From Patescibacteria group bacterium (GTDB taxonomy: Bacteria > Patescibacteriota > Microgenomatia > UBA12405), in NCBI GenBank assembly GCA_038062455.1, contig JBBTXE010000001.1, forward strand, positions 381,760 through 445,759: a stretch of 64,000 nucleotides of DNA. The letters run 5' to 3'. Every line of letters begins with the position of its first letter. The stretch's first letter is position 1. Shown in pieces: positions 1 to 64,000 of this stretch. Both the position numbers and the translations under genes were made by a program. The notes under the pieces are model-generated. The model did not search any database, had not been told where the DNA came from, and saw only the letters and a program-made list of their open reading frames with translations.

Positions 1-1065
1 AATTTTCTGACATCCCTAAACTGGCCCCATTCCCGCCAATATGTCAGTCTCTTTAACGAACCCAATCAGGGTAAAGAATGGGGTGGGGGAGTCGACGCCA
101 AAAACTATGCCGAAATCTCCATCTATGCCGCCAAACGTCTAAAAGAATCAAACCCTAATTTTTTTGTCTTAAGCGGGGGTCTGGATCTGGCCGCTCCTCA
201 AAAAGCACCCAATTTTGAATCAGCCGGATCCTTCTATCAACAGATTCACCAATATAAACCGGAGTTTTTTGATTTAATTGACGCTTTAGCGTCTCACTCC
301 TATCCCAACCATGGCTTTGTCGGCCTCCCCACTGACAATGGTCAGCATTCCATCCGCGGTTATCAATGGGAATTATCTTTTTTGAAAAATCTTGGAGTTA
401 AAAAAGAACTGCCGGTTTTTATCACTGAAACCGGCTGGCCCCATCGGGAAGGGGAAACCCGGAACAACAGCTTTTATACCTCCAAAACTGCCTCTAAACT
501 TCTACTTACAGCTTTAGATATTTGGCAAAAAGATCCACGTGTTTTAGCTGTCACTCCTTTTATTTTCAATTTTCCTTATCCCCCCTTTGATCACTTTTCC
601 TGGCTGCAAAAAAACGAAACTATTTACCCTGAATACCAAATAATTGTTGACACTCCCAAGTCCAAAAATTCGATCAATCAAATAAACGGGGTTAGGGTCA
701 AGACAATTAATCTGCCTTTAATCATTTTTGCCGGTACCAAATACGCCTCCACCCTCGAACTGGAAAACACCGGCCAGGCTATTTGGGGTGAAACTACTTT
801 TTGCCTAAATCCTTCACCCTCCCCCAACATCACTCTCACCCCTCTTTGCCTTGATCAAACCCGCCATGTTCTCCCCGGCCACTCAATCAAAATTAGTTTT
901 GATTTTCAAATTAACACACCCAATCTTTCCCTAGAAAACTTTTTATCTTGGGACAAATTACCCCGCTACAACCTCTCACCCTTTAGCCCCAACTCCCGTC
1001 TTTACCATCCCCAATCCGACTTTTGGGAAAAAATCACCCAATTTTTTCAAAGGCTTTTTAAATAA
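1..1065 (+). CDS. glycoside hydrolase, clan GH-A (GH5-like) TIM-barrel enzyme; 5' end lies outside the window
   Basis: Frame 1 is open from nt 1 to the TAA at 1063-1065. The translation has NEPN (acid/base-like) and ITETGW (nucleophile-like) motifs typical of clan GH-A. Codon usage is host-like and C-rich. Confidence 0.45.
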   Translation, partial: NFLTSLNWPHSRQYVSLFNEPNQGKEWGGGVDAKNYAEISIYAAKRLKESNPNFFVLSGGLDLAAPQKAPNFESAGSFYQQIHQYKPEFFDLIDALASHSYPNHGFVGLPTDNGQHSIRGYQWELSFLKNLGVKKELPVFITETGWPHREGETRNNSFYTSKTASKLLLTALDIWQKDPRVLAVTPFIFNFPYPPFDHFSWLQKNETIYPEYQIIVDTPKSKNSINQINGVRVKTINLPLIIFAGTKYASTLELENTGQAIWGETTFCLNPSPSPNITLTPLCLDQTRHVLPGHSIKISFDFQINTPNLSLENFLSWDKLPRYNLSPFSPNSRLYHPQSDFWEKITQFFQRLFK

Positions 1066-1067
1066 TT

Positions 1068-1086
1068 TGTGAGCCGTGAGAGACTC
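1068..1086. repeat. 19-bp direct repeat (tgtgagccgtgagagactc) identical to the 3' end of tRNA-Lys at 4584-4602; attL-like
   Basis: Exact 19/19 match to 4584-4602, which covers the acceptor/T-arm 3' end of the tRNA-Lys on the minus strand. Confidence 0.6.
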
Positions 1087-1155
1087 CACATAAAAAAGTT
1101 TCGTGTTATTTGACTTATGAGCTTAATTAATCTAAATTCGTGTACTAAATAAAAT

Positions 1156-2103
1156 ATGGACGGAAGAGAGCAGCTTCTATCACAAATGGTTGATCACCAG
1201 ATATTAATCACTGATCGTTTACGGGAAGACCTCGGCACTCGTGATAAAAGTTGGTTTGATATATATGGAAGAAATTTTGATCCATCGGCAATGATATATC
1301 CGTTGACAATACGAAAGAGTACGGATAAGAAAACGAATCGTGTACCAGATTTATGGGCCATCCGAGCAGTAGCTGCTCATTACTTAGGTATGGCGCATCA
1401 TCCTCCAGTCTTTTTTTGTGACCATCGCTTTGATAATCCCAAACCTACGGAAAGCGACAGGCTTTTATATACTGACTGGGTTGAGTTCTGTCTTACGATG
1501 ACCGGCTTATTAAATTCCCAGGAAATTCAAAAAATTAGATCAAGGGGATGGTGGAACGAAGATATCTCATCGATACCTCCCGAACTTATTAATAAAAAAG
1601 ATGCAAATCTTTCCAATTTTGAAGAGGTTTGTGAAAAAATAGCGTTATGGAAGAAGGAGGGGTGGAAAGTAGCTTTGTTTCATGGAGCTTTTGACCCGGT
1701 TACCCTCACGCATCTGGAAAATGCAACCCATGCTTACTCATATGGGCCGATAACGGGGACTCCGCTAAAGTTAGTAATTGGGTTTGATTCAGATGAATTA
1801 ATACAAAGAAAAGGAAAAAATCGTCCCAGATACCAATTGGATGAAAGAAGAAGTCAGTTTGGTGCGTTTTGGATGGTGGATGGCACAGTTGTCCTGCGAA
1901 CTAATAAACCGACAACAGAAAAATTTGCTTCGGATTATTTAGCCTTAGGGGTTGATTATATTGTTACCACTAATAATCCACATGAAATAAGTACCAGGAG
2001 AGGGGCAATACTAAGATCATGTTTAGAACCGATTATAATACCTGAAAATCCTTTACCAAATGCAACCCAAATCTTGCAAAGAGCCAGATCAAGAAAATTG
2101 TGA
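1156..2103 (+). CDS. hypothetical protein with C-terminal cytidylyltransferase-like (HxGH-type nucleotidyltransferase) domain
   Basis: FHGAFDPVTLTH resembles the G-x-FD-x-x-H-x-G-H signature, and the following SD..RKG..RP pattern is as in RfaE domain II / TagD-type nucleotidyltransferases. The N-terminal ~170 aa are unassigned. Codon usage is atypical. Confidence 0.4.
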   Translation: MDGREQLLSQMVDHQILITDRLREDLGTRDKSWFDIYGRNFDPSAMIYPLTIRKSTDKKTNRVPDLWAIRAVAAHYLGMAHHPPVFFCDHRFDNPKPTESDRLLYTDWVEFCLTMTGLLNSQEIQKIRSRGWWNEDISSIPPELINKKDANLSNFEEVCEKIALWKKEGWKVALFHGAFDPVTLTHLENATHAYSYGPITGTPLKLVIGFDSDELIQRKGKNRPRYQLDERRSQFGAFWMVDGTVVLRTNKPTTEKFASDYLALGVDYIVTTNNPHEISTRRGAILRSCLEPIIIPENPLPNATQILQRARSRKL

Positions 2104-2110
2104 CAAACAA

Positions 2111-2198
2111 GTGATCTTATACAAACAAATTCGAACTCAATTTCGCGAAAACGCATTGTCGTAGCTCACCGCTCGCTATCGCTCGCGGTTCGCCCTGA
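2111..2198. repeat. IR-A left arm (~88 bp) of an inverted-repeat pair; partner is 2862-2948
   Basis: The reverse complement of 2862-2948 matches with ~66 bp perfect identity, then a few mismatches. Confidence 0.7.
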
Positions 2199-2861
2199 TA
2201 TTTTTTCCAAGCGCGATTTTGCTCGCTTCGCGAGCATATAATAACACAAAACTGCTTCAACTCCAAAAACCTAAACCTAACAATGTATGTTTAACGGGTT
2301 ACTGTCGAGTACTCAATCAACACCGTCAACTGGACCTTACCAAATCAAATCCAAATACCCAAATTATTTCTTCACAGATTTTACAATTTCTCCTCCATCC
2401 AAAGTTATCGAATCTCCAGGATTAAGGCGTCCTGTATCTATAACATTTGAACCATTAGCTTGCCTTACTGCTAATTCACAACCTGAGTTAGTACCTCTAA
2501 CAATTCCTACCATTCCGCCTATTGTACCTTCATGTTTATTTTTATCGTCCCGTGTAATCTTATTTACAATTCTCCCTCCCTGCCATATTTCTGCTGGTGC
2601 CATAATTAATCACCTCCTATCTTTGACAGCGATTATACCACTTTTTACTAGTTGAAAATTTTATGCTTAAGTTTTAAATTAAAAATGGACCCAGATATTA
2701 GCGAATTGCTTTTTTTAATGACGCATTCGGACAGAAAGAAGCAATTCGATCTGAGTCCACCGGATGCGTCATTTAAGTTTAAGAAGACAAAATCAGGAAC
2801 AAAAAATTTTTGCGTTTTCTTTTTGACTATCTGTAAAAATTAAGGTGTTCGAGCCGGCATT

Positions 2862-2948
2862 TAGGGCGAACCGCAAGCGTTAGCGAGCGGTGAGCTACGA
2901 CAATGCGTTTTCGCGAAATTGAGTTCGAATTTGTTTGTATAAGATCAC
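2862..2948. repeat. IR-A right arm
   Basis: Reverse complement of 2111-2198. It abuts the IR-B left arm at the shared 'cacac'. Confidence 0.7.
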
Positions 2949-3050
2949 ACTTTCAGATTTCGCAGAGAAGGCGGTGGCAGATGGCCGACTGCCACGCCAA
3001 GATTTGACCGAATCAAAGCCCAAATTGGGGACAAAAGAAAAGCGGAAAGA
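2946..3050. repeat. IR-B left arm (93 bp perfect, ~105 bp with one mismatch) immediately upstream of the recombinase gene
   Basis: Verified base by base: the reverse complement of 4495-4587 equals 2946-3038 exactly. Identity continues to ~3050 with one mismatch. Confidence 0.8.
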
Positions 3051-3081
3051 TAGAACAAAGGCGAAAACGCAAAAATTTTAA

Positions 3082-4647
3082 TTGATAACTGCCATGAAAT
3101 ACATAGCCTATTGCAGAAAGTCCACTGATGAAAAAGACAAGCAAGTTTTGTCAATTGATGCTCAAATAGCAGAACTTAAAGAGTTTGCCAAGAAGCAAAA
3201 CTTGGAAATTTTAGATTTTGTAGTAGAATCTCGCACAGCCAAAGTCCCGGGGCGACCATTGTTTAACGAAATCCTCGTGCGAATTGAGAAAGGTGAAGCT
3301 CAAGGAATTGTCTCTTGGCACCCTGACCGTTTAGCCAGGAATAGTGTGGATGGTGGAAAAATAATCTACTCACTTGATACTGGGAAGCTAGTTGATCTAA
3401 AATTTCCCTCATTTTGGTTTGAGAATTCACCTCAGGGTAAATTTGTACTCAATATTGCTTTTGGACAATCTAAATATTATGTAGATAATCTTAGCGAGAA
3501 TGTTAAGCGTGGAATGAGGCATAAAGTGAGAATTGGAGTCTGGCCTGTTCAAGCACCTCTTGGCTATTTAAATGACAAAAATACTAAAACGATAGTTATT
3601 GACCCTGTAAGATCCAAAATAACCAAAAAGGTTTTTGAGATGTTTGAGTCGGGAAAGCATTCTTTTACCTCAATTTCAGAATATTTGTTTAAACTAGGCA
3701 TAACTACTCGATTGGGGAGAAAACTTAATCCCGATACCATAAAAAGAATGCTTTCAAACAGATTTTACTTAGGTATTCTTAATTACAAAGGAGAGTTACA
3801 TAAAGGAATTCATAAACCCATTATTTCAAAAACGCTTTTTGATTCTGTCCAAAAGCAAATAGTTAAGTTTGAACGACCCAGAGAACATGGTCACGATTTT
3901 CCCTTTGTTGGTTTGGCTAAATGTGGTGAGTGCGGAGCTTCAATTACCGGTGAAGAACATGCTAGAAACTATAAAAATGGGAATTCTCAAACATTTGCAT
4001 ACTATAGATGTACTAAAAAACTTGGGAAATGCAGTCAAAAATACATTTCTCAAGAAGAATTTGAGCATCAATTAAAAGAAGAGTTACTTGATGTTGCCAT
4101 TCCTCAGGGCTGGTGGAGTGATTGGCTAGCTTGGGTTGAAAGAGACAAAATTAACGAGACAAAACTTGCAAGTCAAAGAGTTGTTGAGGTTGGAGAAGAA
4201 ATGCAGGAAGTTGATAGAAAACTAAACAAACTCCTTGATACTTATTTAGACTCAGTGGTTGATGAAGAGCAATACAAGGCAAAGAAAAATGAATTATTTG
4301 AACAAAAACTAAAACTTCAGGAAAAAATATCAAAAATTCAGAGTGGTGGTTCAAGTTGGCTCGAACCTTTCGAAGAGTTCTTAAAAAGCTCAATAAATTG
4401 CGGAAAAATCGCGCTTGGAAAAAATAATTTGCAAGAATTAAGGATTCTTGCAAGAAATGCCGGCTCGAACTTCTTTCTTTCTGAAAAACGCCTTTCTTTT
4501 GTCCCCAATTTGGGCTTTGATTCGGTCAAATCTTGGCGTGGCAGTCGGCCATCTGCCACCGCCTTCTCTGCGAAATCTGAAAGTGTGAGCCGTGAGAGAC
4601 TCGAACTCTCGACCAATCGCTTAAGAGGCGATTGCTCTACCGACTGA
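3082..4647 (+). CDS. large serine recombinase (resolvase/invertase N-terminal catalytic domain + recombinase domain + zinc ribbon + coiled-coil); the C-terminal tail reads through IR-B and into tRNA-Lys
   Basis: YCRKSTDEKDKQ holds the catalytic-Ser motif of serine recombinases. CGECG...YYRCTKKLGKC is a zinc ribbon typical of large serine recombinases, followed by a coiled-coil C-terminus. The stop codon falls only inside the tRNA (4645-4647), so the last ~45 aa are probably read-through. Confidence 0.75.
   Translation: MITAMKYIAYCRKSTDEKDKQVLSIDAQIAELKEFAKKQNLEILDFVVESRTAKVPGRPLFNEILVRIEKGEAQGIVSWHPDRLARNSVDGGKIIYSLDTGKLVDLKFPSFWFENSPQGKFVLNIAFGQSKYYVDNLSENVKRGMRHKVRIGVWPVQAPLGYLNDKNTKTIVIDPVRSKITKKVFEMFESGKHSFTSISEYLFKLGITTRLGRKLNPDTIKRMLSNRFYLGILNYKGELHKGIHKPIISKTLFDSVQKQIVKFERPREHGHDFPFVGLAKCGECGASITGEEHARNYKNGNSQTFAYYRCTKKLGKCSQKYISQEEFEHQLKEELLDVAIPQGWWSDWLAWVERDKINETKLASQRVVEVGEEMQEVDRKLNKLLDTYLDSVVDEEQYKAKKNELFEQKLKLQEKISKIQSGGSSWLEPFEEFLKSSINCGKIALGKNNLQELRILARNAGSNFFLSEKRLSFVPNLGFDSVKSWRGSRPSATAFSAKSESVSRERLELSTNRLRGDCSTD
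4485..4587. repeat. IR-B right arm, abutting the tRNA-Lys 3' end
   Basis: Reverse complement of 2946-3050. Confidence 0.8.
4584..4602. repeat. 19-bp direct repeat copy within the tRNA-Lys 3' end (attR-like)
   Basis: Identical to 1068-1086. Confidence 0.6.
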
Positions 4648-4658
4648 GCTAACGGCTC
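4586..4658 (-). tRNA. tRNA-Lys (anticodon CTT)
   Basis: Cloverleaf read from the reverse complement: acceptor GAGCCGT/ACGGCTC, D-arm GCTCAGTCGGTAGAGC, anticodon loop CTCTTAA, T-arm GAGAGTTCGAGTCTCTC. Confidence 0.8.
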
Positions 4659-4661
4659 GTG

Positions 4662-4733
4662 TGCGCCTAGGGGGAATCGAACCCTCATCACTAGTTCCGA
4701 AGACTAGGACTCTATCCGTTGAGCTATAGGCGC
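4662..4733 (-). tRNA. tRNA-Arg (anticodon TCG)
   Basis: Reverse complement gives acceptor GCGCCTA/TAGGCGC, anticodon stem CTAGT with loop CTTCGGA, and T-loop TTCGATT. Confidence 0.7.
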
Positions 4734-4750
4734 CATTATAACGAATATTA

Positions 4751-4826
4751 GGTATCCCCAGCAGGGATCGAACCTGCGGCCTTCTCCTTAGAGGGGAGAC
4801 GCTCTATCCAACTGAGCTATGGGGAC
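4751..4826 (-). tRNA. tRNA-Arg (anticodon TCT)
   Basis: Reverse complement gives acceptor GTCCCCA/TGGGGAT, D-arm GCTCAGTTGGATAGAGC, anticodon loop CCTCTAA, and T-arm GCAGGTTCGATCCCTGC. Confidence 0.75.
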
Positions 4827-4880
4827 AAATGTTAATGTAAAACAAGAGTATTTTACCAATTATATTGATAATATTTATTT

Positions 4881-4962
4881 TTCAATAGATAATACGTAGA
4901 GCCGCTGTGGTGAAATTGGTATACACGTACGCTTTAGGAGCGTATGCCGAAAGGTGTGGAGG
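4881..4962 (+). tRNA. tRNA-Leu (anticodon TAG), type II with long variable arm
   Basis: Acceptor GCCGCTG/CAGCGGC, anticodon loop TTTAGGA, a 13-nt variable arm, and T-loop TTCGACT. Confidence 0.75.
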
Positions 4963-5002
4963 TTCGACTCCTCTCAGCGGCACTAAAATGTTAAACTGAT
5001 TC

Positions 5003-5746
5003 ATGTTAGGTCTACTGCTCGGACTAGTTATGGCCCAAGAAGCCTCCCTCCCTGATCAATACCGCCAGGACTATTCCTTTCAAGTCAGTGAATATCAAAA
5101 AAAATATATCGATTACATCGATAAAAAAGAGATTTATACCAAATACCGCACCATCACCTCCAAAAAAGACAAAATCGATGCCGCCAAATCTGCTCTGATT
5201 GCCCGCAATACCATGTTAAAAAGTTATCTTCTGGCCCTTCGGGTAAATTTTGATTCGTTTAAAACTCTCTCCGGAATCACTACTCAAAAAATCCAAATTG
5301 AACTTAGCCGTTGGGAAGATTGGTGCCAGGAACAAAATCTAATCATCGACAACCTCAACAGCCAAAACGACATCAGTAGTTGGGTTGATGATTTTCAAAC
5401 CAAATACATTCCTATCCAAACTGTGATTTATACCGCTCTGACCCAAAATCAAATCAATCAACGTCTCCTCTCCCTCGAGCTTATTAAAAAACTGGCTGAA
5501 AATCTAAAAGCTAATCCCCAAACCGGTGACCTGCTAAACGACTGGCTTAATTCTCTTCCCGTCAAATCGGATCTGGTCTCCGCCAAATTAAAAAACGCCC
5601 AGGATCTAACCCAAACTAAACAATTAAGTAATCGTTTTATCAATTTTTACTCCAACGCCAAAACCGAACTAAACGAAGCTGACCGTTATCTTCAAAATAT
5701 GCTCTCTGATCTTAAGGCAGTTGCCATAAAATTAAACCAGTTATGA
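5003..5746 (+). CDS. hypothetical protein (coiled-coil rich, N-terminal hydrophobic segment)
   Basis: 247-aa ORF with host-like codon usage. Its stop overlaps the next start (ATGA). Confidence 0.4.
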   Translation: MLGLLLGLVMAQEASLPDQYRQDYSFQVSEYQKKYIDYIDKKEIYTKYRTITSKKDKIDAAKSALIARNTMLKSYLLALRVNFDSFKTLSGITTQKIQIELSRWEDWCQEQNLIIDNLNSQNDISSWVDDFQTKYIPIQTVIYTALTQNQINQRLLSLELIKKLAENLKANPQTGDLLNDWLNSLPVKSDLVSAKLKNAQDLTQTKQLSNRFINFYSNAKTELNEADRYLQNMLSDLKAVAIKLNQL

Positions 5747-6090
5747 GAGAAAACATCTACCAAAATATTGACCAACCTCTCAATAACCCTCTGGATGTCA
5801 CCCCCAAACCGGTTATTAAAAAAGACCGTCGCCTGATTCTTCTTTTGATACTCACCCTCGCTATTATTATTCTATTAGTCGCCAGTTTAATTGTCTCTCT
5901 GGTTCGAAAATCTCCCCGCCGTCTGACCACCATTACTCCTACCCCAATACCCACTGCCATTCCCACTGTTATCAATGAGCCCAATATCATCCCCAGCCCC
6001 TATCAATCCCAGTTCAAAAGCATTGAAGAAAATTTTAAATACAATTCCGAAATTCTTCCGCCCCAAATCGATCCCCAACTTGGACTCTAA
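5743..6090 (+). CDS. hypothetical membrane protein with Pro/Thr-rich linker
   Basis: The ORF has a predicted TM helix (LILLLILTLAIIILLVASLIVSL) and a PT-rich tract. It is translationally coupled to the upstream ORF. Confidence 0.35.
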   Translation: MRENIYQNIDQPLNNPLDVTPKPVIKKDRRLILLLILTLAIIILLVASLIVSLVRKSPRRLTTITPTPIPTAIPTVINEPNIIPSPYQSQFKSIEENFKYNSEILPPQIDPQLGL

Positions 6091-6654
6091 TCACTTTCTC
6101 GATAAATAAGCCCCGGTTTCGGTACTGATAATGATCTCCTCTCCGTTTTTGATAAACAAAGGTACCAATACTTTTGCTCCGGTGTCCAAAACCGCGTTTT
6201 TCATGGCCGAGGTCGCTGTATCACCTTTTATCGAATTCTACGCCTCCACAACCACACCGGCAATACTTTTAGGCAAAGTCACCCCTACCGGCTTTTCTTC
6301 ATAAAACTTAATCCGATATAAAAGGCCTTCCTTTAAATAAAGCTTATCATTCCCGATTACTCCAGCCGGAACCGAATACTGTTCAAAAGTCCTCGGTTCA
6401 ATAAAAACATAACTCGTCCCGTCAAAAAAAGAATATTGGGCCTCGTGGGTTTCCACAATTACTTCTTCAACCTTTTCTCCCGATTTATAGGTATATTCCA
6501 CCACCCGACCGGTATATAAAGACTTGAGTTTGGTCCGGTAAAAAGCCGACCCCTTTCCCGGAGACACAAAATGAATATCCACCACCATATGCGGCTCGTC
6601 ATGAAAAATAATATATATCCCTTTCTTAAACTGCGCCGTGCTGATTGTCCCCAT
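6091..6654 (-). CDS. efp: elongation factor P, interrupted by one in-frame TAG at 6238-6240
   Basis: The N-terminal 138 aa ([12 protein letters not shown]...[11 protein letters not shown]..) match the EF-P KOW/OB domains. After the TAG the same frame continues [48 protein letters not shown], which is the EF-P C-terminal domain. Total length is 187 codons. Confidence 0.8.
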
Positions 6655-6700
6655 AGATGCTAATTTACCTCAAAATAGACATTATTACAACTCTAAAAAA

Positions 6701-6940
6701 CTAAGAATCTACCCTTCTCACCCGATATGTTATCTCTGGAGGAATCAGTTCTCCATTCGAAGAAACTACCTGGCCTCCGGTTGATCCATCCGCACTTTCC
6801 TCATACCTTGAGAAAATAATTGCCCCTCTACGCAAAAAAACATCACCCGACAATCTAACACCTCCCACTAATTCCCATTGACCATCTAATAGATGTCGCC
6901 CCTGGGCTTCTACTACCACTTTTTGTAACATGCGATACAC
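6701..6940 (-). CDS. hypothetical small protein (uncertain)
   Basis: 79-aa ORF in a gap between efp and the next gene. No recognisable motif. Confidence 0.2.
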   Translation of the reverse strand: MYRMLQKVVVEAQGRHLLDGQWELVGGVRLSGDVFLRRGAIIFSRYEESADGSTGGQVVSSNGELIPPEITYRVRRVDS

Positions 6941-7072
6941 ATTATATCACAAAAAATTCCAAAAAAAAATCCCAGAGCATGCTTTTTAGAGGAGCCACCC
7001 CGGGATCTTCGTGTACTATATCAAAATATTATAAACACGTCAACAATGAATCTCCATTACACATTTACCCGC

Positions 7073-7696
7073 CTATGGCGGGCCTGCCTCTATCTCCTCA
7101 ATAAACTGATTGACCCCATGCGCCCACGAACCATTAGAATTCGGACAATATTTTTTCATAACAGCTTCGACAGTTAAATAACCCTTATCAAAATACTCCC
7201 GTTTTAAATATTCGGCAAAACTCTTTAATGCCAGCTCATAATTTTCGAAACGAAGTGTTCCTTTTTTGTGAATTCCATATCCCCAGCAGTTGTAGGAATT
7301 TACCGGAATTTTTTTACATAAATTTGACTCCTGCTGGGCAATCGCCGGAATCCAATAATACTCAAATCCATAAGTATCCGATAATTCTAAAATCAATTTG
7401 GAATAGGGAAGCAACGGGGATTTATATTTTCTTAAATATCCCTCAATTAACCCCAATCTGGCATCATCGGCCACCAAATTATCCCTAGCCATAACCACCT
7501 GTTCAAAAATGTTTCCGGAAACTTTTCCGGCCACCACCTTGCCCTCCCGACTCTGATATCCGCTAATTAAAACTGATTCTTTTTTCTCCGAAACTTTCGC
7601 CCACCACCAAACTTCAACTAACAAAAGTACCATTAAATTTATCCCTATCACCGACACAAAAACTACCTTTGCCACAGTATAAAAAATTTTTTTCAT
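7073..7696 (-). CDS. membrane-anchored glucosaminidase-like (peptidoglycan hydrolase) domain protein
   Basis: N-terminal TM helix, then a C-terminal region (IAQQESNLCKK...NCWGYGI...) resembling the mannosyl-glycoprotein endo-beta-N-acetylglucosaminidase / FlgJ-type domain. Confidence 0.35.
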   Translation of the reverse strand: MKKIFYTVAKVVFVSVIGINLMVLLLVEVWWWAKVSEKKESVLISGYQSREGKVVAGKVSGNIFEQVVMARDNLVADDARLGLIEGYLRKYKSPLLPYSKLILELSDTYGFEYYWIPAIAQQESNLCKKIPVNSYNCWGYGIHKKGTLRFENYELALKSFAEYLKREYFDKGYLTVEAVMKKYCPNSNGSWAHGVNQFIEEIEAGPP

Positions 7697-7732
7697 AAGA
7701 TTTCCTGACTTTATGCTATCATAGCTTTACTT

Positions 7733-8539
7733 GTGAAGACAAACTCAAAATTAGACTCTTTTCCCGATAAATCCTTCACCCTTAGCCTGACTGTTTCAAA
7801 GTCGGAGATTAGCGCTGAAAGGGAACTGGTTTTAAAATCCATTGCCCTTAATTTCGAAAACAAGGGTTTTCGTAAAGGCAAAGCCCCGATAAGTGTCATC
7901 GAATCCCAAATCTCTCCCCAAAAACTGCTTGAAGAAATAATTAATTCCCTCCTGCCCAAAATTTACTCCCAAGCGATTTCTGAGCACCAACTAAAACCAG
8001 CCACCTCCCCGGTAGTAAAAATAAAAAACCCACCTTTTTCTTTGGATAAAGACTGGGCAATAGAAGCTAACGGCGCCCAAATTCCCGACATTGCTATTAA
8101 CCCCAAATTTTTTTCTGAAATAAAGACAATAAATCAAAACAAAGATCAAAATAATAATAAAAAAACCGATGAAATTCTCAAAAAACTTATTGAGTTCTCC
8201 CGAGTTCAATTAGCCAGACTAATTATTGACAACGATCTAAACCGTAAACTATCCGACCTTATCGACCAAACTCAACAAGCTGGAATTACTATCGATTCTT
8301 ATTTAAAAAACCGAAACCAAAGTCTAGAGAACTACAAAAAAGAAATGGAGCAAAGAATTTCTGAGGAGTGGACTTTAAATCTGGCCATCAGCCAAATTGC
8401 TCTGTCTCAAAAAATTACCCCCGATGCCAAGGAAATTGAAGAAATAGTCAAAAAAAACCCAAAATTATCCTCAAATCCCGATCTGGCCTACTACCTTCTG
8501 ACTCAACAAAAGGTTATCGACTATTTACTAACACAATAA
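7733..8539 (+). CDS. tig: trigger factor (short form; N-terminal ribosome-binding domain plus part of the PPIase/C-domain)
   Basis: GFRKGKAP is the trigger-factor ribosome-binding signature, in an N-terminal domain of matching length. Confidence 0.65.
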   Translation: MKTNSKLDSFPDKSFTLSLTVSKSEISAERELVLKSIALNFENKGFRKGKAPISVIESQISPQKLLEEIINSLLPKIYSQAISEHQLKPATSPVVKIKNPPFSLDKDWAIEANGAQIPDIAINPKFFSEIKTINQNKDQNNNKKTDEILKKLIEFSRVQLARLIIDNDLNRKLSDLIDQTQQAGITIDSYLKNRNQSLENYKKEMEQRISEEWTLNLAISQIALSQKITPDAKEIEEIVKKNPKLSSNPDLAYYLLTQQKVIDYLLTQ

Positions 8540-8579
8540 AGTTCGCAAACTGTCTTATAATCTGATATAATACCTTCCT

Positions 8580-9152
8580 ATGGCAGGTATACTGGCATCC
8601 AAAACAAATCCTAAAAAGATTCAATCTCAAAACGCAGCTAACAGTAATGAAATTCTTAAGGACTCTCAATCTGCTCCTAAAACACCCCAAAAATTAACAC
8701 TTCGTGGAATTTTGGGCCTAAACCAACCGGTGGAAATCCACCCCGCCGCGGCGGGGTGGACTAAAGAAAATCTCGGATTAAACTATCTTGCCACTCAAGA
8801 AAAAGTCCTTTTAGATCAAAAACAAAAAGAATTGGAAAAAGCTGTTGCTGATCTTCAAGAAGAGTTGAAAAAATTAGTTTCCGCCTCTGAGGGTATTGGC
8901 TCTCAAATCGAAAATGCTGTTTTGGAAAATATCCCCCAAGCCTCTGAATATCAGATTTCCTTCCTGAAACGTCTCAAAAACCTCATTGTCAACTTCCGTA
9001 AAAACCTCAACCAAGCTTCCACTTGGCTGGAATGCTTCAATACCAAAAAGAAAAAGAAAAATTATTTTTGGACTATGTCTCGGGACAAAAAGAAAGGTGG
9101 CGAAGCCTATATGTTCAGCGACGAACATTCCGCTGCCAGAAGCGTAGCTTAA
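8580..9152 (+). CDS. hypothetical protein (Lys-rich; contains a 24-bp perfect GC palindrome at 8737-8760)
   Basis: 190-aa ORF with host codon usage. Confidence 0.35.
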   Translation: MAGILASKTNPKKIQSQNAANSNEILKDSQSAPKTPQKLTLRGILGLNQPVEIHPAAAGWTKENLGLNYLATQEKVLLDQKQKELEKAVADLQEELKKLVSASEGIGSQIENAVLENIPQASEYQISFLKRLKNLIVNFRKNLNQASTWLECFNTKKKKKNYFWTMSRDKKKGGEAYMFSDEHSAARSVA

Positions 9153-9173
9153 TTTTGCTATAATTCCCTCATC

Positions 9174-9250
9174 GAATCTGTAGCTCAGTTGGTTAGAGCG
9201 CATCATTGACATTGATGAGGTCAGAGGTTCAAGTCCTCTCAGATTCACCA
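9174..9250 (+). tRNA. tRNA-Val (anticodon GAC), CCA encoded
   Basis: GAATCTG/CAGATTC acceptor stem, D-arm GCTCAGTTGGTTAGAGC, anticodon loop TTGACAT, T-arm GAGGTTCAAGTCCTC, and a terminal CCA. Confidence 0.8.
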
Positions 9251-9278
9251 CAATATATAATGATAAAATCAATACAAT

Positions 9279-9551
9279 ATGAACGATAGATATATTAATA
9301 CAATAGAAAAATGGGACGAAAAAGCCCGGGAACTAGCCGCGCAGGCCGCAATTCCTGATAGCCCGGTTGCCCGAGCTCTCACACCTTATCTGACAGCCAA
9401 AAACCCTAACCTGGAACCATCCATTAAAACTTTCTTAATTGACCTTAAAGCTGGACTTTCGGGTGTCGGATTCCAATGCCGATATGGCGTTCACCCCCAA
9501 GCAGTCATTGACGCTAAAAAAACAACTACTACTTCGCCCGATGGGGCATAA
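9279..9551 (+). CDS. hypothetical protein
   Basis: 90-aa ORF immediately upstream of thrS. Confidence 0.3.
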   Translation: MNDRYINTIEKWDEKARELAAQAAIPDSPVARALTPYLTAKNPNLEPSIKTFLIDLKAGLSGVGFQCRYGVHPQAVIDAKKTTTTSPDGA

Positions 9552-9607
9552 TTACGTGCCTTAATTCGGGCTCTCTTTTTCCCTTATTTATTCTATAATT
9601 CTCCTAT

Positions 9608-11404
9608 ATGTCACAACTAGATTCTCAAAAGCACGATTCTGATCAACTTTATAAAATTCGTCACAGTGCCGAGCATGTTCTCCATCAAGCTCTGCTCAAT
9701 CTTTATCCCGAAAAAATATTTCCTGCCATGGGACCGGCTACCGACGAGGGTTTTTACATGGACTTCGAGCCGCTTGATGGCTTTAAAGTCTCCGAAGAAG
9801 ATTTTCCTAAAATCGAAGCCGAAATGCAAAAAATCATCAAAGAGAATCTGCCAATTATACAGGAAGAAATTAATATTGCCGAGGCCAAAAAATTATTTGC
9901 TAAAAACCCCTACAAAATCGAATGGCTTGAAACTATCAAAGATCGAAGCGAAATTATTTCCATTTACAAAACCGGAACAGAGCTGGTTGACCTTTGCGCC
10001 GGCCCCCATGTCACCTCTACCGGTGATATCAAAGCCTTCAAACTCCTTTCCATTGCCGGCGCCTATTGGCATGGCGATGAAAAAAACAAAATGTTGACCC
10101 GTATCTATGGCACTGCTTTTGGGTCAAAAGAAGAGTTGGAAAAATATCTTCAAGAACTCGAGGATGCCAAATTGCATGATCACCGTAAAATAGGCAAAGA
10201 CTTGGGACTATTTGTTTTTTCCGATTTAGTCGGTAAGGGATTACCCACGTTTGGACCAAAAGGTGCCACCATCAAAAGAGAATTGGAACGCTTCACTGTC
10301 GACGAAGAATTAAAACGTGGCTACCATCACGTTATTACCCCCGATCTGGCCAAGGTCGATCTTTACAAAAAATCCGGCCACTATCCCTACTACAAAGACA
10401 CGATGTATCCAGTGATGAAAGTCGATGAAGAAGAGCTCATTCTTCGACCAATGACTTGTCCCCACCACTTTATGTTTTATAAATCTCAAAGTCACAGTTA
10501 TAAAGAATTACCCTATCGTATCGCTGAAATTGCTCATCAATATCGTTACGAAAAAAGCGGTGAACTATCAGGCTTAACCCGCGTCAGAATGTTTTGCCTG
10601 GCCGACGCTCACATTATTTGCGCTAAGGATCAAGCTAAACAAGCAATCAATGAAGTTTTGGAACTTATAGATTTTGCCAACGAAAAATTTGGCCTGATTA
10701 GAGGCACTGATTATCGCTATCGTTTGTCTTTAGGAGATAGGAAAGACACCCAGAAATATTTTAAAGATGATGCTTCTTGGGACCACGCTGAGAATGTCCT
10801 GCGTGAAGTATTAATCGACCTAAAGGCTCCATTTTATGAAGCCGAAAACGAAGCCGCCTTTTATGGCCCCAAAATTGATATCCAAGTCAAAAAAGCTGGT
10901 GGTAAGGAAGAAACCGCTTTTACAGTTCAATACGATTTCGTCATGCCCAACCGTTTTGATCTGATTTTTACCAACAAAGAAGGTAAAGACGAAAGTCCGG
11001 TGGTAATTCATCGATCATCCATCGGCTGTATTGAGCGCACCATGGCTCTATTAATCGAAAAGTTCATGGGTAACTTTCCTCTTTGGCTCGCCCCGATCCA
11101 AGCTAAAATTATTCCCATCACCGACGCCCAGCACGAATATGCCAACAAGATATTTGAAAAATTAAAGGGGGAGGGGATTCGGGTCGAAATTGACAACCGC
11201 TCTGAAAAAATGCAGTCAAAAATCCGCGATGCTCAAATGGAAAAAATCCCCTACATGTTAATAATCGGACCCCGCGAAGCCGCGTCTGACGCGGTTTCTG
11301 TCCGCCAGCGCGACAATCAGGATCTAGGGGCAATAAGTGTGAATGATTTTTTAGCCAAAATTAAGGAACAAATTACCACCAAATCTCTTAATCTGATAAA
11401 ATAA
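9608..11404 (+). CDS. thrS: threonyl-tRNA synthetase (starts at the second additional domain; no TGS/N1 domain)
   Basis: HSAEHVLHQA is the SAD HxxxH motif. LTRIYGTAFGSKEEL, the class II core motifs and a C-terminal anticodon-binding domain are present. Confidence 0.9.
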   Translation: MSQLDSQKHDSDQLYKIRHSAEHVLHQALLNLYPEKIFPAMGPATDEGFYMDFEPLDGFKVSEEDFPKIEAEMQKIIKENLPIIQEEINIAEAKKLFAKNPYKIEWLETIKDRSEIISIYKTGTELVDLCAGPHVTSTGDIKAFKLLSIAGAYWHGDEKNKMLTRIYGTAFGSKEELEKYLQELEDAKLHDHRKIGKDLGLFVFSDLVGKGLPTFGPKGATIKRELERFTVDEELKRGYHHVITPDLAKVDLYKKSGHYPYYKDTMYPVMKVDEEELILRPMTCPHHFMFYKSQSHSYKELPYRIAEIAHQYRYEKSGELSGLTRVRMFCLADAHIICAKDQAKQAINEVLELIDFANEKFGLIRGTDYRYRLSLGDRKDTQKYFKDDASWDHAENVLREVLIDLKAPFYEAENEAAFYGPKIDIQVKKAGGKEETAFTVQYDFVMPNRFDLIFTNKEGKDESPVVIHRSSIGCIERTMALLIEKFMGNFPLWLAPIQAKIIPITDAQHEYANKIFEKLKGEGIRVEIDNRSEKMQSKIRDAQMEKIPYMLIIGPREAASDAVSVRQRDNQDLGAISVNDFLAKIKEQITTKSLNLIK

Positions 11405-11408
11405 ACCA

Positions 11409-11984
11409 ATGTATCCAAGAAAAACTTTTGTCCCCCGCTACCGGATTAATCAATACATTACCGCTCCGGAAATTAGATTAATCGACGAGGATGCCAAACA
11501 AATCGGCGTCATGCCTCTCGGAGAGGCTCAACAACTATCGCGCCAAAACGGTCTTGATCTGGTCGAAATCGCCCCCAAAGCCGTGCCTCCGGTAGTCAAA
11601 CTAATTGAGTTTTCTAAATTTAAATATCAGGAAGCCAAAAAACAAAAAGCCGAAAAAAGAGGCATTAAGGGTGGTGAAACCAAGGAAATTCAAATGACTC
11701 CCTTTATCGGCAAAGGAGACTACGCCACCCGTCTTAAGCGAACCAATGAATTTTTATCCACTGGAAATAAAGTCAAAATCAGTATAAAATTCCAAGGTCG
11801 CCAAATTCAAAAACCAGAATTCGGCCACCAATTACTTGCCCGCTTTATTAAAGATCTCTCCGAAACCTCCTCGGCTACACCCGACGGCGAATCCAAATTA
11901 ATCGGTAAAAGACTCCTTTTAACCCTGTCACCTAATAAAAATAAAAATAAAAATGAGAAAACCAAGCAACAAACACAAAGTTAG
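11409..11984 (+). CDS. infC: translation initiation factor IF-3
   Basis: INQYITAPEIRLIDEDAKQIGV...GLDLVEIAPKA is characteristic of IF-3, which sits immediately downstream of thrS in the conserved operon. Confidence 0.85.
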   Translation: MYPRKTFVPRYRINQYITAPEIRLIDEDAKQIGVMPLGEAQQLSRQNGLDLVEIAPKAVPPVVKLIEFSKFKYQEAKKQKAEKRGIKGGETKEIQMTPFIGKGDYATRLKRTNEFLSTGNKVKISIKFQGRQIQKPEFGHQLLARFIKDLSETSSATPDGESKLIGKRLLLTLSPNKNKNKNEKTKQQTQS

Positions 11985-12162
11985 AAAATCAGTTAGTAAC
12001 CGTTTTGAAGTCACTAAAAACGGCAAAGTATTGCGTCAATCCTCTTTTAACCGGCACCTCCGCCGCAAAAAATCAAAAAAACAATTACGCCGCCTTAAAG
12101 GCAAAAAACTGGTTCTCGGTCGTTTCGCTGTTAAAGTAAAGAAGCTCTTAGGATTGGCTTAA
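11953..12162 (+). CDS. rpmI: 50S ribosomal protein L35
   Basis: Basic 69-aa protein (KHKVRKSVSNRFEVTKNGKVLRQ...) in the canonical position after infC. Confidence 0.8.
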   Translation: MRKPSNKHKVRKSVSNRFEVTKNGKVLRQSSFNRHLRRKKSKKQLRRLKGKKLVLGRFAVKVKKLLGLA

Positions 12163-12210
12163 CTTTTATTATACTTAATACATAATACTTAATACTTAAT
12201 ACATCCCCAC

Positions 12211-12564
12211 ATGAGAGTTAAAACAGGAACAGTTCGTCGCCAATTTCACAAGAAAGTCCTCAAAGCTGCCAAAGGTTATTGGATGACCCGTCATAAGCGC
12301 TACAAAGTCGCTGCCGAAGCCATACTTCATGCCGGTCAATATGCCTACAACGGCCGCCGGATCCGCCGCCGCGATCTTCGAAAACTCTGGATTATCCGTC
12401 TCAATGCCGCTCTAAAAGATTTTGATTTAAGCTATTCCAAATTCATTAATTTAGCTAAAAATGCCAAAATGGTCTTAAACCGCAAAATGCTATCCGAGCT
12501 AGCCATCAATGACCCCACTGTCTTTAAATCAGTCGTTAATACTGTTTCTGCCTTTAAAAAATAA
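12211..12564 (+). CDS. rplT: 50S ribosomal protein L20
   Basis: MRVKTGTVRR..KKVLKAAKGYW...AGQYAYNGRR is a near-textbook L20 N-terminus. Confidence 0.9.
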   Translation: MRVKTGTVRRQFHKKVLKAAKGYWMTRHKRYKVAAEAILHAGQYAYNGRRIRRRDLRKLWIIRLNAALKDFDLSYSKFINLAKNAKMVLNRKMLSELAINDPTVFKSVVNTVSAFKK

Positions 12565-12567
12565 AAT

Positions 12568-12610
12568 CAGGGAACTTTACATTTAAAGCTCCCTAACGGG
12601 GGCTTTTTTT
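12568..12610 (+). terminator. rho-independent terminator after rplT
   Basis: Hairpin cagggaacttt...aaagctccct followed by gggggcTTTTTTTT. Confidence 0.5.
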
Positions 12611-12708
12611 TATAATTTTATGAAAAAATTTGGAACACAATCACATAATTTTTCGATAAAATATAATCCAGCGAGCGTAAGCGAGTCGGATAATATAAAA
12701 TAAAACCA

Positions 12709-13719
12709 ATGAACCTAGACCGAATTAAAAAACAAATCGCCAATATCACTACCGCTGCCGAGTTGGAAAAAATCCGCGTTGAACTTCTCGGCCGAAACGG
12801 TCTTCTCAATAAACTCTTTTCCGAAATCAAAACCGCCCCCAACCCCAAACAATACGGTGCTACCCTAAATCAACAAAAAAAAGAAATTGAAGAATTAATC
12901 TCTGTTAAACAAAAAACTCTTTCTCCTGAAATTAGAAATTTGAAACCTGCCCGTCCGGCAGGCGGGTTAGAAATTGAAAATTCCCAATTTAGTTTACCTA
13001 AATTGGGTCACCTCCATCCCATTACCATCACCGAACGTCAAGTAAATGAAATTTTCCGAAAGTTAGGATTTTCTTTGTACGATGGTCCCGAAATCGAAAC
13101 TGATGAATTTTGCTTCCAACGCATGAACGTCCCCCAAAACCACCCTTCTCGAGAAATGCAAGACAGCATTTATATTCACGAACCCGAATATCTACTCCGT
13201 ACTCAAACGTCAAGCATAGAAGCCCGGCTTTTAGCCCAGGAAAAACCACCCTTTAAAGCTGCCTTCCCAGGTCGTACTTATCGTAACGAAAAAGTTACTA
13301 AAAGTAATCACTTCATCTTTCACCAATATCAAGGTGTTGCGATTGATAAAAATATAACCCTTAAAGACTCGATTGGCACTTTTAACACTCTTTTTAAAGA
13401 GCTTTACGGTAACGATGTTCATGCTCGCTATCGTTGTAAATATTATCCGGAAGTTGAACCTGGAATGGGATTTGATTTAGAATGTTTTAACTGTCACGGT
13501 GTTGGTTGTTCAATCTGTAAAGGAGCTGGCTGGATTGAGATGGGTGGAGCTGGGATTATTCATCCCCAAGTCCTGACCATGGCCGGAATTGATCCAAAAA
13601 TCTGGCGCGGTTTCGCTTTCGCCCTTGGTCTTGACCGTTGGGTTATGGCCAAATTTAATATCACCGATATTCGCACTTTACTTGGTGGCAATCTCGCCTA
13701 CAAACCAAATCAACTATGA
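12709..13719 (+). CDS. pheS: phenylalanyl-tRNA synthetase alpha subunit, with a Cys4 (CxxC..CxxC) insertion
   Basis: FPGRTYRNEKVTKSNHFIFHQYQGV is class II motif 2, and GMGFD...GAGIIHPQV is motif 3. Between them sits the insertion CFNCHGVGCSICKGAGW. Confidence 0.85.
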   Translation: MNLDRIKKQIANITTAAELEKIRVELLGRNGLLNKLFSEIKTAPNPKQYGATLNQQKKEIEELISVKQKTLSPEIRNLKPARPAGGLEIENSQFSLPKLGHLHPITITERQVNEIFRKLGFSLYDGPEIETDEFCFQRMNVPQNHPSREMQDSIYIHEPEYLLRTQTSSIEARLLAQEKPPFKAAFPGRTYRNEKVTKSNHFIFHQYQGVAIDKNITLKDSIGTFNTLFKELYGNDVHARYRCKYYPEVEPGMGFDLECFNCHGVGCSICKGAGWIEMGGAGIIHPQVLTMAGIDPKIWRGFAFALGLDRWVMAKFNITDIRTLLGGNLAYKPNQL

Positions 13720-14303
13720 AACTAAATCTATATTTAATCCCCAGCCTTGGCAGTAACTGCATTGATGATGGTTACCAACCAATAAAAAATAAATTAAAAG
13801 ATAAATTTAATGTAATTTATTCGAATATAAACTGGAAAAACTCATCTATCACCGAATGGTCAAAACAATTTACCCAACATTATCTCTCAACTAAAGCAAT
13901 AAAAAATATCATCGTCGGATTTTCTTACGGTGCAATGACTGCAATCAACGCAACCACAAATTTATCCCCAAACGAATTGATACTATGCTCTCTTTCTCCC
14001 TTCTTTTCCGAGTATCTAAACAAATTACCAAAAACATGGATTAGGTCTGAAAGCAAAAAAAGACTTTACGGTTTTAAAAACTGCTCAATCGAAAAAATCG
14101 CCAAATCAATTATCGACAAAAAGATAAACATACACCTAATGGTTGGTGAAAAAGAGTTAAAAATTTGGCCATCGATGAAATCAGCTACTTTCGAATTTAA
14201 TAAAATTTTAAAACCTAAAGATTTTATTATAGTTTCCAAAGCCAGACATCGTCTCGAAGAAAATTACCAAAATGAATTAATAAAACTTCTTCAACACCTA
14301 TGA
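13716..14303 (+). CDS. hypothetical alpha/beta-hydrolase-like protein (GFSYG nucleophile-elbow-like motif) inserted between pheS and pheT
   Basis: 195-aa ORF with a GxSxG-like motif (GFSYGA). Its codon usage is A/T-rich compared with the flanking pheS and pheT. Overlapping starts and stops (ATGA) at both ends. Confidence 0.35.
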   Translation: MKLNLYLIPSLGSNCIDDGYQPIKNKLKDKFNVIYSNINWKNSSITEWSKQFTQHYLSTKAIKNIIVGFSYGAMTAINATTNLSPNELILCSLSPFFSEYLNKLPKTWIRSESKKRLYGFKNCSIEKIAKSIIDKKINIHLMVGEKELKIWPSMKSATFEFNKILKPKDFIIVSKARHRLEENYQNELIKLLQHL

Positions 14304-16102
14304 AACTAATATATTCCGAAATTAAAAAATGGCTGCCCGCTCTTCCCGTCGACACCAAAACTCTCCGCGATGATCTAACCCTCATTGGTCACTTCGTCTC
14401 CGGTTTTGAAAACATTGACGGCGAAACTGTTCTCGACTTGGAAATTCGTCAAAATCGGGCTGATTGTCTGGGCTACTACGGTGTCGCCCGTGATTTAGCC
14501 GTTCTTTATAAAATCAATCTGACACTGCCTCAGATAAATACCATAAATTACGCCGATATTCCCGTTCCTGTTACTATTTCTTCCTCTGATGTCCATCGAA
14601 TTCAAGCCACCTCAATTTCTGGTATAAAAAATTATCCGTCCCCCGATTGGTTAGTCAAATTTTTAAAACTTCACGATATAAATTCCATCAATACCTTGGT
14701 TGATCTCACTAATTACGCCATGTTGGAGTGGGGAATTCCCTGCCACGCTTTTGACACCAACAAGTCAGCCAAGCTAATTTGGGAAAATAATCAAAAATAT
14801 TCCGAATTTATCTCACTAGATGGCACCAAGATTAAACTCCAACCTCAAAATTTAGTCATTTCTGACGGCAAAGAGGTTTTGTCCCTATCTTTCATTGGTG
14901 GCCAAAATTCCGGTATCGACTTAACTACCACCGATTCCATTTTAGAAATGGCTGTCTATAATCGGGTTCGAATCAGAAACGATTCCCGCTCCTTAAAAAC
15001 TATCACCGAAGCCTCTATTCGTCTTGACAAAGAATTAGACACCGAAACCATCCCTCTAGCTTTCTCTCATCTTATTTCTCTGATTCAAGAACACTGTCAG
15101 GCCACGGTCAGCGGACAACTTCTTGATATCTATCCCCAAAGGCCACCTCTTATCTCCATTTCCTTCGATCCTCAAAAACCATCTCTTTATGCCGGCATAA
15201 AAATCGATGATGAATTTTCAAAAAAAACATTAACTGCTTTAAATTGTTCTGTTTCCCCTCTTGTCAAAGAGGGGATTAAGGGGAGATTGTTGGTCTCCCC
15301 ACCATCTCTTCGAAAAGATCTGACTATTGAAGAAGATCTAATCGAAGAAATTATCCGTTTTTACGGCTATAACAAAATTCCTACCAACGACCCAATCGAC
15401 TCTACCCAATTTCCCGACATCACCCCTCCAATTCTATATTTATGTGAAAAACTCAAAGACGATTTAGTCGGCCTTGGCTACAATGAAGTCCGCTCCTGGC
15501 CCCTGGTTCGTCATTGCGAGGAGCCATGCGACGCGGCAATCTCAACCCAAAACTCTATCAATTCTGACTATCCCTACCTTCGACAATCTATAATTCAATC
15601 CCTAAAAAATCAACTAGACCAATATTCCAAATATAAACTACCCCACCCTCAATTTTTCGAAATCGGCAAAATCTTTTTTCAAAAAGATGGCAAATATATT
15701 GAAAAATATGCCCTGGGGATTTATAACCCCAATATTGACCATCTTAGTAGAGACGTAGCGCGCTACGTCTCTACAGATCAGGTGAAGTTAGATGGTTCTT
15801 TTGCTGAAATCATCCTCGATGACCTCCCTAAACCTGACAAATATATCCCTAAGGTTATTAACAACAACGCTATTGAGCTAACTTCCCAAATTATTACTCT
15901 CGATGCCAATGTCAACCTTAAATCACCCCAAGATCCGGCCAAATTAATTGCCAAATACTCTGCTCTTATCGATCCATCCATCCTCTGGTCTATAGAAATC
16001 ATTGACATCTACCAAACCCGCTGCACTTTCCGTGTTTCCTACTACAACTGCGACCACAAAAACGCCAAAAAAATCCACCTTAAAACCTTCAATCTGATTT
16101 AG
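14300..16102 (+). CDS. pheT: phenylalanyl-tRNA synthetase beta subunit (no N-terminal tRNA-binding domain)
   Basis: The B3/4 domain carries GIPCHAFD. The B5 domain carries DLTIEEDLIEEIIRFYGYNKIP. A catalytic-like core and C-terminal domain follow. Confidence 0.85.
   Translation: MKLIYSEIKKWLPALPVDTKTLRDDLTLIGHFVSGFENIDGETVLDLEIRQNRADCLGYYGVARDLAVLYKINLTLPQINTINYADIPVPVTISSSDVHRIQATSISGIKNYPSPDWLVKFLKLHDINSINTLVDLTNYAMLEWGIPCHAFDTNKSAKLIWENNQKYSEFISLDGTKIKLQPQNLVISDGKEVLSLSFIGGQNSGIDLTTTDSILEMAVYNRVRIRNDSRSLKTITEASIRLDKELDTETIPLAFSHLISLIQEHCQATVSGQLLDIYPQRPPLISISFDPQKPSLYAGIKIDDEFSKKTLTALNCSVSPLVKEGIKGRLLVSPPSLRKDLTIEEDLIEEIIRFYGYNKIPTNDPIDSTQFPDITPPILYLCEKLKDDLVGLGYNEVRSWPLVRHCEEPCDAAISTQNSINSDYPYLRQSIIQSLKNQLDQYSKYKLPHPQFFEIGKIFFQKDGKYIEKYALGIYNPNIDHLSRDVARYVSTDQVKLDGSFAEIILDDLPKPDKYIPKVINNNAIELTSQIITLDANVNLKSPQDPAKLIAKYSALIDPSILWSIEIIDIYQTRCTFRVSYYNCDHKNAKKIHLKTFNLI
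15747..15774. repeat. 28-bp perfect palindrome gtagagacgtagcgcgctacgtctctac inside pheT (family P1)
   Basis: Perfectly self-complementary. Read in frame it encodes SRDVARYVST. The same 9-bp arms recur at 52045, 53089 and 53807. Confidence 0.85.
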
Positions 16103-16122
16103 CAGTCCCCGTCGGGGACTGC
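16102..16122. terminator. bidirectional GC hairpin between convergent pheT and PBP1A
   Basis: gcagtcccc-gtc-ggggactgc, a 9-bp stem in an AT-rich spacer. Confidence 0.5.
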
Positions 16123-16178
16123 TAACATAGTGATCAAAATAGAAAGTTCGGTATCTTAGGTAATTAATTTATATCAAT

Positions 16179-18803
16179 CTATGTCGTACCCGATCCTGTC
16201 GGGCTCAAAACCGGAGCAGGGGATAAAGTCGGCACTAAAGTTGGTGTCGGAGTCGGGGTTTGAGTCGGAGTCGGGGAGGGGACCCAATCCCAAGGCTTAT
16301 TCACCCCGATTTTTATCTCTCTCTCATTCGAATTTCCGTCCTTATCCGTCGCCTTGACTTTAATGGTGTATAAACCCTCAACTAAATCCAAACGCGTTTC
16401 ATAAGGCCTCTCTGTCCAGGTCTTAAATTCCTCCCCATTCACCCACAATTTTACTTCGGTAATTTTTTTGAGAGAATTAGTACCGATTTTAACATCAAAA
16501 CTACTACCCTGCGTCGAATGATCCCCGGGAGCATCAATATTTACCACCACCTGACCCCCTCCCCGGCAATAATCAGCTGGAGGATTATATTTATCCTTAT
16601 CTCCCTGCTGATTAATCCAAGAATCAATTCCTTCCTGCCATCGGTTTTTACCGTCAGTCGACACCGGATCAGTTTCGACAAATCTAAAATACTCTTTTTC
16701 ATCAAAACTGCCGTTAGCTACATCTTCAGGTGTGGCTAAGCCGGCCTTGTCCAGACACACTTTTAACTTCAGATGAATTAAATCCGGCCCGTTGGGTTGA
16801 GTTCCGTCAATAAAATATTCGGACCTGCTGGGGAAACTGTCATGGGCCGCCCACCCGGAAACCCGATCCACCTCAACGCTTACTATTTTATCCGGAATCG
16901 GGAAGTCCTGCTTGTTTCGAGAAGGCAATGTCGACAACATAATTTTTCGCCAAATCGGCGATGCTCCTGATACCCCTGAAGCTACCTTACCCATGGGTGA
17001 ATTATCGTTGTTACCCACCCAAACTACCGACAATAAATTCGGCGTCCAGCCGATGGTCCAATTGTCTCGCTTATCATTAGTCGTTCCGGTTTTCACCGCT
17101 ACCGAATAATTTGGGATTACTAAACTATTAACTGCTCCGAAAGTAATCTCCCTGGCTGAATTATCAGCCAGTATATTGGAAATAATAAAGGCCTCCTGTG
17201 GAGTCATTACCGCTTTTCCGTCAACCGACCGATACTCCTCCAACACCCGCCCCTTGGAATCTTCTACCTTCAATACCCCTAAAGGCTCCACCTTCTCACC
17301 CCAGTTGGCGAAAGCCGAATAGGCCACTCCCATATCAATCATTCGAACATCAGCTCCGCCTAAAGTTACCGACAAACCATAACGGCGTAAATTTTCTGCT
17401 GTTGGCTCCAGGGTCGACAGCCCCATTTCATATGCTTGTCTCAACATGTTTACCAAACCCACCCGCGCCAATGTTTTTACCGCCGAAATATTTATAGAAT
17501 TACCCAAAGCTGTCCGTAAACTCAAAGGACCGATATATTTCCCGGTATAATTTTGGGGAGAATAATCTTTTAAGGCCGCGTTCGACGCGGGAAAAATCAC
17601 CGGTGTATCCATAATTAAAGACGACGCCGTATAACCTTTTTTTATCGCCGTCAAATAAGTGATCGGCTTTATCGCCGATCCCGGCTGACGTAAAGCTTGA
17701 GTGGCTACATTAAATTTGCCGTCAGTTTTGGTCGAAAAGTAATCCCGGCTTCCCACCATCGCCAATATTTGGCCGTTAGTCGGGTCAATCACTATCGCCG
17801 CCCCGTTGCTAAAACCCAATTTTTCCCCCTTATCCACTTCTTCGCTAACGATTTTTTGGGTTTCCCTCTGTATTTTTAAATCCAAAGTCGTCGTAATTTT
17901 TAGACCCCCGCCCTCTACTAAATCTTCTCCATATTTTTTAGCTAATTCGTCCTTAATCCAAAAAATAAAATGAGGCGCCAGTAGTTGACTTTTGTTTTCA
18001 AAAAATTTATAACCCTTAATCTCTGGCATTGTTTCCTTTTTTTGGTCCTCAGTTATATAACCGTCCTCCACCATTCGGGTCAGGACATGCTCACTTCGGG
18101 CGATATAAGCTGTCGGGGTTTTGGAAAAAGGGGAATAGGCATTAGGTCGTTGAGGTAAACCGGCCAATATCACCGATTCGGCAAAATTTAAATCCTTGGC
18201 TGCCTTGCCAAAATACTGTTCACTCCCGGCCCCCACTCCCCAAGCCGAACCCCCATACGGGGCTTCGTTTAAATACATTAGCAGAATCTCATCTTTTTTG
18301 TATCTGGCTTCAATTTGAACTGCCAAAATAAATTCCTTTATTTTTCGGGTAATACTTACCTCTGAAGTTAACAAAACATTCTTTACTAGTTGCTGGGTCA
18401 GCGTCGATCCTCCCGTTAACTTACGAAAATAAAAAAGATTTTTAATAATCCGAAACGGCGTCAAAGGATCAAAACCCCGGTGCTTATAAAACTCTTTGTC
18501 CTCAACCGCAATTGTCGCTTTTTTAAAAAATTCCGGCACGTCCTCCCAAAGCACCGGCGTTCTTTTGGCATCCTTATAAACATCATAAATAAGCTCCCCG
18601 TTTCGATCATATATCCGGCTCGTGTACCCTTCCCGTCTGACCACCTTAATCGGACTGGGTAAATCTTTGGAAAACCAGACAAAGAGTCCCACTACCGCCA
18701 CCAATCCCGCCCCGATTGACACCAACAACAGCCAAAAAAAGCCATACCAATTTATTTTTTTTATCAGACTTTGCCAGCAACAACTAAAATAAATTTTTGT
18801 CAT
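16179..18803 (-). CDS. penicillin-binding protein 1A (bifunctional GT51 transglycosylase / transpeptidase) with a C-terminal Big-like + Pro/Thr-rich extension
   Basis: N-terminal TM helix. The GT51 region has EDKEFYKHRGFD and RKIKEFILAVQIE. The transpeptidase has the SxxK motif (GSAIKP), an SxN-like motif and KTGTTND. The C-terminal ~200 aa are extra, including a PSPTPTQTPTPTPT tract. Confidence 0.85.
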   Translation of the reverse strand: MTKIYFSCCWQSLIKKINWYGFFWLLLVSIGAGLVAVVGLFVWFSKDLPSPIKVVRREGYTSRIYDRNGELIYDVYKDAKRTPVLWEDVPEFFKKATIAVEDKEFYKHRGFDPLTPFRIIKNLFYFRKLTGGSTLTQQLVKNVLLTSEVSITRKIKEFILAVQIEARYKKDEILLMYLNEAPYGGSAWGVGAGSEQYFGKAAKDLNFAESVILAGLPQRPNAYSPFSKTPTAYIARSEHVLTRMVEDGYITEDQKKETMPEIKGYKFFENKSQLLAPHFIFWIKDELAKKYGEDLVEGGGLKITTTLDLKIQRETQKIVSEEVDKGEKLGFSNGAAIVIDPTNGQILAMVGSRDYFSTKTDGKFNVATQALRQPGSAIKPITYLTAIKKGYTASSLIMDTPVIFPASNAALKDYSPQNYTGKYIGPLSLRTALGNSINISAVKTLARVGLVNMLRQAYEMGLSTLEPTAENLRRYGLSVTLGGADVRMIDMGVAYSAFANWGEKVEPLGVLKVEDSKGRVLEEYRSVDGKAVMTPQEAFIISNILADNSAREITFGAVNSLVIPNYSVAVKTGTTNDKRDNWTIGWTPNLLSVVWVGNNDNSPMGKVASGVSGASPIWRKIMLSTLPSRNKQDFPIPDKIVSVEVDRVSGWAAHDSFPSRSEYFIDGTQPNGPDLIHLKLKVCLDKAGLATPEDVANGSFDEKEYFRFVETDPVSTDGKNRWQEGIDSWINQQGDKDKYNPPADYCRGGGQVVVNIDAPGDHSTQGSSFDVKIGTNSLKKITEVKLWVNGEEFKTWTERPYETRLDLVEGLYTIKVKATDKDGNSNEREIKIGVNKPWDWVPSPTPTQTPTPTPTLVPTLSPAPVLSPTGSGTT
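17576..17590. repeat. ccgcgttcgacgcgg 15-mer (family P3) inside the PBP1A coding sequence
   Basis: Identical 15-mer also at 52874-52888 and 54135-54149. Encodes ..ASNAA.. on the minus strand. Confidence 0.8.
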
Positions 18804-18935
18804 TTAATCAATGCTCCCAAAAAGGGGATCATTCCTGACAATAATAGAGACAGTGAAGCCACTACCAATATAATAGTTCTTATTTGCTTCTTTTTAAACC
18901 GTATTAGTCTCATTAAATAATGATAACATGGGAAA

Positions 18936-20921
18936 ATGCCCTCTCTGGAAACCCTCAAAGGAATTGGTCCAAAAAGTGTCCTTTACCTTCAAAAAATGGG
19001 GATTTTTACACCCAAAGAACTTCTCTTTCATTTTCCTCACCGATACCTTGATTTTTCTCACTTCATTAAAATAAAAGATTTAAAAACCGACACTTTGGTT
19101 ACTGTCAAAGGGACCATTACTTCCTTTCAAAATATCTTTACTCGCCAAAGAATTAATCTCCAAAAGGCTACCCTCAAAGATAACACCGGGGAGCTAAATC
19201 TTATTTGGTTTAATCAACCCTACCTCTCAAAAACACTTAAACCCGGTAAAATCACTCAAGTCGCCGGTCAGGTTGGTCTCTTTCAAAACCGTCCCGCCCT
19301 GATTTCCCCCCGCATCAGTCTAAACGCCACCGGTAAAATTCTGCCTATCTACCCGGCTTCCATCCGTCTAAGTTCCGCCGTCTTATCAAAAATATTAACT
19401 GCCAATCTGGGTTATCTTTTGGCCGATATCGCCGACCCCTTACCCCCAAAAATACTTCAAAAATTTTCACTCCTACCTCTTGGGGACGCTCTTTCGGAAA
19501 CCCACCAACCTTCCTCAATTAAGCTTCTCTCCCTTGCCCAAAATCGCCTTAAAATCGACGAATTCCTGTCTCTTTTGGCATTCAGTCTCGATCAAAAAGT
19601 AAAAACCTCATTCTTATCTCCTGCCTTCATTTTAAAAAACAAAAACAAAGTTGACACTCTCATCAATAAACTTCCCTTTAAACTCACTCCTTCCCAATCT
19701 CAAGCCTGGCAGGAACTAAAAAATGACCTTCTCTCCGCTACCCCCTGCCACCGTCTTCTTGGCGGCGATGTCGGCTCGGGTAAAACCATTATTGCCATTT
19801 TAGGCTGTTACCTTAGTCACCTCAATGGCTTTCAAAGCCTTTATTTAGCTCCCACCGAAATATTGGCCCGTCAGCATCTAATTACTTTTAATAAATTTCT
19901 TCCCCAACTTCCAGTCAAACTTCTCACTTCAAAAAATAAAATAAAAAATATCGCCAAAAATGCCATCATTATCTCCACTCACGCCGCCCTCTACCTTCCT
20001 AAAAATTCTTTCCGGAAACTCGCTTTTTTAGTCGTTGACGAACAGCATAAATTCGGAGTCGAGCAGCGCAATTTCTTCAGTCATTCCCGCGAAAGCGGGA
20101 ACCCATCCAACCCCCACACCCTCACCATGACCGCTACCCCCATTCCCCGAACCCTGTCTCTCACCCTCTTTGGCCATCTTGACATTTCTCGCCTGGAAAT
20201 TCTACCCTCCCGAAGACAGGTGACCACCTTTTTTGTCCCCCAGCCAAAAATCAGCACCTGTTATCAATGGCTGGACAAACATCTTAAAACAACCGGGCAA
20301 CAGGCCTTTTTTGTCTGCCCTTTCATTGCCGATTCCGACACTCAAACCAACGTCAAGTCAGCCAGCTCCGAGTTTGCCAACTTAAAAAACATCTTTCCTA
20401 AACTGCGGCTGGAACTCCTTCATAGTCAAATTAAAAGTGAGACGAGAGACAAAATCATGTCAAATTTCACTTTAGGTAAAATTGATATCTTAGTCTCCAC
20501 CCCGATTATTGAAGTCGGCATCGATTTCCCCAATGCTGCGGTTATAATAATTCAATCAGCCGACCGTTTTGGTCTGGCCTCCCTTCACCAACTTCGCGGC
20601 CGGGTCGGCCGAAGTTCTAAAAAATCTTACTGTTTTCTTTTAAGTAATAACCCTAAAAAAATTGCCCAAGACCGGCTTTCTTTTATGGAAAATCACCATA
20701 ACGGCTTAAAAATCGCCGAATACGACCTTAAAAATAGGGGACCGGGTGAAATCTATTCCACCCTCCAGCACGGTTTTCCCTCTCTCAATTTAGCCACCAT
20801 CGATGACCTCGACACCCTGTCTCTCTCCCAAAAAATCTTTGAAAGTCTAAAAGCAATTCCCGGTTTTAACCCCCAAAAATTAATCACCCACTCAACTAAT
20901 ACTAAAATATCGATAAATTAG
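18936..20921 (+). CDS. recG: ATP-dependent DNA helicase RecG
   Basis: LKGIGPKSVLYLQKMGIFT is a helix-hairpin-helix-like N-terminus. GDVGSGKT is Walker A, VVDEQHKFGV is the DEQH box, and LRGRVGRS is motif VI. Confidence 0.85.
   Translation: MPSLETLKGIGPKSVLYLQKMGIFTPKELLFHFPHRYLDFSHFIKIKDLKTDTLVTVKGTITSFQNIFTRQRINLQKATLKDNTGELNLIWFNQPYLSKTLKPGKITQVAGQVGLFQNRPALISPRISLNATGKILPIYPASIRLSSAVLSKILTANLGYLLADIADPLPPKILQKFSLLPLGDALSETHQPSSIKLLSLAQNRLKIDEFLSLLAFSLDQKVKTSFLSPAFILKNKNKVDTLINKLPFKLTPSQSQAWQELKNDLLSATPCHRLLGGDVGSGKTIIAILGCYLSHLNGFQSLYLAPTEILARQHLITFNKFLPQLPVKLLTSKNKIKNIAKNAIIISTHAALYLPKNSFRKLAFLVVDEQHKFGVEQRNFFSHSRESGNPSNPHTLTMTATPIPRTLSLTLFGHLDISRLEILPSRRQVTTFFVPQPKISTCYQWLDKHLKTTGQQAFFVCPFIADSDTQTNVKSASSEFANLKNIFPKLRLELLHSQIKSETRDKIMSNFTLGKIDILVSTPIIEVGIDFPNAAVIIIQSADRFGLASLHQLRGRVGRSSKKSYCFLLSNNPKKIAQDRLSFMENHHNGLKIAEYDLKNRGPGEIYSTLQHGFPSLNLATIDDLDTLSLSQKIFESLKAIPGFNPQKLITHSTNTKISIN
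20084..20102. repeat. ttcccgcgaaagcgggaac hairpin-palindrome (family P2) in frame inside recG
   Basis: Identical, including flanks (tcattcccgcgaaagcgggaacc), to the copy at 40821-40839 in a pseudopilin leader region. Encodes HSRESGN in recG. Confidence 0.8.
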
Positions 20922-20934
20922 TTATAATAACCCC

Positions 20935-21087
20935 ATGACTGCACTACCTAAACATTGGCCATCCAGTCGTCGTCAGGGACGCCGCCGAGCCACTATTACC
21001 GGCCCCAAGCTTGCCTCTATCACTACCTGTAAACATTGCGGTCAGGTTAAACGGCCTGGCTTCCTTTGTCAAAACTGCCATCAGTGA
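20935..21087 (+). CDS. rpmF: 50S ribosomal protein L32 (50 aa; below the ORF-track size cutoff)
   Basis: Translates to MTALPKHWPSSRRQGRRRATITGPKLASITTCKHCGQVKRPGFLCQNCHQ. The K..S..RRxxRRA...CxxCG...P...C..C pattern fits L32. Confidence 0.7.
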   Translation: MTALPKHWPSSRRQGRRRATITGPKLASITTCKHCGQVKRPGFLCQNCHQ

Positions 21088-21461
21088 AAAGCAAACTTGA
21101 TCCCCGCCATCAAAAAAGAATCAGCCTTTTTAAATATTTATTTGCCTGGGAATCGGTTAAACTTCCGCCCAGTCTGAAAATTGCCCTGATAGTCAGAAAA
21201 ATGCCCGACATTGATGCTATCGTTGCTCTTCACGCCCCCAAATGGCCGGTCGATAAAATCAACCGGGTTGATCTCTCTGTTCTTCGTCTGGCCATCTTTG
21301 AACTCCTTTTTTCCCAGCACTCCGTCCCGCCAAAGGTGATTATCGATGAGGCCATCGAAATCGGTAAAGAATACGGCAATGAATCATCCGGTTCTTTCAT
21401 TAATGCCGTTTTAGGATCAATATTAAAGGACAAAAATGACTCTCCCAAAAACCAATCTTGA
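21084..21461 (+). CDS. nusB: transcription antitermination factor NusB (the ORF track starts at TTG 21066; GTG 21084 would overlap the rpmF stop as GTGA)
   Basis: LDPRHQKRISLFKYLFAWE fits the NusB N-terminus. VDLSVLRLAIFELLF...VIIDEAIEIGKEYGNESSGSFINAVLGSI fits the C-terminus. Confidence 0.7.
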   Translation: MKSKLDPRHQKRISLFKYLFAWESVKLPPSLKIALIVRKMPDIDAIVALHAPKWPVDKINRVDLSVLRLAIFELLFSQHSVPPKVIIDEAIEIGKEYGNESSGSFINAVLGSILKDKNDSPKNQS

Positions 21462-22137
21462 TACCCTCCAAAAAATTCTTAAAGTAAAATTCCGAAATCC
21501 CGCCTTCTTAGATCAGGCCCTAATTCATCGCAGTAGTCTTAATGAATTTAAAAACGAATTCCCGGAGTCAAACGAAAGATTTGAATTTTTAGGCGATGCC
21601 GCCCTCGAACTGTGGTCCTCGACCGTTCTTTTTTCCAAATTTCCCCAATTAGCTGAAGGTGAACTGACCAACCTCCGCAGCCTCATCGTCCGTACCGAAA
21701 ATCTGGCTTCGGTAGCCTCCGAATTAAATCTAGGCTCTTTTCTCTATCTTAGTCGGGGTGAAGAAACCCATGGCGGCCGGCAAAACATTTCCATTTTGGC
21801 CGACAGTCTCGAAGCCCTAATCGGCGCCGTTTATCTTGATAGAGGCTTTACCGCCACCTGTAAAATGCTTGAACGAATTTTTACCCAAAGTATAGAAAAA
21901 CTCTCCGCCAAACCTCACTACAAAGACCCCAAAAGTCTGTTTCAGGAAATTGCCCAAGCCCAAGAGGGAGTTACCCCCCAGTATCAGGTTATTTCCGAAA
22001 CCGGTCCCGACCATAATAAAATTTTCGAGGCCGGTGTTTATATCAAAGATAAATTATTAACCTCCGGCATTGGCAACTCCAAACAAAAAGCCGAAGAGGC
22101 CGCCGCCATTAACGCCATTAAAATTTTTAAGGTATAA
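21436..22137 (+). CDS. rnc: ribonuclease III
   Basis: ERFEFLGDAALELWSST is the RNase III signature ERLEFLGDA. A C-terminal dsRBD ends ...KQKAEEAAAINAIK. Confidence 0.9.
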   Translation: MTLPKTNLDTLQKILKVKFRNPAFLDQALIHRSSLNEFKNEFPESNERFEFLGDAALELWSSTVLFSKFPQLAEGELTNLRSLIVRTENLASVASELNLGSFLYLSRGEETHGGRQNISILADSLEALIGAVYLDRGFTATCKMLERIFTQSIEKLSAKPHYKDPKSLFQEIAQAQEGVTPQYQVISETGPDHNKIFEAGVYIKDKLLTSGIGNSKQKAEEAAAINAIKIFKV

Positions 22138-22145
22138 TTCCTCCT

Positions 22146-22451
22146 ATGCTCAAAATAAAACTAAAACCAAACGGTAAAATTCATCAACGTTCCTTTCGGG
22201 TTGTGGTGGCCGAAGATCGCAGTAAAAGCAATGGTAAATTTATTGCCGATCTCGGCTTTTACACCCCTCAAACAAAAACTCTAAACCTAGATAAGGAGAA
22301 ACTAGCCGCCTGGATTAAAAACGGGGCCCATCTTACTGCCGGGGTTGACAAATTATTAAATCCTGAAAAATATCCCAATAAAATCAAAAAAAAACCGGTG
22401 GTCAAATCAGAACCTAAACCAGAAACAAAAGTCGAAACTCCCGTAGCTTAA
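22146..22451 (+). CDS. rpsP: 30S ribosomal protein S16 with a Lys-rich tail
   Basis: MLKIKLKPNGKIHQRSFRVVVAEDRSKSNGKFIADLGFYTP matches the S16 N-terminus. Confidence 0.85.
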   Translation: MLKIKLKPNGKIHQRSFRVVVAEDRSKSNGKFIADLGFYTPQTKTLNLDKEKLAAWIKNGAHLTAGVDKLLNPEKYPNKIKKKPVVKSEPKPETKVETPVA

Positions 22452-22469
22452 TTAAATTATACTTAATAC

Positions 22470-22718
22470 TTGATACGTAATACTATGAACTCAATCACCG
22501 ATGCCGCCAGTTACTTAATTAAGGCTATTTTACCTCCCGAAGCCAAAGTTGAAGTTAATACCCGCGAAGAAAACGGTACCATTATCATCGAAATTACTGC
22601 CATGTCGGAATATATTGGCCAGCTTATCGGTAAAGAAGGCAAGATTATCAAGTCCATCCGAACCCTTTTAAACCTGTCCTTTCCTGACCAAAAATATCTT
22701 TTGGAAATCAAGGAATAA
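22470..22718 (+). CDS. KH-domain RNA-binding protein (YlqC/UPF0109-like), canonical partner of rpsP
   Basis: IIIEITAMSEYIGQLIGKEGKIIKSIRTLLN has a KH-fold GxxG-type pattern. The alternative ATG is at 22485. Confidence 0.6.
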   Translation: MIRNTMNSITDAASYLIKAILPPEAKVEVNTREENGTIIIEITAMSEYIGQLIGKEGKIIKSIRTLLNLSFPDQKYLLEIKE

Positions 22719-23463
22719 AAAAAGGATCGCTCCGCTCGTAGGGTTTATACCGCCCCTCCGTACCTTCTATATTTTCCGCCTCAAAAGCTTTAAACCCTTT
22801 TATAGTTGATAGCAGCGTCGATTCTTTATCTGAAAGGATCATCTCCTTTAAGCTAAGTGTTTCGATTTTTATTTTATTTGACTCCGGTTGAAAATAGGCC
22901 GATACCCTAATATCAATCGTGGCAATCTCACCGCTTGTCTTCATATCAAAACTATCAATCGACAATACCGGTAAACTTTTTTCCAAACCCTCGATCAATT
23001 CTAAATATTTTTCCTTTGGTCCGCTTAATACCAATTGCACCGGTACTTTTTCAAAACCTATTTCTTTTTGATTTACGTCCTGCTTTTTTACCTCACCTAA
23101 ACTCACCGAAAAATCACTAACCTGATAACCAGAATTTTCCGATATCCTCCGGATAATTTTTACCAACAAATACGAGTTTTTCTCCGGCATCACCCCGCTA
23201 CTCAGTAAACTGACACTGGCATTCAATTCATTCTGGTCAATTGACATAAAATACTTTCTTTTCTCTATCACCTCCTGCGTTGTCTTTCTCACTTCCATCA
23301 CCTGTTTTACTATTTCACTTATATTGGATATCTTTGGCCTTATCACCCCTAAAAACGTTAACAATAGAGCCATCAGCACCAAACCCGGAACTACCCACAG
23401 CACCAACAAATTTGTATCCACTCCAAAAACCTTATCCGGTAAATTTAGTTTTATTTTGCTCAT
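22708..23463 (-). CDS. type IV pilus assembly protein PilO-like (N-terminal TM + coiled coil + periplasmic domain)
   Basis: Topology and position downstream of pilM/pilN. No sharp motif. Confidence 0.4.
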   Translation of the reverse strand: MSKIKLNLPDKVFGVDTNLLVLWVVPGLVLMALLLTFLGVIRPKISNISEIVKQVMEVRKTTQEVIEKRKYFMSIDQNELNASVSLLSSGVMPEKNSYLLVKIIRRISENSGYQVSDFSVSLGEVKKQDVNQKEIGFEKVPVQLVLSGPKEKYLELIEGLEKSLPVLSIDSFDMKTSGEIATIDIRVSAYFQPESNKIKIETLSLKEMILSDKESTLLSTIKGFKAFEAENIEGTEGRYKPYERSDPFFIP

Positions 23464-24029
23464 TAAAGTTTAACCTCTAAATCAACCGTCCAACCACTGT
23501 CGGACTTGGAATAACTCACTCCCGAAATCTTGGCTCGTTTTACCCCTTCTTCCATTCCGGAATTTATTTCCTCGACTCTCTTTTCCACCTCATCTAAAAG
23601 TTCCCCGCGATTTACTAAAAGTGTCAACATAAATACCGCCCTGTCTTTCAAAACAAAATCTTTAATGACCACCTTATCTGAAAACAATTTTCCCACTTTG
23701 GAAAACGCTTCATAATATTCAAATCTGTCAATTAAAACCTTTTCCAGAAACTTGGCTCTGTATTTAATTAATTGACTTGTCACCACACCATCCGAAATCG
23801 ACAAAAAAGAATTCAATTCTTTTTGATATTTAGCCTTTTCCATCGTCAACCACCACCTGCTCCCCAACCAAGCCGCCAACGCCAACACCGCCGCCGACAG
23901 CCAGATTATAGCCGCAATTGTGGTAATCTTTCTGGCCAACAGTTTCATCCTCATCCGAGCCGCCTGAAACTTGGCCCGACTCGGCATTAAATTCAAATCC
24001 GCTTTTGTTTTGTTCCCGCTCATTGCCAC
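23463..24029 (-). CDS. pilN: type IV pilus assembly protein PilN
   Basis: ADLNLMPSR is a PilN-like NLLP motif, followed by a single TM helix and a periplasmic domain. Overlaps the pilM stop. Confidence 0.55.
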   Translation of the reverse strand: MAMSGNKTKADLNLMPSRAKFQAARMRMKLLARKITTIAAIIWLSAAVLALAAWLGSRWWLTMEKAKYQKELNSFLSISDGVVTSQLIKYRAKFLEKVLIDRFEYYEAFSKVGKLFSDKVVIKDFVLKDRAVFMLTLLVNRGELLDEVEKRVEEINSGMEEGVKRAKISGVSYSKSDSGWTVDLEVKL

Positions 24030-25045
24030 CCTCTTAAAGCCAAACCGGTAGCCAAAGAAAACCGATAAGCATCTAAATTTAAATCAATTGGAGCTACCAC
24101 CCGGGAAACATCAATTTTTAAAAAGGGCGCTACTACCTGAACTTCCACCCCTAACACTCTGGTCAGCTCTTCGGCCAAACCCGGCATTTTCGCTCCTCCG
24201 CCGCTAAGCATTAATAAATCAACCGGCTTATTAAAACTCTCGGTATACAAAGCCATTGCCCGTCTAATTTCTTCGGCCATACTTCCAAACACCGGCATGA
24301 TCGCATTTTTTATTTTACCCTCCAGCTCCATTTCCCGAATCCCATAGGCCTTTTTGTATTCTTCGGCCGAGGCCATATCCAATCCCAAATTTACCGAAAT
24401 CGCCCGGGTAATCGATTCCCCCCCAATCGGCAACGACCTGGCAAAAAAAATGTTTCCCTTGTTAAAACTGATAATATCGGAAAATTTTTCCCCGATATCA
24501 AACATCATCACTGATTCAGCGCTTACTCCCATCTGATTAATAAGTCTTCGGGCCGACACCGCCGGCGACTCGATTGCCGCCATTTCCAATCCCGCCATTT
24601 TGAATAATTTAATGTAAGCCGCAATTAAATCATTTCTGGCCGCAATGGCAAATACAGTTAATCTGCCGGCGTCATCGGTTTCCATCACCTCATAATCAAT
24701 CAGTACCTGATCCAAAGGATAGGGGACAAAGGTCTCGGCTTCAAATTTCAGAGCATCACCAATTTCGTTTTCTTTTAGGGGCGGCAGAGACACTAATCGG
24801 GAAACTACCTCATTTTCCGGCAAGGAAGCCACTACCTGCCGCTTGTCCACCTTTAATTCTTTTAGAAGGTTTTTTAGCACCTTAGCTACCTCCTCCATCG
24901 CCTTTTTACCTCCGGTTTTATACCAATCCAGCCGGGGAGTTTTAGCCTCACCGATTAAATCCAAAAAATAGCTTTCCCCGTTCCGGCTCAAAGCCACCAC
25001 TTTAATACTCCCCATCCCTAAATCAATTCCCACCACACTATTCAT
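24020..25045 (-). CDS. pilM: type IV pilus assembly ATPase-fold protein PilM
   Basis: VVGIDLGMGSIKVVAL is an actin-like phosphate-1 motif at the N-terminus. The protein is 341 aa, typical of PilM/FtsA-like proteins. Confidence 0.7.
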   Translation of the reverse strand: MNSVVGIDLGMGSIKVVALSRNGESYFLDLIGEAKTPRLDWYKTGGKKAMEEVAKVLKNLLKELKVDKRQVVASLPENEVVSRLVSLPPLKENEIGDALKFEAETFVPYPLDQVLIDYEVMETDDAGRLTVFAIAARNDLIAAYIKLFKMAGLEMAAIESPAVSARRLINQMGVSAESVMMFDIGEKFSDIISFNKGNIFFARSLPIGGESITRAISVNLGLDMASAEEYKKAYGIREMELEGKIKNAIMPVFGSMAEEIRRAMALYTESFNKPVDLLMLSGGGAKMPGLAEELTRVLGVEVQVVAPFLKIDVSRVVAPIDLNLDAYRFSLATGLALRGWQ

Positions 25046-25165
25046 AGATTCAGTATAACAAACACGGCAGATCTTTTACTGGCCCGATTAAGAACAATTT
25101 TAGTTTCTTTGGCCATGTCCACATCCTAACGGACTGTCATATATTTACGGAAACATACAGCTGTC

Positions 25166-25195
25166 TTGACAAAGAAGGGAAGTTCAAACTACAAT
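25166..25195 (+). promoter_or_regulatory. sigma70-like promoter TTGACA-N18-TACAAT driving the radical-SAM cassette (mRNA nearly leaderless)
   Basis: Exact consensus -35 (25166-25171) and near-consensus -10 TACAAT (25190-25195). The ATG follows at 25206, ~10 nt downstream. Confidence 0.45.
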
Positions 25196-25205
25196 ACTTA
25201 ATCTA

Positions 25206-26390
25206 ATGAAATTGGAGACATATCGGATAAACGATGAAGTTTATTTAGTTGAAGGACGTCGGCGAGCAGCCGTTTATGATTTGGAGTCGGGTAGCGTATT
25301 TTCGATAAATGACAGTGCTAAAAGAATAATTCTCGAACAAAGGAAGGGTGATCAATTTTATTCTGATTTGGTTGGATGTGGCTTAGCGAATCCCGAATTA
25401 ACCCCGGACGTGTCGATGGTGGATAGTGACCAAAAACCACACTTATCTTTTTTGTGGTGCGAAGTAACCAAAAGATGTAATTTAAAGTGCGTTCATTGCT
25501 ATAACGGTGATATAAAAGAACATGATGATTTTGAACCTAACTTAGATGGATTATTTAAAAGAATCTATGAAGGTTTGAGAGTAGGGGCTGATAAGATTCA
25601 ATTTATCGGCGGTGAGCCTTTTACAATAAGTTCAATTCTTGATATGGCGGAGTTTGCAGTAAAAAGTGGTTATTCCTTTGTTGAGATATTTACAAATGCT
25701 ACAAAAATTAGCCAGAAAGATATATATCGAATAAAGGAACTGGGTTTAAATATAGCTATTTCCCTTTATTCTGATGTTGCCGAAATTCATGACAAAGTGA
25801 CCCAAGTTCCTGGTAGTTTCAGTCGGACGAGAAGGACTATGGATAAGTTAAAAGAAGCAAAAATCCCAACCCGCGTAGGGGTTGTGGTTATGAGGATTAA
25901 TCAAGACACAATTGGGGGGACTTTAGAAATGATTAAACAGTTTGGTTTTGAGGGTGGCGACAATGTAGATATTGTTAGATTGGTTGGGAGATCGTCAAAA
26001 TCATTACTGCCAAAAAGAGAAATTATTACAAAATACGGAGTGAGTTTAAAACCTTCTTTTACGACAAGTAGAGAAGAGTTTCAAAATAATCGGAAATTTA
26101 ATCCATGTTGGGGGGGGAAAGTTGCAGTTAGAGCTGATTTGGCTATTACTCCGTGCATAATGGACAAAACTTTATTAGCAGAAAGTGGTGTTCCTATGGC
26201 AGAATGTTTGGAATCAGAGAAATTAGAAAGTTTTTGGGGAATTACAAAAGATAAGATTAATGGATGCAACGGATGTGAGTATCGTTATGCTTGTGGTGAT
26301 TGCCGGGTAGTTGCTAAGGCCGAAACTGGATCTTATTATGGAAAAACATCAAGATGTTCATATAATCCAAATACAGGTCAATGGTGTTAA
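25206..26390 (+). CDS. radical SAM / SPASM-domain peptide-modifying enzyme with an N-terminal RRE (PqqD-like) region
   Basis: CNLKCVHC is the Cx3Cx2C radical-SAM cluster motif. The C-terminal Cys-rich SPASM region reads CWGGK...PC...CNGCEYRYACGDCRV...SRCSYNP. The first ~85 aa (VYLVEGRRRAAVYDLESGSVFSINDSAKRII) resemble RiPP recognition elements. Confidence 0.75.
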   Translation: MKLETYRINDEVYLVEGRRRAAVYDLESGSVFSINDSAKRIILEQRKGDQFYSDLVGCGLANPELTPDVSMVDSDQKPHLSFLWCEVTKRCNLKCVHCYNGDIKEHDDFEPNLDGLFKRIYEGLRVGADKIQFIGGEPFTISSILDMAEFAVKSGYSFVEIFTNATKISQKDIYRIKELGLNIAISLYSDVAEIHDKVTQVPGSFSRTRRTMDKLKEAKIPTRVGVVVMRINQDTIGGTLEMIKQFGFEGGDNVDIVRLVGRSSKSLLPKREIITKYGVSLKPSFTTSREEFQNNRKFNPCWGGKVAVRADLAITPCIMDKTLLAESGVPMAECLESEKLESFWGITKDKINGCNGCEYRYACGDCRVVAKAETGSYYGKTSRCSYNPNTGQWC

Positions 26391-26404
26391 TAATTTAAAT
26401 ATAT

Positions 26405-26599
26405 ATGCTAAAACAAGAAAAGAAAAAAACAGAACCTGGTGAAAAACCAGAAATAATACTGGTGAGTCCACGAGTGACTTTTGATGAAACTGGACATTCT
26501 ATGAACCCAACATGTCCTCCGGATTGTATGCCATATTGTGGGCCTTACTGTAAGCCAAATTGTAGACCGGCAACTTATTGTCGACCGGTGGGTAATTAA
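26405..26599 (+). CDS. candidate RiPP precursor peptide (64 aa): Lys/Glu-rich leader + Cys/Pro-repeat core
   Basis: MLKQEKKKTEPGEKPEIILVSPRVTFDETGHSMNPT|CPPDCMPYCGPYCKPNCRPATYCRPVGN. Five Cys sit at a regular i+4 spacing, each followed by Pro, and a sixth follows. The gene lies directly downstream of the rSAM/SPASM gene. Confidence 0.5.
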   Translation: MLKQEKKKTEPGEKPEIILVSPRVTFDETGHSMNPTCPPDCMPYCGPYCKPNCRPATYCRPVGN

Positions 26600-27382
26600 A
26601 TGATTTGGAAATATTACGGAACCATTAGAGATTTTGATCTGATAGAAAAATCTTTGAACTTAGTCTGGGACGAAAAACTAGACACTTTTTTTACCAACAA
26701 AAAACTGATCTCTGAAGTTAATGTGATTTCTTTTGACTCGGAATATTTATATTTATGGGTAAGAAATAAAAACATTTGGGAAAGAAACAAAATACCACAT
26801 AAACTAAAATTTTCAGAGTATGACCGAAAAGGTTGGAGCGCCTGGTCTGATCCTGAGGTAATCAGTTATTTGCCGCCTAGTTTGCGGTGGAATTATTCCA
26901 TTATTGGAAGTTTGCCGACTGTTTTTATAAATACACAGAAAAAAATAAAAAACAGTATTTATAATACTGAAGATAGTTTTACGGCGACAATTATCCATGA
27001 ATTTGCCCACATTTATTGTCGGAGTTACTGGGATGAATTTAGAACAAATAAGTTTAAGGTGGTTAGTTTTTTAAAAGGAAAATCTAAAATAGGTGAAATT
27101 GAGCCGCCCCCGTCGCATTTGGAGGAGGTATTCGCTTTTTGTGTTGAACATGAGGTTTCAAAGAAAATATTTCCCCGACATGCGATAAATATAGATAACA
27201 GTGATAAAAAATATCTTGAGAAAATTTTAAAACAAGAAAAAATGAGGAGTATTAAACAAGCATCAGTTTTTGCCCATGACAATGCCAATCACATTATTGC
27301 AATGGTGTTGGGAAGGAAATTAATAAAAGAATATCCAACTGATTGGGGAGAAAAAATTTTGAATTTAAAATATTGCTTTTAG
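26600..27382 (+). CDS. HExxH-motif protein (putative zinc metallopeptidase / leader peptidase candidate)
   Basis: TATIIHEFAHIY contains HEFAH. The gene start abuts the precursor stop (TAAATG). No other family assignment is possible by eye. Confidence 0.35.
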   Translation: MIWKYYGTIRDFDLIEKSLNLVWDEKLDTFFTNKKLISEVNVISFDSEYLYLWVRNKNIWERNKIPHKLKFSEYDRKGWSAWSDPEVISYLPPSLRWNYSIIGSLPTVFINTQKKIKNSIYNTEDSFTATIIHEFAHIYCRSYWDEFRTNKFKVVSFLKGKSKIGEIEPPPSHLEEVFAFCVEHEVSKKIFPRHAINIDNSDKKYLEKILKQEKMRSIKQASVFAHDNANHIIAMVLGRKLIKEYPTDWGEKILNLKYCF

Positions 27383-27393
27383 TCGAACCGAAC

Positions 27394-28173
27394 CTAGTCG
27401 CTTAACACCGACCCCTCGGCCACCACTCCGGTTAATAAAAACGACGGCACCGAATAACGCTTTCGAATCACAATACTTTTTTCCACCCTGGTTGCCTCCG
27501 CCCCGGCCTCCGCCCCTCCTGCCCTACCTATCGAAGTTATGTCAGTCCCTTGGGATACAAAAGAAGTTCCGGGAAGCCCTAAAGCATAAAATTTCCCCCC
27601 GTTAACCACCGGCGTTACTGCGATTAATAATGGCGAGGGTGGTGTCGCCACAGTTCTGCAACCACCGCCGCCAAAATCAAGCAAATCCCGTCTTAGTTTG
27701 AAATTAACTCCGCTTTTGTAAAAATAATCAATTGTCGCCGATCCGGTAAAACCCACTCCGCAAACACTGACACTGGCGCCGCTATAATAGGTTGTCCCGA
27801 TGTTACCATTGGCATCATGATTTACCAGCCAAAAAAATTCAACTCCTCCCTTGGGGGTATATTCCCCAAAGTCAATTCGGGTACTGCCGACACTTATTTC
27901 CGTCGCCCTAATGTCCGCTGTCGACACCTGGTCCGGAGATGCATAACCTGTTCCCCCTGTCCCTAAATAATAATCTACTCCCGATTCAGCCGCATTAAAG
28001 GCTTTTTTCAAAAGTTCATCGTTGATGTCAATTTTCGTTTCCACTACCGCTCTTTTGGCCATTGATAATCCCATGGTCAGCATCACCGCCGAAACTAGCA
28101 ACACAATAATTGCCACCTGCCCCCTTTTAGGGGAATTATCAACACTCAATAACCAATTATCAATCAATTTCAT
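27394..28173 (-). CDS. hypothetical exported Gly-rich protein
   Basis: N-terminal TM/signal segment (VAIIVLLVSAVMLTMGL) and a Gly-rich body. Confidence 0.3.
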   Translation of the reverse strand: MKLIDNWLLSVDNSPKRGQVAIIVLLVSAVMLTMGLSMAKRAVVETKIDINDELLKKAFNAAESGVDYYLGTGGTGYASPDQVSTADIRATEISVGSTRIDFGEYTPKGGVEFFWLVNHDANGNIGTTYYSGASVSVCGVGFTGSATIDYFYKSGVNFKLRRDLLDFGGGGCRTVATPPSPLLIAVTPVVNGGKFYALGLPGTSFVSQGTDITSIGRAGGAEAGAEATRVEKSIVIRKRYSVPSFLLTGVVAEGSVLSD

Positions 28174-28178
28174 AATGT

Positions 28179-28529
28179 CTAAATTTTCAATTTTGAACTC
28201 CTAATTATTTTAGAGAAAATCAAAAGTATTTGCTTTGTTTCACTATACACCTCCCGTATCTTCTCTTTACTATCATTTTCAGCTCTTGCCAATAGTCTCA
28301 ACCAATGCAATGTCTCTTTTATTTCTTTTCTGGCAATACCCATTTTATGAATAAAATCTTTCTTGCTTTCTGATTCTGTCGCCTCACAATAATTTGCCCC
28401 AATTGATCCAGTAGAACCAACTAACTGATTAATTATTCTCGAATTTATCGGGCTCAATTTCATTGTTTTTACCAAATCAATCACCGTCTCTCCCAATTTT
28501 GCCGTCCGTTCTTCCAAGTCAAATTCCAT
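28179..28529 (-). CDS. four-helix-bundle protein (23S rRNA intervening-sequence protein family)
   Basis: The sequence is IGANYCEATESESKKDFIHKMGIARKEIKETLHWLRL. It closely parallels the paralog at 46948-47313 (NIAEGFSRRS..EKKQFYYLSLGSLTEVQNQM). Confidence 0.6.
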   Translation of the reverse strand: MEFDLEERTAKLGETVIDLVKTMKLSPINSRIINQLVGSTGSIGANYCEATESESKKDFIHKMGIARKEIKETLHWLRLLARAENDSKEKIREVYSETKQILLIFSKIIRSSKLKI

Positions 28530-28606
28530 TCTTATTAATTGAAAATTGATAATTGGGATTTGATAATTTCATTGAGTGTTGAGTGTTGATCATTGATCAT
28601 TTGTGC

Positions 28607-30886
28607 TTAATATTCTCTCCACCCCGATAATAATTTAGTTAATTTTCCCGGCATATTAAAAATAAAATCCGGCCGATACTTGACCGCCACTGCCGGACTG
28701 GCATTATTATCTTCCTTAACCGTATAACTCCTGTTTATCCTCACATTCTTCTCCTTCACTGAATATAAAATCCCATTTACCACTAGCTGCGTATTACTGT
28801 TTCCACCGATGTTTATCCCTCCGTCAGCCACATAAATTCCATCCAGCTGATTAACTCCGGCCTCAACCGTAATACCACCGCTGACTATCACCATCAAAAA
28901 CTTTCCCGCCGGTACTGCCACATTACTGCTGACGGTTAAACCTCCATCAACAAACACTACTCCGGTACTGCCGGCCCCGGCAATACTGGTATTGGTTACC
29001 CCTTGGCCATGATTTAGAAAATACCGGCTATATAAATACTGATAATTATAACCCTCATCCGCCACAATATTGTCGACAATCCGCCAATTATTAGGCCAGC
29101 CATATTGAGACGCATCATTCCAGCCATTGGTATTATAGTAAGTTGTCGAGGCCACGACACTATTATTTGACCCTCCGATTCCGGCATTATCTATTGTCAG
29201 AGTCGACGATGCCGTTACCGGCACTCCGCTTCTGATTCCGCTTCGCGCCTTCACTCCGCCGCCCCAAACCTGAAACCAGTTTTCCTGATCCCGGATAAAA
29301 GAAAAATCAATTCGACTGGATTCATTGGTGGAATAGGCCGATACTTTACTGCTAACGCTAAACTGACTGCTGCCGGGACAATAGGTGGTGCCAACGCCAA
29401 GATCAATCCATCGGGTAAAACGGCCGCTGCCGCTGATATCCCCATCGGGATTGGCCACATTCCCGCCATTAAAAATCGGCAAATAACTTTGACTCCAGAT
29501 CAAATCGCCGCCGCTAAAACTGGCCGGTGTCGACACATTCACCGTCACGTCATTACCCCCGGACATATTGGTAAAAATCAAAGAATTAAAATTCAGATTA
29601 CTGCCGGCCGTCACTGTAAATCCGGTATTATTGCAGGCCTGTCCCGCCGATCCGTCATAAAGTTTTCCCGACACCGGCACTAAACAATCCCACACTTTCC
29701 AGGAATAGATACTATCCACCCACCCCGAACTGGAATAGATGTCTTCAGCTAAAAATGCCAAAGGGTAAGTCGAAGCGCTATTATTCCCACTGCTAAAATC
29801 AACCGTCACACTGGCCGTCAACCCAACCCCCGCGCTGGTACCCAAACTTAGGTTATAAATATTTCCATTCCACCTCATTTGGACTGTTTGAATTTGGTCA
29901 GCTCCGTCATCGTCAGTCACCCTCGCCTCAAAACGAACCCGGCGGGGCAGGGGATCACTATAAAAAACCGGCTTGCATATTTGATTCCGATTCCCCGCGT
30001 CCCAGGACACTACCGTTCCGCTTGAGTTTTTCAAAACCACGATACTTACCGAAGGAATACTATTCAGCCTAAAATACCCCCGACTCGACCAACCACCAAT
30101 ATCTGTCCCGCAAGTGGTGTTCACCGCCCTCACCCGCCAGGAATACGCGCTTCCCATAATTAACGAACCGGTTCTGATTGATGTCGAAGTAGTTGTTCCC
30201 GTCCAGGCCACACTATTGCCGGCGTCCAATACTTGAGCCTCATAATAATCGGTCAACGCCGGCACGCTATTCCACACCAACGTCGCCGTCGTTCCCGGTG
30301 AAACCACTACCGGATTCGCTAAAGTCCCAATCGGCGACACAATTGCCGGCGCCGCCGGCGCCCCATTATCGGCATTGCTGCAATTTCCCCCACAATCCAA
30401 CGCCTGCCCGCACCTTGGGCTACAAACCACACATTCCTTGCAAGCCACAGTATTCGTCCAACTTAATACGTTGTCACACAAGGTCGAACAAGTACAACTT
30501 TCTGTAGTGCTACCGCAGTTCTGGCTGCAGGAAATAGTTGAATTTATACACACCGCATCATCGCAGGTCCAACACCCTGAAGTTGCAAAAGTATATTCCG
30601 CCCCACAAGCGAGTTGGGTACAAGTATCACTACACTTTGAAATACACCTACTAAGATGACAACAACCGCCGTTACATTCTGCCCAAAAAGCACACACAGA
30701 AGTCCCACTCTGAGTAGTGCTTATCGTTATACATTGAGAAGTCAACGGGTTCCATGTGCAAGTGACGGACGTACTTTCAAAGGGTCCACTACCATTACAC
30801 CGCAATGTGGCAAAACTCGGAATCCGAACCCAACCAAAAAGCCAAATCAGGATCAATAATATCAACCAAAAACACCGCTTAGTCAT
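28607..30886 (-). CDS. large secreted Cys-rich surface protein (signal peptide, ~40-Cys N-terminal module, beta-helix-like Gly/Asn/Ser-rich C-terminus)
   Basis: 759 aa. N-terminal signal helix. Residues ~30-170 are packed with Cys (CxxC / CC pairs). Confidence 0.4.
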   Translation of the reverse strand: MTKRCFWLILLILIWLFGWVRIPSFATLRCNGSGPFESTSVTCTWNPLTSQCITISTTQSGTSVCAFWAECNGGCCHLSRCISKCSDTCTQLACGAEYTFATSGCWTCDDAVCINSTISCSQNCGSTTESCTCSTLCDNVLSWTNTVACKECVVCSPRCGQALDCGGNCSNADNGAPAAPAIVSPIGTLANPVVVSPGTTATLVWNSVPALTDYYEAQVLDAGNSVAWTGTTTSTSIRTGSLIMGSAYSWRVRAVNTTCGTDIGGWSSRGYFRLNSIPSVSIVVLKNSSGTVVSWDAGNRNQICKPVFYSDPLPRRVRFEARVTDDDGADQIQTVQMRWNGNIYNLSLGTSAGVGLTASVTVDFSSGNNSASTYPLAFLAEDIYSSSGWVDSIYSWKVWDCLVPVSGKLYDGSAGQACNNTGFTVTAGSNLNFNSLIFTNMSGGNDVTVNVSTPASFSGGDLIWSQSYLPIFNGGNVANPDGDISGSGRFTRWIDLGVGTTYCPGSSQFSVSSKVSAYSTNESSRIDFSFIRDQENWFQVWGGGVKARSGIRSGVPVTASSTLTIDNAGIGGSNNSVVASTTYYNTNGWNDASQYGWPNNWRIVDNIVADEGYNYQYLYSRYFLNHGQGVTNTSIAGAGSTGVVFVDGGLTVSSNVAVPAGKFLMVIVSGGITVEAGVNQLDGIYVADGGINIGGNSNTQLVVNGILYSVKEKNVRINRSYTVKEDNNASPAVAVKYRPDFIFNMPGKLTKLLSGWREY

Positions 30887-30922
30887 CCACCCAGTCTATA
30901 CAATAAACTATCCCAAATCAAA

Positions 30923-33022
30923 CTACTTTCCTAAGGAGAAAGTTGCCCCGCCATGAAAAAAGTTAAATGACACAAAATCCGAAACGAAATAATTTTCATT
31001 TGAAGAAATATCAGGTATCACCTCTGCAATTTTTTCGGCTATAATATTCCTTCCGTAATAATCCAAAAAAAGTTGCGTCAAATTTCCATTTCTTATCTCA
31101 CCTCCATCCGTGTACAACAAAGCATTAAAACATTTATTTAGTGGGGTAATGTGTGTGTGCATCCATCGGATTTGCGAATCGCTAGATCCATATATTAATC
31201 CAAAAACAACTATTTTCCCCTCGTTTTCTGCCAGCTTGCCCTGCAATTGATCAAACGACACCAACTCGCTCTGAAGAGATCCGGGCACATAAGTAGTGCT
31301 CCTTGACGAAGAAGTCATTGCTATTGAGGTAAAACTGGCGTCATTTATGCCCTCATAACCGGTAACCACCGGCAGTACCACCCTATTCCCGCCGATTTCC
31401 ACTCCAAAAAAGGAAATGGTAACCCGTGTTTCAGCATCATAATTTACCTGCCGCCCGCCAAGATAAATCCCCTGCCAAGAACTGTGTAAAGATGTACCGA
31501 TCAAAGAATCACCGGACCGATATTCACTAGTTCCTACTTGCATCAAACCCAAAGTGCGATCCCTTACTCCCATCTTTTCAGCCAATGAATGTCCATCAAT
31601 ACCAATTGGAAAGATATACGTTGATTCATTATATGTCTGGTCAGGAATAAAAGCGTTTTGATTCACCCAATCCCGATACTCCCGCTCCGGCATATTTAAA
31701 AAAGCTTCCGCATTTTGTTCAATCTTCACCATTTCCGTTAGATCAGCGGCCACCTTATATTCCCCATCCGTTATCTTTCCTGTCTTCGGGTCCACGTATC
31801 TTAAGGCCCTACCGGTATTTTTGTCCGCCACTTGATAGACCAGTTGACTCCCTTCCCCCACGGTAGTTAGCTCTTCGTTTGGTCCAACGGTGACAAAAAG
31901 CGGCCGATCTCCAACCGGATCCTCCTGCCCCTCGGTTGGTAATTGTCTTAAACCACCGTTTACTAAATCCAGTGGCGGGCACAATAATTGCCCCGCATAA
32001 TTTCCTTTGCCTTTGGTATCCACACAAACCACATTTGCTCCACTTCCGGGCAATGGAACTTTGGCCAAACTATTCCCCGGCCCGCCAATTTCCTGCTGCT
32101 GCACCACCATCATTTTTGCCCATAAATTGACCCAATTAGCAATATCCTTTTCTCCTCGACTATAATCACCGCTATCATATTTCGTTTGAGTTTCCGGATC
32201 AGTTATTGTCGGATTAAGATCAATCGGCGGTGCCCCGTATTCCGATGTCACTGCTGGAGCCACCATTGTCTCCGTTACCGACACCGCAGTTGAAATTCCG
32301 CCTGGCACCGGAGCCGTCTCCGACGGCAAAATTAGCGGCTGGACCCTGGTACAAGCAACTTCAGTTGCTCCAACCAACAAAGTAATCCCCGTCACCGCTG
32401 CAAAAGCCTTTCCAAGTTTACCACTTGAAAGACGATCCATGGCCCTGTCGAAGGGAAGCTCTGGTCCTGTTGGTGATACTCCCCAATATTCATCTCTCTT
32501 TTTTATTCTATCGCCTTTTTTTATTTTACTTTGCTCTGGATGCAAAACATCAACTTTTATTTCCTCTATTCCCCGGCATCTTAATTTCCACCAGCCGTTT
32601 TCAATCTTATCCACCAAAGCAAAATATTCTCTTTTCCCACCGGTCAATCCATACCCTAAATTTACCACTTCATCAGTCCCATTCACCCTTCTTTTAAGTC
32701 TTTGTATCTCCAGTCTATGCTCATCAACCAATGCCTTTCTTGCCACTGCGTCAAACCACTCCACCACCCCTTTTTTTTCTTCCCGATAACTACCAAAACC
32801 CAACCTTCCGTTGCTTTTTACCCACCGCCCCAACTTTGTTTTTATCTCATCGCCTCTATCGCCGCCCATTAAATCCATTAAAGCATTACCCACTGTCTGC
32901 GAAGGTGACATTCCCGGAAATTCCCTGGTGCTTACCCGCTCAGGACAAATAGGTTTGACAACCACCGGTTTCTCTTGACCAAATGCCCAATATGGAAACT
33001 CTCTTCTTCTTTCCTGTTTCAT
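30923..33022 (-). CDS. hypothetical large single-pass membrane protein (cytoplasmic N-terminal ~200 aa, TM helix, extracellular C-terminal domain)
   Basis: 699-aa ORF. The TM helix is AFAAVTGITLLVGATEVA. No recognisable catalytic motif. Confidence 0.35.
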   Translation of the reverse strand: MKQERRREFPYWAFGQEKPVVVKPICPERVSTREFPGMSPSQTVGNALMDLMGGDRGDEIKTKLGRWVKSNGRLGFGSYREEKKGVVEWFDAVARKALVDEHRLEIQRLKRRVNGTDEVVNLGYGLTGGKREYFALVDKIENGWWKLRCRGIEEIKVDVLHPEQSKIKKGDRIKKRDEYWGVSPTGPELPFDRAMDRLSSGKLGKAFAAVTGITLLVGATEVACTRVQPLILPSETAPVPGGISTAVSVTETMVAPAVTSEYGAPPIDLNPTITDPETQTKYDSGDYSRGEKDIANWVNLWAKMMVVQQQEIGGPGNSLAKVPLPGSGANVVCVDTKGKGNYAGQLLCPPLDLVNGGLRQLPTEGQEDPVGDRPLFVTVGPNEELTTVGEGSQLVYQVADKNTGRALRYVDPKTGKITDGEYKVAADLTEMVKIEQNAEAFLNMPEREYRDWVNQNAFIPDQTYNESTYIFPIGIDGHSLAEKMGVRDRTLGLMQVGTSEYRSGDSLIGTSLHSSWQGIYLGGRQVNYDAETRVTISFFGVEIGGNRVVLPVVTGYEGINDASFTSIAMTSSSRSTTYVPGSLQSELVSFDQLQGKLAENEGKIVVFGLIYGSSDSQIRWMHTHITPLNKCFNALLYTDGGEIRNGNLTQLFLDYYGRNIIAEKIAEVIPDISSNENYFVSDFVSFNFFHGGATFSLGK

Positions 33023-33096
33023 ATTAACTTCTGATTTGCCATTTACCCTATAATATTAAGAAATTATACCACCACTGTGGGTATTTTCAACTACCT

Positions 33097-33133
33097 AAAA
33101 TCCTATAGAAAAATATACATACTCAATACCTAT
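33097..33133. repeat. conserved 37-bp inter-module motif (copy 4): aaaatcctatagaaaaatatacatactcaatacctat
   Basis: Near-identical copies at 34742, 36163 and 37778, always just past the 3' end of a nucleotidyltransferase (AbiEii-like) gene. Confidence 0.7.
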
Positions 33134-33187
33134 ATTTCCCGAAACCGAACCGCTCAATAGTCTCATATGTATCGTAACCTACTCCGT

Positions 33188-33938
33188 CTATTTCCTAATT
33201 TCGGCAAAATTTAACCCTGACAGATAACTATCAATTTCTTCGTCATTCAAGCCTTCGGAAAAGTAAATTGATTGAAGCTCATTTTGCTTGTCACCCTTCG
33301 CTAATCGCCAATTACTTTTGATATTCCGGGAACTAACCGGTTTCCTGATTTCTTTCTTTTTAACCAACCTAATCACTTCGTCCAAATCTATCGCCAGTTT
33401 CTTATTGATCATTGAAAAATCGTAAAAATCACGGTATCTAACTCTGTCATTCATAGCCCGAATTTTTTCGGCTACAATTTCAGCAATATCCATAACCATC
33501 ACTTTGGCTTCCACCCCATATTGATTGTGATAAATCATTTCCCTGGGAGGCAAAACAACATTCTGAAGAAAATCAATTTCTACCTTAAGTGAATTTGGCT
33601 GGGCCAGGGGACCGGTATACAACAATCTTTCAATTTTATAGGTAGCATCAGAAACATAGAACCGACTTCACCTCCTCAAGATCAATTCCCGCCCGATTAG
33701 TCGAAAAGTCCAAATCTTCTGAAAACCTAAACTGCGGCAAATAGGTGTGATACAAAGCGGTACCACCCTTAAATATTAACTTTGTTTTTAACACTGAACC
33801 ATAGATTATCTTACACACCAGTGCCAAAAAATAATCCTTTTCGGCGATAGCTAAAGGATACTTAAGTTGACGGTTAAGAAGAGTTAAGGTAACTTTATCC
33901 AATAATTCGATTATCATAGTAAATTCGCCACTTAGCAT
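33188..33938 (-). pseudogene. AbiEii-like nucleotidyltransferase toxin, split by a frameshift into 96-aa and 145-aa ORFs
   Basis: The N-terminal fragment has FKGGTALYHTY...RFSEDLDFS. The C-terminal fragment aligns with the C-terminus of the intact paralog at 34790-35509. The frames differ across 33625-33648. Confidence 0.5.
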
Positions 33939-34668
33939 TAAATGTCTTTGATTCCTTCGTGAATCGGGATAAGCCTTTATTTTCCGCCAATATTCGGTAA
34001 AGCCCTTGGGTATTTACCCCCAACTGATCGAGAAAAAAACCAATTTTGCGTCTGATCGTCATATCAGATCTTAAAGCATAATTCTGTAACTTATTTAAAT
34101 CCAAACTTTCCTGATACTCTCTTAATTTTTCAAAAACTACACTGGCCGAAGTATAACTCTTATCCAGATATAGATAATCAATCAAAGCTTTTTCAACATC
34201 GGCAATTCTTACTATTTTTCCGGCCTCTATCTTTTGGGAAAAACCAAAAAACATATTCTCTTTAACTTTGGCAAATTTAAAGACAAAATCATCAAAAATG
34301 TATTTCTTGGAATCGGCAGTAGTCACTGACACAATAGTCTTAGAATATTGGTCAAACATATGATAATAATTAAGAGCATAGGAAAGACTAATATAAGAAC
34401 TCTTATTTAAAGCATTGGCGATAAGCATTAGCGAATTATCGTTTTGGAAACGAGAGCTTAAGTTTTCAATAACCAGATATAATCCCCGCTTAATTCGTTT
34501 CAACCAACCGGCCTTGGTTAGTTTTTGGATACGATTATGAGCCGACAAATTTGAATACTCAATTCTAAAAATAGTCATTAGATCATCAATACCCACAATT
34601 CGGCCGTATTTTAGGATTATCTGCTCGATTAAGTTAGTATCCTTTTCGGTTAAAATTGTAGTTTTCAT
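33895..34668 (-). CDS. AbiEi-like antitoxin / transcriptional regulator (wHTH N-terminus)
   Basis: KLTKAGWLKRIKRGLYLV is the AbiEi-type 'RGLY' wHTH motif. It is paired with the downstream nucleotidyltransferase gene. Confidence 0.5.
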   Translation of the reverse strand: MKTTILTEKDTNLIEQIILKYGRIVGIDDLMTIFRIEYSNLSAHNRIQKLTKAGWLKRIKRGLYLVIENLSSRFQNDNSLMLIANALNKSSYISLSYALNYYHMFDQYSKTIVSVTTADSKKYIFDDFVFKFAKVKENMFFGFSQKIEAGKIVRIADVEKALIDYLYLDKSYTSASVVFEKLREYQESLDLNKLQNYALRSDMTIRRKIGFFLDQLGVNTQGLYRILAENKGLSRFTKESKTFNAKWRIYYDNRIIG

Positions 34669-34741
34669 GGGTAAATATACACCTTTATTGATATATAACT
34701 GTAACTATTATATACAATATTGTCAAGAAAGAACAGATTCT

Positions 34742-34778
34742 AAAATCCTATCGAAAAAGATACATACTAATTACTTAT
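34742..34778. repeat. conserved 37-bp inter-module motif (copy 3)
   Basis: aaaatcctatcgaaaaagatacatactaattacttat. Confidence 0.7.
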
Positions 34779-34789
34779 TAATAACCCTA

Positions 34790-35509
34790 CTACATATTTC
34801 TACCTATCTCCCCTAAAAGACTTTTTTTTAAGTCGCGAACCATCATCGCCTGACTTCTCGGCAGAAACAAAGCCAACTCTGTCTCGAAATTAATTTCCTT
34901 CTTATTTAACAATTGTCTGACTTTTACCAATTGTTTCTTTTGGTTGGGAGACAATAGGTTGGCCCGAAGCATAAAATATAGATCATAAAAATCACGGGCT
35001 TTCTGTCTATCCAGTAACGCTGCCACTTTACTATCAACCAAATTCGCCGTCGCCAAACTCTTAATAAAATATGGGGCGGTAAAATCACTTTCAACTGTAA
35101 ACGCCTCACCTTCAACCATATCTTTTCGAAAAGATATTTCAAAGTGAATTTTTATCGGATCACCAACATGGCTCAAAATCACGATTCCTAAATATCCACC
35201 ACTGGTAGTTTTACTTTCTTCAATTTCTACTCCGATCCCTTCTCTCGATATATCCACCAAAACATCCTCTATAACCTGTTCCCAAGTCTGAAGTTTATGC
35301 ACTGTGGTATCGAAATCAAGATCTTCTGAAAAACGAGGACTTCGATAAAGAATTCTTAAGGCTGTTCCTCCTTTAAAATACAAATTACTTGACTGCTTCT
35401 TTTGGTATAAGTAACTTAACAATAAATGTTGGACATATTCCCGTCTGATATTTAATTCCGAAGTTTGAAATTTAACCGATGTTTTTTGTAAAAAAGACAG
35501 ACTAAGCAT
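34790..35509 (-). CDS. AbiEii/AbiGii-family nucleotidyltransferase toxin
   Basis: YFKGGTALRILYRSPRFSEDLDFD is the GGT...R.SEDLDF signature of the AbiEii (DUF1814) NTase family. Overlaps the upstream AbiEi gene by 8 nt. Confidence 0.65.
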   Translation of the reverse strand: MLSLSFLQKTSVKFQTSELNIRREYVQHLLLSYLYQKKQSSNLYFKGGTALRILYRSPRFSEDLDFDTTVHKLQTWEQVIEDVLVDISREGIGVEIEESKTTSGGYLGIVILSHVGDPIKIHFEISFRKDMVEGEAFTVESDFTAPYFIKSLATANLVDSKVAALLDRQKARDFYDLYFMLRANLLSPNQKKQLVKVRQLLNKKEINFETELALFLPRSQAMMVRDLKKSLLGEIGRNM

Positions 35510-36092
35510 ATTTATTAATTAATTTTATTAAAGATTTATTGTTAAATAAATTAGCATAAAACTGAATCTTTTTTTTATTCACCGACGATAAATCCAATCT
35601 CTCCAACCAAGCTCTTTTATTAAGTGACACCAGATACAAATAATCGATCACCGCCTTTTCCACTTCAGCCATCAAAAACCTTTTTTCATCTATAATCTTT
35701 AATTCATAACCGGTGTAAGCCTCCGGTTTAATTGTCGAATAGCTATATGTTTTGTCACTGGTTACAAATTCCCGCGTCGTTTTAGTGGTGGCGGAAGTAA
35801 CTTTGTAAACCATTTCCGGAACTAGATTATAATAAGCCAAAGCATACTCAAAAGAGACATAGGAAGGTCGATACAATCGATTGGCAATTTCCAGTTCTGA
35901 CGGTAAATCATTCTTTAGAGAATAAAGACCTCGTTTTATTTGACTAAACAAACCCTCTTTCAATCCTTTTTCCAAATAATAAAGGGATTGCCTTGAAGAT
36001 AAATTCAATAATTCACCTAATTCGCGAGCAGAAAATACTCTGGTATTACTTTCCAGTAAAATTTTTCTAATACTTAAACTTGATATAGCCAT
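35502..36092 (-). CDS. AbiEi-like antitoxin
   Basis: ARELGELLNLSSRQSLYYLEKGLKEGLFSQIKRGLYSL is the N-terminal wHTH of AbiEi. Confidence 0.55.
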   Translation of the reverse strand: MAISSLSIRKILLESNTRVFSARELGELLNLSSRQSLYYLEKGLKEGLFSQIKRGLYSLKNDLPSELEIANRLYRPSYVSFEYALAYYNLVPEMVYKVTSATTKTTREFVTSDKTYSYSTIKPEAYTGYELKIIDEKRFLMAEVEKAVIDYLYLVSLNKRAWLERLDLSSVNKKKIQFYANLFNNKSLIKLINKYA

Positions 36093-36162
36093 TTCATTTA
36101 TTACTTAAATAACTGTAATTAATGAAACAAGTATGGATTAATATTACCTTAATGTCAACCCT

Positions 36163-36199
36163 AAAATCCTCTAGAAAAAGATACATACTAGATACTTAT
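36163..36199. repeat. conserved 37-bp inter-module motif (copy 2)
   Basis: aaaatcctctagaaaaagatacatactagatacttat. Confidence 0.7.
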
Positions 36200-36205
36200 C
36201 TAAAA

Positions 36206-37054
36206 TTATCCGCTCAAATACTTCTTACTTTGATTATAATTATTATAAAAGTTTTCCACATACCCATCCAAAAGCAGGGGATTATCGATAAACGGCAATA
36301 AGTCTTGTTTAAAATATTGTTTACTGACTGTCGTTGCCATTTCCACCTTGTCATCAATTAAACTAATCAACTGACCTATCGAATAAGAACTTTTTAACAA
36401 ATCATTTAATCGATTTATATTGGGATATACTTTTTTATCTAAAAACCACAATAAATCAAAATAATCTCTACCTTTAATTACCCTAATATTTTCTTTTCCC
36501 AACAACCTCTGTCTTGTTAAAATAGTGGCGATTTTGCTAGCCATCAATGAAGGCAGGTCGTAGTGTGTCACCAAATAGTTAAAATTGTTAATATTTCTCA
36601 GAGTCGTAAGTTCACCATATATTTCTGAAACCATCGGCGATAAATCAATCTTTACATATAAGAGATCACTTTCGGCCGGTGTCGCCAAACCTAAATCTCT
36701 CAATACCGGAAACTTTAGAAGCAATTGCCAACCTTTTTGCAATACAGACACCGCTAAACCGTTATACATAAACTCGGTTTTAAAATAAGTTTCAACTGTC
36801 TTTTTCAAAATAGTCACGTCAACCGGTTTTTTTAGATCAAAATCCAGATCCTCAGACAGTCGATTTAAACCAAAACAATGTCGCAAACAAGTTCCGCCGG
36901 TAAACACAAACACCTTATTATAAATTTGGTTTAAATAAATAAAATTAAGAACATATATTTGTAAAAACTCTTTTAGCAAACTCCTGATATACAAATTCGA
37001 CTTATTCTGAATCCCTTGTTTATTTAAAAGCGATCTCATTTCTTCAATAATCAC
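36206..37054 (-). CDS. AbiEii-family nucleotidyltransferase toxin (paralog)
   Basis: FTGGTCLRHCFGLNRLSEDLDFD. Stop/start overlap with the upstream AbiEi gene. Confidence 0.6.
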   Translation of the reverse strand: MIIEEMRSLLNKQGIQNKSNLYIRSLLKEFLQIYVLNFIYLNQIYNKVFVFTGGTCLRHCFGLNRLSEDLDFDLKKPVDVTILKKTVETYFKTEFMYNGLAVSVLQKGWQLLLKFPVLRDLGLATPAESDLLYVKIDLSPMVSEIYGELTTLRNINNFNYLVTHYDLPSLMASKIATILTRQRLLGKENIRVIKGRDYFDLLWFLDKKVYPNINRLNDLLKSSYSIGQLISLIDDKVEMATTVSKQYFKQDLLPFIDNPLLLDGYVENFYNNYNQSKKYLSG

Positions 37055-37689
37055 TTCATTGTCTCCTTAAGGTAAACTACTAAATTAGTAAATTTCCCCA
37101 TCCCCGAAAGCTCCACTAAATATTTCAAATTTTCAAAATCGCTCACTGTTAAATCCTCTAAATTTAGCCTGAAAGAATCGATAACTTCTTGGTTAATTTC
37201 CGGCACTCTCCACAATCTAAAATATAAATAATCAAACAAAGCCTTCGTTTTTGTCGCCTCTTTTATTTCATATCCGGATTTAGAAACAATATTAAAACCA
37301 ATAAACAATTTATCTTTTATGTTTGAATATAAAAAAACACCTAATTTATTGTTGTAAACCCTAGTCTTTTTTCGGGTGACCGAAGTTATCGAGAACACCG
37401 CTTCGGACAATATTCCATATTTTTGCAGGACATATTCTCCGCTCAAATACGACGGTTTTTTAAGAATATTGGCTACAAATTCACTATAACTCTGTTTGTC
37501 ACCACATTGCGAATAATATTCCCGAGTTACATATATTCCTTTTTTTAATTGAATCAACCTCCCGCTATCTATCCACCGGGCAACATTTGCCGAAACAGCA
37601 TCATCACTACCCCCAATTACCTCTTTCAGAGTATTTTTGTCAAAAAAACTGGCAGAGGTTAACTTCGATAAATTACTAATCCTGTTCAT
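37051..37689 (-). CDS. AbiEi-like antitoxin (paralog)
   Basis: LIQLKKGIYVTREYY is a KRGxY-type wHTH. Its C-terminal domain resembles the other AbiEi copies (ALFDYLYF). Confidence 0.5.
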   Translation of the reverse strand: MNRISNLSKLTSASFFDKNTLKEVIGGSDDAVSANVARWIDSGRLIQLKKGIYVTREYYSQCGDKQSYSEFVANILKKPSYLSGEYVLQKYGILSEAVFSITSVTRKKTRVYNNKLGVFLYSNIKDKLFIGFNIVSKSGYEIKEATKTKALFDYLYFRLWRVPEINQEVIDSFRLNLEDLTVSDFENLKYLVELSGMGKFTNLVVYLKETMK

Positions 37690-37777
37690 ACTTATTTCAC
37701 AATTAATAGATAAAACATACTAATTGTGAAATATGATAATACTTTTATACTACTATGTCAATAACCCCAATCTTGAA

Positions 37778-37811
37778 ATCTTACAGAAAAAGATACATAC
37801 TCAATACTTAT
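37778..37811. repeat. conserved inter-module motif (copy 1, slightly diverged)
   Basis: aatcttacagaaaaagatacatactcaatacttat. Confidence 0.6.
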
Positions 37812-37831
37812 TTTCCCCCAACTTTATCAGC

Positions 37832-38449
37832 TTAAGATAAACTGACGGCAATAAGTTTTTGTCTAATCGTTTCATCATCAACGTCAAAGCCGGGCAAATA
37901 TTCAACCGATTCGGAATAATCAAGGTCTTGGTAATAGGCAAGCTGTTCCCGAAAAAGTTTTTCATCAAATTCGTTTTTATAAATGGAAATGGCTTTGACA
38001 ATAAGTTCTTTTAAGGAAAAAGATTGAAAAATAAAGAAAAGATCAACATAATCTTTCCATTTAGCGCGGCGTCCGAGGGCAAAAGCTTTCATAGCCGCGA
38101 TAGTCAAAGGGTCGGGTAAAGAAATAATGTCATTAAAATTAACTTGATGTTCAATCGGATATGGGTAACCGTAAAAGGTCATTTTGACGTTGTCAACTAA
38201 TAAAGTAAATTCTGTTCTCGTTTCAATCAAGATGCGATTAATTGTATGGCCCTGTTTAATATCAGAACGAATCCGTAGGCTATCAAATGATTTATCGGTA
38301 AAAAGGTCAAAGTCAATTGATCGTCGATGACCTAATTGTAAAGCCAGGGCAGTACCACCAACCAGGTAAAAAGAGGAAGAAAAAATTTTTACCAGAGGTA
38401 AAAGATCAGTTTGGGTTTTGACAAGAATATTAGGATACATATTTGGCAA
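37832..38449 (-). CDS. nucleotidyltransferase-fold protein (AbiEii-like / minimal NTase toxin-like)
   Basis: VGGTALALQLGHRRSIDFDLF has the GGTAL...R.S.D.D pattern. Confidence 0.45.
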   Translation of the reverse strand: MPNMYPNILVKTQTDLLPLVKIFSSSFYLVGGTALALQLGHRRSIDFDLFTDKSFDSLRIRSDIKQGHTINRILIETRTEFTLLVDNVKMTFYGYPYPIEHQVNFNDIISLPDPLTIAAMKAFALGRRAKWKDYVDLFFIFQSFSLKELIVKAISIYKNEFDEKLFREQLAYYQDLDYSESVEYLPGFDVDDETIRQKLIAVSLS

Positions 38450-38977
38450 AATAGTAAGTAAAATAATTTTTTGCTAAATAGTGAAGATTGCCGCGTTTTT
38501 GTAAAGCAAGTTTACTAAAAATATCTGCTAAAACTTTCGTCCCCAGCAAAGTACGGAGTTCTTGAAAATTATCCCAAGAACCGCAATTAAGAATCGCCTC
38601 AGTAATGGCTTCAGGCGAGAGATGGTCATAGTTTTTGGTGTACCAAATAAGGCCGGGGTTGTGGCGGATAATATCTCTAGCTTTGGTTAAGTCTGCATCC
38701 ATAAATCTAGTATACAACTTCAACTTTTTACAGAATCTAACGGAAAATTTAATACCAGTGACCAAAAAGCCAAAGATTTTTTGTTCCATCTGCCCCGAGG
38801 GATTGACAATGCTACCTCTCTTATTCCCATTTTGCCATAATTAGACATCGCCCAATCCGTTGCCTCTTTACTACCAAAGTTTAAAACTTGAGAAACAATT
38901 AACTTTCGATCCGCCACAATGTCAATTATATTAGTATCGTAGGACCAAAGTACTGATTTTACCGACTGAGGCAACAT
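38430..38977 (-). pseudogene. probable frameshifted partner gene of the 37832-38449 NTase (85-aa + 119-aa overlapping ORFs)
   Basis: Two ORFs overlap by 70 nt in different frames, consistent with one ~190-aa gene carrying a frameshift. No family assigned. Confidence 0.3.
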
Positions 38978-38997
38978 AATTTATTATATCATTTTCT

Positions 38998-39489
38998 CTA
39001 TTTTCTCACCGCCACCTTGGTTTCAAAAGTCCAGGAATTGCCCCCACCGTCACCTCCGGTAACTCCTAAAGAAAACTTAAAATTAATAAGGGATATTTCC
39101 GTTGAAGGTAAAGTGGTGCAGTTTATAAATTCAGAACAATCAAAAATAGATACCCCCCCTCCCAGTAAATTATAAGTTCCCTGAGCTGACTGTGAAGCAA
39201 TTTTGTTGGCAGACTGATTACAAAACAATGTTGTTTGATCGCCGTTTTTGGTCTCAAACACAATTGCCGTTTCACCCACTCCGGTAAAACAGTTTATCCC
39301 CCCTTTGGCTTCTAACACATTTGCCTTTAACTTCTCCATCACCTTGGCCGCCTCCGCCTGAACCATTCCTGTTGTTTCAGCGCTCGTTTTGGCCTTAAAA
39401 AAACTGCCCAATATTCCCGTCACTGACACTACTAACACCCCAATTATTCCCACCGTCACCAAAATTTCCACCAAGGTAAAGCCTTTCAT
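38998..39489 (-). CDS. type IV pilin-like protein (prepilin N-terminal methylation motif)
   Basis: MKGFTLVEILVTVGIIGVL is a canonical G|FTLVE class III leader. Confidence 0.7.
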   Translation of the reverse strand: MKGFTLVEILVTVGIIGVLVVSVTGILGSFFKAKTSAETTGMVQAEAAKVMEKLKANVLEAKGGINCFTGVGETAIVFETKNGDQTTLFCNQSANKIASQSAQGTYNLLGGGVSIFDCSEFINCTTLPSTEISLINFKFSLGVTGGDGGGNSWTFETKVAVRK

Positions 39490-39917
39490 TGCCTGCTAAA
39501 AAACCGATTTAAATAAACACTTTGTGGACTTCTCCCCGAATAGCCAACCTCAATCACCGCCTCGGCACAATCAGTTTTTCCCACCCCGCAGCCGTTGGTG
39601 GTAATATTGGTCATTCCGATACTGTACTTATATCCATCAAAACCAGCGCGGGTATTATCGCTGCTGCTTGTTAGATTCCAAAAATTATCAACATCGTTTT
39701 GACTCTGGGAAATCAATTCTTCTATCACTATCGTTCCCAATTCCGTTGCTTTTCTCCGGTCAAAATTACTTTTTTTGTTACTCATGGTCATCACTATCAG
39801 TACCACTACTCCGGATAAAACCAAACCCAAAACTCCCAAGGCAAACACCCCTTCAATAATTCCCTGACCTCTATTCTTCGACATAGACACCGGATGAGAT
39901 TGATCCCAAAGCGTCAA
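39486..39917 (-). CDS. minor pilin-like protein (atypical leader)
   Basis: RGQGIIEGVFALGVLGLVL is a hydrophobic N-terminus. Translationally coupled within the pilin array. Confidence 0.4.
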   Translation of the reverse strand: MTLWDQSHPVSMSKNRGQGIIEGVFALGVLGLVLSGVVVLIVMTMSNKKSNFDRRKATELGTIVIEELISQSQNDVDNFWNLTSSSDNTRAGFDGYKYSIGMTNITTNGCGVGKTDCAEAVIEVGYSGRSPQSVYLNRFFSRQ

Positions 39918-40377
39918 TCGTTAAACTACTGTAACCCGATACTTCTTTGGAAGATCTAATAATTACTGTAGCCGTTGCCCCGGCTCCATACAAAGACCCG
40001 CTTACGTTTGTCGCCAGCTGACCATTACCTCCCCAATAATATAAAACCGCCGGAGACAAAGTCACTCCAATCCCGGTATTTACCAGTTTTTGACTAAAAT
40101 AAGTTGTCCCTACTCCATTTATTCCGGCCACCAAGTTGCCACTGATTACCCTGACTTCAACATACACCACATTCTCACTGCCGCCAGCCGGTCTTTGCCG
40201 GCTTTTGGCAAAATTCTGAGCCAAGCGTAAATTGGATACCACTTCTTCTTGTACTGATTTCAGTTTCTGCCGTTCATTAAAACGGTTAAAAAATACCATC
40301 CCCGTTCCCATAACCATCATCCCGATAGTTATCACTACCATCAATTCAATAAAAGTGAAACCGAAGCTAATTTTCAC
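39871..40377 (-). CDS. type IV pilin-like protein
   Basis: MKISFGFTFIELMVVITIGMMV. Confidence 0.65.
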   Translation of the reverse strand: MKISFGFTFIELMVVITIGMMVMGTGMVFFNRFNERQKLKSVQEEVVSNLRLAQNFAKSRQRPAGGSENVVYVEVRVISGNLVAGINGVGTTYFSQKLVNTGIGVTLSPAVLYYWGGNGQLATNVSGSLYGAGATATVIIRSSKEVSGYSSLTIDALGSISSGVYVEE

Positions 40378-40436
40378 TAATTATAATTTACAAATTAATT
40401 GATAATTGAGTTTTGATAATTGATTATTGGCCCTGC

Positions 40437-40868
40437 TTATGGGTTTGTCACCCGATAGTTGCACGTCCCTCCGCAACCCGCCCCATAACTTCCATTAGTC
40501 GACCCCAAATCCTCCATCTTAGCATCCAAAGTATATTTATAGTTGTTACTGCCAACAACAATCAAATAACTATAAGTATCTCCTTTGGGGCCAGAGGGTA
40601 TAGCCTGAATATAATTCGGTGTCAAAGAGGTAATGACGCTTGGATATGTCGTTCCTGTCTGCCGCATTGCCTCCAACGCCAATCTCACTCTTTCTAAATC
40701 GCTTTGCCGTCTGGAATCCCGGGATTTCATATTGACTCCGGAAAAACTGACCACCCCAACCACCGAAACCACCATGATTATCGTTATCACTACGATCAAT
40801 TCAATTAAACTAAAAGCGTCATTCCCGCGAAAGCGGGAACCTATATTTGATTTTATTTCTTTTTTCAA
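40437..40868 (-). CDS. pseudopilin with extended leader MKKEIKSNIGSRFRGNDA|FSLIELIVV
   Basis: Prepilin-type N-terminus. The leader codons contain a P2 hairpin-palindrome (40821-40839). Confidence 0.65.
   Translation of the reverse strand: MKKEIKSNIGSRFRGNDAFSLIELIVVITIIMVVSVVGVVSFSGVNMKSRDSRRQSDLERVRLALEAMRQTGTTYPSVITSLTPNYIQAIPSGPKGDTYSYLIVVGSNNYKYTLDAKMEDLGSTNGSYGAGCGGTCNYRVTNP
40821..40839. repeat. P2 palindrome ttcccgcgaaagcgggaac in a pseudopilin leader (identical to the recG copy)
   Basis: Encodes GSRFRGN on the minus strand. Confidence 0.8.
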
Positions 40869-40897
40869 TTCGTAATTCGTAATTATTAATTCGTAAT
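40866..40897. repeat. tandem aattcgtaatt units in the pilin intergenic spacer
   Basis: aattcgtaattcgtaattattaattcgtaatt. Related TTCGTAATT units occur in the 43513 and 49788 repeats. Confidence 0.5.
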
Positions 40898-40901
40898 TAA
40901 C

Positions 40902-41366
40902 TTATTGTTGACTTTTAACACAGTAAAAACGCCCACTGGCCACAAAACTACAAGTATTCGTTGACGAATTCCCCAACGTTAAATCCTCGGTTGCTGCGCA
41001 AGCGCAGTAGGTGGTCGCAATATTGTAAACATAAGATGTCCCCCCCACCCCTTTTGGATCAGTCGGCCAAAGCTGCATTACTCCACTGGTCACAAATGCA
41101 CCCGTGGTCGCCGGATAAACATAACTATTTTGCGAATAATATTGCTCCGCCGCCTTCTGGATCGATCCCATATCAGAAATCCGCCGGCTGTCTCTGGCCT
41201 TTTTTTGAACCGAAGAATAAGACATAGTCGCAATCGCTACTAAAATAGCAATAATCGAGATACTGACTAACAATTCAAACAACGTAAAAGCTTCATTCCC
41301 GCGCCGTGCCTGCCGGCAGGCAGGAAAGCGGGAACCTATTTTTTTGTTCATATTTAATTTGCGCAA
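40902..41366 (-). CDS. pseudopilin with extended leader (..IGSRFPACRQARRGNEA|FTLFELLV)
   Basis: Prepilin N-terminus. Contains the extended P2 copy with an inner palindrome cctgccggcagg. Confidence 0.65.
   Translation of the reverse strand: MRKLNMNKKIGSRFPACRQARRGNEAFTLFELLVSISIIAILVAIATMSYSSVQKKARDSRRISDMGSIQKAAEQYYSQNSYVYPATTGAFVTSGVMQLWPTDPKGVGGTSYVYNIATTYCACAATEDLTLGNSSTNTCSFVASGRFYCVKSQQ
41296..41335. repeat. P2 palindrome, extended variant with nested inner palindrome (ttcccgcg-ccgtgcctgccggcaggcaggaaa-gcgggaac)
   Basis: Outer arms are identical to the other P2 copies. Confidence 0.7.
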
Positions 41367-41806
41367 ACAACATATAATTTATCAGTTGTTACTCCAATCC
41401 CACACTTCTTCTGTGAATTCACATCATCATCGCCCGCTCCCGATTCTAAATTCAAACGCAAATTAAAACCATCGCCATTATTGATTTGTTCATAAGTATA
41501 AGTATAGCCCAAATTCATAATTGAGGGCATATAAGCCGTCATTCCCACCCCCAAAGTTCCTCCGATTCCTGTGGGATACGCCTGGTTGTCGTTGTAGTAC
41601 AGTCTCAAGGAATTTTTAATGGCATTCATATCACTCACTCTTTGGGCATCGCGCGCCCTCTCCCGCGCTCCCATAAAATTTGGCAAAGTTATTGCCGAAA
41701 TTACTGCAATAATGCTAATCACCACCAACAGTTCCACCAGCGAAAAACCACTATCCCCGCGCACGCGGGGACCTATATATATACTATTGTAAATTACCAT
41801 CAGCAT
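41354..41806 (-). CDS. pseudopilin with leader ..IGPRVRGDSG|FSLVELLVV
   Basis: Prepilin N-terminus. P2 variant tccccgcgcacgcgggga at 41744-41761. Confidence 0.65.
   Translation of the reverse strand: MLMVIYNSIYIGPRVRGDSGFSLVELLVVISIIAVISAITLPNFMGARERARDAQRVSDMNAIKNSLRLYYNDNQAYPTGIGGTLGVGMTAYMPSIMNLGYTYTYEQINNGDGFNLRLNLESGAGDDDVNSQKKCGIGVTTDKLYVVCAN
41744..41761. repeat. P2 palindrome variant tccccgcg-ca-cgcgggga
   Basis: 8-bp GC arms. Encodes GPRVRG. Confidence 0.7.
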
Positions 41807-42308
41807 CTAAACTAGTATTCGGGGAAACATAGGCAAAACAATAAGAATTAGTACTGCCGCCGCAATCGTAAGTCACGGGGTTTAGGCATTCTTTATCGAC
41901 GGTATTTTCCAACATCGCCAACAGAGCGTATTTCTTTTTATAAGTATCGGTTTTATAGCAATAAGGCGGCGCCCCAATTTTGTTTTCCCGGGGTAATATC
42001 TTCATATACACATAACCTCCATCATTAAACTCACTCCCCCAATCTATGGCCGCGCCTCCTATCATAATTTTTCCAGCCGGATTAGCCGCCGGGAATATAC
42101 CATAATCGGTAAAATACATCTGCAATGCCTTGGCTACCCCGTTTAAATCCGACTTTCTAGCCACATCGTTGGCTTTTTTCTTGGCCGTCTGAAACTGCGA
42201 CACGGTAATTGTCACCAAAATCATCATTATGGCCACCACAATCAACAATTCTACTAAAGTAAAACCCCTGTTCCCGCAAAAGCGGGAACCTATATATTTT
42301 CCCTTCAT
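41784..42308 (-). CDS. pseudopilin with leader MKGKYIGSRFCGNRG|FTLVELLIV
   Basis: Prepilin N-terminus. P2 copy at 42271-42289. Confidence 0.65.
   Translation of the reverse strand: MKGKYIGSRFCGNRGFTLVELLIVVAIMMILVTITVSQFQTAKKKANDVARKSDLNGVAKALQMYFTDYGIFPAANPAGKIMIGGAAIDWGSEFNDGGYVYMKILPRENKIGAPPYCYKTDTYKKKYALLAMLENTVDKECLNPVTYDCGGSTNSYCFAYVSPNTSLDADGNLQ
42271..42289. repeat. P2 palindrome ttcccgcaaaagcgggaac
   Basis: Arms ttcccgc/gcgggaa with loop aaaa. Confidence 0.75.
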
Positions 42309-42332
42309 TATTTATTTAAATCTATCACACTT

Positions 42333-42358
42333 AAATTAGAAATTAGAAATTAGAAATT
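42333..42358. repeat. tandem aattagaa octamer x3 upstream of the pilin gene
   Basis: aattagaaattagaaattagaaatt in the 50-bp spacer. Confidence 0.55.
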
Positions 42359-43060
42359 TTACTTACATCCCTCTCCGCAACAAGAAACCAGGCAGGAGCT
42401 CTTACAAATGCCCAGATAACAATTCGGTCCGACACAACCAGCAATCGCGTTACAGATCTCAACACCCGGCTGATAATAACATCCGCCATAAGCGGCACAT
42501 TCCGGATTGGCACGATAATCACTCCAGACTACGTTAGGACTCGACACTCCGAAATTCGCCGTTTCTGCCGTCGAATTTCCTCCTAATGTTCGATATTCCC
42601 AACCTGCACCCTGATTCCAACCCGGAGGGATATCAGTATCACTTTGGTTTTCCAATTTGGTTAATATTTTAAACCACTTCGAACAATTATCAATTATTAC
42701 TGGAAAAGGTGTTTCCACCACAATTTGGTATGGAATCCTGCCAGGATCACATTGCCAAGGTGACAACCAGGGATTAAAAACAATCCTACTGCCACAATTT
42801 AATTGATCCATTAGTGATGAGCCAATTCCAACAGACGGGTAACAGCCCTTATCACTGTAATACTCCTCAAAAGCTACTTTAATTCGCCCTATATCCTTTT
42901 TCCTCCTAGCATCCCGAGCTTTATTAAACACTCCCGCTGAATTAAATATCCCAACAGCCATCACTATCATAACCACCAAGATTGCCATAACAATTAAAAT
43001 TTCCACCAAAGTAAAAGCGTTATTCCCGCGGACGCGGGAACCCATCCATTTTTTCTTCAT
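42359..43060 (-). CDS. pseudopilin (233 aa, Cys-rich C-terminus) with leader MKKKWMGSRVRGNNA|FTLVEILIV
   Basis: Prepilin N-terminus. P2 copy at 43024-43042. Confidence 0.65.
   Translation of the reverse strand: MKKKWMGSRVRGNNAFTLVEILIVMAILVVMIVMAVGIFNSAGVFNKARDARRKKDIGRIKVAFEEYYSDKGCYPSVGIGSSLMDQLNCGSRIVFNPWLSPWQCDPGRIPYQIVVETPFPVIIDNCSKWFKILTKLENQSDTDIPPGWNQGAGWEYRTLGGNSTAETANFGVSSPNVVWSDYRANPECAAYGGCYYQPGVEICNAIAGCVGPNCYLGICKSSCLVSCCGEGCK
43024..43042. repeat. P2 palindrome ttcccgcggacgcgggaac
   Basis: The flank gggaacccatcca is shared with the recG copy. Confidence 0.75.
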
Positions 43061-43872
43061 CTAAATAAATTTACCATATTAATTATCTTTTCTCCCCATC
43101 CAAAAGCCACTCCTGTCCCCAAAATCAAAAACGGCCCAAAAGGAATCGGGTCAGTCTTTTTATTTTTTTTCAATATCAAAAGTATTACCGATACCAACGC
43201 CCCAACCACAAAGGCCAAATAGCCAGCTACCACCACTTTGGGAAATCCCAAAAAAAGACCGGAAAATATGGCATATTTAACATCGCCCATCCCCATTGCC
43301 TCTGATCCCCGAATCCTGATTCTATTCAGGATAAAAAAGAAACTCCCGCTTCCCACCCCTGACAATAAATACACCCAATAGTTTTCCCGACCAACCAACA
43401 TCGCCAAAGCCAATCCTATTAACAAATAATTAGCCATATCCGGCAAAATCATGTATTTCAAATCAAACACCAAAGAAAAAATCAACAAAGAGGTAATTAA
43501 TAAATACATTATTAATTCGTAATTTTGAGCCATGCGAAATCCTGTGGACGTAATTCGTAATTCGTAATTTAATAGAAATAATAACCCAGTCATTATTTCT
43601 ATTACCGGATATTCCCGGGGCAGGGGATTATCGCAACATCTTGTTTTTCCTTTCTGCATTACCCACGACAATACCGGTATATTTTCATACCACTTCAGCT
43701 GTTTCCCGCAATAATCACAAAAGGACCGACCACCAAAGTCATTGCGAGGAATCCGCCGTGGCGGACGACGAAGCAATCTGTATTTTACCGCCGTCCGATA
43801 CACCATCATATTAATAAAACTCCCCACCGCCAATCCCAAAACAAAAATCATTATTCCCAAAAACATTCCCAC
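43057..43872 (-). CDS. pilD: prepilin peptidase (A24 family)
   Basis: CDYCGKQLKWYENIPVLSWVMQKGKTRCC is the N-terminal zinc-binding Cys motif. MGMGDVKYAIFSGLFLGFP is the second catalytic Asp region. Multiple TM helices. Confidence 0.8.
   Translation of the reverse strand: MGMFLGIMIFVLGLAVGSFINMMVYRTAVKYRLLRRPPRRIPRNDFGGRSFCDYCGKQLKWYENIPVLSWVMQKGKTRCCDNPLPREYPVIEIMTGLLFLLNYELRITSTGFRMAQNYELIMYLLITSLLIFSLVFDLKYMILPDMANYLLIGLALAMLVGRENYWVYLLSGVGSGSFFFILNRIRIRGSEAMGMGDVKYAIFSGLFLGFPKVVVAGYLAFVVGALVSVILLILKKNKKTDPIPFGPFLILGTGVAFGWGEKIINMVNLFR
43513..43570. repeat. 58-bp repeat (taattcgtaattttgagccatgcgaaatcctgtggacgtaatt...) lying in frame inside pilD; second copy at 49788-49835
   Basis: ~41 bp identical to the intergenic copy plus related TTCGTAATT tails. 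Encodes NYELRITSTGFRMAQNYELI. Confidence 0.75.
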
Positions 43873-43885
43873 ACTTTATTTTAAA

Positions 43886-43911
43886 CTAAAAAACCCCCGC
43901 CACAGCGGGGG
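43886..43911 (-). terminator. rho-independent terminator downstream of pilA (minus strand)
   Basis: On the minus strand, hairpin cccccgc-tgtg-gcggggg is followed by TTTTTAGTTT. Confidence 0.6.
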
Positions 43912-43931
43912 TTCCAAAAACCAGATCTAAA

Positions 43932-44603
43932 TTAGATATTTCCCTCTGGTACACACAAAAGATTAGCCCTTGTCGCCGCCGGCAATAAATCAGCCGTCGT
44001 TGTCCAATTCGTTTCAGTCATAGCGATACAAAGACCTGCATTACCCCCCAGGTTATATAAAGCAGCACTAGCCCCAGAAGCCGGATTCATGCATTTTAAA
44101 TTAGCCGCCACACTACCGGACCGATTAGCTTTAGCCTTAGGTACAAAACAAACATAGTTTGAATCCGACCCGTTGTGATACACATACAACCGGTCAACTC
44201 CAGCCACAGCCGTCGTAAAAGGTTCTTTGCCTACAAACGAAGTTTTAAGTTCCGAAGTCTTGATCAGCTCGCCATTCGTGGTTCCAACCCCACCCGCTCC
44301 CAGAACTCCAAACAGCGGATCAGTGCCTCCCACCGCAATCTTCGTTCCTGAATCCACTGTCGTGCCCACTCCCAGACTAACCGAATTCCAGGGATAATTA
44401 TTTTGTGAAGCAAAATACCTCTCATAGGCCGACAATACCTCGGCCGCATCATTCTTAAACTTAGCATCCCGAGCTTTATTAGTCTGCTCAATTGGGTTAA
44501 TCGTCGCCAACACCGCCACTGACAAAATGGCAATTAAAGCTATAACTATTAAGAGTTCCACCAAGGTGAAACCAGTACTTACTGCATTTTTTATTCTTTT
44601 CAT
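43932..44603 (-). CDS. pilA: major type IV pilin (canonical leader MKRIKNAVSTG|FTLVELLIV)
   Basis: Classical G|F cleavage site and an N-methyl-Phe hydrophobic helix. Followed by a strong terminator. Confidence 0.7.
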   Translation of the reverse strand: MKRIKNAVSTGFTLVELLIVIALIAILSVAVLATINPIEQTNKARDAKFKNDAAEVLSAYERYFASQNNYPWNSVSLGVGTTVDSGTKIAVGGTDPLFGVLGAGGVGTTNGELIKTSELKTSFVGKEPFTTAVAGVDRLYVYHNGSDSNYVCFVPKAKANRSGSVAANLKCMNPASGASAALYNLGGNAGLCIAMTETNWTTTADLLPAATRANLLCVPEGNI

Positions 44604-44620
44604 AACTTAATTAAAAACTA

Positions 44621-45835
44621 TTAAAAGGAACTTGTCAAATTATAAATCGGCATTACCACCGCCACCACCAGAAATCCCACCCCGATACCTAAAACCATCA
44701 TGATCAATGGTTCAATGGCCGCCGTGAGCGACGCCACCGCCTGTTCGGCCTCAGTCGAAAAATAACTGGCCACCTTTAAAAGTACTTCATCCAATTTCCC
44801 GGTTGCCTCCCCGGTGGCTATCATTTGAGTTACTATTACCGGAAATACGGCTGTATTTTCAAAAGACGCCGAAATGTTAAACCCTTTTTGGACTCTTTCG
44901 GCAATATTCAAGTAGGCTTTTTTATAAATCTCGTTTCCGGCCACCGTCGCCACTATTCTTAAAGCCTCTACCAGTGGTATTCCGGCTGTCAAAAGCATTG
45001 ACAGCGTCCGGCAGGTATTGGCCATCACCGATACCGAAATTAATTTACCGGCAATCGGAAATTTCAGCATATACTTATCCTTGTTGTATCTAAAACCGGC
45101 ATTTTTCGCCCCAAATTTAAATAATAAATACCCGCCCCCGATTACTGTCGGAAACAAAAACCAAAATTTAGCCATTAGTCCCGACACCGCCATCAGGCCC
45201 CGGGTAAGAACTGGCATCTTAGCTGTCCCAAAATCAGCATAAAGGCCAGTTAGTTTAGGGATTACAAAAATCATCATAATAAACACCACTATAATCATGC
45301 CGATAATTACAATGACAGGATAGATCATGGCTCCCTTAATTTTCCCCTTAAATTCATTTTCGTTTTCCAAATTAGTCGCCAATTTCCCCATTATTTCCTC
45401 CAATACTCCGGCCTCCTCACCCGCCGAAATTGAGGCTACATAGGCTTCCCCAAAAATGTTTTTTGATTTTAAAAGTGACTTTCCCAACGCCATCCCTCCC
45501 CGGACATCATCTAAAGTAGTCTCTAGTATATGATACAAACCTCCACTCTCTTCCTGTTGGTTTTTTAACAAAGCTAACGAATCGGTCAGAGGTAACCCCG
45601 CCGCCATCATGGTAGCTAATTGCCGGGTCAAGGCGGCTACTTGTTTTGAAGTTACCCTTCCCTTTATTTTTCTGACAAACTCCGAGGCTAAATCACCGCT
45701 TTTCAACCACACCCCCAAAGGCACTAAACCATTGGCCCGCAATGATTCCACCACCCCTTTTTCATTGGACGAATCCATTTCCCCTTTAACTATTTTTCCT
45801 CCCCAATCCTTTGACCGATAAACATATTTAGCCAT
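44621..45835 (-). CDS. pilC: type IV pilus inner-membrane platform protein PilC (two T2SSF domains)
   Basis: 404 aa with a duplicated GspF-type domain and TM helices. The C-terminus is ...MPIYNLTSSF. Confidence 0.75.
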   Translation of the reverse strand: MAKYVYRSKDWGGKIVKGEMDSSNEKGVVESLRANGLVPLGVWLKSGDLASEFVRKIKGRVTSKQVAALTRQLATMMAAGLPLTDSLALLKNQQEESGGLYHILETTLDDVRGGMALGKSLLKSKNIFGEAYVASISAGEEAGVLEEIMGKLATNLENENEFKGKIKGAMIYPVIVIIGMIIVVFIMMIFVIPKLTGLYADFGTAKMPVLTRGLMAVSGLMAKFWFLFPTVIGGGYLLFKFGAKNAGFRYNKDKYMLKFPIAGKLISVSVMANTCRTLSMLLTAGIPLVEALRIVATVAGNEIYKKAYLNIAERVQKGFNISASFENTAVFPVIVTQMIATGEATGKLDEVLLKVASYFSTEAEQAVASLTAAIEPLIMMVLGIGVGFLVVAVVMPIYNLTSSF

Positions 45836-46904
45836 TTTCTGCCGTTTTCATTCTTAAATTACTTTGTAACTCCAAAGGCTTCAGGGCATATTCCATCGCC
45901 ACCGCTTCTTCTATTTGATTGTTTCGTACCAATTTTGCCAGCGACATTTCCAAACTAATCATCCCCAAATCGCTTCCGGTTTGGATGACATTATCAATCA
46001 TAAATGTTTTCCCCTCCCGAATCATGTTTCGGACAGCGCTGGTTACCACCAATATCTCCACTGCCGGCGCCCGGCCGCCGTTTTTTGTTGGTACCAATCT
46101 TTGGGAAATTACCGCCATCAATACCGATGCTAATTGAGTTCTGATTTGGGACTTTGACCCTTCGGGAAATACATCAATAATCCGATCAATTGTCTGTGAG
46201 GCCGAATTGGTATGCAAAGTCGAAAAAACCAAATGTCCGGTTTCAGCCACAGTTAAAGCGAGCTGAATTGTTTCCAAATCTCTCATCTCTCCCACAAACA
46301 CCACATTCGGGTCCTGGCGCAATACCGAGCGAAGAGCTTTTCCAAAACTTTTTGTATCTCCCCCCAACTCCCGTTGGGCAATTAGCGCCTTTACCGGTTT
46401 GATTATATATTCCACCGGGTCCTCGATAGTCACTATATGACAGCTATTGTTCATATTTATTTCATTAATCATTGCCGCCACTGTAGTTGACTTTCCCTGT
46501 CCTGTCGGGCCCGTCACCAAAACTAAACCCTGCTTGCTTTTCAGAAAAGTTTTTAACACCAGGGGCATACCTAAACTGTCCAACACCGGTACTTGGGCCG
46601 GAATCACCCTCAACACCGCCCCCACTCGACCGCTTTGCCGATACATATTACATCTAAATCGACTATCTTCCAGACTGATTGAAAAATCCAGTTCTTTTTC
46701 TTCGGCAAAATATTTTTGTTGCTCCTCATTCAATAATGACGAAATCATGTCCTGCATATTCTCCGTACCGGAAAAAGAAAAATTTCCCACTACCTGCAAT
46801 TTCCCGTTTATCCGAAAAGACGGCGCTGTTTCCGAAGATAAATGGACATCTGATGCCTTATTAACCACCGCCAGTTTTAATAATTCTTCAATTTTTGAAT
46901 GCAT
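45828..46904 (-). CDS. pilT: twitching-motility retraction ATPase PilT
   Basis: GPTGQGKSTT is Walker A. The Asp box, His box and the compact 358-aa length are typical of PilT rather than PilB. Confidence 0.75.
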   Translation of the reverse strand: MHSKIEELLKLAVVNKASDVHLSSETAPSFRINGKLQVVGNFSFSGTENMQDMISSLLNEEQQKYFAEEKELDFSISLEDSRFRCNMYRQSGRVGAVLRVIPAQVPVLDSLGMPLVLKTFLKSKQGLVLVTGPTGQGKSTTVAAMINEINMNNSCHIVTIEDPVEYIIKPVKALIAQRELGGDTKSFGKALRSVLRQDPNVVFVGEMRDLETIQLALTVAETGHLVFSTLHTNSASQTIDRIIDVFPEGSKSQIRTQLASVLMAVISQRLVPTKNGGRAPAVEILVVTSAVRNMIREGKTFMIDNVIQTGSDLGMISLEMSLAKLVRNNQIEEAVAMEYALKPLELQSNLRMKTAENG

Positions 46905-46908
46905 AAAA

Positions 46909-46944
46909 CGTAGTATTACGTATCACGTATTAAGTATTACGTAT
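46909..46944. repeat. TACGTAATAC/TACTTAATAC-type tandem decamers immediately 5' of the pilT start (minus strand)
   Basis: gtattacgtatcacgtattaagtattacgtataa. The same motif family occurs at 12171, 22457, 47325 and 53475. Confidence 0.6.
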
Positions 46945-46947
46945 AAT

Positions 46948-47313
46948 TTAATAATTATTTAAAAATTTAATTAACGAATTAATCAATTTACTAACACCAA
47001 CTGACAATTCGGCTAATTTTTTAAAATCTTCAATCTTAAGATAACCCACATCCCTTCCAATCAACATCTGGTTTTGGACTTCAGTTAACGATCCTAAAGA
47101 TAAATAATAAAACTGTTTTTTTTCTAAATTTGATCTTCGGGAAAACCCTTCAGCAATATTTGAAGAAACTGATACAGCTGCCCGTCTAATTTGATCCGAT
47201 AACCCCCTCACCTCATATTTCGGAAATCCTAAAGTGGCCCTATATATCCCCAAAACCATTTTATGAGCTTCTTGCCAGGCCTTTAAATCAGTAAATGATT
47301 TTATTTTCTCCAT
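46948..47313 (-). CDS. four-helix-bundle protein (23S rRNA IVS protein family), paralog of 28179-28529
   Basis: The sequence is FTDLKAWQEAHKMVLGIYRATLGFPKYEVRGLSDQIRRAAVSVSSNIAEGFSRRS. Confidence 0.65.
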   Translation of the reverse strand: MEKIKSFTDLKAWQEAHKMVLGIYRATLGFPKYEVRGLSDQIRRAAVSVSSNIAEGFSRRSNLEKKQFYYLSLGSLTEVQNQMLIGRDVGYLKIEDFKKLAELSVGVSKLINSLIKFLNNY

Positions 47314-47324
47314 TTTTTGTATTT

Positions 47325-47362
47325 ATACTTAATACTTGATACTTAATACATAATACTAGTAT
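47325..47362. repeat. TACTTAATAC tandem decamers 5' of the four-helix-bundle gene
   Basis: atacttaatacttgatacttaatacataatactagtat. Confidence 0.6.
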
Positions 47363-49188
47363 TGAGCCACCCGAAGTACTTCCTCAATTGTGGTCACTCC
47401 CTCTAAAACTTTAACATAACCGTCTTGTTTCATCGTCAACATTCCCCCATCCATCGCCTGCTTTTGTATTACCGCCGCCGAGGCCTTTTCTACTACCAAT
47501 TTAGCAATCCGCTCACTTATAGGCATCACCTCATAAATAGCAATTCTCCCTAAATATCCAGTAGTATTACATTTATCACAACCAACCGGTTTTGGCACTG
47601 TCATCGCTTTACCCTCCTTTTTCCACTTGTCAGTCACCATTTCATAAATCGGACCCAAGGTGTCTTTTAATTCTTTTTCTACTTCCGCCGCCATTTCCGT
47701 TTGAGTAACGCAATTGGGGCAAACTTTTCTTAGCACCCGCTGGGCCACCACACAAGTTAAGGCTGAGGTTAATAAAAACGGTTCCACCCCCATATCCAAC
47801 ATCCGCGGCGGGGCTCCGGAGGCATCATTAGTATGCAAAGTCGAAAAAACCAAATGTCCGGTCAGCGAGGCATTAATTGCCAACTCCGCCGTCTCTGTAT
47901 CCCGAATTTCTCCTACCATAATCACATTTGGATCCTGCCGCAAAAAAGACCGTAAGGCCGAAGCGAAGGTTAAACCCGCCTGAACATTAACCTGGACTTG
48001 GTTAACCCCCTTCATCTGATACTCCACCGGATCCTCAATTGTCACCACATTTACCTTTGACGTCGCCACCTTGTTCAGAACCGAATACAAGGTTGTCGTC
48101 TTACCCGAACCGGTTGGTCCGCAAACGATAATAATTCCGTGAGGCCGCTCAATGGCTTCGACTAAATTTTTCAGAGCCAGCCCCCGCAGTCCCAATTCCG
48201 GCAGTGAGGGCACCTTCTGTGCTTTCCGGAGAAGCCGCATCACCACTTTTTCTCCATAAGATACCGGCAGTGTTGAAATCCGCAAATCCACCTCATTGCC
48301 ATCCGATAAAAAATTAAAACGGCCGTCCTGAGGCACCCGTTTCTCATCAATTTTTAAATTCGACAAAATCTTTACCCGTGACACCACCGCCTCCGATACG
48401 TTTCGGGGTAATACATATTTTTCCTGCAATATTCCATCAATCCGGTAACGAATCCGAACATTGTCCTCCATCGGCTCAATATGAATATCAGATGCTCTGG
48501 ATTTAAAGGCATATTCCAAAATTGTCGTTACAATTTTGGCAATTGGCGCTTCCGCTGATACCCGACGTCTTTTTTCATTTTCTACCTTTATTTCGTCAAC
48601 TTTTTGTTCATCCAAAGCCTTAGTTACTTCCGAAGTTATTCCCTTTTCTCTCTCATATTTTTCCCGGATAAAAGAGTTAATCTGCTTGGCCTCGGCCATT
48701 ACTGTTTTTATTTTCAAACCGGTTTTCTTTTCCAGAAATTCCACCGTTTCCAAATCCAGCGGATTACTCATCGCCACCCACAGGGACTTATCCTTGGGAT
48801 CCATCTGATAGGGGACTATGATATATTTTTCAGCCACACTCTGAGGTACCAATGCCAATGCTTCGGGAGCAAATCCGATGGTGGATAGATCAATAAAAGG
48901 AACCCTTAAAAATTCTGCCTTAGCTTTGATAAAATCGAAATCGCTCACCAGTCTCATTTGCAAAATTACTTCCTCCTCGCTCTCACCGCTTCCTACCTGA
49001 CGCAATTTTATTTCCTCGGACTTTTCCGGAGTTATCAGACCCTTGGCCACCAGCACCTCAGCTAGATGTTTGTATACCTTATCAGCCGGGGGCAGTTGAT
49101 TCATACTATAATCATAGTAACCTATGATGCTTTTTCCTTCAACACTTATTATCGGAAAAAACCCCAAACTCTCTGAAGAAAGTGTCAA
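47356..49188 (-). CDS. pilB: type IV pilus assembly ATPase PilB (GspE family, with N-terminal T2SSE_N domain)
   Basis: GPTGSGKTTTLY is Walker A. A CxxC...CxxC tetracysteine motif (CPNC..CDKC) is present. The N-terminal domain is ~150 aa. Confidence 0.8.
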   Translation of the reverse strand: MTLSSESLGFFPIISVEGKSIIGYYDYSMNQLPPADKVYKHLAEVLVAKGLITPEKSEEIKLRQVGSGESEEEVILQMRLVSDFDFIKAKAEFLRVPFIDLSTIGFAPEALALVPQSVAEKYIIVPYQMDPKDKSLWVAMSNPLDLETVEFLEKKTGLKIKTVMAEAKQINSFIREKYEREKGITSEVTKALDEQKVDEIKVENEKRRRVSAEAPIAKIVTTILEYAFKSRASDIHIEPMEDNVRIRYRIDGILQEKYVLPRNVSEAVVSRVKILSNLKIDEKRVPQDGRFNFLSDGNEVDLRISTLPVSYGEKVVMRLLRKAQKVPSLPELGLRGLALKNLVEAIERPHGIIIVCGPTGSGKTTTLYSVLNKVATSKVNVVTIEDPVEYQMKGVNQVQVNVQAGLTFASALRSFLRQDPNVIMVGEIRDTETAELAINASLTGHLVFSTLHTNDASGAPPRMLDMGVEPFLLTSALTCVVAQRVLRKVCPNCVTQTEMAAEVEKELKDTLGPIYEMVTDKWKKEGKAMTVPKPVGCDKCNTTGYLGRIAIYEVMPISERIAKLVVEKASAAVIQKQAMDGGMLTMKQDGYVKVLEGVTTIEEVLRVAQY

Positions 49189-49765
49189 AACTCTCCTCGT
49201 TCCGCTTAATCACCGCCTTGACCACAATCCCGACCTTCTTATCATCGATCAAAACAGCGGTTGGGGAATCGATGTTATCCGCACTATCAATACCTTTCTT
49301 TGCCAAAAACCCTACTCTCATTCCTCCCGGGTCATTCTTATCCGGCAACTGGAAAATTTAGAAACTGAAGCCCAAAATGCTCTTTTAAAAAATCTTGAAG
49401 AGCCGGGGGTTAATCGTTTCTTTATTCTAACTGCCACTAACCCCAAACTGATTCTGTCCACTATTATTTCCCGCTGTCATCTAATTTCTACTTCAAATTC
49501 TCCCAACTTAAATTCCCATTCGGTCTGGTCTCTGCCTGAAAACATCAAAGAAATCCTGGCCATGGCCGACAGTCTAAACGCTGACAAATCGCTGATTAAA
49601 GCTCTGCTTCAAGAACAACTACAAATAAACCAACAATTATTACTAAACTCGGCTGACCCTAAAATCGCCGATACTATAAATCTCCTAATTAAATCAATTG
49701 ATTTAATCAATCACCACGTCGACCCCAAATCGGCTCTGGATTACTATTTGCTCAAGCAAATATAA
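49124..49765 (+). CDS. DNA polymerase III delta-prime-like subunit (short form lacking an obvious Walker A)
   Basis: NALLKNLEEPGVNRFFILTATNPKLILSTIISRC is the clamp-loader sensor-2 region (NALLKTLEEP....TIRSRC). Its start overlaps the pilB 5' end, so the true start may be downstream. Confidence 0.45.
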   Translation: MMLFPSTLIIGKNPKLSEESVKTLLVPLNHRLDHNPDLLIIDQNSGWGIDVIRTINTFLCQKPYSHSSRVILIRQLENLETEAQNALLKNLEEPGVNRFFILTATNPKLILSTIISRCHLISTSNSPNLNSHSVWSLPENIKEILAMADSLNADKSLIKALLQEQLQINQQLLLNSADPKIADTINLLIKSIDLINHHVDPKSALDYYLLKQI

Positions 49766-49787
49766 ACCCACCGACTCTAATTCGTAA

Positions 49788-49835
49788 TTTTGAGCCTTGC
49801 GAAATCCTGTGGACGTAATTTGAAATTCGTAATTG
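49788..49835. repeat. intergenic copy of the 43513-43570 repeat
   Basis: taattcgtaattttgagccttgcgaaatcctgtggacgtaatttgaaattcgtaattg. Confidence 0.75.
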
Positions 49836-49894
49836 ATTTTGATTTCCGCACTTTTCCCTCATTTACAACAAAAAATTTGGTATAATAGCCCAAG

Positions 49895-51025
49895 ATGTTT
49901 TCGCCTGTTCTTACCATCAATAATCGAATTCTAAAAAATATTGGCGCCATCGAAGCCGCCCGGGCCATTATCGACGAGGCTCCACTGATTCCCGCCTACG
50001 AGCGCCAATTCCAGCAGGAAGCCATTATTAGAACCGTCCACTTTGGTACCCGTATCGAAGGCAACGACCTAACCTATCAGGAAGTCGCCAAATTAGTCGA
50101 AGGTAGAGACATCACCGCCGGGGAACGCGATATTCAGGAAGTCATTAATTATCGAAATTGCATGAGCTACCTTGAAGAACTATGGGCGCTCTTTGACGCC
50201 GGTATGCCTCTACCTGAAGAGAAATTTAACCCAAATTTGGACAAAAAAGACCGTATCTTTTTTTACAGTGAAACCATTATCAAAAAAATCCACGCCTTAA
50301 CCACCGACAAAATTATTCCCGCCACCGAAACCGGCAAATACCGCCGCCAGCAGGTAGTTTTGAAAAACACCCGCACCGGTGAAATTGCCCACCGCCCCCC
50401 ACCGGCCATCGAAGTACCCTACCTCATGTCTGATTTTATCGATTGGATCAATAACCCCGAATCCCGGGAAATCCACCCGGCAATAAGAAGCGCCATTGCC
50501 CATTATATTTTAGTCGCCATTCATCCTTTTATTGAAGGTAATGGCCGCTGTTCCCGGGCCTTTGCCATTCTCCCTCTCTATGTTGAAGGTTATGATATCC
50601 GCCGTCTATTTTCCCTGGAAGAATACTTTGACCGCAACGCCGAAAATTATTACAACACTATCCAATCTACCCATGAACTAAACTCCGATCTTTTCCGCCG
50701 GGATCTTTCCCGCTGGATCGAATATTTTACCGAAGCTCTCGGCGCCGAACTCTCCCGAATCAAAGACAAAGTCCAATCCCTCTCCCGTGACTTAAAATTC
50801 AAACAAAAACTCGGGGGAAAACAAGTCCACTTGACCGAACGCCAAATTAAATTAGTCGAATATATGCAGCAATTCGGTGGCTTACGGATGCCTGATGCTA
50901 AATCTTTACTTCCCATGGTCAGCGATGACACTATCTGGCGCGATCTAAAGAAACTCATTGACGACAAAGTCTGTGTCAAAAAAGGTTCCACTAAAGGCGC
51001 CTACTACACCCTCGCCAGTATTTAG
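49895..51025 (+). CDS. Fic-domain protein (AMPylase/phosphocholinase family) with a C-terminal wHTH-like domain
   Basis: HPFIEGNGRCSRAF is the canonical Fic motif HPFx(D/E)GNGR. An N-terminal TRIEGN may be an inhibitory-helix-like motif (uncertain). Confidence 0.75.
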   Translation: MFSPVLTINNRILKNIGAIEAARAIIDEAPLIPAYERQFQQEAIIRTVHFGTRIEGNDLTYQEVAKLVEGRDITAGERDIQEVINYRNCMSYLEELWALFDAGMPLPEEKFNPNLDKKDRIFFYSETIIKKIHALTTDKIIPATETGKYRRQQVVLKNTRTGEIAHRPPPAIEVPYLMSDFIDWINNPESREIHPAIRSAIAHYILVAIHPFIEGNGRCSRAFAILPLYVEGYDIRRLFSLEEYFDRNAENYYNTIQSTHELNSDLFRRDLSRWIEYFTEALGAELSRIKDKVQSLSRDLKFKQKLGGKQVHLTERQIKLVEYMQQFGGLRMPDAKSLLPMVSDDTIWRDLKKLIDDKVCVKKGSTKGAYYTLASI

Positions 51026-51351
51026 CTCAAAGAAACCACCCCAAACACCTTCTTCTCCAGCTTTCCGATTCTGTCTCTATCCTCTACGATTTGGTTTGTT
51101 GTGATATCCCTAAAATCTCGATTATCCCTAACTTCCGATGCTAAACCATCAACAATATTGTGCATCTCACTTAAAAATTTTGTTTGTTCATCTTTAAGCT
51201 CATACTTTAGTTTGGTAATTTCGTTTTGTAACTTTGCATCAGTTACCACCGCCAAATTTTTCGTTAACACTTCCGTTAAATCCTTTTTTAACTCATTTTT
51301 CAATTTTTCCCCATCTTTTTTTGAAAAATACTTATCCACTTTCTGTTTCAT
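51022..51351 (-). CDS. hypothetical coiled-coil protein
   Basis: 109-aa Lys/Glu-rich ORF convergent with fic. Confidence 0.3.
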   Translation of the reverse strand: MKQKVDKYFSKKDGEKLKNELKKDLTEVLTKNLAVVTDAKLQNEITKLKYELKDEQTKFLSEMHNIVDGLASEVRDNRDFRDITTNQIVEDRDRIGKLEKKVFGVVSLS

Positions 51352-51393
51352 GTAAAGATTCTACACCACCCTTTAACCATGTAAAATATATCA

Positions 51394-53331
51394 ATGATCA
51401 CTCTTTCCGATCCCAAACTCCAAAATATCTCTCCAGAAAGCCTGGGTGAACTTTTAATTGAAGCTAAAAAAAACTACTACACCGGCGGTCGTCCTATCAT
51501 GGATGACCATACCTACGACACCCTTGAAGAAATTCTAAAGAAAAAATTACCCTATCATCGGATTTTTTCCAAAATCGGCACTCCCAACTTTGACACCGGC
51601 TGGGAAAAGAAAACCCATACTCACCCCATGTCCTCCCAAAACAAGGTCAACACTTACGAAGATCTGGTTCATTATTTTACGCTAAAAAAACTACCTCAAA
51701 ATACCGAATTTGTCGTCCAGCCAAAGTGCGATGGTCTGTCAGTAGAAATTGAATATCAAAACGGAAAATTATTAGATGCCATTACCCGGGGTAATGGGGA
51801 AATGGGGGATTTAATCACCCAAAATGTAGTTAAAATGAAAAACCATGTCCCGCGCCTGACGCGGGATCTATCTTGCTCCATCCGATGTGAAATTGTAGTG
51901 GCAGAGACTGATTTTAAAAAACTAAACCAAATTGCCGATGAAAAATACAGTAATCCCCGAAACGCTGCCTCGGGCCTGTCTCAACGGCTTGATTCAAAAT
52001 ATGCCGAATATTGCAGCCTTATGGCGGTTGATATCTTGCCATCTGTAGAGACGTTGCGCGCAACGTCTCTACCAATAAATTCCGAGCAACAAAAAATCGG
52101 TTTATTAAATTCCCTCGGCTTTACCCCCGTCGAATCTCACCTTTGTCAAAATTTCGACAGCGTCGAAAAAATCTTTCAGAACCTTCTGATCAAACGTACC
52201 TCTTACCCCTTCAATATCGACGGCCTAGTTGTTAAAATCAATGACCTGAATATTACCCATAAACTCGGCAGTCTCAATAACCGTCCCAAATTTCAGGTCG
52301 CCTATAAATTCCCGCCGTCGACCAATCTCTCCACCATTAAAAAAATTGTTTGGCAGGTTGGCCCCATGGGTTCAATTACTCCGGTGGCCGAAATTGACCC
52401 CATCAAACTAAGTGGTGCCGTCATTACTTTTGCCTCGCTGGGTAACTACGATTTGATTATCAAAAAAAATATCAACCTCGGCGATGTCATTGAAATTTCC
52501 CGCCGGGGTGATGTTATTCCTCACATTGATAAAGTCGTTACCAAGGTTGCTTCCGGCCACATTTCCATCCCCACCCATTGCCCTGATTGCAAAAGTCCTC
52601 TGGCTAAAGAGGACAAATTTCTCCGCTGTCCCAATACCACCAACTGCCTTCCTCAAATAATCGGTTCTCTTAAACTTTTCTGCCAAACTCTCAACATCCT
52701 CGGTCTTTCTGACAAAACCATCGCCAAACTCTACTCTGCTAGCCGGGTTAAAACCCCCGGTGACTTTTTCAAACTAAAGGTCGGCGATATTGAAGATCTT
52801 GACAATTTAGGCGAAAAGTCAACCAAAAATATTATTTCTCAAATCCAGGCCAAAAGAAACCTAACTTTAAAAACCGCGTTCGACGCGGCCATTATTCCCA
52901 GTTTCAGCACTGCCAGAATCCAGCAATTAATCAACGCCGGTTTTAATACTCCCGACAAAATCCTAAACCTCACCATAAGTGACCTCTTATCAATTAAGGG
53001 TTTTCAAAAAACTCTCTCGAAAAAAATCATTGACGGTATTGCTCTTCGAAGAGAATGGATCGAATCAATTTTGTCTCAGATAAAAATCGTAGAGACGCAC
53101 GATCGCGCGTCTCTACAAAATATATCCTTCGCCATTACTGGCACCCTTTCTCTGCCTCGTCAAAAACTAATCGAGCAAATCGAAACCAATGGTGGCAAAT
53201 TCGTTTCGGTAGTTTCCTCCAACACTGACTATCTTTTAGCCAACTCTCCCTCCGATTCCGACAAATATCTTTCGGCTCTAAAATTAAACGTTAAAATAAT
53301 CTCCGAAAATGATTTTCAAAAGTTACTCTGA
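51394..53331 (+). CDS. ligA: NAD-dependent DNA ligase
   Basis: QPKCDGLSVEIEY is the KxDG adenylation motif. OB fold, Zn finger (CPDCKSPL..CPNTTNC), HhH repeats and a C-terminal BRCT domain follow. Confidence 0.9.
   Translation: MITLSDPKLQNISPESLGELLIEAKKNYYTGGRPIMDDHTYDTLEEILKKKLPYHRIFSKIGTPNFDTGWEKKTHTHPMSSQNKVNTYEDLVHYFTLKKLPQNTEFVVQPKCDGLSVEIEYQNGKLLDAITRGNGEMGDLITQNVVKMKNHVPRLTRDLSCSIRCEIVVAETDFKKLNQIADEKYSNPRNAASGLSQRLDSKYAEYCSLMAVDILPSVETLRATSLPINSEQQKIGLLNSLGFTPVESHLCQNFDSVEKIFQNLLIKRTSYPFNIDGLVVKINDLNITHKLGSLNNRPKFQVAYKFPPSTNLSTIKKIVWQVGPMGSITPVAEIDPIKLSGAVITFASLGNYDLIIKKNINLGDVIEISRRGDVIPHIDKVVTKVASGHISIPTHCPDCKSPLAKEDKFLRCPNTTNCLPQIIGSLKLFCQTLNILGLSDKTIAKLYSASRVKTPGDFFKLKVGDIEDLDNLGEKSTKNIISQIQAKRNLTLKTAFDAAIIPSFSTARIQQLINAGFNTPDKILNLTISDLLSIKGFQKTLSKKIIDGIALRREWIESILSQIKIVETHDRASLQNISFAITGTLSLPRQKLIEQIETNGGKFVSVVSSNTDYLLANSPSDSDKYLSALKLNVKIISENDFQKLL
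51848..51866. repeat. P2-family palindrome tcccgcg-cctga-cgcggga inside ligA
   Basis: Encodes VPRLTRD. The arms are identical to the pilin-leader and recG copies. Confidence 0.7.
52045..52072. repeat. 28-bp perfect palindrome gtagagacgttgcgcgcaacgtctctac inside ligA (family P1)
   Basis: Self-complementary. In frame it encodes VETLRATSL. Confidence 0.85.
52874..52888. repeat. ccgcgttcgacgcgg 15-mer (P3) inside ligA
   Basis: Encodes TAFDAA. Identical to the 54135 and 17576 copies. Confidence 0.8.
53089..53116. repeat. 28-bp P1 palindrome gtagagacgcacgatcgcgcgtctctac inside ligA (one arm mismatch in the centre)
   Basis: Encodes VETHDRASL. Confidence 0.8.
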
Positions 53332-53716
53332 AGCCGCATCTTTATTGGCTCAAAAAATTCATCAAGAAAATTTTTCCGACATCTCTTTGGTTTATATCAA
53401 CCCTGAATCAAAAACTTTCGCCGAATTAGTTGCTAATCAATTAAATTTATCTCTTATTCTTCTCTCTGATCCCCAATACTTAATACTTAATACTAAATAC
53501 TTAATACTAATTGACATTGGTTCAACCAACTCTGTTGAGTATAATGAATTTACTGACAAAATCCGTAAAACCTATCCATCTACCAAAATCATTCTGGCCA
53601 TTCCGGTTATCCCCGAATCGGAAAAAACCACCCTCGAATCGGTTTGTGACACCCTTATCTACCTCCATTCCGACCCCTATTTTTTCTCCCTTTCCCAATT
53701 CTTTCCGCTAAAATAA
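53309..53716 (+). CDS. hypothetical protein (doubtful; contains a TACTTAATAC decamer array)
   Basis: 135-aa ORF overlapping the ligA end. It may instead be a long leader region for pth. Confidence 0.2.
   Translation: MIFKSYSEAASLLAQKIHQENFSDISLVYINPESKTFAELVANQLNLSLILLSDPQYLILNTKYLILIDIGSTNSVEYNEFTDKIRKTYPSTKIILAIPVIPESEKTTLESVCDTLIYLHSDPYFFSLSQFFPLK
53475..53510. repeat. TACTTAATAC tandem decamers
   Basis: aatacttaatacttaatactaaatacttaatactaa. Confidence 0.6.
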
Positions 53717-53719
53717 AAC

Positions 53720-54274
53720 ATGAAACTCTTTTTTGGTCTGGGCAATCCCGGTACTAAATATCAAAACACCCGTCATAATGTTGGGCAAACACTTATCAAA
53801 AAATACGTAGAGACGTTTTGCAAAACGTCTCTACAGAATAAGAACAAGTTAAATTCAAAGATCGCCGAAATCAACCATAATTTTTTTGCCGTCTCTACCG
53901 AATACATGAATAATTCCGGAGTTTCAGTTAAAAAAGTAGCTGATTATTATAAAATCCCTCCCGAAAACATTTACCTCATTCACGATGACCTTGATTTGGG
54001 AGTAGGGGAGTGGAAACTCCAATTTAACCGCGGTCCCGCCGGCCACAATGGTGTTATCTCCACCATCGAGCATCTCGGTACTCAAGCTTTCTGGCGCATT
54101 CGTATTGGAATTGACCATCCTCAAAACGGCGAAGCCGCGTTCGACGCGGTTGAAGATTATGTTTTGCGACCTTTCACTAAAGAGGAAAAAGTTATCATCG
54201 CCGAAACTACTGATAAAATAACACGAAGTGTTATCCCAGACTTGATCCGGGATCCACCCCAATTGGGCCATTAG
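53720..54274 (+). CDS. pth: peptidyl-tRNA hydrolase
   Basis: MKLFFGLGNPGTKYQNTRHNVGQ is the Pth N-terminal signature (GLGNPG..Y..TRHN.G). The conserved HDDLDL region is present. Confidence 0.9.
   Translation: MKLFFGLGNPGTKYQNTRHNVGQTLIKKYVETFCKTSLQNKNKLNSKIAEINHNFFAVSTEYMNNSGVSVKKVADYYKIPPENIYLIHDDLDLGVGEWKLQFNRGPAGHNGVISTIEHLGTQAFWRIRIGIDHPQNGEAAFDAVEDYVLRPFTKEEKVIIAETTDKITRSVIPDLIRDPPQLGH
53807..53834. repeat. 28-bp perfect P1 palindrome gtagagacgttttgcaaaacgtctctac inside pth
   Basis: Encodes VETFCKTSL. A half-site cgtctctac recurs at 53891-53899. Confidence 0.85.
54135..54149. repeat. ccgcgttcgacgcgg 15-mer (P3) inside pth
   Basis: Encodes AAFDAV. Confidence 0.8.
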
Positions 54275-54336
54275 CTTATCTGGTAGAGCACCGCATTCGC
54301 ATTGCGGAAGGGGCGGTCCGACTCCGCCATGGTCCA
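54265..54336 (+). tRNA. tRNA-Ala (anticodon CGC) with a G3:U70 identity pair; overlaps the pth stop by ~10 nt
   Basis: Acceptor GGGCCAT/ATGGTCC (G3-T70), D-arm GCTTATCTGGTAGAGC, anticodon stem CCGCA with loop TTCGCAT, and T-arm GGCGGTCCGACTCCGCC (atypical T-loop TCCGACT). Confidence 0.6.
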
Positions 54337-54474
54337 CAGAAATGGAGAATTCGGATCATCGGAAAGGGTTTTCGCTACGCTTTTTGTGACTTTAGTAAAT
54401 GTGCTATACTTAAAAAAGTTTTCCAGGTTATTAGTAAAAGCGTAATTATTAGGATGCATCATTTTTAATTAACA

Positions 54475-54900
54475 ATGATACGTTTTAAGACTTGGTTGAT
54501 GTTTCTTATTCCCACCATCGTTTTTTATACTAAAATTTATTGTTGGGCGGGGATGGGATGCTTTCCTTTGTTTCCGACCCTCGGTTTTTTGGGTGATATA
54601 TACGACGAGTTGGTATACAGGCCGTACGCGTATAGTGAAAAGTGGACAATATTTAACTCTCTGGGTTTCGATTTGGGCACTAGATTTAACGTACTTGATC
54701 CTATCATCATTGTAATAATTTCACTTGCTTCGACTTTCACCTATTTATATTTCATAAATAAATACATGTCCAGATTTCAATACAGTAAATCGAAGCGGTC
54801 ATTATTGTTTACCGGTATTTGGTTGGCCTTCATGATAATTTTCTCTATTATTCCATATTATGTTTTGGGGCAAATTGCACCCGGGAACGGGCCAGATTAA
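54475..54900 (+). CDS. hypothetical integral membrane protein
   Basis: 141 aa with 3-4 predicted TM helices. Codon usage is A/T-rich. Confidence 0.3.
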   Translation: MIRFKTWLMFLIPTIVFYTKIYCWAGMGCFPLFPTLGFLGDIYDELVYRPYAYSEKWTIFNSLGFDLGTRFNVLDPIIIVIISLASTFTYLYFINKYMSRFQYSKSKRSLLFTGIWLAFMIIFSIIPYYVLGQIAPGNGPD

Positions 54901-54933
54901 ATACTCCACTTACCGAAAGCACGCCGGAATTAC

Positions 54934-55015
54934 GCGCGAAACATAAGCGAGGCCGAAGGGCTACCCTTGAAATTCAGTTCGAATTTTTTCGTAAAGAGTC
55001 CACAGAAATGGATTT
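54934..55015. repeat. GC-rich repeat R1 (gcgcgaaacataagcgaggccgaagg...cgaattttttcgtaaagagtccacag), partner R2 at 55891-55993
   Basis: ~80 bp shared with R2 apart from a 30-bp insertion in R2. Followed by a strong GC hairpin at 55034-55065. Confidence 0.7.
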
Positions 55016-55033
55016 TCCGGCGAGTCGGGAATG

Positions 55034-55065
55034 GCGCTCGCCGCGCCCGCCCCCGCGGCGAGCGC
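55034..55065. other. 12-bp-stem GC hairpin gcgctcgccgcg-cccgcccc-cgcggcgagcgc (possible terminator or structured RNA)
   Basis: Perfect 12-bp inverted repeat, nearly 100% GC, in an AT-rich genome. Confidence 0.5.
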
Positions 55066-55172
55066 TGCAAAGCCCTGTTTATACACGCAAAAAAGCCGCC
55101 GCAAATAAAAAGAGTAAAAGAAAAACGCAAAAATTTTAAAGAACTTTTCTTAAAACTTTAAAGGCGCAACCG

Positions 55173-55853
55173 GTGGAACCAACTAAGAATCGCTTCTCGT
55201 TGTCCGATTGCGCCATCAAAAAAGCGATTCCTCAAAAGTTGGTTCCAAGAATAATATACCTTAAAATGCAATTGAAATGCAATATATATTCGATCGATTC
55301 AGACTTGACTTCTAAAAATATGATACACTTTGTTTTGGAGGTAAAAATGGAAAATCAGAGTAACGCAGATAACAAATCTCAACTTTCAAATTTAGTAAAT
55401 CAACCTATGCCGGAAAAACAAAAACAAACTTCAGTTCTGTTAATAGTTTTGGCTCTTTTGGTGTTTTTCCCCGTCGGCATTTACCTTCTCTGGAAAGAGA
55501 AAAAACTGCATGTTTGGTTTCCAAATTTGTTGATACTTCTGAGTGTTCTAAATATTTTACCAGCGCTATCTATTATGATTTTTGTTATGCCAAAAATACT
55601 AAAACTCTATCAAGATTTTGGTATCAATTATAACAATAACAACTCGATAATTCTCGGTTCTATTGTGCTTGCACTCTCTTTGATCGAGATAATTACTGGT
55701 TTTATTTTAAGGAAGAAAGTTCAGCCTGATGGTTCTCTTGAAAATAAATTTATACTTACATGTGTTACTTTCTTTATTACCGAATTTATACCAGTTGGTA
55801 TTTTTGTTATGACTGCTGTATTACCCATTTACAATTTGACATCGCAATTCTAG
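55173..55853 (+). CDS. PilC-like (T2SSF-domain) orphan paralog, single domain
   Basis: ..LYQDFGINYN.. and the C-terminus VLPIYNLTSQF mirror PilC (..LYADFG.. / MPIYNLTSSF). 226 aa is about one T2SSF repeat. Confidence 0.45.
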   Translation: MEPTKNRFSLSDCAIKKAIPQKLVPRIIYLKMQLKCNIYSIDSDLTSKNMIHFVLEVKMENQSNADNKSQLSNLVNQPMPEKQKQTSVLLIVLALLVFFPVGIYLLWKEKKLHVWFPNLLILLSVLNILPALSIMIFVMPKILKLYQDFGINYNNNNSIILGSIVLALSLIEIITGFILRKKVQPDGSLENKFILTCVTFFITEFIPVGIFVMTAVLPIYNLTSQF

Positions 55854-55890
55854 AAATTTGTTCGTTCGCCGGGGCGAACGAAAATCGCGC

Positions 55891-55993
55891 GCGCGAAACA
55901 TAAGCGAGGCCGAAGGCCGAGCATGAAGATGGCCCCGCCACGGCGGGGCTACCTTTGAAAATCAGTCCGAATTTTTTCGTAAAGAGTCCACAG
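55891..55993. repeat. GC-rich repeat R2
   Basis: Same ends as R1. It has an internal extra hairpin ggccccgcc-acg-gcggggc and is preceded by the hairpin ttcgttcgcc-gg-ggcgaacgaa. Confidence 0.7.
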
Positions 55994-56130
55994 TCAATTC
56001 CCCTCGGTCCGCCGTAGTTCACGGCTTTAGCCGGAACGAAGGAGACCCCGAGTCCACAGCGTAATAAATTGCCCCGCAATTTAAACGCTGTAGGAACGTT
56101 TAAATTATAAAATAATTTATTACGTTCCAC

Positions 56131-56745
56131 TTAAATCTTCACCCATCTTCCTTCCCCTTCTTCCCGATATAAATCAACTTTTTCAACCAAAAAAGTTTCA
56201 TCTAATTCTTGTTTTTGAAGTGTTGACATATCACCATTAAAATCATAATCAATGGTAACATGGGGCAAAAAAGATGGTAATATTCCTTCCGAAAACACCG
56301 ATTTATCAAACACAATGCCATTTCTAAGTGACATTAGCACTTCACCAAATATTTTTTGAAATTTTTCTTTTGGTTCTACCTCCGCCGCCAAAATTTTTTT
56401 ATTTTTTTGCTCCAAAACTAATAATTTCGACAATCTCGCCTCAAAATTTCCAACAGAAATATTTTTTATTTTTTCCAATATTGTCTCTTCAGTAACTCCA
56501 TTGTTTATAAAAAACGGCCATAAAATACTTAAATGTAAATTTTCAATCGTTAAATCTTTTCCGGATTTTTTCAAATAAAAACTTTTTAAAAAATCAACTG
56601 TTGCTAGTGGTATTTCCACCCAAACCGCATACCGCAACTTCATAGCTCTATGATACACTAAATAAACATGGAAAATACCCAAAATGACACCTTTCCCGGC
56701 ATTCAGGAAGGTGAAAAAATCCTCTCCGTTATTACCCCTCACCAT
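56131..56745 (-). CDS. 2H-phosphoesterase / LigT-like (2'-5' RNA ligase family) protein; likely starts at the internal Met (MKLRY.., ~56643)
   Basis: Two H-x-(S/T)-x motifs, HLSILW and HVTIDY, at the spacing typical of 2H phosphoesterases. Confidence 0.45.
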   Translation of the reverse strand: MVRGNNGEDFFTFLNAGKGVILGIFHVYLVYHRAMKLRYAVWVEIPLATVDFLKSFYLKKSGKDLTIENLHLSILWPFFINNGVTEETILEKIKNISVGNFEARLSKLLVLEQKNKKILAAEVEPKEKFQKIFGEVLMSLRNGIVFDKSVFSEGILPSFLPHVTIDYDFNGDMSTLQKQELDETFLVEKVDLYREEGEGRWVKI

Positions 56746-57273
56746 TCCGTTTTTACTCTGGAATATGTCAAACTTATTGCCGCTTCCTTATTGATTCTCA
56801 TTGGTTTCGGCTCCTTGGGTAAAATTCATCCCATCTTTATTACCATTGGCATTCTACTGTCAGTCACCGCCCTAATCCTTGGCGCCCTCCTTTACCACTC
56901 TCTCCACTCCAAACGAATTGCCTATATCACCGACCGGCGCATTGTCCGATTCGAACCCTCAAACGCCTTCGTAGTCAATCACCGTTCCCTTAGCTGGGAC
57001 GATACCTCCAAAGTCAAAACCTTTTCTACTAATTTTCTCTGGCGGCTAAAAAATATTGGCACTGTCATTGTCCACTCCAAAACTTCCTCAGCCACTGTCA
57101 ACGACACTGACCAAACCTATCTCACCAATGACGATATTGTTCTTAAAAGCGTTCACTATTACAAGGATCTGGGAAATTACCTCGATAAAATTCTTTACCT
57201 CTACAAACATGACAAAAAGGAGCTCCGAAACATCCACTCCTTTGTCCCTAAACCCAAGGGGCAGCGATATTAA
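56668..57273 (+). CDS. hypothetical membrane protein
   Basis: 201 aa with two TM helices near the N-terminus. Confidence 0.3.
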   Translation: MENTQNDTFPGIQEGEKILSVITPHHSVFTLEYVKLIAASLLILIGFGSLGKIHPIFITIGILLSVTALILGALLYHSLHSKRIAYITDRRIVRFEPSNAFVVNHRSLSWDDTSKVKTFSTNFLWRLKNIGTVIVHSKTSSATVNDTDQTYLTNDDIVLKSVHYYKDLGNYLDKILYLYKHDKKELRNIHSFVPKPKGQRY

Positions 57274-57567
57274 ATGAAACTAAATCACCCTACTTCTATC
57301 GGCGAAAATCTCAAACTCTTTGCCGAAACTCTTAAAAAACGCCGAAAATACCTTAAAAAAGATTATCAGGTTTTAGGCCTCCGGCTGGCCGATGAACTCG
57401 AAGATTGGGACCACAAATCCCTTTATATCCGTCTGGCCAAAAATACCCCGACAGATCTGTTGGAAAAAGCTCTTTATTTTGTCAAAGATCAATCCAAAAC
57501 TACCATCCGGTCTAAGGCCCGTCTCTTTATGTGGAAACTGAAAAAAATAAAGGAAGATAGTGTATAA
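57274..57567 (+). CDS. hypothetical protein
   Basis: 97-aa basic ORF whose start abuts the previous stop (TAAATG). Confidence 0.3.
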   Translation: MKLNHPTSIGENLKLFAETLKKRRKYLKKDYQVLGLRLADELEDWDHKSLYIRLAKNTPTDLLEKALYFVKDQSKTTIRSKARLFMWKLKKIKEDSV

Positions 57568-57714
57568 TTTCGAATGTTTAGCTGCCGTTTTCTTATCTAG
57601 TTTCTCAGTCTCCCTTCTTAGATCATCCTTACTAACAAATACTTTTTTCAATAAACTAATGTCTTTTAAATCAAGCATAAAAATATATTACACCAACTTT
57701 GCTAATATTATTTA

Positions 57715-58278
57715 GTGAAACGAGAGCTAAAACTTCATCTTCTGCCGCTATTGGTTATATTCTGCCTAACCAGCCTTATTTGGCTCCTGTCCCGCACCGC
57801 CTATTACAACTTTTTATTTCTGTTTCTGGGACTTTTAGCCGGTTCTTTTTTCCTGGACATTGATCATCTTATTTTTTGGTTTTATCTCCGACCAAATCTT
57901 GAAGAAAGCCGTTTGGCCCTTATTGCCTGGAAAAAAGGTGACTTCCGCTCCCTGTTAAAACTTCTCGAATCTACCCGCCCAAATCACACCAATCTTATTT
58001 TTCACCATTATTTTTTCCAGGTAGTAATAGCTCTGATTTCCTTTTTTGTCTTTACTTCCTCGAGTTTTGTTTTCACCAAGGCCTTTCTTTTAGCTGTCAA
58101 CATCCATCTTTTGGTTGACGAAATTAATGACTTTTTTCAAGACCCGAAACACCTCCAGAACTGGCTTTTTGCCCGGGAAGAAAGACAGCTCCCCCTCAAA
58201 ACTCTAAAACCCTATATTCTTACCTTCACTGTAATTTCCCTGATTTTTACCTATCTTTTAATTAACTTTTCTTTATGA
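57715..58278 (+). CDS. hypothetical integral membrane protein
   Basis: 187 aa with 4-5 TM helices. Confidence 0.3.
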   Translation: MKRELKLHLLPLLVIFCLTSLIWLLSRTAYYNFLFLFLGLLAGSFFLDIDHLIFWFYLRPNLEESRLALIAWKKGDFRSLLKLLESTRPNHTNLIFHHYFFQVVIALISFFVFTSSSFVFTKAFLLAVNIHLLVDEINDFFQDPKHLQNWLFAREERQLPLKTLKPYILTFTVISLIFTYLLINFSL

Positions 58279-58775
58279 GTTCCTCTCCCCCCTCCCTTTT
58301 TTCGGAAGCTAAAAAATTTTTAAATCACGAACAGGATCTCTTAATTTCCGACGTCAAAAATATTCTTGTTTATCTTAAGGATAATCACATTAATGATTAT
58401 TCCTTTGTCGTCGCCCCGGCCGCCAAGGCCTATGAGGGATATTTAAAAGATTTTTTCTTCAAACTGGATATCATCGATCAATATAATTACGAATCCGACC
58501 GTTTTCGGGTGGGAAAAACCCTCAATCCCTCCCTTCGTTACCGCCGTTATTCTATTTACAAAAAACTCGCCGATCTTCATCAGGACGGCGAAGAGCTGGC
58601 CGAAAAACTCTGGGCCGCCTGGAAACAGGGACGAAACGAAATCTTTCACTATTTTCCTAAAAATATTAAAAAACTTAGTCTGGAAGAGGCCGAAACCCGG
58701 GTTAATTTAATCCTAAAAGCCATTATCGATTCCGGTAATTTTGTTAACCAATATCGCCAAAACTTTCTGTTATAA
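58275..58775 (+). CDS. hypothetical protein
   Basis: 166 aa, translationally coupled (ATGA overlap). Confidence 0.3.
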   Translation: MSSSPPSLFSEAKKFLNHEQDLLISDVKNILVYLKDNHINDYSFVVAPAAKAYEGYLKDFFFKLDIIDQYNYESDRFRVGKTLNPSLRYRRYSIYKKLADLHQDGEELAEKLWAAWKQGRNEIFHYFPKNIKKLSLEEAETRVNLILKAIIDSGNFVNQYRQNFLL

Positions 58776-58782
58776 TCTTCCC

Positions 58783-58983
58783 ATGCCAACTGTCATCGTC
58801 ATTGACCAAAACAAATGCATTGGTTGCAACACCTGTTCTTTAATTGATCCGGAAACCTTTGAAATGGACGCTGTTTCCTCCAAAGCCAAAGTCAAAAAAC
58901 AGCCAACTGTTATTACCGACTCCACTAAGATCGCCATCAGCTCCTGTCCTGTTGGGGTTATTTCTTTATCTGAAAAAAATTAA
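58783..58983 (+). CDS. small 4Fe-4S ferredoxin-like protein
   Basis: MPTVIVIDQNKCIGCNTCSLIDPETF is a CxxCxxC-type cluster motif. The C-terminal AISSCPVGVISL is a Cys-Pro ligand motif. Confidence 0.5.
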   Translation: MPTVIVIDQNKCIGCNTCSLIDPETFEMDAVSSKAKVKKQPTVITDSTKIAISSCPVGVISLSEKN

Positions 58984-58996
58984 TTGTTTACTTAAT

Positions 58997-59974
58997 ATGA
59001 TAAAAAAATCTGTCAGTTTAAACTACGTCAAAATTCCCACTCCGGCAGTAATATTCACTACCATCCTCTTAATAATTCTCTCCTTTTACTCCGGCATCTC
59101 CTGGACCAAGCTAAGGGAAACTACTGTCACCGGCCCTACCGACAGTAAAATTGTCTTTGCCCCCGCTAAAACCGCCAAATCAGAACTCCAATTCTTTGTC
59201 ATGAGTTTTTGCCCTTACGGTAATCAAATCGAAGATGTCCTCCGTCCCGTCTACGATTTACTCAAAGATAAGGCCAATATCACCCCTCGTTACATCTTTG
59301 ACAAAATCGACAACCTCGACACCTACTGCAAAAGCCGATCCGGCGACATTACCCAGTGTAGTCTTTATGTCCAAAAGCAATATTTCAAAACCGAAGCCGA
59401 ATGCAAAACTGCCATCACCGCCAACCTGGGTAAATGTAAAAGTGAAAAAGAATATATCAAAGCTCCCAACGGCACTATGTACGCCTCCCTTCACGGTCGC
59501 CAGGAAGCCACCCAAAACGTTCGGGAAATCTGCGCCTGGAACCTAAATTCTGACAAAAAATTATGGTGGGATTTTGTCGGCAATGTCAACAAAAACTGCA
59601 GCGCCCAAAACGCCGATTCCTGTTGGGAACAGGAAGCCAAAAAAACCGGTCTTGACACTCAAGCCATCACGGATTGTTTTAACAAAGACGGTGTTAGTCT
59701 AATTGAAAAAGAAGTCGCCCTAACCGAAACAAACAAAGTCCAGAGTTCGCCCACCCTTTTAATTAACGGAGAAATCTTCCCACCGGAAAGTGCTTATGCC
59801 CAGGACGGTAAGGGTACTCTCAAAATCGGTAAAAAGGTGGCTACCCAGGATCGTTATCGCCTGCCCAATGTTCTTAAGGAAGCCGTCTGTGTCGGTTTTA
59901 AATCGGCTCCCAAAGAGTGTAATACTGTCCTGCCCGACCCCTCCGGGGCCAAACCTGCCGCTGGCGGCTGTTAA
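58997..59974 (+). CDS. hypothetical exported protein with an N-terminal anchor/signal helix and several Cys pairs (possible thiol-disulfide or Cys-knot domain)
   Basis: In-frame ATG at 58997 gives MIKKSVSLNYVKIPTPAVIFTTILLIILSFY. Motifs include FCPYGNQ and C..C pairs (CKSRSGDITQC, CKTAITANLGKC). Confidence 0.35.
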   Translation: MIKKSVSLNYVKIPTPAVIFTTILLIILSFYSGISWTKLRETTVTGPTDSKIVFAPAKTAKSELQFFVMSFCPYGNQIEDVLRPVYDLLKDKANITPRYIFDKIDNLDTYCKSRSGDITQCSLYVQKQYFKTEAECKTAITANLGKCKSEKEYIKAPNGTMYASLHGRQEATQNVREICAWNLNSDKKLWWDFVGNVNKNCSAQNADSCWEQEAKKTGLDTQAITDCFNKDGVSLIEKEVALTETNKVQSSPTLLINGEIFPPESAYAQDGKGTLKIGKKVATQDRYRLPNVLKEAVCVGFKSAPKECNTVLPDPSGAKPAAGGC

Positions 59975-60519
59975 TGCTAAAACTTAATTCTCACCAACTC
60001 CGTCAAAGCTCGATAGGGCAGGGGAGTCGTCATCAACGAAAAATCACCAAAAATCCACTGGTCATTGTTCTTGATAATGTTACCGACACCTACAATATCG
60101 GCTCTTTTTTTCGTCTGGCCGATGCCCTCAATGCCCAAAAATTATATCTTTGCGGCCAACTGGTTACTCCACCCAACCTTAAAATTCACCGGGCCTCTAT
60201 TGGTACCTGGAAATGGGTTGGTTGGGAACACTTTCCCGCCACCACCGATTGTCTTATCCAATTAAAAAAAGCTGGCTATACTATTTACGCCTGTGAACAG
60301 GCTAAAAACAGTATTAATTACGCCAAAACCAAATACAATTTTCCTCTAGCAATTGTCGCCGGCAGTGAAACCAACGGTATCTCTCCGGAAGTTCTCAAAC
60401 TTTGTGATCAAATTATCGAGATTCCTCTCTATGGCGTCAACAAATCGTTAAACGTCCTTTTAGCCACCGCCATTATTGCTTTTGAATCATTGCGCCTGCA
60501 CCCTTTTTCTCGGCAATAG
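59974..60519 (+). CDS. SpoU/TrmH-family RNA 2'-O-methyltransferase
   Basis: VIVLDNVTDTYNIGSFFRLADA is SPOUT motif 1. LAIVAGSETNGIS...IPLYGVNKSLNVLLATAI is motifs 2/3. Confidence 0.7.
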   Translation: MLKLNSHQLRQSSIGQGSRHQRKITKNPLVIVLDNVTDTYNIGSFFRLADALNAQKLYLCGQLVTPPNLKIHRASIGTWKWVGWEHFPATTDCLIQLKKAGYTIYACEQAKNSINYAKTKYNFPLAIVAGSETNGISPEVLKLCDQIIEIPLYGVNKSLNVLLATAIIAFESLRLHPFSRQ

Positions 60520-60738
60520 CACCATAGTCACTCAAAATCTGCCCCATCTTCGGTCAAAAATCATGGCTATTTTTGACCTATTTTGATACACTTTTTCCTT
60601 ATTTTTTTTCCTATCTTTCGGCTATATTTGCCTATTGTTAAGCTATTTTTATCTGCTACAATTAATTTATCTCTAAAAATTCGATAAAAATTATTTTCTA
60701 AAGCTCTATAGTTCTAACGCTCTAAATTTCTAAAAATA

Positions 60739-62679
60739 ATGTCCGACACCTTAAAATATACCAGTCAACAAATCGTCGTTCTTGAAGGTCTTGAACCCGT
60801 CCGCAAACGGCCGGCCATGTACATCGGCTCTACTGACATCACCGGCCTTCATCATTGTCTTAACGAAATTATTGACAACTCAATTGACGAAGCTCTAGCC
60901 GGTTTTGCTAAAAATATTTGGGTTATTGTTCACCCCGACAATTCCGTTACTGTGGCCGATGACGGCCGGGGAATTCCCATCGACATCATGCCTAAATACA
61001 AAAAATCGGCCTTAGAGGTAATCATGACTACCCTCCACTCCGGCGGCAAATTTGAAGGTACCGCCTACAAAGTCTCCGGCGGTCTCCACGGCGTCGGTGC
61101 CTCCTGCGTCAACGCTCTAAGCATCCTCTGTCAGGTTGAAGTCCGTCGGGACAAAAAAATTTATTCCATGGAATTTTCCCGAGGTAAGGTAAAAAGCCCC
61201 CTAACCACCATTACCAAAACCCAAATTCCTCTTTTAGAAAAATTCATCCCCAGCTCTGTTTCCGGCACCACCGTTACTTTTTACCCCGACCCGGAGATTT
61301 TTAAAGAAGGCATCGAGCTTGATACCAAAACCATTATCCGATCGCTTAAGGACCGTGCCTATCTGACCAGTAAAATATTTTTTCATTTTTTTGATCAACG
61401 AAGCGGTGGCGAACACCACTATTACTTTGAAGGCGGCATTCTCTCCTTACTGTCCGAAATAAACAAAGGTAAAACCACTCTTCATTCTCCCATCTACATC
61501 CACCGGGCCGATTCCGGTATCGATACCGAAGTCGCTATCCAATACAATGACTCCTTTCAGGAAAACACCCCCTCCTTTGTCAACATTATCAACACCCGCG
61601 AAGGCGGCTCTCACCTCTCTGGTTTCAAAACCGCTCTGACTAAATCCATCAAGGATTATGCCGAACGCAAAGAAATGATCAAAAACAAGGACGATTCCAT
61701 TACCGGCGACGACGTCCGTGAAGGTTTAACTGCCATTCTTTCCATTAGAATGGGAAGTAAAGATCTTCAGTTTGAAGGCCAAACTAAAGGGAAATTAGGC
61801 AACTCTGAAGTTCAGCCTATTGTGGCCAAAATTGTCCGGGAAGAACTGGATATCTTTTTTGAAGAACATCCGGATATTGCCAAAACTATCGTCAGCAAAA
61901 CCCTTTTAACCATTCAAATCCGTAAGGCCGCCAAAGCCGCCAAAGATGCCATTATGCGCAAGGGGGCCTTTGATTCGCTCGGGCTTCCTGGTAAACTGGC
62001 CGACTGCCAATCTAAAAAACCGGAAGAATGCGAAATATTTATAGTCGAAGGCGATTCCGCCGGTGGCTCAGCCAAACAGGCCCGCGATCGCAAATTCCAG
62101 GCTATTCTACCTCTCTGGGGCAAAGGTCTAAATACCGAAGGTATGCGCCTGGATAAAATAGTCAATTCCGATAAATTCAAAGATCTAATTATCGCTATTG
62201 GCATGGGAATAGGGGATTCATTAAATCCTGGTAAACTTCGTTATCACCGGATTATTCTTATGGCCGATGCCGACGTTGACGGTTCCCATATCAACACCCT
62301 CTGGCTAACCCTTCTCTTCCGCCACCTCTCTTACACCGTTGAAAATGGCCATGTCTACATTGCTATGCCACCACTTTTTGCCATAAAACAGGGAAAAAGC
62401 GTAAAATACGCCTACACTGATGAAGAAAAAGAAAAATATCTTCAAAGTCTGTCGTCGGACGAGAAGTACAGTATTCAACGTTACAAAGGTCTTGGTGAAA
62501 TGAACCCCGATCAACTTTGGACCACCACCATGAATCCGGAAACCCGGATTCTTAAACGAATCACTATTGAAGATGCCCAAAAGGCCGACGAAACCTTTCG
62601 AACCTTAATGAGTGAAGACGTTCCTCCCCGCAAAAAATTTATTGTTACCCACGCCCACCTGGCCACCTTGGATATTTAA
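60739..62679 (+). CDS. gyrB: DNA gyrase subunit B
   Basis: The ATPase domain carries [18 protein letters not shown] and [19 protein letters not shown]. Toprim [11 protein letters not shown] and the PLRGKILN-like PLWGKGLN are present. The C-terminal tail is present. Confidence 0.9.
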
Positions 62680-62685
62680 AAATGT

Positions 62686-64000
62686 ATGCCCGAAGAAAAA
62701 AACAAAATAGTCAAAGACGACAAAGTATTTGTCAATAACGCCGGCAAAATCATCGATGTCGACATTGTCCCGGAAATGGAGAAGTCCTATCTTGACTATG
62801 CGATGAGCGTCATTGTCTCCCGGGCCTTGCCTGACGTCCGCGACGGTTTAAAACCAGTTCACCGTCGGATAATTTTTGCCATGGACAAAATGGGACTCAC
62901 CCCCACCGGCAAAAATGTTAAATCAGCCGCTGTCGTCGGTGACGTCCTCAAGTCCTATCATCCTCACGGCGATGCCGCCGTCTACATGTCCCTCGTCCGT
63001 CTGGCCCAGGATTTTTCCCTCCGCTATCCTCTGGTCAAAGGTCAGGGAAATTTCGGTTCCATTGACGGCGATCCGCCGGCTGCCATGAGGTACACCGAGG
63101 TTAAAATGAGCCGATTAACTCCGGAAATGATTAGTGATATCGACAAGGAAACGGTGGAAATGATGGACAACTACGACGCTACCACTCTCGAACCAACCGT
63201 GCTGCCATCCCGAATTCCTAATTTACTTCTCAATGGTGCCGATGGAATTGCCGTTGGTATGGCCACCCGGATTCCGCCCCACAACCTTGGCGAACTTAGT
63301 GATGGTATCAACTTTGTTCTTGACCACTGTCATCTGGAAAAAGTCGAAAATAATATCGAAATCAAACCTCTTATCCAAAAAAATCTTAGCACTCAAAACA
63401 AAATTCTTCTCCCGGTCACTGCCCTCGAGCGCCAACACTATATTTTGGAAACCGCTGCCACTGTTGATGATCTTACTAAATACATTAACGGACCTGACTT
63501 TCCCACCGCCGGTGAAATCTATGGTAAAAAAGGCATTATTGAAATGTATCAAAGCGGCCGGGGTAAATTTACCCTTCGGGGTAAAGCTGAAATTACCGAA
63601 ACCAAATCAGGCAAAGTTAGAATTGTCATTTCCGAAATTCCCTATCAGGTCAATAAAGCCGAATTGGTTCAAAAAATAGCCCAGCTGGCTACTGACAAAA
63701 AAATTATTGGCATTAGTGACCTTCGCGATGAATCCGACCGTCACGGTATCCGGGTAGTATTGGAAATCAGAAAAACCGGCAAACCCAAATCGATTCTTAA
63801 CAAACTTTACAAATATACCTCGCTTCAATCATCATATTCCGCTAATCTATTGGCACTTGTTGGTGGCGTCCCCCAAACCCTAAACCTTCGCCAACTCCTT
63901 CTTCTCTTCCTTCGTCACCGCGAACTCATCGTCCGTCGGCGAACTCTCTTTGATCTTCGAACTGCTTATATGCGGGCCCACATTCTTGAAGGCCTAAAAA
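62686..64000 (+). CDS. gyrA: DNA gyrase subunit A (3' end beyond the window)
   Basis: Hand-translated from ATG 62686. [25 protein letters not shown] and AAMRYTE carry the active-site Tyr region. Open to the window end. Confidence 0.85.

Follow-up and report, generated by a model that had tools for sequence, protein, structure and literature searches.

A CGTC-type palindromic repeat in recG and in five consecutive minor-pilin leaders of a patescibacterial genome

The recG gene of this contig (18936 to 20921, plus strand; 661 amino acids; Pfam RecG_wedge, DEAD and Helicase_C) contains a GC-rich hairpin in its coding sequence, which raises the question of what this element is and how it came to lie within a helicase gene. 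The first-pass annotation of the window (the whole stretch of 64,000 nucleotides analyzed here) had assigned it to a dispersed hairpin family, P2, inserted in frame in recG and ligA. The recG copy (20079 to 20109, plus strand; -8.5 kcal/mol, z -5.5) consists of an AGTC tag (20079 to 20082), the stem arms TTCCCGC (20084 to 20090) and GCGGGAA (20095 to 20101), the loop GAAA between them and the tail CCCATCCA, and is translated in frame as S-H-S-R-E-S-G-N-P-S; the peptides given previously, HSRESGN from recG and VPRLTRD from ligA, were correct. The hairpin is located in the linker that joins helicase motifs II (DEQH) and III (TATPIPRT). The length of this linker also differs between the solved structures 9wm0 and 1gm5. 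It comprises 19 amino acids here versus 12 to 15 in 119 of 119 homologues, and alignment with the syntenic orthologues L006, L007 and L008, which do not have the hairpin, gave a net gain of 15 nt, or 5 amino acids, in agreement with the proposed in-frame insertion.

The sequence GTCATTCCCGCGAAAGCGGGAACC (20080 to 20103 in recG) is present without a mismatch at 40818 to 40841, in a pilin leader. The sequences and coordinates reported for the recG and pilin copies were thus as claimed, the identity being even 24 nt long, and the second reported match, of the recG flank GGGAACCCATCCA at 43036 to 43048, was found again as well. Indeed, a search for TTCCCGC-N4-GCGGGAA with two mismatches at most returned five matches in the window (0.25 expected), a number reached in 0 of 100 shuffles. 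A sixth copy in the window has a second palindrome nested inside its loop, and a seventh is located at L282:6204-6231, inside a MiaB-like gene about 2.6 kb upstream of the window. A dispersed family therefore exists, with more copies than had been listed: 7 in the 84 kb examined (window plus 20-kb flanks, including L282 and L283), compared to 0 in about 133 kb of relatives.

The P2 unit is about 30 nt long and is made up of a (C)GTC tag, a stem of 7 to 8 bp (ATTCCCGC / GCGGGAA(T/C)), a 4-nt loop and a short tail starting with CCA or CTA. Folding of the copies as single-stranded DNA (ssDNA) gave stems of 7 to 8 bp, 4-nt loops and energies of -7.5 to -10 kcal/mol, which bears out the predicted hairpin. 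The loops are GAAA (twice), GCAC, AAAA and GGAC, and that of one copy is broken by the nested 16-nt palindrome. The tag reads CGTC at 40817 and L282:6204, AGTC in recG and CGTT at 43018, and is degenerate at 41291 (CTTC), 41750 and 42267. In six of six window copies the stem ends in GGGAAC or GGGGAC, with C for the stem-closing T of GGGAAT, which makes the first pair A·C and leaves a stem of 7 bp; the copy at 42270 reaches 8 bp via a different pair, and the full ATTCCCGC / GCGGGAAT stem is found only in the L282 copy. The tail is CCA in the recG, 43023 and L282 copies and CTA in the other four. The copies fall into two tail subfamilies, with CCCATCCA common to recG and the pilin copy at 43018 (pil1) and CCTATAT common to pil2 to pil5, which argues for copying and not for convergence. 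All reading frames are hydrophilic, as would be expected of tolerated insertions, giving HSRESGN in the two sense copies and peptides of the (G)SRFRGN type in the five antisense copies; a third in-frame HSRESGNP is part of a glycosyltransferase encoded on L147, an unrelated contig of low GC content. The seven copies are all on the same chromosome strand, irrespective of gene orientation, which would fit a process linked to replication or ssDNA.

Only two pilin copies had been noted before; P2 in fact occupies the leader peptide of each of the five consecutive minor-pilin genes of the cluster (5/5), directly 5' of the G/A-F cleavage motif (hairpins at 40822, 41295 to 41335 [nested palindrome], 41754, 42271 and 43023), and the assignment of the pilin-leader copies to the family was confirmed. 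The genes are on the minus strand, and the elements are given here on the plus strand. In the gene at 40437 to 40868, the copy (40817 to 40846) has a CGTC tag, the hairpin ATTCCCGC GAAA GCGGGAAC and the tail CTATAT and, on the minus strand, encodes I-G-S-R-F-R-G-N-D-A ahead of F-S-L-I-E-L; the orthologous leaders, without the hairpin, are VKKQKGFSL (L249) and VNKKNGFTL (L252). The copy at 41291 to 41339 (gene 40902 to 41366), with the nested 16-nt palindrome TGCCTGCCGGCAGGCA at 41307 to 41322, encodes G-S-R-F-P-A-C-R-Q-A-R-R-G-N-E-A ahead of F-T-L-F-E-L, and the orthologous leader in L249 is MKKIKTLGFTLFEL. A variant at 41750 to 41782 (gene 41354 to 41806; stem TCCCCGC / GCGGGGA, loop GCAC) has a T-A to C-G change in both stem arms, encodes I-G-P-R-V-R-G-D-S-G ahead of F-S-L-V-E-L, is located 13 nt past the stop codon of the upstream gene and faces a clean gap of about 30 to 33 nt in L249, L252, L250 and L251 (leader MAIYNKGFSL). 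At 42267 to 42296 (gene 41784 to 42308; GTTCCCGC, loop AAAA, GCGGGAAC; -10 kcal/mol), the encoded peptide is I-G-S-R-F-C-G-N-R-G, followed by F-T-L-V-E-L, and the orthologous leaders are VRKTGFTL and VKKGFTL. The copy at 43018 to 43048 (gene 42359 to 43060; CGTT tag; ATTCCCGC GGAC GCGGGAAC) lies 17 nt past the PilD stop codon, has the tail CCATCCA of the recG subfamily and encodes M-G-S-R-V-R-G-N-N-A ahead of F-T-L-V-E-I; its orthologous leader is VKKRIWGFTL in L252, and in L249 the site is taken by another palindrome, which is degenerate.

Compared to the short, plain leaders of L249 (the PilC of which is 89% identical), L252, L250 and L251, the five copies appear as clean insertions of about 30 to 50 nt, 13 to 71 nt past the preceding stop codon and 15 to 40 nt into the next open reading frame (ORF). 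The sole N_methyl gene of the block without a hairpin is the major-pilin-like gene (43932 to 44603, minus strand; plain leader MKRIKNAVSTGFTLVEL), after which a classical terminator hairpin at 43890 to 43915 forms the true terminator of the block. The prepilin peptidase PilD (A24 family; 43057 to 43872, minus strand; Pfam A24_N_bact and Peptidase_A24) would be expected to cleave off the hairpin-encoded leader peptides. With five of six adjacent pilin leaders occupied at one and the same codon position, the cluster has more copies than tolerance alone would lead one to expect, and a target preference, selection or gene conversion among the 5' ends of the paralogues may have played a part. A word-indexed search for leader-embedded P2 copies elsewhere gave no candidates, and phmmer with a 42-amino-acid leader against 1.84 billion representatives gave a single match, a spurious ORF across repeat arrays; the arrangement is thus either rare or undetectable with such a short query.

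The copies are fixed across independent assemblies: the recG and pilin regions are 99.8 to 100% identical (five assemblies per region; six samples in all), and no presence/absence variation at the P2 sites was seen in any assembly of the species examined. The alignments show that P2 is absent from the orthologous sites of relatives and that its copies are in-frame insertions.

Judged by sequence, P2 is a CGTC-1 REP and belongs to the same family as the "Ssn-related motif" (SRM) of the Neisseria dRS3/NTS elements and Rickettsia RPE-6. Its core GTCATTCCCGCGAAAGCGGGAA is identical to N. gonorrhoeae dRS3/NTS copies over 22 nt. The published SRM pattern, HGTCWYN(0-2)YYVSBRHN(0-5)WNVSBRGN(0-2)RNCYNB, matches twice in the window (20079 to 20106 and 40817 to 40844; 0.08 expected) and a third time at L282:6204-6231, where 27 of 28 positions agree with the NTS consensus CGTCATTCCCGCGMAVGCGGGAATCYRG; the other four pilin copies do not match it. 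P2 also has the CGTC-1 tag (CGTC, with TGTC and CCTC variants tolerated), the 4-nt loop and the CCA-like tail. The exact 23-mer was found in more than 120 metagenome contigs and 27 viral contigs, usually as inverted doublets or flanking a GIY-YIG ssn-like ORF (L141, L257, L030, L172 and L194), and a contig scan with TTCCCGCNNNNGCGGGAACC yielded, among the matches listed, only high-GC genomes (Proteobacteria, Dehalococcoidia and similar). The recG hairpin is a real, recently acquired, in-frame copy of a known bacterial repeat family.

The ligA hairpin (TCCCGCG CCTGA CGCGGGA; 51848 to 51866, plus strand; -9.5 kcal/mol) is a doubtful member. There is no indel at this site relative to three syntenic orthologues, 14 of 19 nt (74%) are identical to the orthologous L249 DNA, and the orthologous V-P-x-L residues are retained; moreover, the hairpin has a 5-nt loop, no CGTC/AT tag and no match to the SRM pattern. 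Of the in-frame insertions claimed earlier, that in recG (net +15 nt) stands and that in ligA does not. The ligA hairpin is probably outside the P2 family and probably arose in place, by a few substitutions that turned orthologous coding DNA palindromic.

The family itself has already been described; new are the patescibacterial host and the pilin-leader location. CGTC-1-tagged REPs include Neisseria dRS3 and Rickettsia conorii RPE-6 and are described as having an 8-bp stem that starts with complementary A-T at positions 1 and 2 and as being dispersed in many copies per genome (Di Nocera, De Gregorio, Rocco 2013, PMC3733652). P2 resembles them in the CGTC or variant tag, the stem (complete in the L282 copy only), the loop, the CCA-type tail and the occurrence of head-to-head dimers, here in the high-GC metagenome copies. 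It differs in the C for the stem-closing T of the six window copies, in that all seven copies are single units within ORFs and in its host, a member of the Patescibacteria (candidate phyla radiation [CPR]) with about 40% GC, a group that the parts of the survey cited here do not list as a host (PMC3733652). According to the same source, intragenic CGTC and GTAG REPs are enriched in replication/repair genes and at ORF N termini, and no dedicated transposase is known for CGTC REPs. The NTS, or Ssn-related motifs, are paired with the GIY-YIG ssDNA nuclease SsnA, whose binding and cleavage are described as strand-specific (Chenal et al. 2025, PMC11893778). Like them, P2 is directional and near consensus, and the 23-mer flanks ssn-like ORFs in L141 and L257; however, all P2 copies are intragenic, which is atypical in view of the 2% intragenic and 98% intergenic NTS reported for N. 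meningitidis (PMC11893778). dRS3 was originally reported in work on the silent pilin genes of the gonococcus (ref. 32 of PMC11893778). A location in prepilin leaders, as in five P2 copies, is not mentioned in the sections of PMC3733652 and PMC11893778 drawn on here. In-frame Rickettsia palindromic elements (RPEs) within protein-coding genes were reportedly described by Ogata et al. in 2000 and 2002. Like the RPEs, P2 is selfish palindromic DNA in frame in the genes of a reduced genome; it lengthens the proteins by short hydrophilic peptides where the site permits this and leaves the gene intact. Classical RPE-1 has a length of 100 to 150 bp, from which P2 differs with its roughly 30 nt, as it does in phylum and leader-peptide location. 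RPE-4 and RPE-6 have been equated with CGTC REPs (PMC3733652). We found no paper that mentions the peptides encoded by the repeat (VIPAKAGIQ, SRFRGND and others), and none on palindromic repeats in Patescibacteria.

We consider it probable (roughly 0.78) that P2 is a repetitive palindromic element of the CGTC-1 type which has expanded specifically in this lineage, with in-frame copies at tolerated sites. P2 would act at the DNA level, its hairpin forming on single-stranded DNA. In other bacteria, the hairpin is described as being bound by Ssn, a small single-strand nuclease of the GIY-YIG type that cuts a few nucleotides upstream of the tag, and ssn genes flanked by the hairpin are said to resemble insertion sequences; the C after the palindrome, reported to be most critical for Ssn binding (PMC11893778), is present in every P2 copy. 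In a genome with almost no intergenic space, P2 would survive only at sites that can accommodate about 10 additional hydrophilic residues, namely the RecG motif II-III linker, a loop of the MiaB-like enzyme and the five minor-pilin leaders. The leader sites, by their distance from the previous stop codon, are also in the classical REP position. The lengthened leader peptides should be removed by the prepilin peptidase, and we infer that the leaders are still processed and that the copies are neutral passengers and not functional. Spread would have been mediated by a trans-acting ssDNA enzyme. We know of no demonstration of how CGTC REPs or NTS copies multiply. No ssn gene (GIY-YIG, cd10448-like) was found by tblastn with a metagenomic ssn probe, motif scan or Pfam (50 window ORFs) in the 84 kb covered; the whole genome has at least 663 kb, and the same probe detects neighbours of the 23-mer in seven other loci. 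Likewise, no Y1/RAYT transposase was found in the window and its 20-kb flanks (Pfam on 50 window ORFs), and the search for ssn or RAYT in relatives returned nothing.

Could the leader hairpins have a function of their own? If they were cis-acting RNA elements of the pilin operon, with the recG and MiaB copies as by-products, these intercistronic stem-loops would stabilize the upstream mRNA or damp minor-pilin translation relative to the hairpin-free major pilin. Their position just past the stop codons and a short way into the next ORF, the absence of a hairpin from the major-pilin-like gene alone and the weak terminator-like score of three copies fit such a role, and an RNA-level role has been suggested for REPs so placed (PMC3733652). 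The two-arm change at 41754 that keeps the stem also points in this direction, but TCCCCGC / GCGGGGA is also commonly seen in copies of the family from unrelated high-GC bacteria, so the change need not reflect local RNA selection. Since, in addition, the same operon has no such hairpin in four relatives and the element also lies mid-gene in recG and the MiaB-like gene, in the opposite orientation to transcription, we regard an RNA function as quite unlikely. Still less probable, in our view, is co-option of the leader hairpins as directional Ssn-type ssDNA cleavage/recombination sites bracketing each minor-pilin gene. DNA uptake through type IV pili is believed to be something that Patescibacteria depend on. 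In such a scheme, each pilin-gene boundary would be a cutting site for single strands, whether incoming or replicating, and the cuts would control or promote an exchange of pilin alleles as cassettes, as has been proposed for NTS-gene-NTS arrangements in Neisseria; the hairpins would also lengthen the leader and throttle minor-pilin translation.

A different count of events would result if one leader insertion had spread to four paralogues by gene conversion via the conserved N-terminal helix sequence, leaving only about three to four true transposition events in 84 kb. Immediately 3' of the element, the paralogues have a conserved FTLVELL-coding block in common, four copies share the ATATAGG / CCTATAT tail, and all leader copies sit at the same codon position. 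However, the five copies vary in loop (TTTC, GTGC, TTTT, GTCC and nested), tag and stem variant, pil1 is in the other tail subfamily, together with recG, and there is no homology upstream of the element for two-sided conversion. We therefore hold this route to be doubtful, albeit worth keeping in mind; it would change the number of events and not the identity of the element. Chance palindromes or misassembled DNA from a high-GC contaminant would be suggested by the abundance of the 23-mer in high-GC soil and aquifer bacteria, including those of the same Hainich aquifer (L215 and L236), and by the short-read contig L287, which breaks exactly within the nested palindrome. This explanation is effectively refuted already by the shuffles (0.25 versus 5 observed, 0.08 versus 2), by the low-GC orthologous coding sequence on both sides of every copy, each in frame and about 30 nt long, and by the identity of the copies in every independent assembly examined (six samples).

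P2 extends the host range of the CGTC-REP/NTS hairpin family, whose cognate ssDNA nuclease was described only in 2025, to the CPR. In this compact genome, the elements survive in frame in dispensable peptides (helicase linker, enzyme loop and presumably cleaved signal leaders), and the five adjacent occupied prepilin leaders are a natural test of prepilin peptidase tolerance, including Ala at -1 in three of them. They are also another, independent association of the family with a pilin locus, of relevance to the link with natural transformation that has been proposed. For annotation, P2 creates spurious "conserved" peptides (HSRESGNP and SRFRGND) and contig breaks in CPR assemblies.

Other identities of P2 were considered as well. 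A MITE was rejected because a target-site duplication is possible only at 41750 (5-nt ACTAT) and is absent at the other copies. As intrinsic terminators, three copies pass a loose scan, but their T-runs are weak or distant and mostly antisense, and the recG copy is mid-gene. Rfam gave only tRNAs at gathering score, and an E-value threshold gave generic hairpin noise only. The stem resembles the CCCCGC-N4-GCGGGG stem of type I-E CRISPR repeats, but there is neither an array nor spacers. GTAG REPs/REPINs (RAYT, Y1 HUH) are likewise short repeated hairpins that bear a 4-nt tag and work via ssDNA; the P2 tag, however, is CGTC-like, and no Y1_Tnp gene is present among the 50 window ORFs scanned. 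P2 is one of several GC-rich palindrome families in the window, which contains 13 perfect GC-rich hairpins versus 0.5 expected; those at 7068, 8742, 43896 and 55934 have different stems and are outside P2. A GTAG-tagged family (GTAGAGACG...CGTCTCTAC) is found at 15747, 52045, 53089 and 53807. These palindromes replace segments of equal length, with no indel, and "insertion" may thus be too simple a description of the mechanism.

The sequences and coordinates of the P2 hairpin quoted in the first-pass annotation proved to be correct. In the window, TTCCCGC-N4-GCGGGAA with up to two mismatches was found five times (20084, 40822, 41754, 42271, and 43023) versus 0.25 times expected, and five matches were reached in 0 of 100 shuffles. 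A sixth copy (41295-41335), whose loop is interrupted by the perfect palindrome TGCCTGCCGGCAGGCA, was found on reading the pilin genes, and a seventh (CGTCATTCCCGCGAAAGCGGGAATCCAC) precedes the window start by about 2.6 kb (flank locus L282, 6204-6231). The latter is the most canonical copy, agreeing with the Neisseria Transformation Sequence (NTS) consensus at 27 of 28 positions, and is read in frame (RHSRESGNP) within the gene for a radical-SAM methylthiotransferase resembling MiaB/RimO, in a loop of the N-terminal domain that exceeds its counterpart in the solved MiaB structure (7mjz) by 3 aa. Every copy folded into a 7- to 8-bp stem with a tetraloop, and three copies of this genome matched the published Ssn-related motif (SRM) pattern. 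The tag strand of all seven lies on one chromosome strand, the C-rich strand, irrespective of gene orientation. This would fit an ssDNA or replication-linked process, but since the pilin copies are possibly not independent of one another, the bias is suggestive rather than statistically firm.

The host is a member of the Patescibacteria (CPR, Microgenomates-like) with a GC content of about 40% in the window, and besides housekeeping genes the region contains an operon for a type IV pilus (PilB, PilT, PilC, major pilin, PilD, and several minor pilins in a row). Between independent assemblies (five per region, six samples overall), the recG and pilin regions were 99.8 to 100% identical, and therefore the P2 copies are not assembly artifacts. 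RecG was unchanged in the NCBI MAG GCA_964362845.1, four Logan assemblies, and one 663-kb contig; a second assembly of the same strain came from the Hainich aquifer.

The hairpin in recG had been proposed to be an in-frame insertion, and ortholog alignments bore this out. It lies between helicase motif II (DEQH) and motif III (TATPIPRT), where the linker has 19 residues versus 12 to 15 among 119 homologs, and the distance between the motif boundaries is 114 nt versus 99 nt in the syntenic orthologs L006 and L007 (76% identity) and L008 (69%), whose linkers do not contain the hairpin. Linker length is also not the same in two solved RecG structures, 9wm0 and 1gm5, which fits a permissive site.

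The same proposal for ligA did not hold. No indel was found at HVPRLTRDLS in comparison with three syntenic orthologs (L249, L250, and L251), in which FVSCLPPDFS, MMMSLPNHFT, and FVPKLPKKFS occupy the position. The 19-nt hairpin is identical to the L249 sequence at 14 of 19 positions, has a 5-nt loop and no tag, and does not match the published SRM pattern. The missing indel would not suffice on its own, since other palindromes of the window replace segments of equal length; the deciding point is that orthologous residues are kept within the hairpin. We therefore regard the ligA palindrome, from its sequence, as having probably arisen in place rather than by P2 insertion.

These other palindromes include a second family of in-frame, 28-nt, GTAG-tagged repeats (GTAGAGACG...CGTCTCTAC) in pheT (15747-15774), ligA (52045-52072 and 53089-53116), and pth (53807-53834). 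The copy at 52045 is a clean insertion of 10 aa (VETLRATSLP) relative to three orthologs. The remaining three copies stand in place of segments of almost the same length (+2, 0, and +1 aa), an odd outcome if they were simple insertions. A 24-nt palindrome, TCCACCCCGCCGCGGCGGGGTGGA, inside a DUF5660 gene likewise changes the length relative to L006 by only -1 aa. Window-wide, 13 GC-rich perfect hairpins (stem, ≥8 bp; stem GC, ≥0.6) were found versus 0.5 expected, with further isolated ones at 8737-8760, 15254-15275, 55034-55065, 55861-55882, and 55932-55949.

In the pilus operon, P2 is present in five consecutive minus-strand N_methyl pilin genes, pil1 to pil5 (42359-43060, 41784-42308, 41354-41806, 40902-41366, and 40437-40868), directly 5' of the G/A-F-T/S-L-x-E-L motif, as in MKKKWMGSRVRGNNA|FTLVEI and MKGKYIGSRFCGNRG|FTLVEL; the leader of the major-pilin-like gene (43932-44603) is plain. 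We compared the whole syntenic operon of four relatives (PilC identities: L249, 89%; L252, 86%; L250, 75%; L251, 71%). Their orthologous leaders are all short and conventional (VRKTGFTL, MAIYNKGFSL, MKKIKTLGFTL, VKKQKGFSL, and others), and none contains the P2 core. Nucleotide alignments revealed clean insertions of about 30 to 50 nt, at points that also lie 13 to 71 nt 3' of the stop codon of the preceding gene. PilD (43057-43872) would be expected to remove the hairpin-encoded leader peptides; three P2-bearing leaders have Ala in place of Gly at position -1. The tails fall into two subfamilies, CCCATCCA in recG and pil1 and CCTATAT in pil2 to pil5, which favors copying from two or more sources. 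The palindrome TGCCTGCCGGCAGGCA, nested in a P2 loop at 41307-41322 and coding for PACRQA or PAGRQ, represents a third family and occurs independently in two related genomes, again in pilin leader peptides (L249, 16338-16353, and degenerate at 12824; L250, 14677-14698). Palindromes of several families thus repeatedly land, or are retained, in prepilin leaders. Heptamer tandem repeats (TAATTCG/TTCTAAT type) are located within the short spacers upstream of two minor-pilin genes (40869-40900 and about 42310-42350), and a related GAATTACGAATTA tract is translated within the leader at L250:14657.

The exact P2 23-mer was found in more than 120 metagenome contigs, nearly all of 56 to 73% GC among the matches listed, typically as one arm of an inverted doublet (CGTCATTCCCGCGAAAGCGGGAACCCAG ... 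CTGGGTCCCCGCTTTCGCGGGGATGACG) and also in tandem arrays. BLAST of the doublet against annotated replicons retrieved Neisseria gonorrhoeae (more than 37 places per chromosome; CGTCATTCCCGCGAAAGCGGGAATCTAG), Azospirillum, sphingomonads, Cupriavidus, and others. By its sequence, the P2-type hairpin is the dRS3 repeat of the CGTC-1 family of tagged REPs. As described in PMC3733652, CGTC-1 includes dRS3 and Rickettsia RPE-6, has a CGTC tag, an 8-bp stem opening with AT, a 4-nt loop, and a CCA tail, is frequently intragenic (replication/repair genes, ORF N termini), and has no known transposase. The longer dRS3 form was named NTS in 2025 (CGTCATTCCCGCGMAVGCGGGAATCYRG); according to PMC11893778, the 94-aa GIY-YIG nuclease SsnA binds NTS as ssDNA and cuts a few nucleotides upstream, which lowers integration of NTS-bearing transforming DNA, NTS-ssnA-NTS units resemble insertion sequences, and Ssn-related motifs occur in many phyla. 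In the present data, ssn-like ORFs flanked by the 23-mer were found on eight contigs (L141 [frameshifted], L257 [viral], L030, L091, L172, L194, L196, and L233). No ssn-like or RAYT gene was detected in the window plus 10 kb on either side, about 84 kb of a genome that measures at least 663 kb, nor in the relatives' loci.

With seven copies in 84 kb here and none in the roughly 133 kb of relatives, the reading with the best support is that a known selfish hairpin element colonized this lineage specifically and recently. Copies would persist only at sites where an added hydrophilic decapeptide does no harm; the reading frames seen were hydrophilic only, HSRESGN in recG and the MiaB-like gene and the GSRFRGN type in five of five pilins, and another in-frame HSRESGNP was found in the glycosyltransferase gene of a low-GC contig. 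A regulatory role of the hairpins in the pilin operon may contribute to the five-in-a-row pattern, as may gene conversion among paralogous pilin 5' ends, but either would leave the recG and MiaB copies and the presence of the family across phyla unexplained. New here, as far as literature and sequence searches could tell, are the CPR host, the confinement of all copies to genes, and prepilin leaders as repeatedly occupied sites.

The identical 23-mer also occurs in high-GC bacteria of the same Hainich aquifer (contigs L215 and L236), the L236 copy sharing the CCCATC tail with recG, and the viral/prophage contig L257 has an entire hairpin-ssn-hairpin unit. Such bacteria and viruses may have served as donors or vehicles of horizontal transfer.

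The window contains two genes for 23S rRNA intervening sequence proteins (PF05635; 28179-28529 and 46948-47313), one of them wedged between pilB and pilT, a position at which L249, L250, and L251 lack it. At 33188-38449 there are four tandem gene pairs of the type IV toxin-antitoxin system AbiEi/AbiEii, in one of which AbiEii is divided between two ORFs (33188-33625 and 33648-33938). The gene for a large serine recombinase (3082-4647) is bracketed by inverted repeats of 100 nt (2945-3044/4489-4588; 99% complementary), with a second, 86-nt inverted pair nearby (2111-2196/2863-2948), and 2111-4647 may represent either an integrated element or a segment capable of inversion; it is followed by a cluster of four tRNA genes (4586-4982).

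Follow-up and report, generated by a model that had tools for sequence, protein, structure and literature searches.

The question raised by positions 25166 through 27382 of a 64-kb window, by which we mean the whole stretch of Patescibacteria DNA that was analyzed (64,000 nucleotides), is whether three adjacent genes jointly make a modified peptide and, if so, by what chemistry. On the + strand, a near-consensus promoter is followed there by genes for a 394-aa radical SAM/SPASM enzyme, a 64-aa peptide, and a 260-aa HEFAH protein (Table 1), and every sequence feature named in the original prediction is present. The first protein is 100% identical to MEK7527833.1, an NCBI entry from a Patescibacteria MAG. 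The gap between the maturase and precursor genes, originally given as 11 nt, measures 14 nt from the first TAA and 11 nt from a tandem second TAA, and the ATG of the HExxH protein directly abuts the precursor stop codon.

Table 1 Features of the cassette, with positions counted from the first nucleotide of the window
Feature	Details	Position	Strand	Basis
Sigma-70-like promoter	-35 TTGACA (25166-25171), 18-nt spacer, -10 TACAAT (25190-25195)	25166-25195	+	Predicted
Radical SAM/SPASM peptide maturase	394 aa	25206-26390	+	Pfam Radical_SAM, E = 1.6e-17
N-terminal leader-binding-type (RRE-like) domain	Residues about 1-60	25206-25385	+	Predicted fold
CX3CX2C radical-SAM cluster motif	CNLKCVHC, residues 91-98 (C91, C95, C98)	25476-25499	+	Invariant, 28 homologs
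SPASM domain	Seven invariant Cys: C301, C317, C354, C357, C363, C366, C384	26058-26387	+	28-homolog alignment
Precursor peptide	64 aa, ends TCPPDCMPYCGPYCKPNCRPATYCRPVGN	26405-26599	+	Unannotated in NCBI record
Leader recognition motif	PEIILVSP, residues 15-22	26447-26470	+	Predicted from cross-phylum motif
Core	CPPDCMPYCGPYCKPNCRPATYCRPVGN, six Cys-x-Pro units	26513-26596	+	Pattern across 65 candidate precursors
Orphan HExxH protein	260 aa, predicted gluzincin-fold zinc metallopeptidase, candidate leader peptidase	26600-27382	+	
Zinc-binding/catalytic motif	HEFAH, residues 133-137 (H133, E134, H137)	26996-27010	+	Invariant in alignment A2
Candidate third zinc ligand	E176	27125-27127	+	Invariant in alignment A2

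The cassette is probably transcribed from its own promoter. The TTGACA-N18-TACAAT element had been placed ~10 nt before the first ATG, and it was borne out: it ranks first among promoter-like sites of this region, matches 11 of 12 positions, and ends 10 nt ahead of the maturase ATG; given this distance, the mRNA would be leaderless or carry a very short leader. At an 81%-identical locus (L004), the -10 box is kept as TATAAT, and its distance to the ATG is unchanged. The claim of non-host codon usage found some support in the GC3 of the cassette genes (0.23-0.31), which is below that of most neighbors (0.41-0.49), but is weakened by the value of 0.33 for rpsP and orf116.

A peptide gene of this kind recurs beside maturase homologs, 182 of which were found. 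When 85 loci were read, at least 65 of them, from several bacterial phyla and archaea, had a comparable peptide gene after the maturase homolog. These 65 have a small ORF with three or more C-x-P occurrences, which in 62 of them lies within 330 nt of the maturase gene. That many C-x-P occurrences are present in only 68 of the 6742 small ORFs of these loci, and six-frame reading revealed more precursors in most of the remaining loci. The short leader/core gene conserved beside a modifying enzyme that marks a RiPP cassette is therefore present, and the small ORF encodes a true precursor. The original prediction had named a lack of such conservation, combined with a robust grouping of the enzyme among non-RiPP SPASM enzymes, as grounds for its own rejection, and those grounds fall away because the precursor is conserved next to maturase homologs. 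We conclude that the cassette is a genuine RiPP-type, self-contained peptide-maturation unit.

This unit had been considered a rarity in a reduced genome, a view that is not supported: a motif scan recovered 442 relatives among GTDB species genomes, and the family is present in many Patescibacteria lineages, Negativicutes, Chloroflexota, Latescibacterota, Krumholzibacteriota, and archaea.

The substrate rule of the family is simple. Across the 65 candidate precursors, Pro stands at +2 of 674 of 702 Cys residues (96%), and Cys and this Pro are the sole invariant positions of the core. The number of units per core varies from 2 to more than 20; a spacing of 3 between units occurs 53 times, and units can be as short as C-x-P-C, that is, three residues. 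The core from the window consists of CPP, CMP, CGP, CKP, CRP, and CRP, so the six Cys residues described earlier are indeed there, but the repeat is Cys-x-Pro rather than Cys-Pro/x. Arg is enriched at +3 and not at +4 of the units, +3 is often Asp, Asn, or Glu in some Patescibacteria-type precursors (CSPD and CGPD units), and no conserved aromatic, Lys, or other partner residue is found in the units. Cores are hypervariable, differing among close relatives in both length and sequence. Some precursors of the family exceed 150 aa and have extra C-terminal domains, or are joined to coiled coils or larger domains. A leader motif, P-[ETDSKR]-[IFL]-x-[LCR]-V-[ST], is located 6-17 residues upstream of the core in precursors of archaea and several phyla; its narrower form is P-[ET]-I-x-L-V-[ST]. 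In the window precursor, the seven-residue match PEIILVS lies 15 residues before the first Cys-x-Pro.

The enzyme encoded upstream belongs to the radical SAM superfamily, as judged by its CX3CX2C motif and by a score of 64.6 bits against Pfam Radical_SAM (cut-off 29.5), and it is the sole long segment with CX3CX2C in a six-frame translation of the window. Its AF2 model has a pLDDT of 89. The closest solved structures are SkfB, SuiB, CteB, and anSME, among which SkfB (1.6e-28), CteB, and SuiB are the best matches and are all peptide maturases; the structural neighbors also include TigE and the epimerase EpeE. With the maturase as a tblastn query, collections of phages and plasmids yielded generic radical-SAM similarity only (≤27% identity), and a mobile-element origin was rejected.

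In NCBIfam and Pfam scans of the three cassette proteins, a homolog from Sporomusa, and five precursors belonging to other clades, neither library had a family model that captures the precursor, the peptidase, or the subfamily of the maturase. The original assignment of the maturase to the sactipeptide/ranthipeptide type stands only in part, with thioether formation a prediction, as all such maturase models among its best 25 NCBIfam hits are far below their cut-offs (AlbA, 43 bits versus 850; StsB, 62 versus 625). The SkfB model is absent among the hits of the window protein (P0058 scores 75.6 against a cut-off of 300), and no equivalog model in NCBIfam was passed. The top NCBIfam matches, AhbD and TIGR04053, cover the generic core only, which counts against the explanation that we favor, and TIGR04193 matches the C-terminal part of the maturase (5.9e-18) below its cut-off.

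The Cys-rich C terminus that had been recognized as SPASM proved to be a seven-Cys SPASM domain. Its seven residues align to the anSME cluster ligands C261, C276, C317, C320, C326, C330, and C348, in keeping with the seven-Cys SPASM motif for two auxiliary clusters. Pfam SPASM matches 26 of 28 family members and does not match the window protein itself at E ≤ 1, and the SPASM region alone retrieved nothing from the PDB. By profile alignment, C255 of anSME has no counterpart in the maturase family. In view of the anSME and CteB structures, three Cys residues would then be left for Aux I, as in CteB, and Aux I in this family probably has only three protein ligands, to judge from the alignment. 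A seven-Cys SPASM domain with an Aux I of this kind favors leader-guided, Cys-centered cross-linking. Seven-Cys SPASM domains are not exclusive to thioether synthases, however, and we count this against the same explanation.

The N-terminal region had been described as a PqqD-like RRE, and here the evidence is divided. The AF2 model has four beta strands and two helices in residues 5-57, and the family profile aligns into the N-terminal domain of CteB, starting from CteB residue 18. The PqqD/RRE winged helix has three strands and three helices; the domain in the maturase is shorter than a canonical RRE, and one helix is missing in the window clade. Against the PqqD assignment, Pfam PqqD does not match the window protein and reaches E = 0.038 in 2 of 28 homologs, and a profile of the isolated domain (A4) gave nothing significant against the PDB or against the PqqD-bearing N terminus of a distant homolog (P0106). 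The predicted fold and the CteB alignment would fit a leader-binding-type domain.

For the third protein, a gluzincin metallopeptidase fold is predicted, in keeping with the HExxH protein foreseen originally, and leader peptidase is its candidate role. H133, E134, H137, and E176 are invariant, giving the HExxH plus downstream Glu of gluzincins, among which E176 may serve as the third zinc ligand. Pfam and NCBIfam peptidase families produced sub-threshold matches only (SprT-like, 0.078; DUF4344, 0.019; WLM, 0.016), and Foldseek returned no match. The HExxH plus downstream Glu is shared with the M1 aminopeptidases, M30 lugdulysin, and M4 thermolysin, but identity is about 10-15%, the protein is a single 260-aa domain, and 38 residues separate HExxH from the candidate Glu. 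This spacing is longer than the ~18-20 residues of M1 and M4 enzymes. In 22 of 24 Patescibacteria-type loci, the same place is occupied either by this HExxH family or by a second, sequence-unrelated one; homology between the two was rejected at an hhalign probability of 0.2%.

Starting from the computed gene order, three-gene linkage, Cys-x-Pro and leader motifs, cluster-binding motifs, and predicted peptidase fold, we infer a leader-guided RiPP cassette with Cys-centered cross-linking of the sactipeptide/ranthipeptide type at each Cys-x-Pro unit and leader removal by the HExxH protein, a reading to which we assign a probability of roughly 0.55. The 64-aa peptide would be the substrate, and the small RRE-like N-terminal domain would take up its PEIILVSP motif as an additional strand. 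The radical SAM/SPASM enzyme would act repeatedly on the six core units: the substrate thiolate may bind the Aux I iron that has no protein Cys ligand, and the 5′-deoxyadenosyl radical would abstract hydrogen from a nearby carbon to give an S-C cross-link, with a change of -2 Da per unit. Because conservation is limited to Cys and Pro(+2) and the units can shrink to C-x-P-C, the acceptor would lie within or right beside the three-residue unit and might be Pro itself, unlike known thioether topologies. The gluzincin-fold zinc peptidase would then cut off the leader. The lack of a transporter or immunity gene in the cassette counts against this explanation, as do the low scores with all sactipeptide/ranthipeptide maturase models, the failure of the isolated N-terminal domain to match an RRE by sequence, and the precursors of more than 150 aa with additional C-terminal domains.

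The nearest known relatives of such a cassette are the SCIFF/CteB systems, which likewise pair a radical SAM/SPASM enzyme, RRE-bearing there and with a candidate RRE here, with a short Cys-rich peptide, have a broad and largely vertical distribution in anaerobes, and often comprise two genes only. The profile alignment to CteB includes the N-terminal domain of CteB, and the probable three-Cys Aux I is a further point of likeness. SCIFF is a six-Cys-in-forty-five peptide; the cassette differs in a core of C-x-P units that number from 2 to >20, in another leader motif, and in the HExxH peptidase added in the window clade, and the SCIFF/CteB maturase model is not among the best 25 NCBIfam hits of the window maturase. 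As had been suggested, the core is unlike those of known families: the window precursor hit no NCBIfam precursor family at E ≤ 1, nor did the five precursors of other clades hit any at E ≤ 0.01, so that the SCIFF precursor model, which we assume to be part of the library, is unmatched as well. Precursors do not reach the models for SCIFF, CXXX-repeat, or other curated Cys-rich families. The CXXX-repeat peptide/radical SAM maturase system (TIGR04114-04116) resembles the cassette in its Cys-rich repeat, with a period of about four residues, and in the small accessory protein and radical SAM/SPASM maturase that go with it. It differs in that the accessory here is an HExxH peptidase-like protein, and neither the window precursor (at E ≤ 1) nor the best 25 hits of the maturase connect to that family.

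Freyrasin (PapA/PapB) and QhpC/QhpD offer a precedent for the proposed chemistry, with one radical SAM/SPASM enzyme that makes repeated small local rings on a repeat peptide. PapB and QhpD form iterative local Cys-to-Asp/Glu thioethers, and the frequent Asp, Asn, or Glu at +3 of some Patescibacteria-type precursors is reminiscent of this, but the motif here is C-x-P, +3 is variable or absent, there is no conserved acidic acceptor, and no family-level HMM match was found. A bolder reading, which we hold to be possible rather than probable, is that the Cys-x-Pro peptides are a new RiPP class with an undescribed modification at every three-residue unit, ancient and largely vertical. The modification would be, for example, a Cys S-Pro ring cross-link or a six-membered S-C-alpha ring to a neighboring residue, and the class would occur across the sampled Sporomusaceae, recur in CPR/Patescibacteria, be present in archaea, and resemble SCIFF as a widespread modified peptide with a physiological role.

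Alternatively, the modified peptide might be intracellular or structural instead of a secreted natural product. It could be Cys-rich with metal or redox activity, give rise to a cofactor, or be associated with the envelope or spore, for example, and the HExxH protein would be a processing or turnover factor. This proposal, which we consider somewhat unlikely, concerns role and not biosynthetic logic and overlaps with other explanations. It is favored by a maturase phylogeny that mostly follows taxonomy, by the fusion of some precursors to larger domains or coiled coils, and by the absence of an exporter or immunity gene from every locus examined; when all ORFs of the 24 Patescibacteria-type loci were clustered, the conserved genes amounted to the maturase and both HExxH families, and no transporter, immunity gene, or other gene joined them. 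At two loci, in Sporomusa and Pelosinus, the gene pair adjoins tig-clpP-clpX and has no protease, and in Pelosinus a CotF-domain gene follows downstream; the tig-clpP-clpX placement in Negativicutes is as compatible with a physiological or structural role as with a secreted natural product. Hypervariable cores, in contrast, are typical of diversifying natural products, and the GC3 contrast of the cassette together with its different genomic sites in relatives suggests mobility, which also speaks against an intracellular or structural product.

Another option is anSME-like chemistry, in which abstraction of the Cys C-beta hydrogen and oxidation would yield, for example, formylglycine or a thioaldehyde-derived product and Pro(+2) would serve in recognition. 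The sulfatase maturation motif of anSME and FGE substrates is C-x-P-x-R, whose C-x-P relation is matched by the two invariant core positions; three-residue units favor a modification that needs no partner; and anSME is among the closest solved folds (TM about 0.58-0.62). The maturase resembles anSME/AtsB in SPASM architecture, Cys-x-Pro substrate motif, and structural similarity. The sequence match, however, runs through the generic core and SPASM regions only and at 63 bits is no better than that of CteB, no anSME model is among the best 25 NCBIfam hits, and the Arg enrichment is at the wrong position (+3, not +4). Enzymes of the anSME type have eight Cys residues, a sulfatase substrate, and no leader-binding domain, whereas this family lacks the eighth cluster-ligating Cys that completes Aux I (C255), has a predicted N-terminal leader-binding-type domain, and is paired with a leader peptide and repeat-peptide substrate; no sulfatase gene is nearby. 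We regard this option as improbable.

Equally poor odds attach to a non-sulfur target, by which Pro or the variable residue would, for instance, be epimerized, dehydrogenated, or C-C linked and Cys would serve for positioning, disulfides, or metal binding. Pro(+2) is conserved as much as Cys, and SPASM enzymes carry out many non-thioether reactions, with SuiB, TigE, and EpeE among the structural neighbors, but the lack of a conserved aromatic, Lys, or other partner in the units argues against it, and the Cys density is best explained with Cys as the target. The last alternative, a chance reading frame among three unrelated neighbor genes, has a negligible probability, for although the ORF has no NCBI annotation and a protein search with it finds only itself and one relative, it is ruled out by the recurrence of a Cys-x-Pro ORF beside the maturase across phyla, by orthologs (one at L004, the other P0274) that keep the leader motif and every Cys and +2 Pro of the six units despite residue changes at 29 of 65 codons (64 residues plus stop), and by its uniqueness as the one stop-free segment with three or more C-x-P in a six-frame translation of the window.

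Full-text literature searching turned up no account of radical-SAM peptides with Cys-x-Pro repeats, and the cassette belongs to a widespread peptide-modification family that we found neither among curated models nor in the searchable literature. If the leader-guided cross-linking reading is confirmed, the radical-SAM RiPPs would gain a large family, with its 442 GTDB relatives in several bacterial phyla and archaea. Cys-x-Pro is an unusually simple and strict substrate rule, and since the chemistry has to fit into a unit of three residues, the modification may be new. In the Patescibacteria (CPR), usually considered poor in specialized metabolism, the family would represent a recurring module of three genes for peptide maturation that includes an orphan predicted zinc peptidase. 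Sporomusa ovata, S. acidovorans, Pelosinus propionicus, and Anaerospora hongkongensis are cultured carriers, so the product and its role can be tested directly. Since the precursor is absent from the public annotation of its genome, standard annotation pipelines may be blind to the family. Precursors of this kind are seldom called as genes and diverge fast.

The originally predicted cassette of a radical SAM/SPASM maturase, a Cys-rich precursor, and an HExxH protein is indeed present in the window, with all three ORFs and the promoter lying within positions 25166–27382 (see table). The promoter-like site is the strongest of the region and ends 10 nt 5′ of the maturase ATG; in L004, an 81%-identical locus from another genome, the −10 box is TATAAT and the distance to the ATG is unchanged. 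The precursor lies downstream of the maturase as described, with a spacer of 14 rather than 11 nt, and its Cys-Pro periodicity stands with a corrected unit, in which each Cys is followed by x-Pro and not by Pro. Throughout the 64-kb window, only the precursor forms a stop-free segment with at least three C-x-P units, and only the maturase forms a long segment with CX3CX2C. The claim of non-host codon usage gains some support from GC3 values of 0.23 to 0.31 for the three genes versus 0.41 to 0.49 for most neighbours, but is weakened by rpsP and orf116, both at 0.33. The cassette runs on the strand opposite to the flanking pilM/N/O-like and pilin-like genes, which were named by eye from translations. 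MEK7527833.1 (maturase) and MEK7527834.1 (HExxH protein) are consecutive NCBI accessions, so the precursor is absent from that annotation.

Features of the window and of maturase-homolog loci (L numbers) from other genomes
Feature	Location	Strand	Remarks
Promoter-like site TTGACA-18-TACAAT	25166–25195	+	11/12 positions match
Maturase ORF, 394 aa	25206–26390	+	CNLKCVHC at residues 91–98
Precursor ORF, 64 aa	26405–26599	+	C-terminal end TCPPDCMPYCGPYCKPNCRPATYCRPVGN
HExxH ORF, 260 aa	26600–27382	+	HEFAH; ATG abuts precursor stop codon
ORF, 759 aa	28607–30886	-	N-terminal third very Cys-rich (not C-x-P type)
tRNA, anticodon CTA	4751–4826	-	ARAGORN; amber-reading, labelled tRNA-Pyl
Second HExxH family	L016 2987–3709
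Second HExxH family	L017 1922–2677
Second HExxH family	L023 5632–6402
Second HExxH family	L053 5538–6284
Second HExxH family	L061 5679–6401
Long Cys-x-Pro precursor	L013 5263–5805
Long Cys-x-Pro precursor	L049 3349–4002
Long Cys-x-Pro precursor	L070 3255–4001
Long Cys-x-Pro precursor	L029 3361–3891
Long Cys-x-Pro precursor	L033 3558–3941
Saccharibacteria locus	L006 367–1960
Saccharibacteria locus	L007 3995–5588
Sporomusa ovata two-gene unit with tig, clpP, and clpX	L077 265–5514
Pelosinus baikalensis two-gene unit with neighbouring genes	L065 337–6402

The original prediction hinged in part on the small ORF being conserved beside maturase homologs, and an ORF with at least three C-x-P units occurs in 65 of the 85 loci read, within 330 nt of the maturase in 62 of these 65 and on the same strand in 64. 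Such ORFs account for just 68 of the 6742 small ORFs across the 85 loci. Of the loci left over, most yielded a Cys-x-Pro ORF once all frames were read with no limit on length, and some of these ORFs encode longer proteins with additional C-terminal domains. In the closest loci found by exact-protein look-up, the small ORF is immediately 3′ of the maturase in all three cases (L004, EKPEIILVSP and further on TCAPDCLPYCRPYCRPNCAPARVCYPVAN; L001, EEPEIVLVSP and further on CVPNYCLPFCRITTCQPRCGIIPTCRPICRIPGPN; L003, EKPEITLVSP and further on CAPRCLPYCRIIICRPRG). Although the window and L004 precursors differ in residue at 29 of 65 codons (64 residues plus stop), the six Cys, their six +2 Pro, and PEIILVSP are all kept. 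The small ORF is thus a real precursor and defines a family.

Across the 65 peptides, Pro occupies the +2 position for 674 of 702 Cys (96%), and no other position is conserved. Spacing between units ranges from 3 (53 cases) to more than 10 residues, and the cores include CWPRQQ repeated about nine times in Pelosinus, CFPRQ eight times in a Negativicutes MAG (L051), CRPCPPSQ about 6 to 12 times in Bacillota MAGs, and CSPD/CGPD units in Woesebacteria. Bacterial leaders carry P-[ETDSKR]-[IFL]-x-[LCR]-V-[ST] 6 to 17 residues before the first unit, with P-x-I-E-L-L in archaea and the related P-E-[IM]-x-x-W in Negativicutes. No NCBIfam model matched the window precursor (E ≤ 1) or five precursors from other clades (E ≤ 0.01), and a protein search with the former returned one relative only. 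Five loci encode Cys-x-Pro precursors of 130 to 250 aa: that of L013 combines a hydrophobic segment at the N terminus with a C-terminal region resembling, by eye, a peptidoglycan-binding domain; those of L049 and L070 have a helical C-terminal domain, and the archaeal ones a coiled-coil-like C-terminal tail. Given these extra domains, the maturase family may also act on proteins and not on short peptides alone.

The window HExxH protein belongs to no Pfam or NCBIfam family; the stretch around its motif matches SprT-like, DUF4344, and WLM, but only below threshold. A word-indexed search found nine relatives, and a profile search run exhaustively over 1.84 billion cluster representatives gave 138 clusters, of which 115 fell under 1e-10. 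As judged from these searches, it is a small orphan family, whose invariant residues include H133, E134, H137, E176, H194, and H231. By family HMM, it adjoins the maturase in 18 of the 85 loci, usually convergent with the maturase-precursor pair and co-directional in the window and L004; all 18 linked maturases fall within the Patescibacteria-dominated part of a neighbor-joining (NJ) tree. Clustering of ORFs from the 24 Patescibacteria-type loci yielded one further recurrent family only. Its members are about 245 aa long, with HE[VYA]LH invariant and EHxxIEL further downstream, and in five of the seven such loci without the first family they take its place beside maturase and precursor. Pfam gave no match for this second family, and hhalign detected no homology between the two (probability 0.2%). 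Of the 852 ORFs that reach 100 aa across all loci, 27 carry HExxH, and 21 of the 27 are the partners described here. That a non-orthologous HExxH protein can take over this position is an argument for a putative zinc-peptidase activity as part of the system in this clade. In two Saccharibacteria loci (L006 and L007), an apparently truncated HExxH-family ORF of 140 aa starts 2 nt after the maturase and no Cys-x-Pro ORF was found; this may reflect decay of the cassette or a precursor gene located elsewhere.

Pfam recognizes the window maturase as Radical_SAM (1.6e-17), and no equivalog in NCBIfam scores close to its cut-off. The top matches (AhbD, TIGR04053, and NirJ2) reach about 90 bits versus cut-offs of 395 to 500 through the generic radical-SAM core, and the sactisynthase models score 43 to 62 bits versus cut-offs of 625 to 850. 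Over its C-terminal 110 residues, the enzyme is similar to the SPASM portion of TIGR04193 (5.9e-18, under cut-off). In an alignment of 28 homologs, C91, C95, and C98 of the radical-SAM motif and seven C-terminal Cys (C301, C317, C354, C357, C363, C366, and C384) are invariant. A PDB search with the family profile ranked SkfB first (1.6e-28), with CteB at 2.6e-17 and anSME at 2e-16. The confident AF2 model (pLDDT 89) has SkfB, SuiB, anSME, CteB, the cyclopropylglycine synthase TigE, and also MoaA as Foldseek neighbours at TM 0.5 to 0.62; the modelled fold says SPASM peptide maturase and does not tell the reaction type.

The predicted PqqD-like RRE was only partly verified. Residues 5 to 57 of the model form four strands and two helices. 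The alignment of the family profile with CteB starts at chain residue 18, where iydlesgkvysinesakeil pairs with VVDVNSGAVHVVDDISFDIL; some 21 extra residues follow in CteB, and longer family members likewise carry an insertion there. Against this, Pfam PqqD gives no match in the window maturase and only 2 of 28 among homologs (E = 0.038), and a profile of the isolated domain matched nothing in the PDB, nor the PqqD region of a distant homolog (P0106). The domain is probably RRE-like and shortened.

Gene linkage, leader and core motifs, cluster motifs, and a predicted peptidase fold are established by computation. We propose that the leader motif would dock onto the N-terminal sheet of the maturase, which would work through the Cys-x-Pro units one after another, and that the HExxH peptidase would cleave the leader off. 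For the reaction itself, we favour S–C cross-linking of the sactipeptide/ranthipeptide kind because the target residue is Cys, because auxiliary cluster I (Aux I) seems to leave a site open, and because the nearest sequence relatives of known function are thioether synthases. The seven SPASM Cys align to anSME C261, C276, C317, C320, C326, C330, and C348, and anSME C255 has no counterpart in the printed profile alignments. From the anSME and CteB structures, we take Aux I here to keep three protein Cys. In CteB, Aux I has three protein Cys and a substrate Cys occupies the fourth site. The missing C255 counterpart is a weak indicator of Cys-directed chemistry. Since only Cys and the +2 Pro are conserved and units can be as short as C-x-P-C, any acceptor would have to sit inside the unit or on the residue that follows, which would be a topology not known from characterised members.

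The main rival is an anSME-like oxidation of Cys, which draws on the likewise C-x-P sulfatase motif; the family nevertheless lacks the eighth Cys and any specific similarity to anSME, and possesses a leader and an N-terminal domain. Conceivably, it is Pro or the variable residue that is modified. Cross-linking at Cys remains our preferred reading. The system works in the manner of SCIFF/CteB or PapB-type pairs but fails every family-level membership test run, and is distinct in precursor rule, leader motif, and orphan peptidases. Full-text searches of the literature outside subscription papers found no description of it, though sequence-similarity-network surveys may mention the family. Our assessment is of a genuine, widespread, and so far uncharacterised system that has a reasonable chance of involving new chemistry.

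Scanning one genome per GTDB species for motifs gave 442 maturase relatives. The best 80 of these 442 come from Patescibacteria (Woese-, Roizman-, Levy-, and Amesbacteria, WWE3, and Saccharibacteria), Negativicutes (Sporomusa, Pelosinus, Anaerospora, Lucifera, Propionispora, and Dendrosporobacter), other Bacillota, Chloroflexota, Latescibacterota, Krumholzibacteriota, Elusimicrobia, Bathyarchaeia, Thermoproteota, and Methanosarcinales. The NJ tree places the Negativicutes, the Clostridia-like, and the archaeal/Latescibacterota sequences in groups of their own. The source organism is a Patescibacteria MAG, and phage and plasmid collections held no close maturase relatives.

The loci examined contain no exporter or immunity gene. 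The maturase phylogeny is largely vertical, the cores are hypervariable, and the composition of the window cassette is unlike that of most neighbours. In both loci read for synteny (Sporomusa ovata and Pelosinus baikalensis), the maturase-precursor pair is a two-gene unit immediately next to trigger factor (tig), clpP, and clpX, with no HExxH partner; a CotF-domain (spore coat F) gene follows in Pelosinus. This suggests vertical inheritance and possibly a physiological role in spore-forming Negativicutes.

Elsewhere in the window, the Cys-rich 759-aa ORF lies downstream of the pilin-like and pilM/N/O-like genes. The CTA tRNA clusters with tRNA-Lys(ctt) and tRNA-Arg(tcg), and may serve this Patescibacteria genome as a suppressor or for decoding UAG. 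The HExxH gene ends in TAG where its homologs also end, so in that gene TAG is still read as a stop.

Follow-up and report, generated by a model that had tools for sequence, protein, structure and literature searches.

A C-x-P repeat peptide encoded beside a radical SAM/SPASM enzyme in Patescibacteria belongs to a widespread family of putative RiPP-type precursors

The locus described here raises the question of whether a short, Cys- and Pro-rich reading frame in a Patescibacteria genome encodes a substrate for the radical SAM/SPASM enzyme encoded immediately upstream, and if so which element of the peptide that enzyme would act upon. The window, meaning the whole 64,000-nucleotide stretch that was analyzed, contains this frame at 26405..26599 on the plus strand, where it specifies 64 amino acids plus a stop, with the ORF and its translation (MLKQEKKKTEPGEKPEIILVSPRVTFDETGHSMNPTCPPDCMPYCGPYCKPNCRPATYCRPVGN) as given in the first-pass annotation. 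The Cys fall at residues 37, 41, 45, 49, 53, and 59, with spacings of 4, 4, 4, 4, and 6, and all six are followed by x-Pro (CPP, CMP, CGP, CKP, CRP, and CRP), in full agreement with the earlier claim that a Pro lies close behind each Cys. The core of the peptide, residues 37-64 (26513..26596, +), consists of six C-x-P units: CPPD CMPY CGPY CKPN CRPATY CRPVGN.

The window peptide ORF is a real, translated gene under protein-level constraint. Six or more C-x-P motifs arose in one of 200,000 shuffles of the whole peptide and in two of 200,000 when shuffling was restricted to its last 29 residues, and the runner-up in the 64-kb window, among 1,057 stop-to-stop segments of at least 30 amino acids in six frames, contains two such motifs. 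Orthologs are present as P0122 in locus L001 (77% identity) and as a peptide in locus L002. Compared with the L001 ortholog, 32 codons are identical, 17 differ only synonymously, and 14 differ nonsynonymously, with all C-x-P motifs kept; because these differences follow the pattern of a translated gene, we take the ORF to be translated. A chance ORF is ruled out by the shuffles, by the uniqueness of the peptide within the window, and by this codon substitution pattern. The peptide has no NCBI record and is known only from Logan assemblies, scans of it and seven relatives against Pfam and NCBIfam returned no family match, and RefSeq labels its relatives "hypothetical protein". Its gene was apparently missed in the deposited annotation; the enzyme next door has an NCBI record, an identical copy (P0001) being a protein of a Patescibacteria-group MAG.

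Residues 1-36 of the peptide have a net charge of 0 and no hydrophobic core, the highest 9-residue Kyte-Doolittle mean in this segment being 1.5, at IILVSPRVT. A Sec signal was rejected on these two grounds, hydropathy and charge, which bears out the earlier description of the leader as unlike a Sec signal peptide. The broader proposal made from the same sequence, a precursor-like peptide with a non-secretory leader beside a radical SAM/SPASM enzyme, was likewise supported.

The cassette comprises three genes on the same strand, encoding the radical SAM/SPASM enzyme (25206-26390), the peptide, and an HExxH protein (26600-27382). The enzyme stop codon lies 14 nt from the peptide ATG, the peptide stop codon abuts the ATG of the HExxH gene at 26600, and all three genes are kept in the orthologous cassettes of L001 and L002. 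A sigma-70-like promoter match (TTGACA-18-TACAAT, 11/12; 25166..25195, +), which is a consensus match only, precedes the enzyme gene in the gap to a divergent pilM. A second promoter-like match, again to the consensus only (TGGAAA-16-TATAAT, 10/12; 26339..26366, +), lies within the 3'-terminal part of the enzyme gene, some 40 nt ahead of where the peptide begins, and could provide extra transcription of the precursor. The cassette is flanked by pilM/N/O-like genes on one side and by other minus-strand genes. No transporter is encoded within the window cassette, which we count against the explanation favored below, and no Pfam or NCBIfam model names any of the three cassette components.

Several other features of the window can be recorded here. 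Just past the cassette, the minus-strand ORF 28179-28529 encodes a member of the "23S rRNA intervening sequence protein" family (TIGR02436, 4e-22; PF05635, 1e-15), a four-helix bundle. Pfam matches neither of two large minus-strand ORFs (28607-30886 and 30923-33022), of 759 and 699 amino acids. The former carries a hydrophobic N-terminal segment and is very Cys-rich over its first ~170 residues, and the pair is flanked by a PilX_N-like ORF (27394-28173) and an AbiEii/AbiEi pair (33188-34668). ARAGORN predicted a tRNA with anticodon CUA (labeled tRNA-Pyl, which would read UAG) at 4751-4826 (-), forming a clean cloverleaf of -27.8 kcal/mol within a cluster that includes Lys-CTT, Arg-TCG, and Leu-TAG. 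An amber-suppressor role is possible for it; TAG ends 18 of the 49 long ORFs of the window, and therefore there is no genome-wide recoding.

The upstream gene (25206..26390, +) encodes a putative radical SAM/SPASM peptide maturase of 394 amino acids. It has a radical SAM core fold with the cluster motif CxxxCxxC (C91, C95, and C98) and a PF04055 match of 64.6 bits, followed by a SPASM region with seven Cys (C301, C317, C354, C357, C363, C366, and C384) that are invariant in 21 homologs. PF13186 is precomputed on most of its homologs, of which the protein collection contains at least 141, and TIGR04193 gives a partial match to the SPASM region (6e-18). Two features are those of a peptide maturase: the adjacent leader-bearing precursor and an N-terminal RRE-like, putative peptide-binding domain (approximately residues 1-60), with four strands and two helices. 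In the Pfam and NCBIfam scans the enzyme stays below every equivalog cut-off, and PADLOC reported only generic, viperin-level radical SAM similarity. Among solved structures its best sequence matches are the thioether synthases SkfB and CteB, the CteB profile match beginning at residue 26. The longest structural alignment is likewise to CteB, and a top structural neighbor is the radical SAM domain of ChlB, a cyclophane synthase, with SuiB (a Lys-Trp cross-linker), TigE (a cyclopropylglycine synthase), and EpeE/YydG (an epimerase) also among the neighbors; the structure comparison does not discriminate between these chemistries.

The enzyme also gave access to the wider family, since a word-index protein search with the window peptide matched only itself and one ortholog. 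Pattern scans detected 442 related stretches in a one-genome-per-species collection and more than 517 in metagenomes, and the best 80 of each scan plus the two orthologous loci were examined, giving 162 loci. In 124 of these, the enzyme gene adjoins an ORF that has three or more C-x-P motifs and most of its Cys in such motifs; this ORF lies directly downstream on the same strand in 92 and directly upstream in 27. A C-x-P peptide gene is thus a regular companion of the enzyme, and absence of the ORF from syntenic homologous cassettes, named in the first-pass annotation as the observation that would refute its proposal, is not what was found. Of the other loci, eight are contigs that stop at the enzyme gene, and a leader-bearing ORF with only one or two units is found in L008, L012, L085, L086, L127, and L140. 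The bacterial hosts include Patescibacteria, Negativicutes (among them Sporomusa, Pelosinus, Anaerospora, and Lucifera), Chloroflexota, Deltaproteobacteria, Latescibacterota, Krumholzibacteriota, and Elusimicrobia, and the archaeal hosts include Bathyarchaeia and Methanosarcinales. The family is widespread in bacteria and archaea and so far unnamed. Clustering of neighboring genes yielded no conserved partners beyond two HExxH families, an ABC transporter at 10 loci, and the tig-clpP-clpX genes, whose presence in Negativicutes reflects lineage synteny; it revealed no ATP-grasp protein or other maturase.

This wider sample allows the conserved unit to be defined. In 115 distinct peptides, 1,177 of 1,230 Cys (96%) are part of a C-x-P motif, versus a Pro background of 26% in the cores, and chains carry 3 to 28 units with a median of 9. 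The distance from one unit to the next is 3 (103 cases), 4 (240), 5 (263), 6 (228), 7 (105), or 8 (47) residues; position x is free, no spacer position is conserved, and units may be contiguous. What the family conserves is the C-x-P tripeptide, the i+4 tetrad and the Tyr being particular to the window member. The exact i+4 placement of Cys noted in the first-pass annotation holds for the first four spacings of the window peptide, and the family statistics rule out tetrad periodicity as a defining feature. A recurrent Tyr at +3, also claimed, is limited to two units (CMPY and CGPY) and is not conserved in the family. Because Pro at +2 is nearly absolute, the sequences suggest that this residue is itself part of the recognition or reaction unit, a role that would go beyond the stiffening of the ring proposed in the first-pass annotation.

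The leaders of these precursors fall into types that are specific to clades and conserved within them. The window peptide carries the candidate recognition motif EKPEIILVSP at residues 13-22 (26441..26470, +), one instance of the consensus (E)(E)P(T/E)I-x-L-V-(T/S)-(P), which 41 distinct precursors share and which lies 6-17 residues ahead of the first C-x-P. A second type, PKWExPE(M/I), is found at 38 Negativicutes loci, and smaller types include PxIVCVT and KPVVETL. Many of the precursors with the PxIxLV leader (e.g., those of L007, L018, L023, L042, L110, L117, and L159) have a Pro-rich tail, PPxPPxPGP(N/H/S), past the last C-x-P; the window peptide has no such tail and ends in CRPVGN.

Members of the family also vary considerably in architecture. 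In Negativicutes (e.g., L075 of Sporomusa ovata and L060 of Pelosinus propionicus), the enzyme-peptide pairs always stand beside tig-clpP-clpX, with no peptidase or transporter, and the peptides are 90-150 amino acids long and contain nearly identical repeats (CWPRQQ or CFPRQ, for example) that recur up to ~20 times. Bacillota loci L047 and L137 encode a C-terminal helical domain of ~100 amino acids, which is a separate ORF in 9 loci. The C-x-P proteins of Bathyarchaeia/Thermoproteota (L027, L031, L034, and L121) have a coiled-coil-like tail (...IDEITAKVERITAEIETLRKRI...). At three Deltaproteobacteria-type loci (L011, L094, and L098), genes just downstream of the enzyme encode proteins with a twin-arginine-like signal (SRRxFIK plus a hydrophobic stretch), C-x-P repeats, and a C-terminal PG_binding_1 domain (PF01471, 1e-13). 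Such large multi-domain members resemble modified structural or effector proteins more than they do small secreted peptides, which we also count against the favored explanation.

Taken together, we consider it fairly probable that the ORF encodes a RiPP-type precursor that is the substrate of the upstream radical SAM/SPASM enzyme, in a scheme whose other elements would be one thioether per unit and removal of the leader. The RRE-like domain of the enzyme would bind the leader motif as a β-strand, and the enzyme would then act once per C-x-P unit along the core. The likeliest chemistry would be a local thioether between the Cys sulfur and a carbon of a near neighbor, as made by sacti- and ranthipeptide synthases, and with Pro(+2) or a backbone α-carbon as acceptor the product would be a chain of tiny rings. 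The HExxH protein would then cut off the leader.

Taken on its own, the thioether is a more tentative proposal, to which we would give somewhat less than an even chance by analogy with known synthases. It is favored because Cys is the invariant residue, because the nearest sequence relatives of the enzyme among solved structures are thioether synthases, and because a SPASM region with seven rather than eight Cys is compatible with an auxiliary cluster that keeps a site open for the substrate thiolate, as in CteB. Counted against it are the finding that no acceptor residue is conserved outside C-x-P in the 115 peptides and the scores of the known sacti- and ranthipeptide maturase models, which fall far short of their cut-offs. 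With x unconstrained and units able to adjoin directly, a link made once per unit could end only at Pro(+2) or at a backbone α-carbon; we know of no precedent for a thioether to Pro, and such a link to either acceptor would be new chemistry. A bolder version, which we regard as doubtful, is that C-x-P is itself the reaction unit, with the Cys sulfur joined to a carbon of Pro(+2) or of x, giving up to 28 consecutive three-residue thioether rings. Bacteria and archaea would use such a scaffold in two forms, as small peptides and as a rigid modified module within exported, cell-wall-bound proteins.

The enzyme may instead catalyze another radical reaction, such as epimerization, a C-C or C-O cross-link, or modification of the Pro, with the Cys serving as handles for recognition or cluster binding. 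The structural neighbors ChlB, SuiB, TigE, and EpeE/YydG would accommodate this, and per-repeat modification by non-sulfur chemistry is known, for example, at the TVGG repeats of TvgA (PMC9062424). We nonetheless consider it unlikely, as Cys is the sole residue never replaced and the closest solved-structure relatives by sequence, SkfB and CteB, are thioether synthases. Oxidation of each Cys at Cβ to a formylglycine-type aldehyde, or some other conversion confined to Cys that leaves no cross-links, is suggested by the motif C-x-P-x-R of anSME enzymes, which shares the C-x-P core; it appears quite improbable given that Arg occupies +4 in just 40 of 832 Cys contexts. The anSME model TIGR03942 is not among the 25 best models for the window enzyme and scores 42 bits on the homolog P0034 against a cut-off of 349, the anSME sequence match is limited to the radical SAM core (residues 92-252), and the SPASM region has seven conserved Cys versus eight.

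The proposed thioether scheme ends with removal of the leader, and this step is probably the function of the third gene (26600..27382, +), whose product of 260 amino acids is a putative, metallopeptidase-like leader peptidase. It combines an HExxH zinc motif (HEFAH at 133-137) with a downstream Glu on a gluzincin-like (zincin) fold, and E176, H194, and H231 are invariant. The protein matches no Pfam or NCBIfam family, and so belongs to no named peptidase family, and searches with Foldseek and against PDB sequences returned nothing. Its own family is a tiny orphan group of 138 clusters at 50% identity among 1.84 billion proteins. An HExxH protein is encoded at 35 of the 46 loci with the PxIxLV leader, 29 being of family A and 6 of an unrelated family B, and at none of the 38 Negativicutes-type loci; six of the 11 PxIxLV-leader loci without it are contigs that are cut. 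Zinc peptidases of families M1 and M61 are established RiPP leader peptidases (PMC10885120). The M1-type enzymes (AplP-like) resemble the window protein in their HExxH-plus-Glu zincin fold and in the location of the gene beside a RiPP precursor (PMC10885120), but the window protein differs in having only 260 amino acids, as a bare catalytic-type domain with no family match. A different role, that of a tailoring oxygenase of the α-ketoglutarate/HExxH kind found fused to some radical SAM maturases, strikes us as distinctly unlikely, although HExxH domains fused to ChlB-type maturases are reported to catalyze β-hydroxylation (work cited in PMC12912966), and the ChlB radical SAM domain is among the top structural neighbors of the window enzyme.

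Finally, it is very hard to credit that the peptide goes unmodified by the neighboring enzyme, as a Cys/Pro-rich metal-binding or structural peptide or a chance frame, since, even though the peptide has no NCBI record and its relatives are annotated as hypothetical proteins, the adjacency of enzyme and peptide is kept across bacterial and archaeal phyla amid otherwise unrelated neighbors, the leader motifs are conserved, and a chance frame is excluded by the shuffles and the synonymous/nonsynonymous pattern.

A comparison with described systems shows clear parallels as well as disparities. Sacti- and ranthipeptide systems (SkfB, CteB/SCIFF, and PapB/freyrasin) likewise pair a SPASM/twitch radical SAM enzyme bearing an N-terminal RRE-like domain with an adjacent Cys-rich leader-bearing precursor. 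PapB modifies repeated Cys/Asp pairs one by one (PMC9413430). Unlike the motifs of sacti- and ranthipeptides, C-x-P comes with no conserved acceptor (Asp, Glu, Thr, or Asn), and one unit may directly follow another. The window enzyme scores 62 against the StsB model (cut-off 625) and 43 against AlbA (850), the SkfB model scores 76 (cut-off 300) on the homolog P0058, and the window peptide and seven relatives match neither the SCIFF model nor other precursor models.

The CXXX-repeat peptide system is a TIGRFAMs family with a fixed Cys spacing of 4, unlike the C-x-P family with its spacing of 3-8; the 25 top-scoring models for the enzyme include none from this system, and the window peptide and seven relatives gave no hits to the family. 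The anSME enzymes act on C/S-x-P-x-R in a sulfatase, whereas the substrate here is a dedicated, leader-bearing repeat peptide and no sulfatase, with no conservation of Arg at +4. Neither TIGR03942 membership, nor a sulfatase target, nor full Cys ligation of both auxiliary clusters was found, with only seven Cys conserved. Triceptide units begin with an aromatic residue and are closed by C-C bonds. Unlike the substrates of triceptide maturases such as ChlB, the unit here has Cys first and Pro last, and there is no sequence-level family match.

The logic of a repeated unit is nevertheless common to the C-x-P peptides, the triceptides, TvgA (TVGG; PMC9062424), and HxsA (HxS plus a peptidoglycan-binding domain; PMC13128918). 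In the HXS system (HxsA/HxsB/HxsC), radical SAM enzymes likewise mature a protein built of tripeptide repeats, HxsA being a periplasmic anti-phage effector that undergoes such maturation (PMC13128918). Its layout of signal, repeats, and peptidoglycan-binding domain is shared only with the L011, L094, and L098 subset, with a partial match to TIGR03979. It differs in having an H-x-S rather than a C-x-P repeat and two enzymes rather than one, and the window peptide has neither signal nor peptidoglycan-binding domain; the HxsC score is 62.7 bits against a cut-off of 267.9, and there are no HxS repeats. Judged from these sequence comparisons, the system appears to work like a sacti- or ranthipeptide cassette yet lies outside AlbA, SkfB, StsB, CXXX-repeat, anSME, and HXS.

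In conclusion, the kind of system described here is a familiar one; the motif rule, the breadth of the family (bacteria and archaea, peptides and multi-domain proteins), and a likely unprecedented acceptor recommend it for experimental study. Full-text searches of the open literature, which leave room for an earlier mention in subscription papers or large atlases, found no account of C-x-P repeat peptides with radical SAM enzymes. Radical SAM/SPASM enzymes are a main source of new peptide chemistry, and new precursor motifs have tended to reveal new bond types. The C-x-P peptides form a well-defined class of precursors governed by one simple rule, that x-Pro always follows Cys, with conserved leaders and at least 442 species-level genome matches. 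If the proposed three-residue thioether rings are indeed formed, they would be the sulfur counterpart of the triceptide cyclophanes. The fusion of the repeats to export signals and peptidoglycan-binding domains suggests that the modification may also serve as a structural or effector module, a role recently demonstrated for the anti-phage effector with HxS repeats. The window cassette is among the few cassettes for peptide modification in the very small genomes of Patescibacteria and, with three genes and six units, makes a convenient minimal system.
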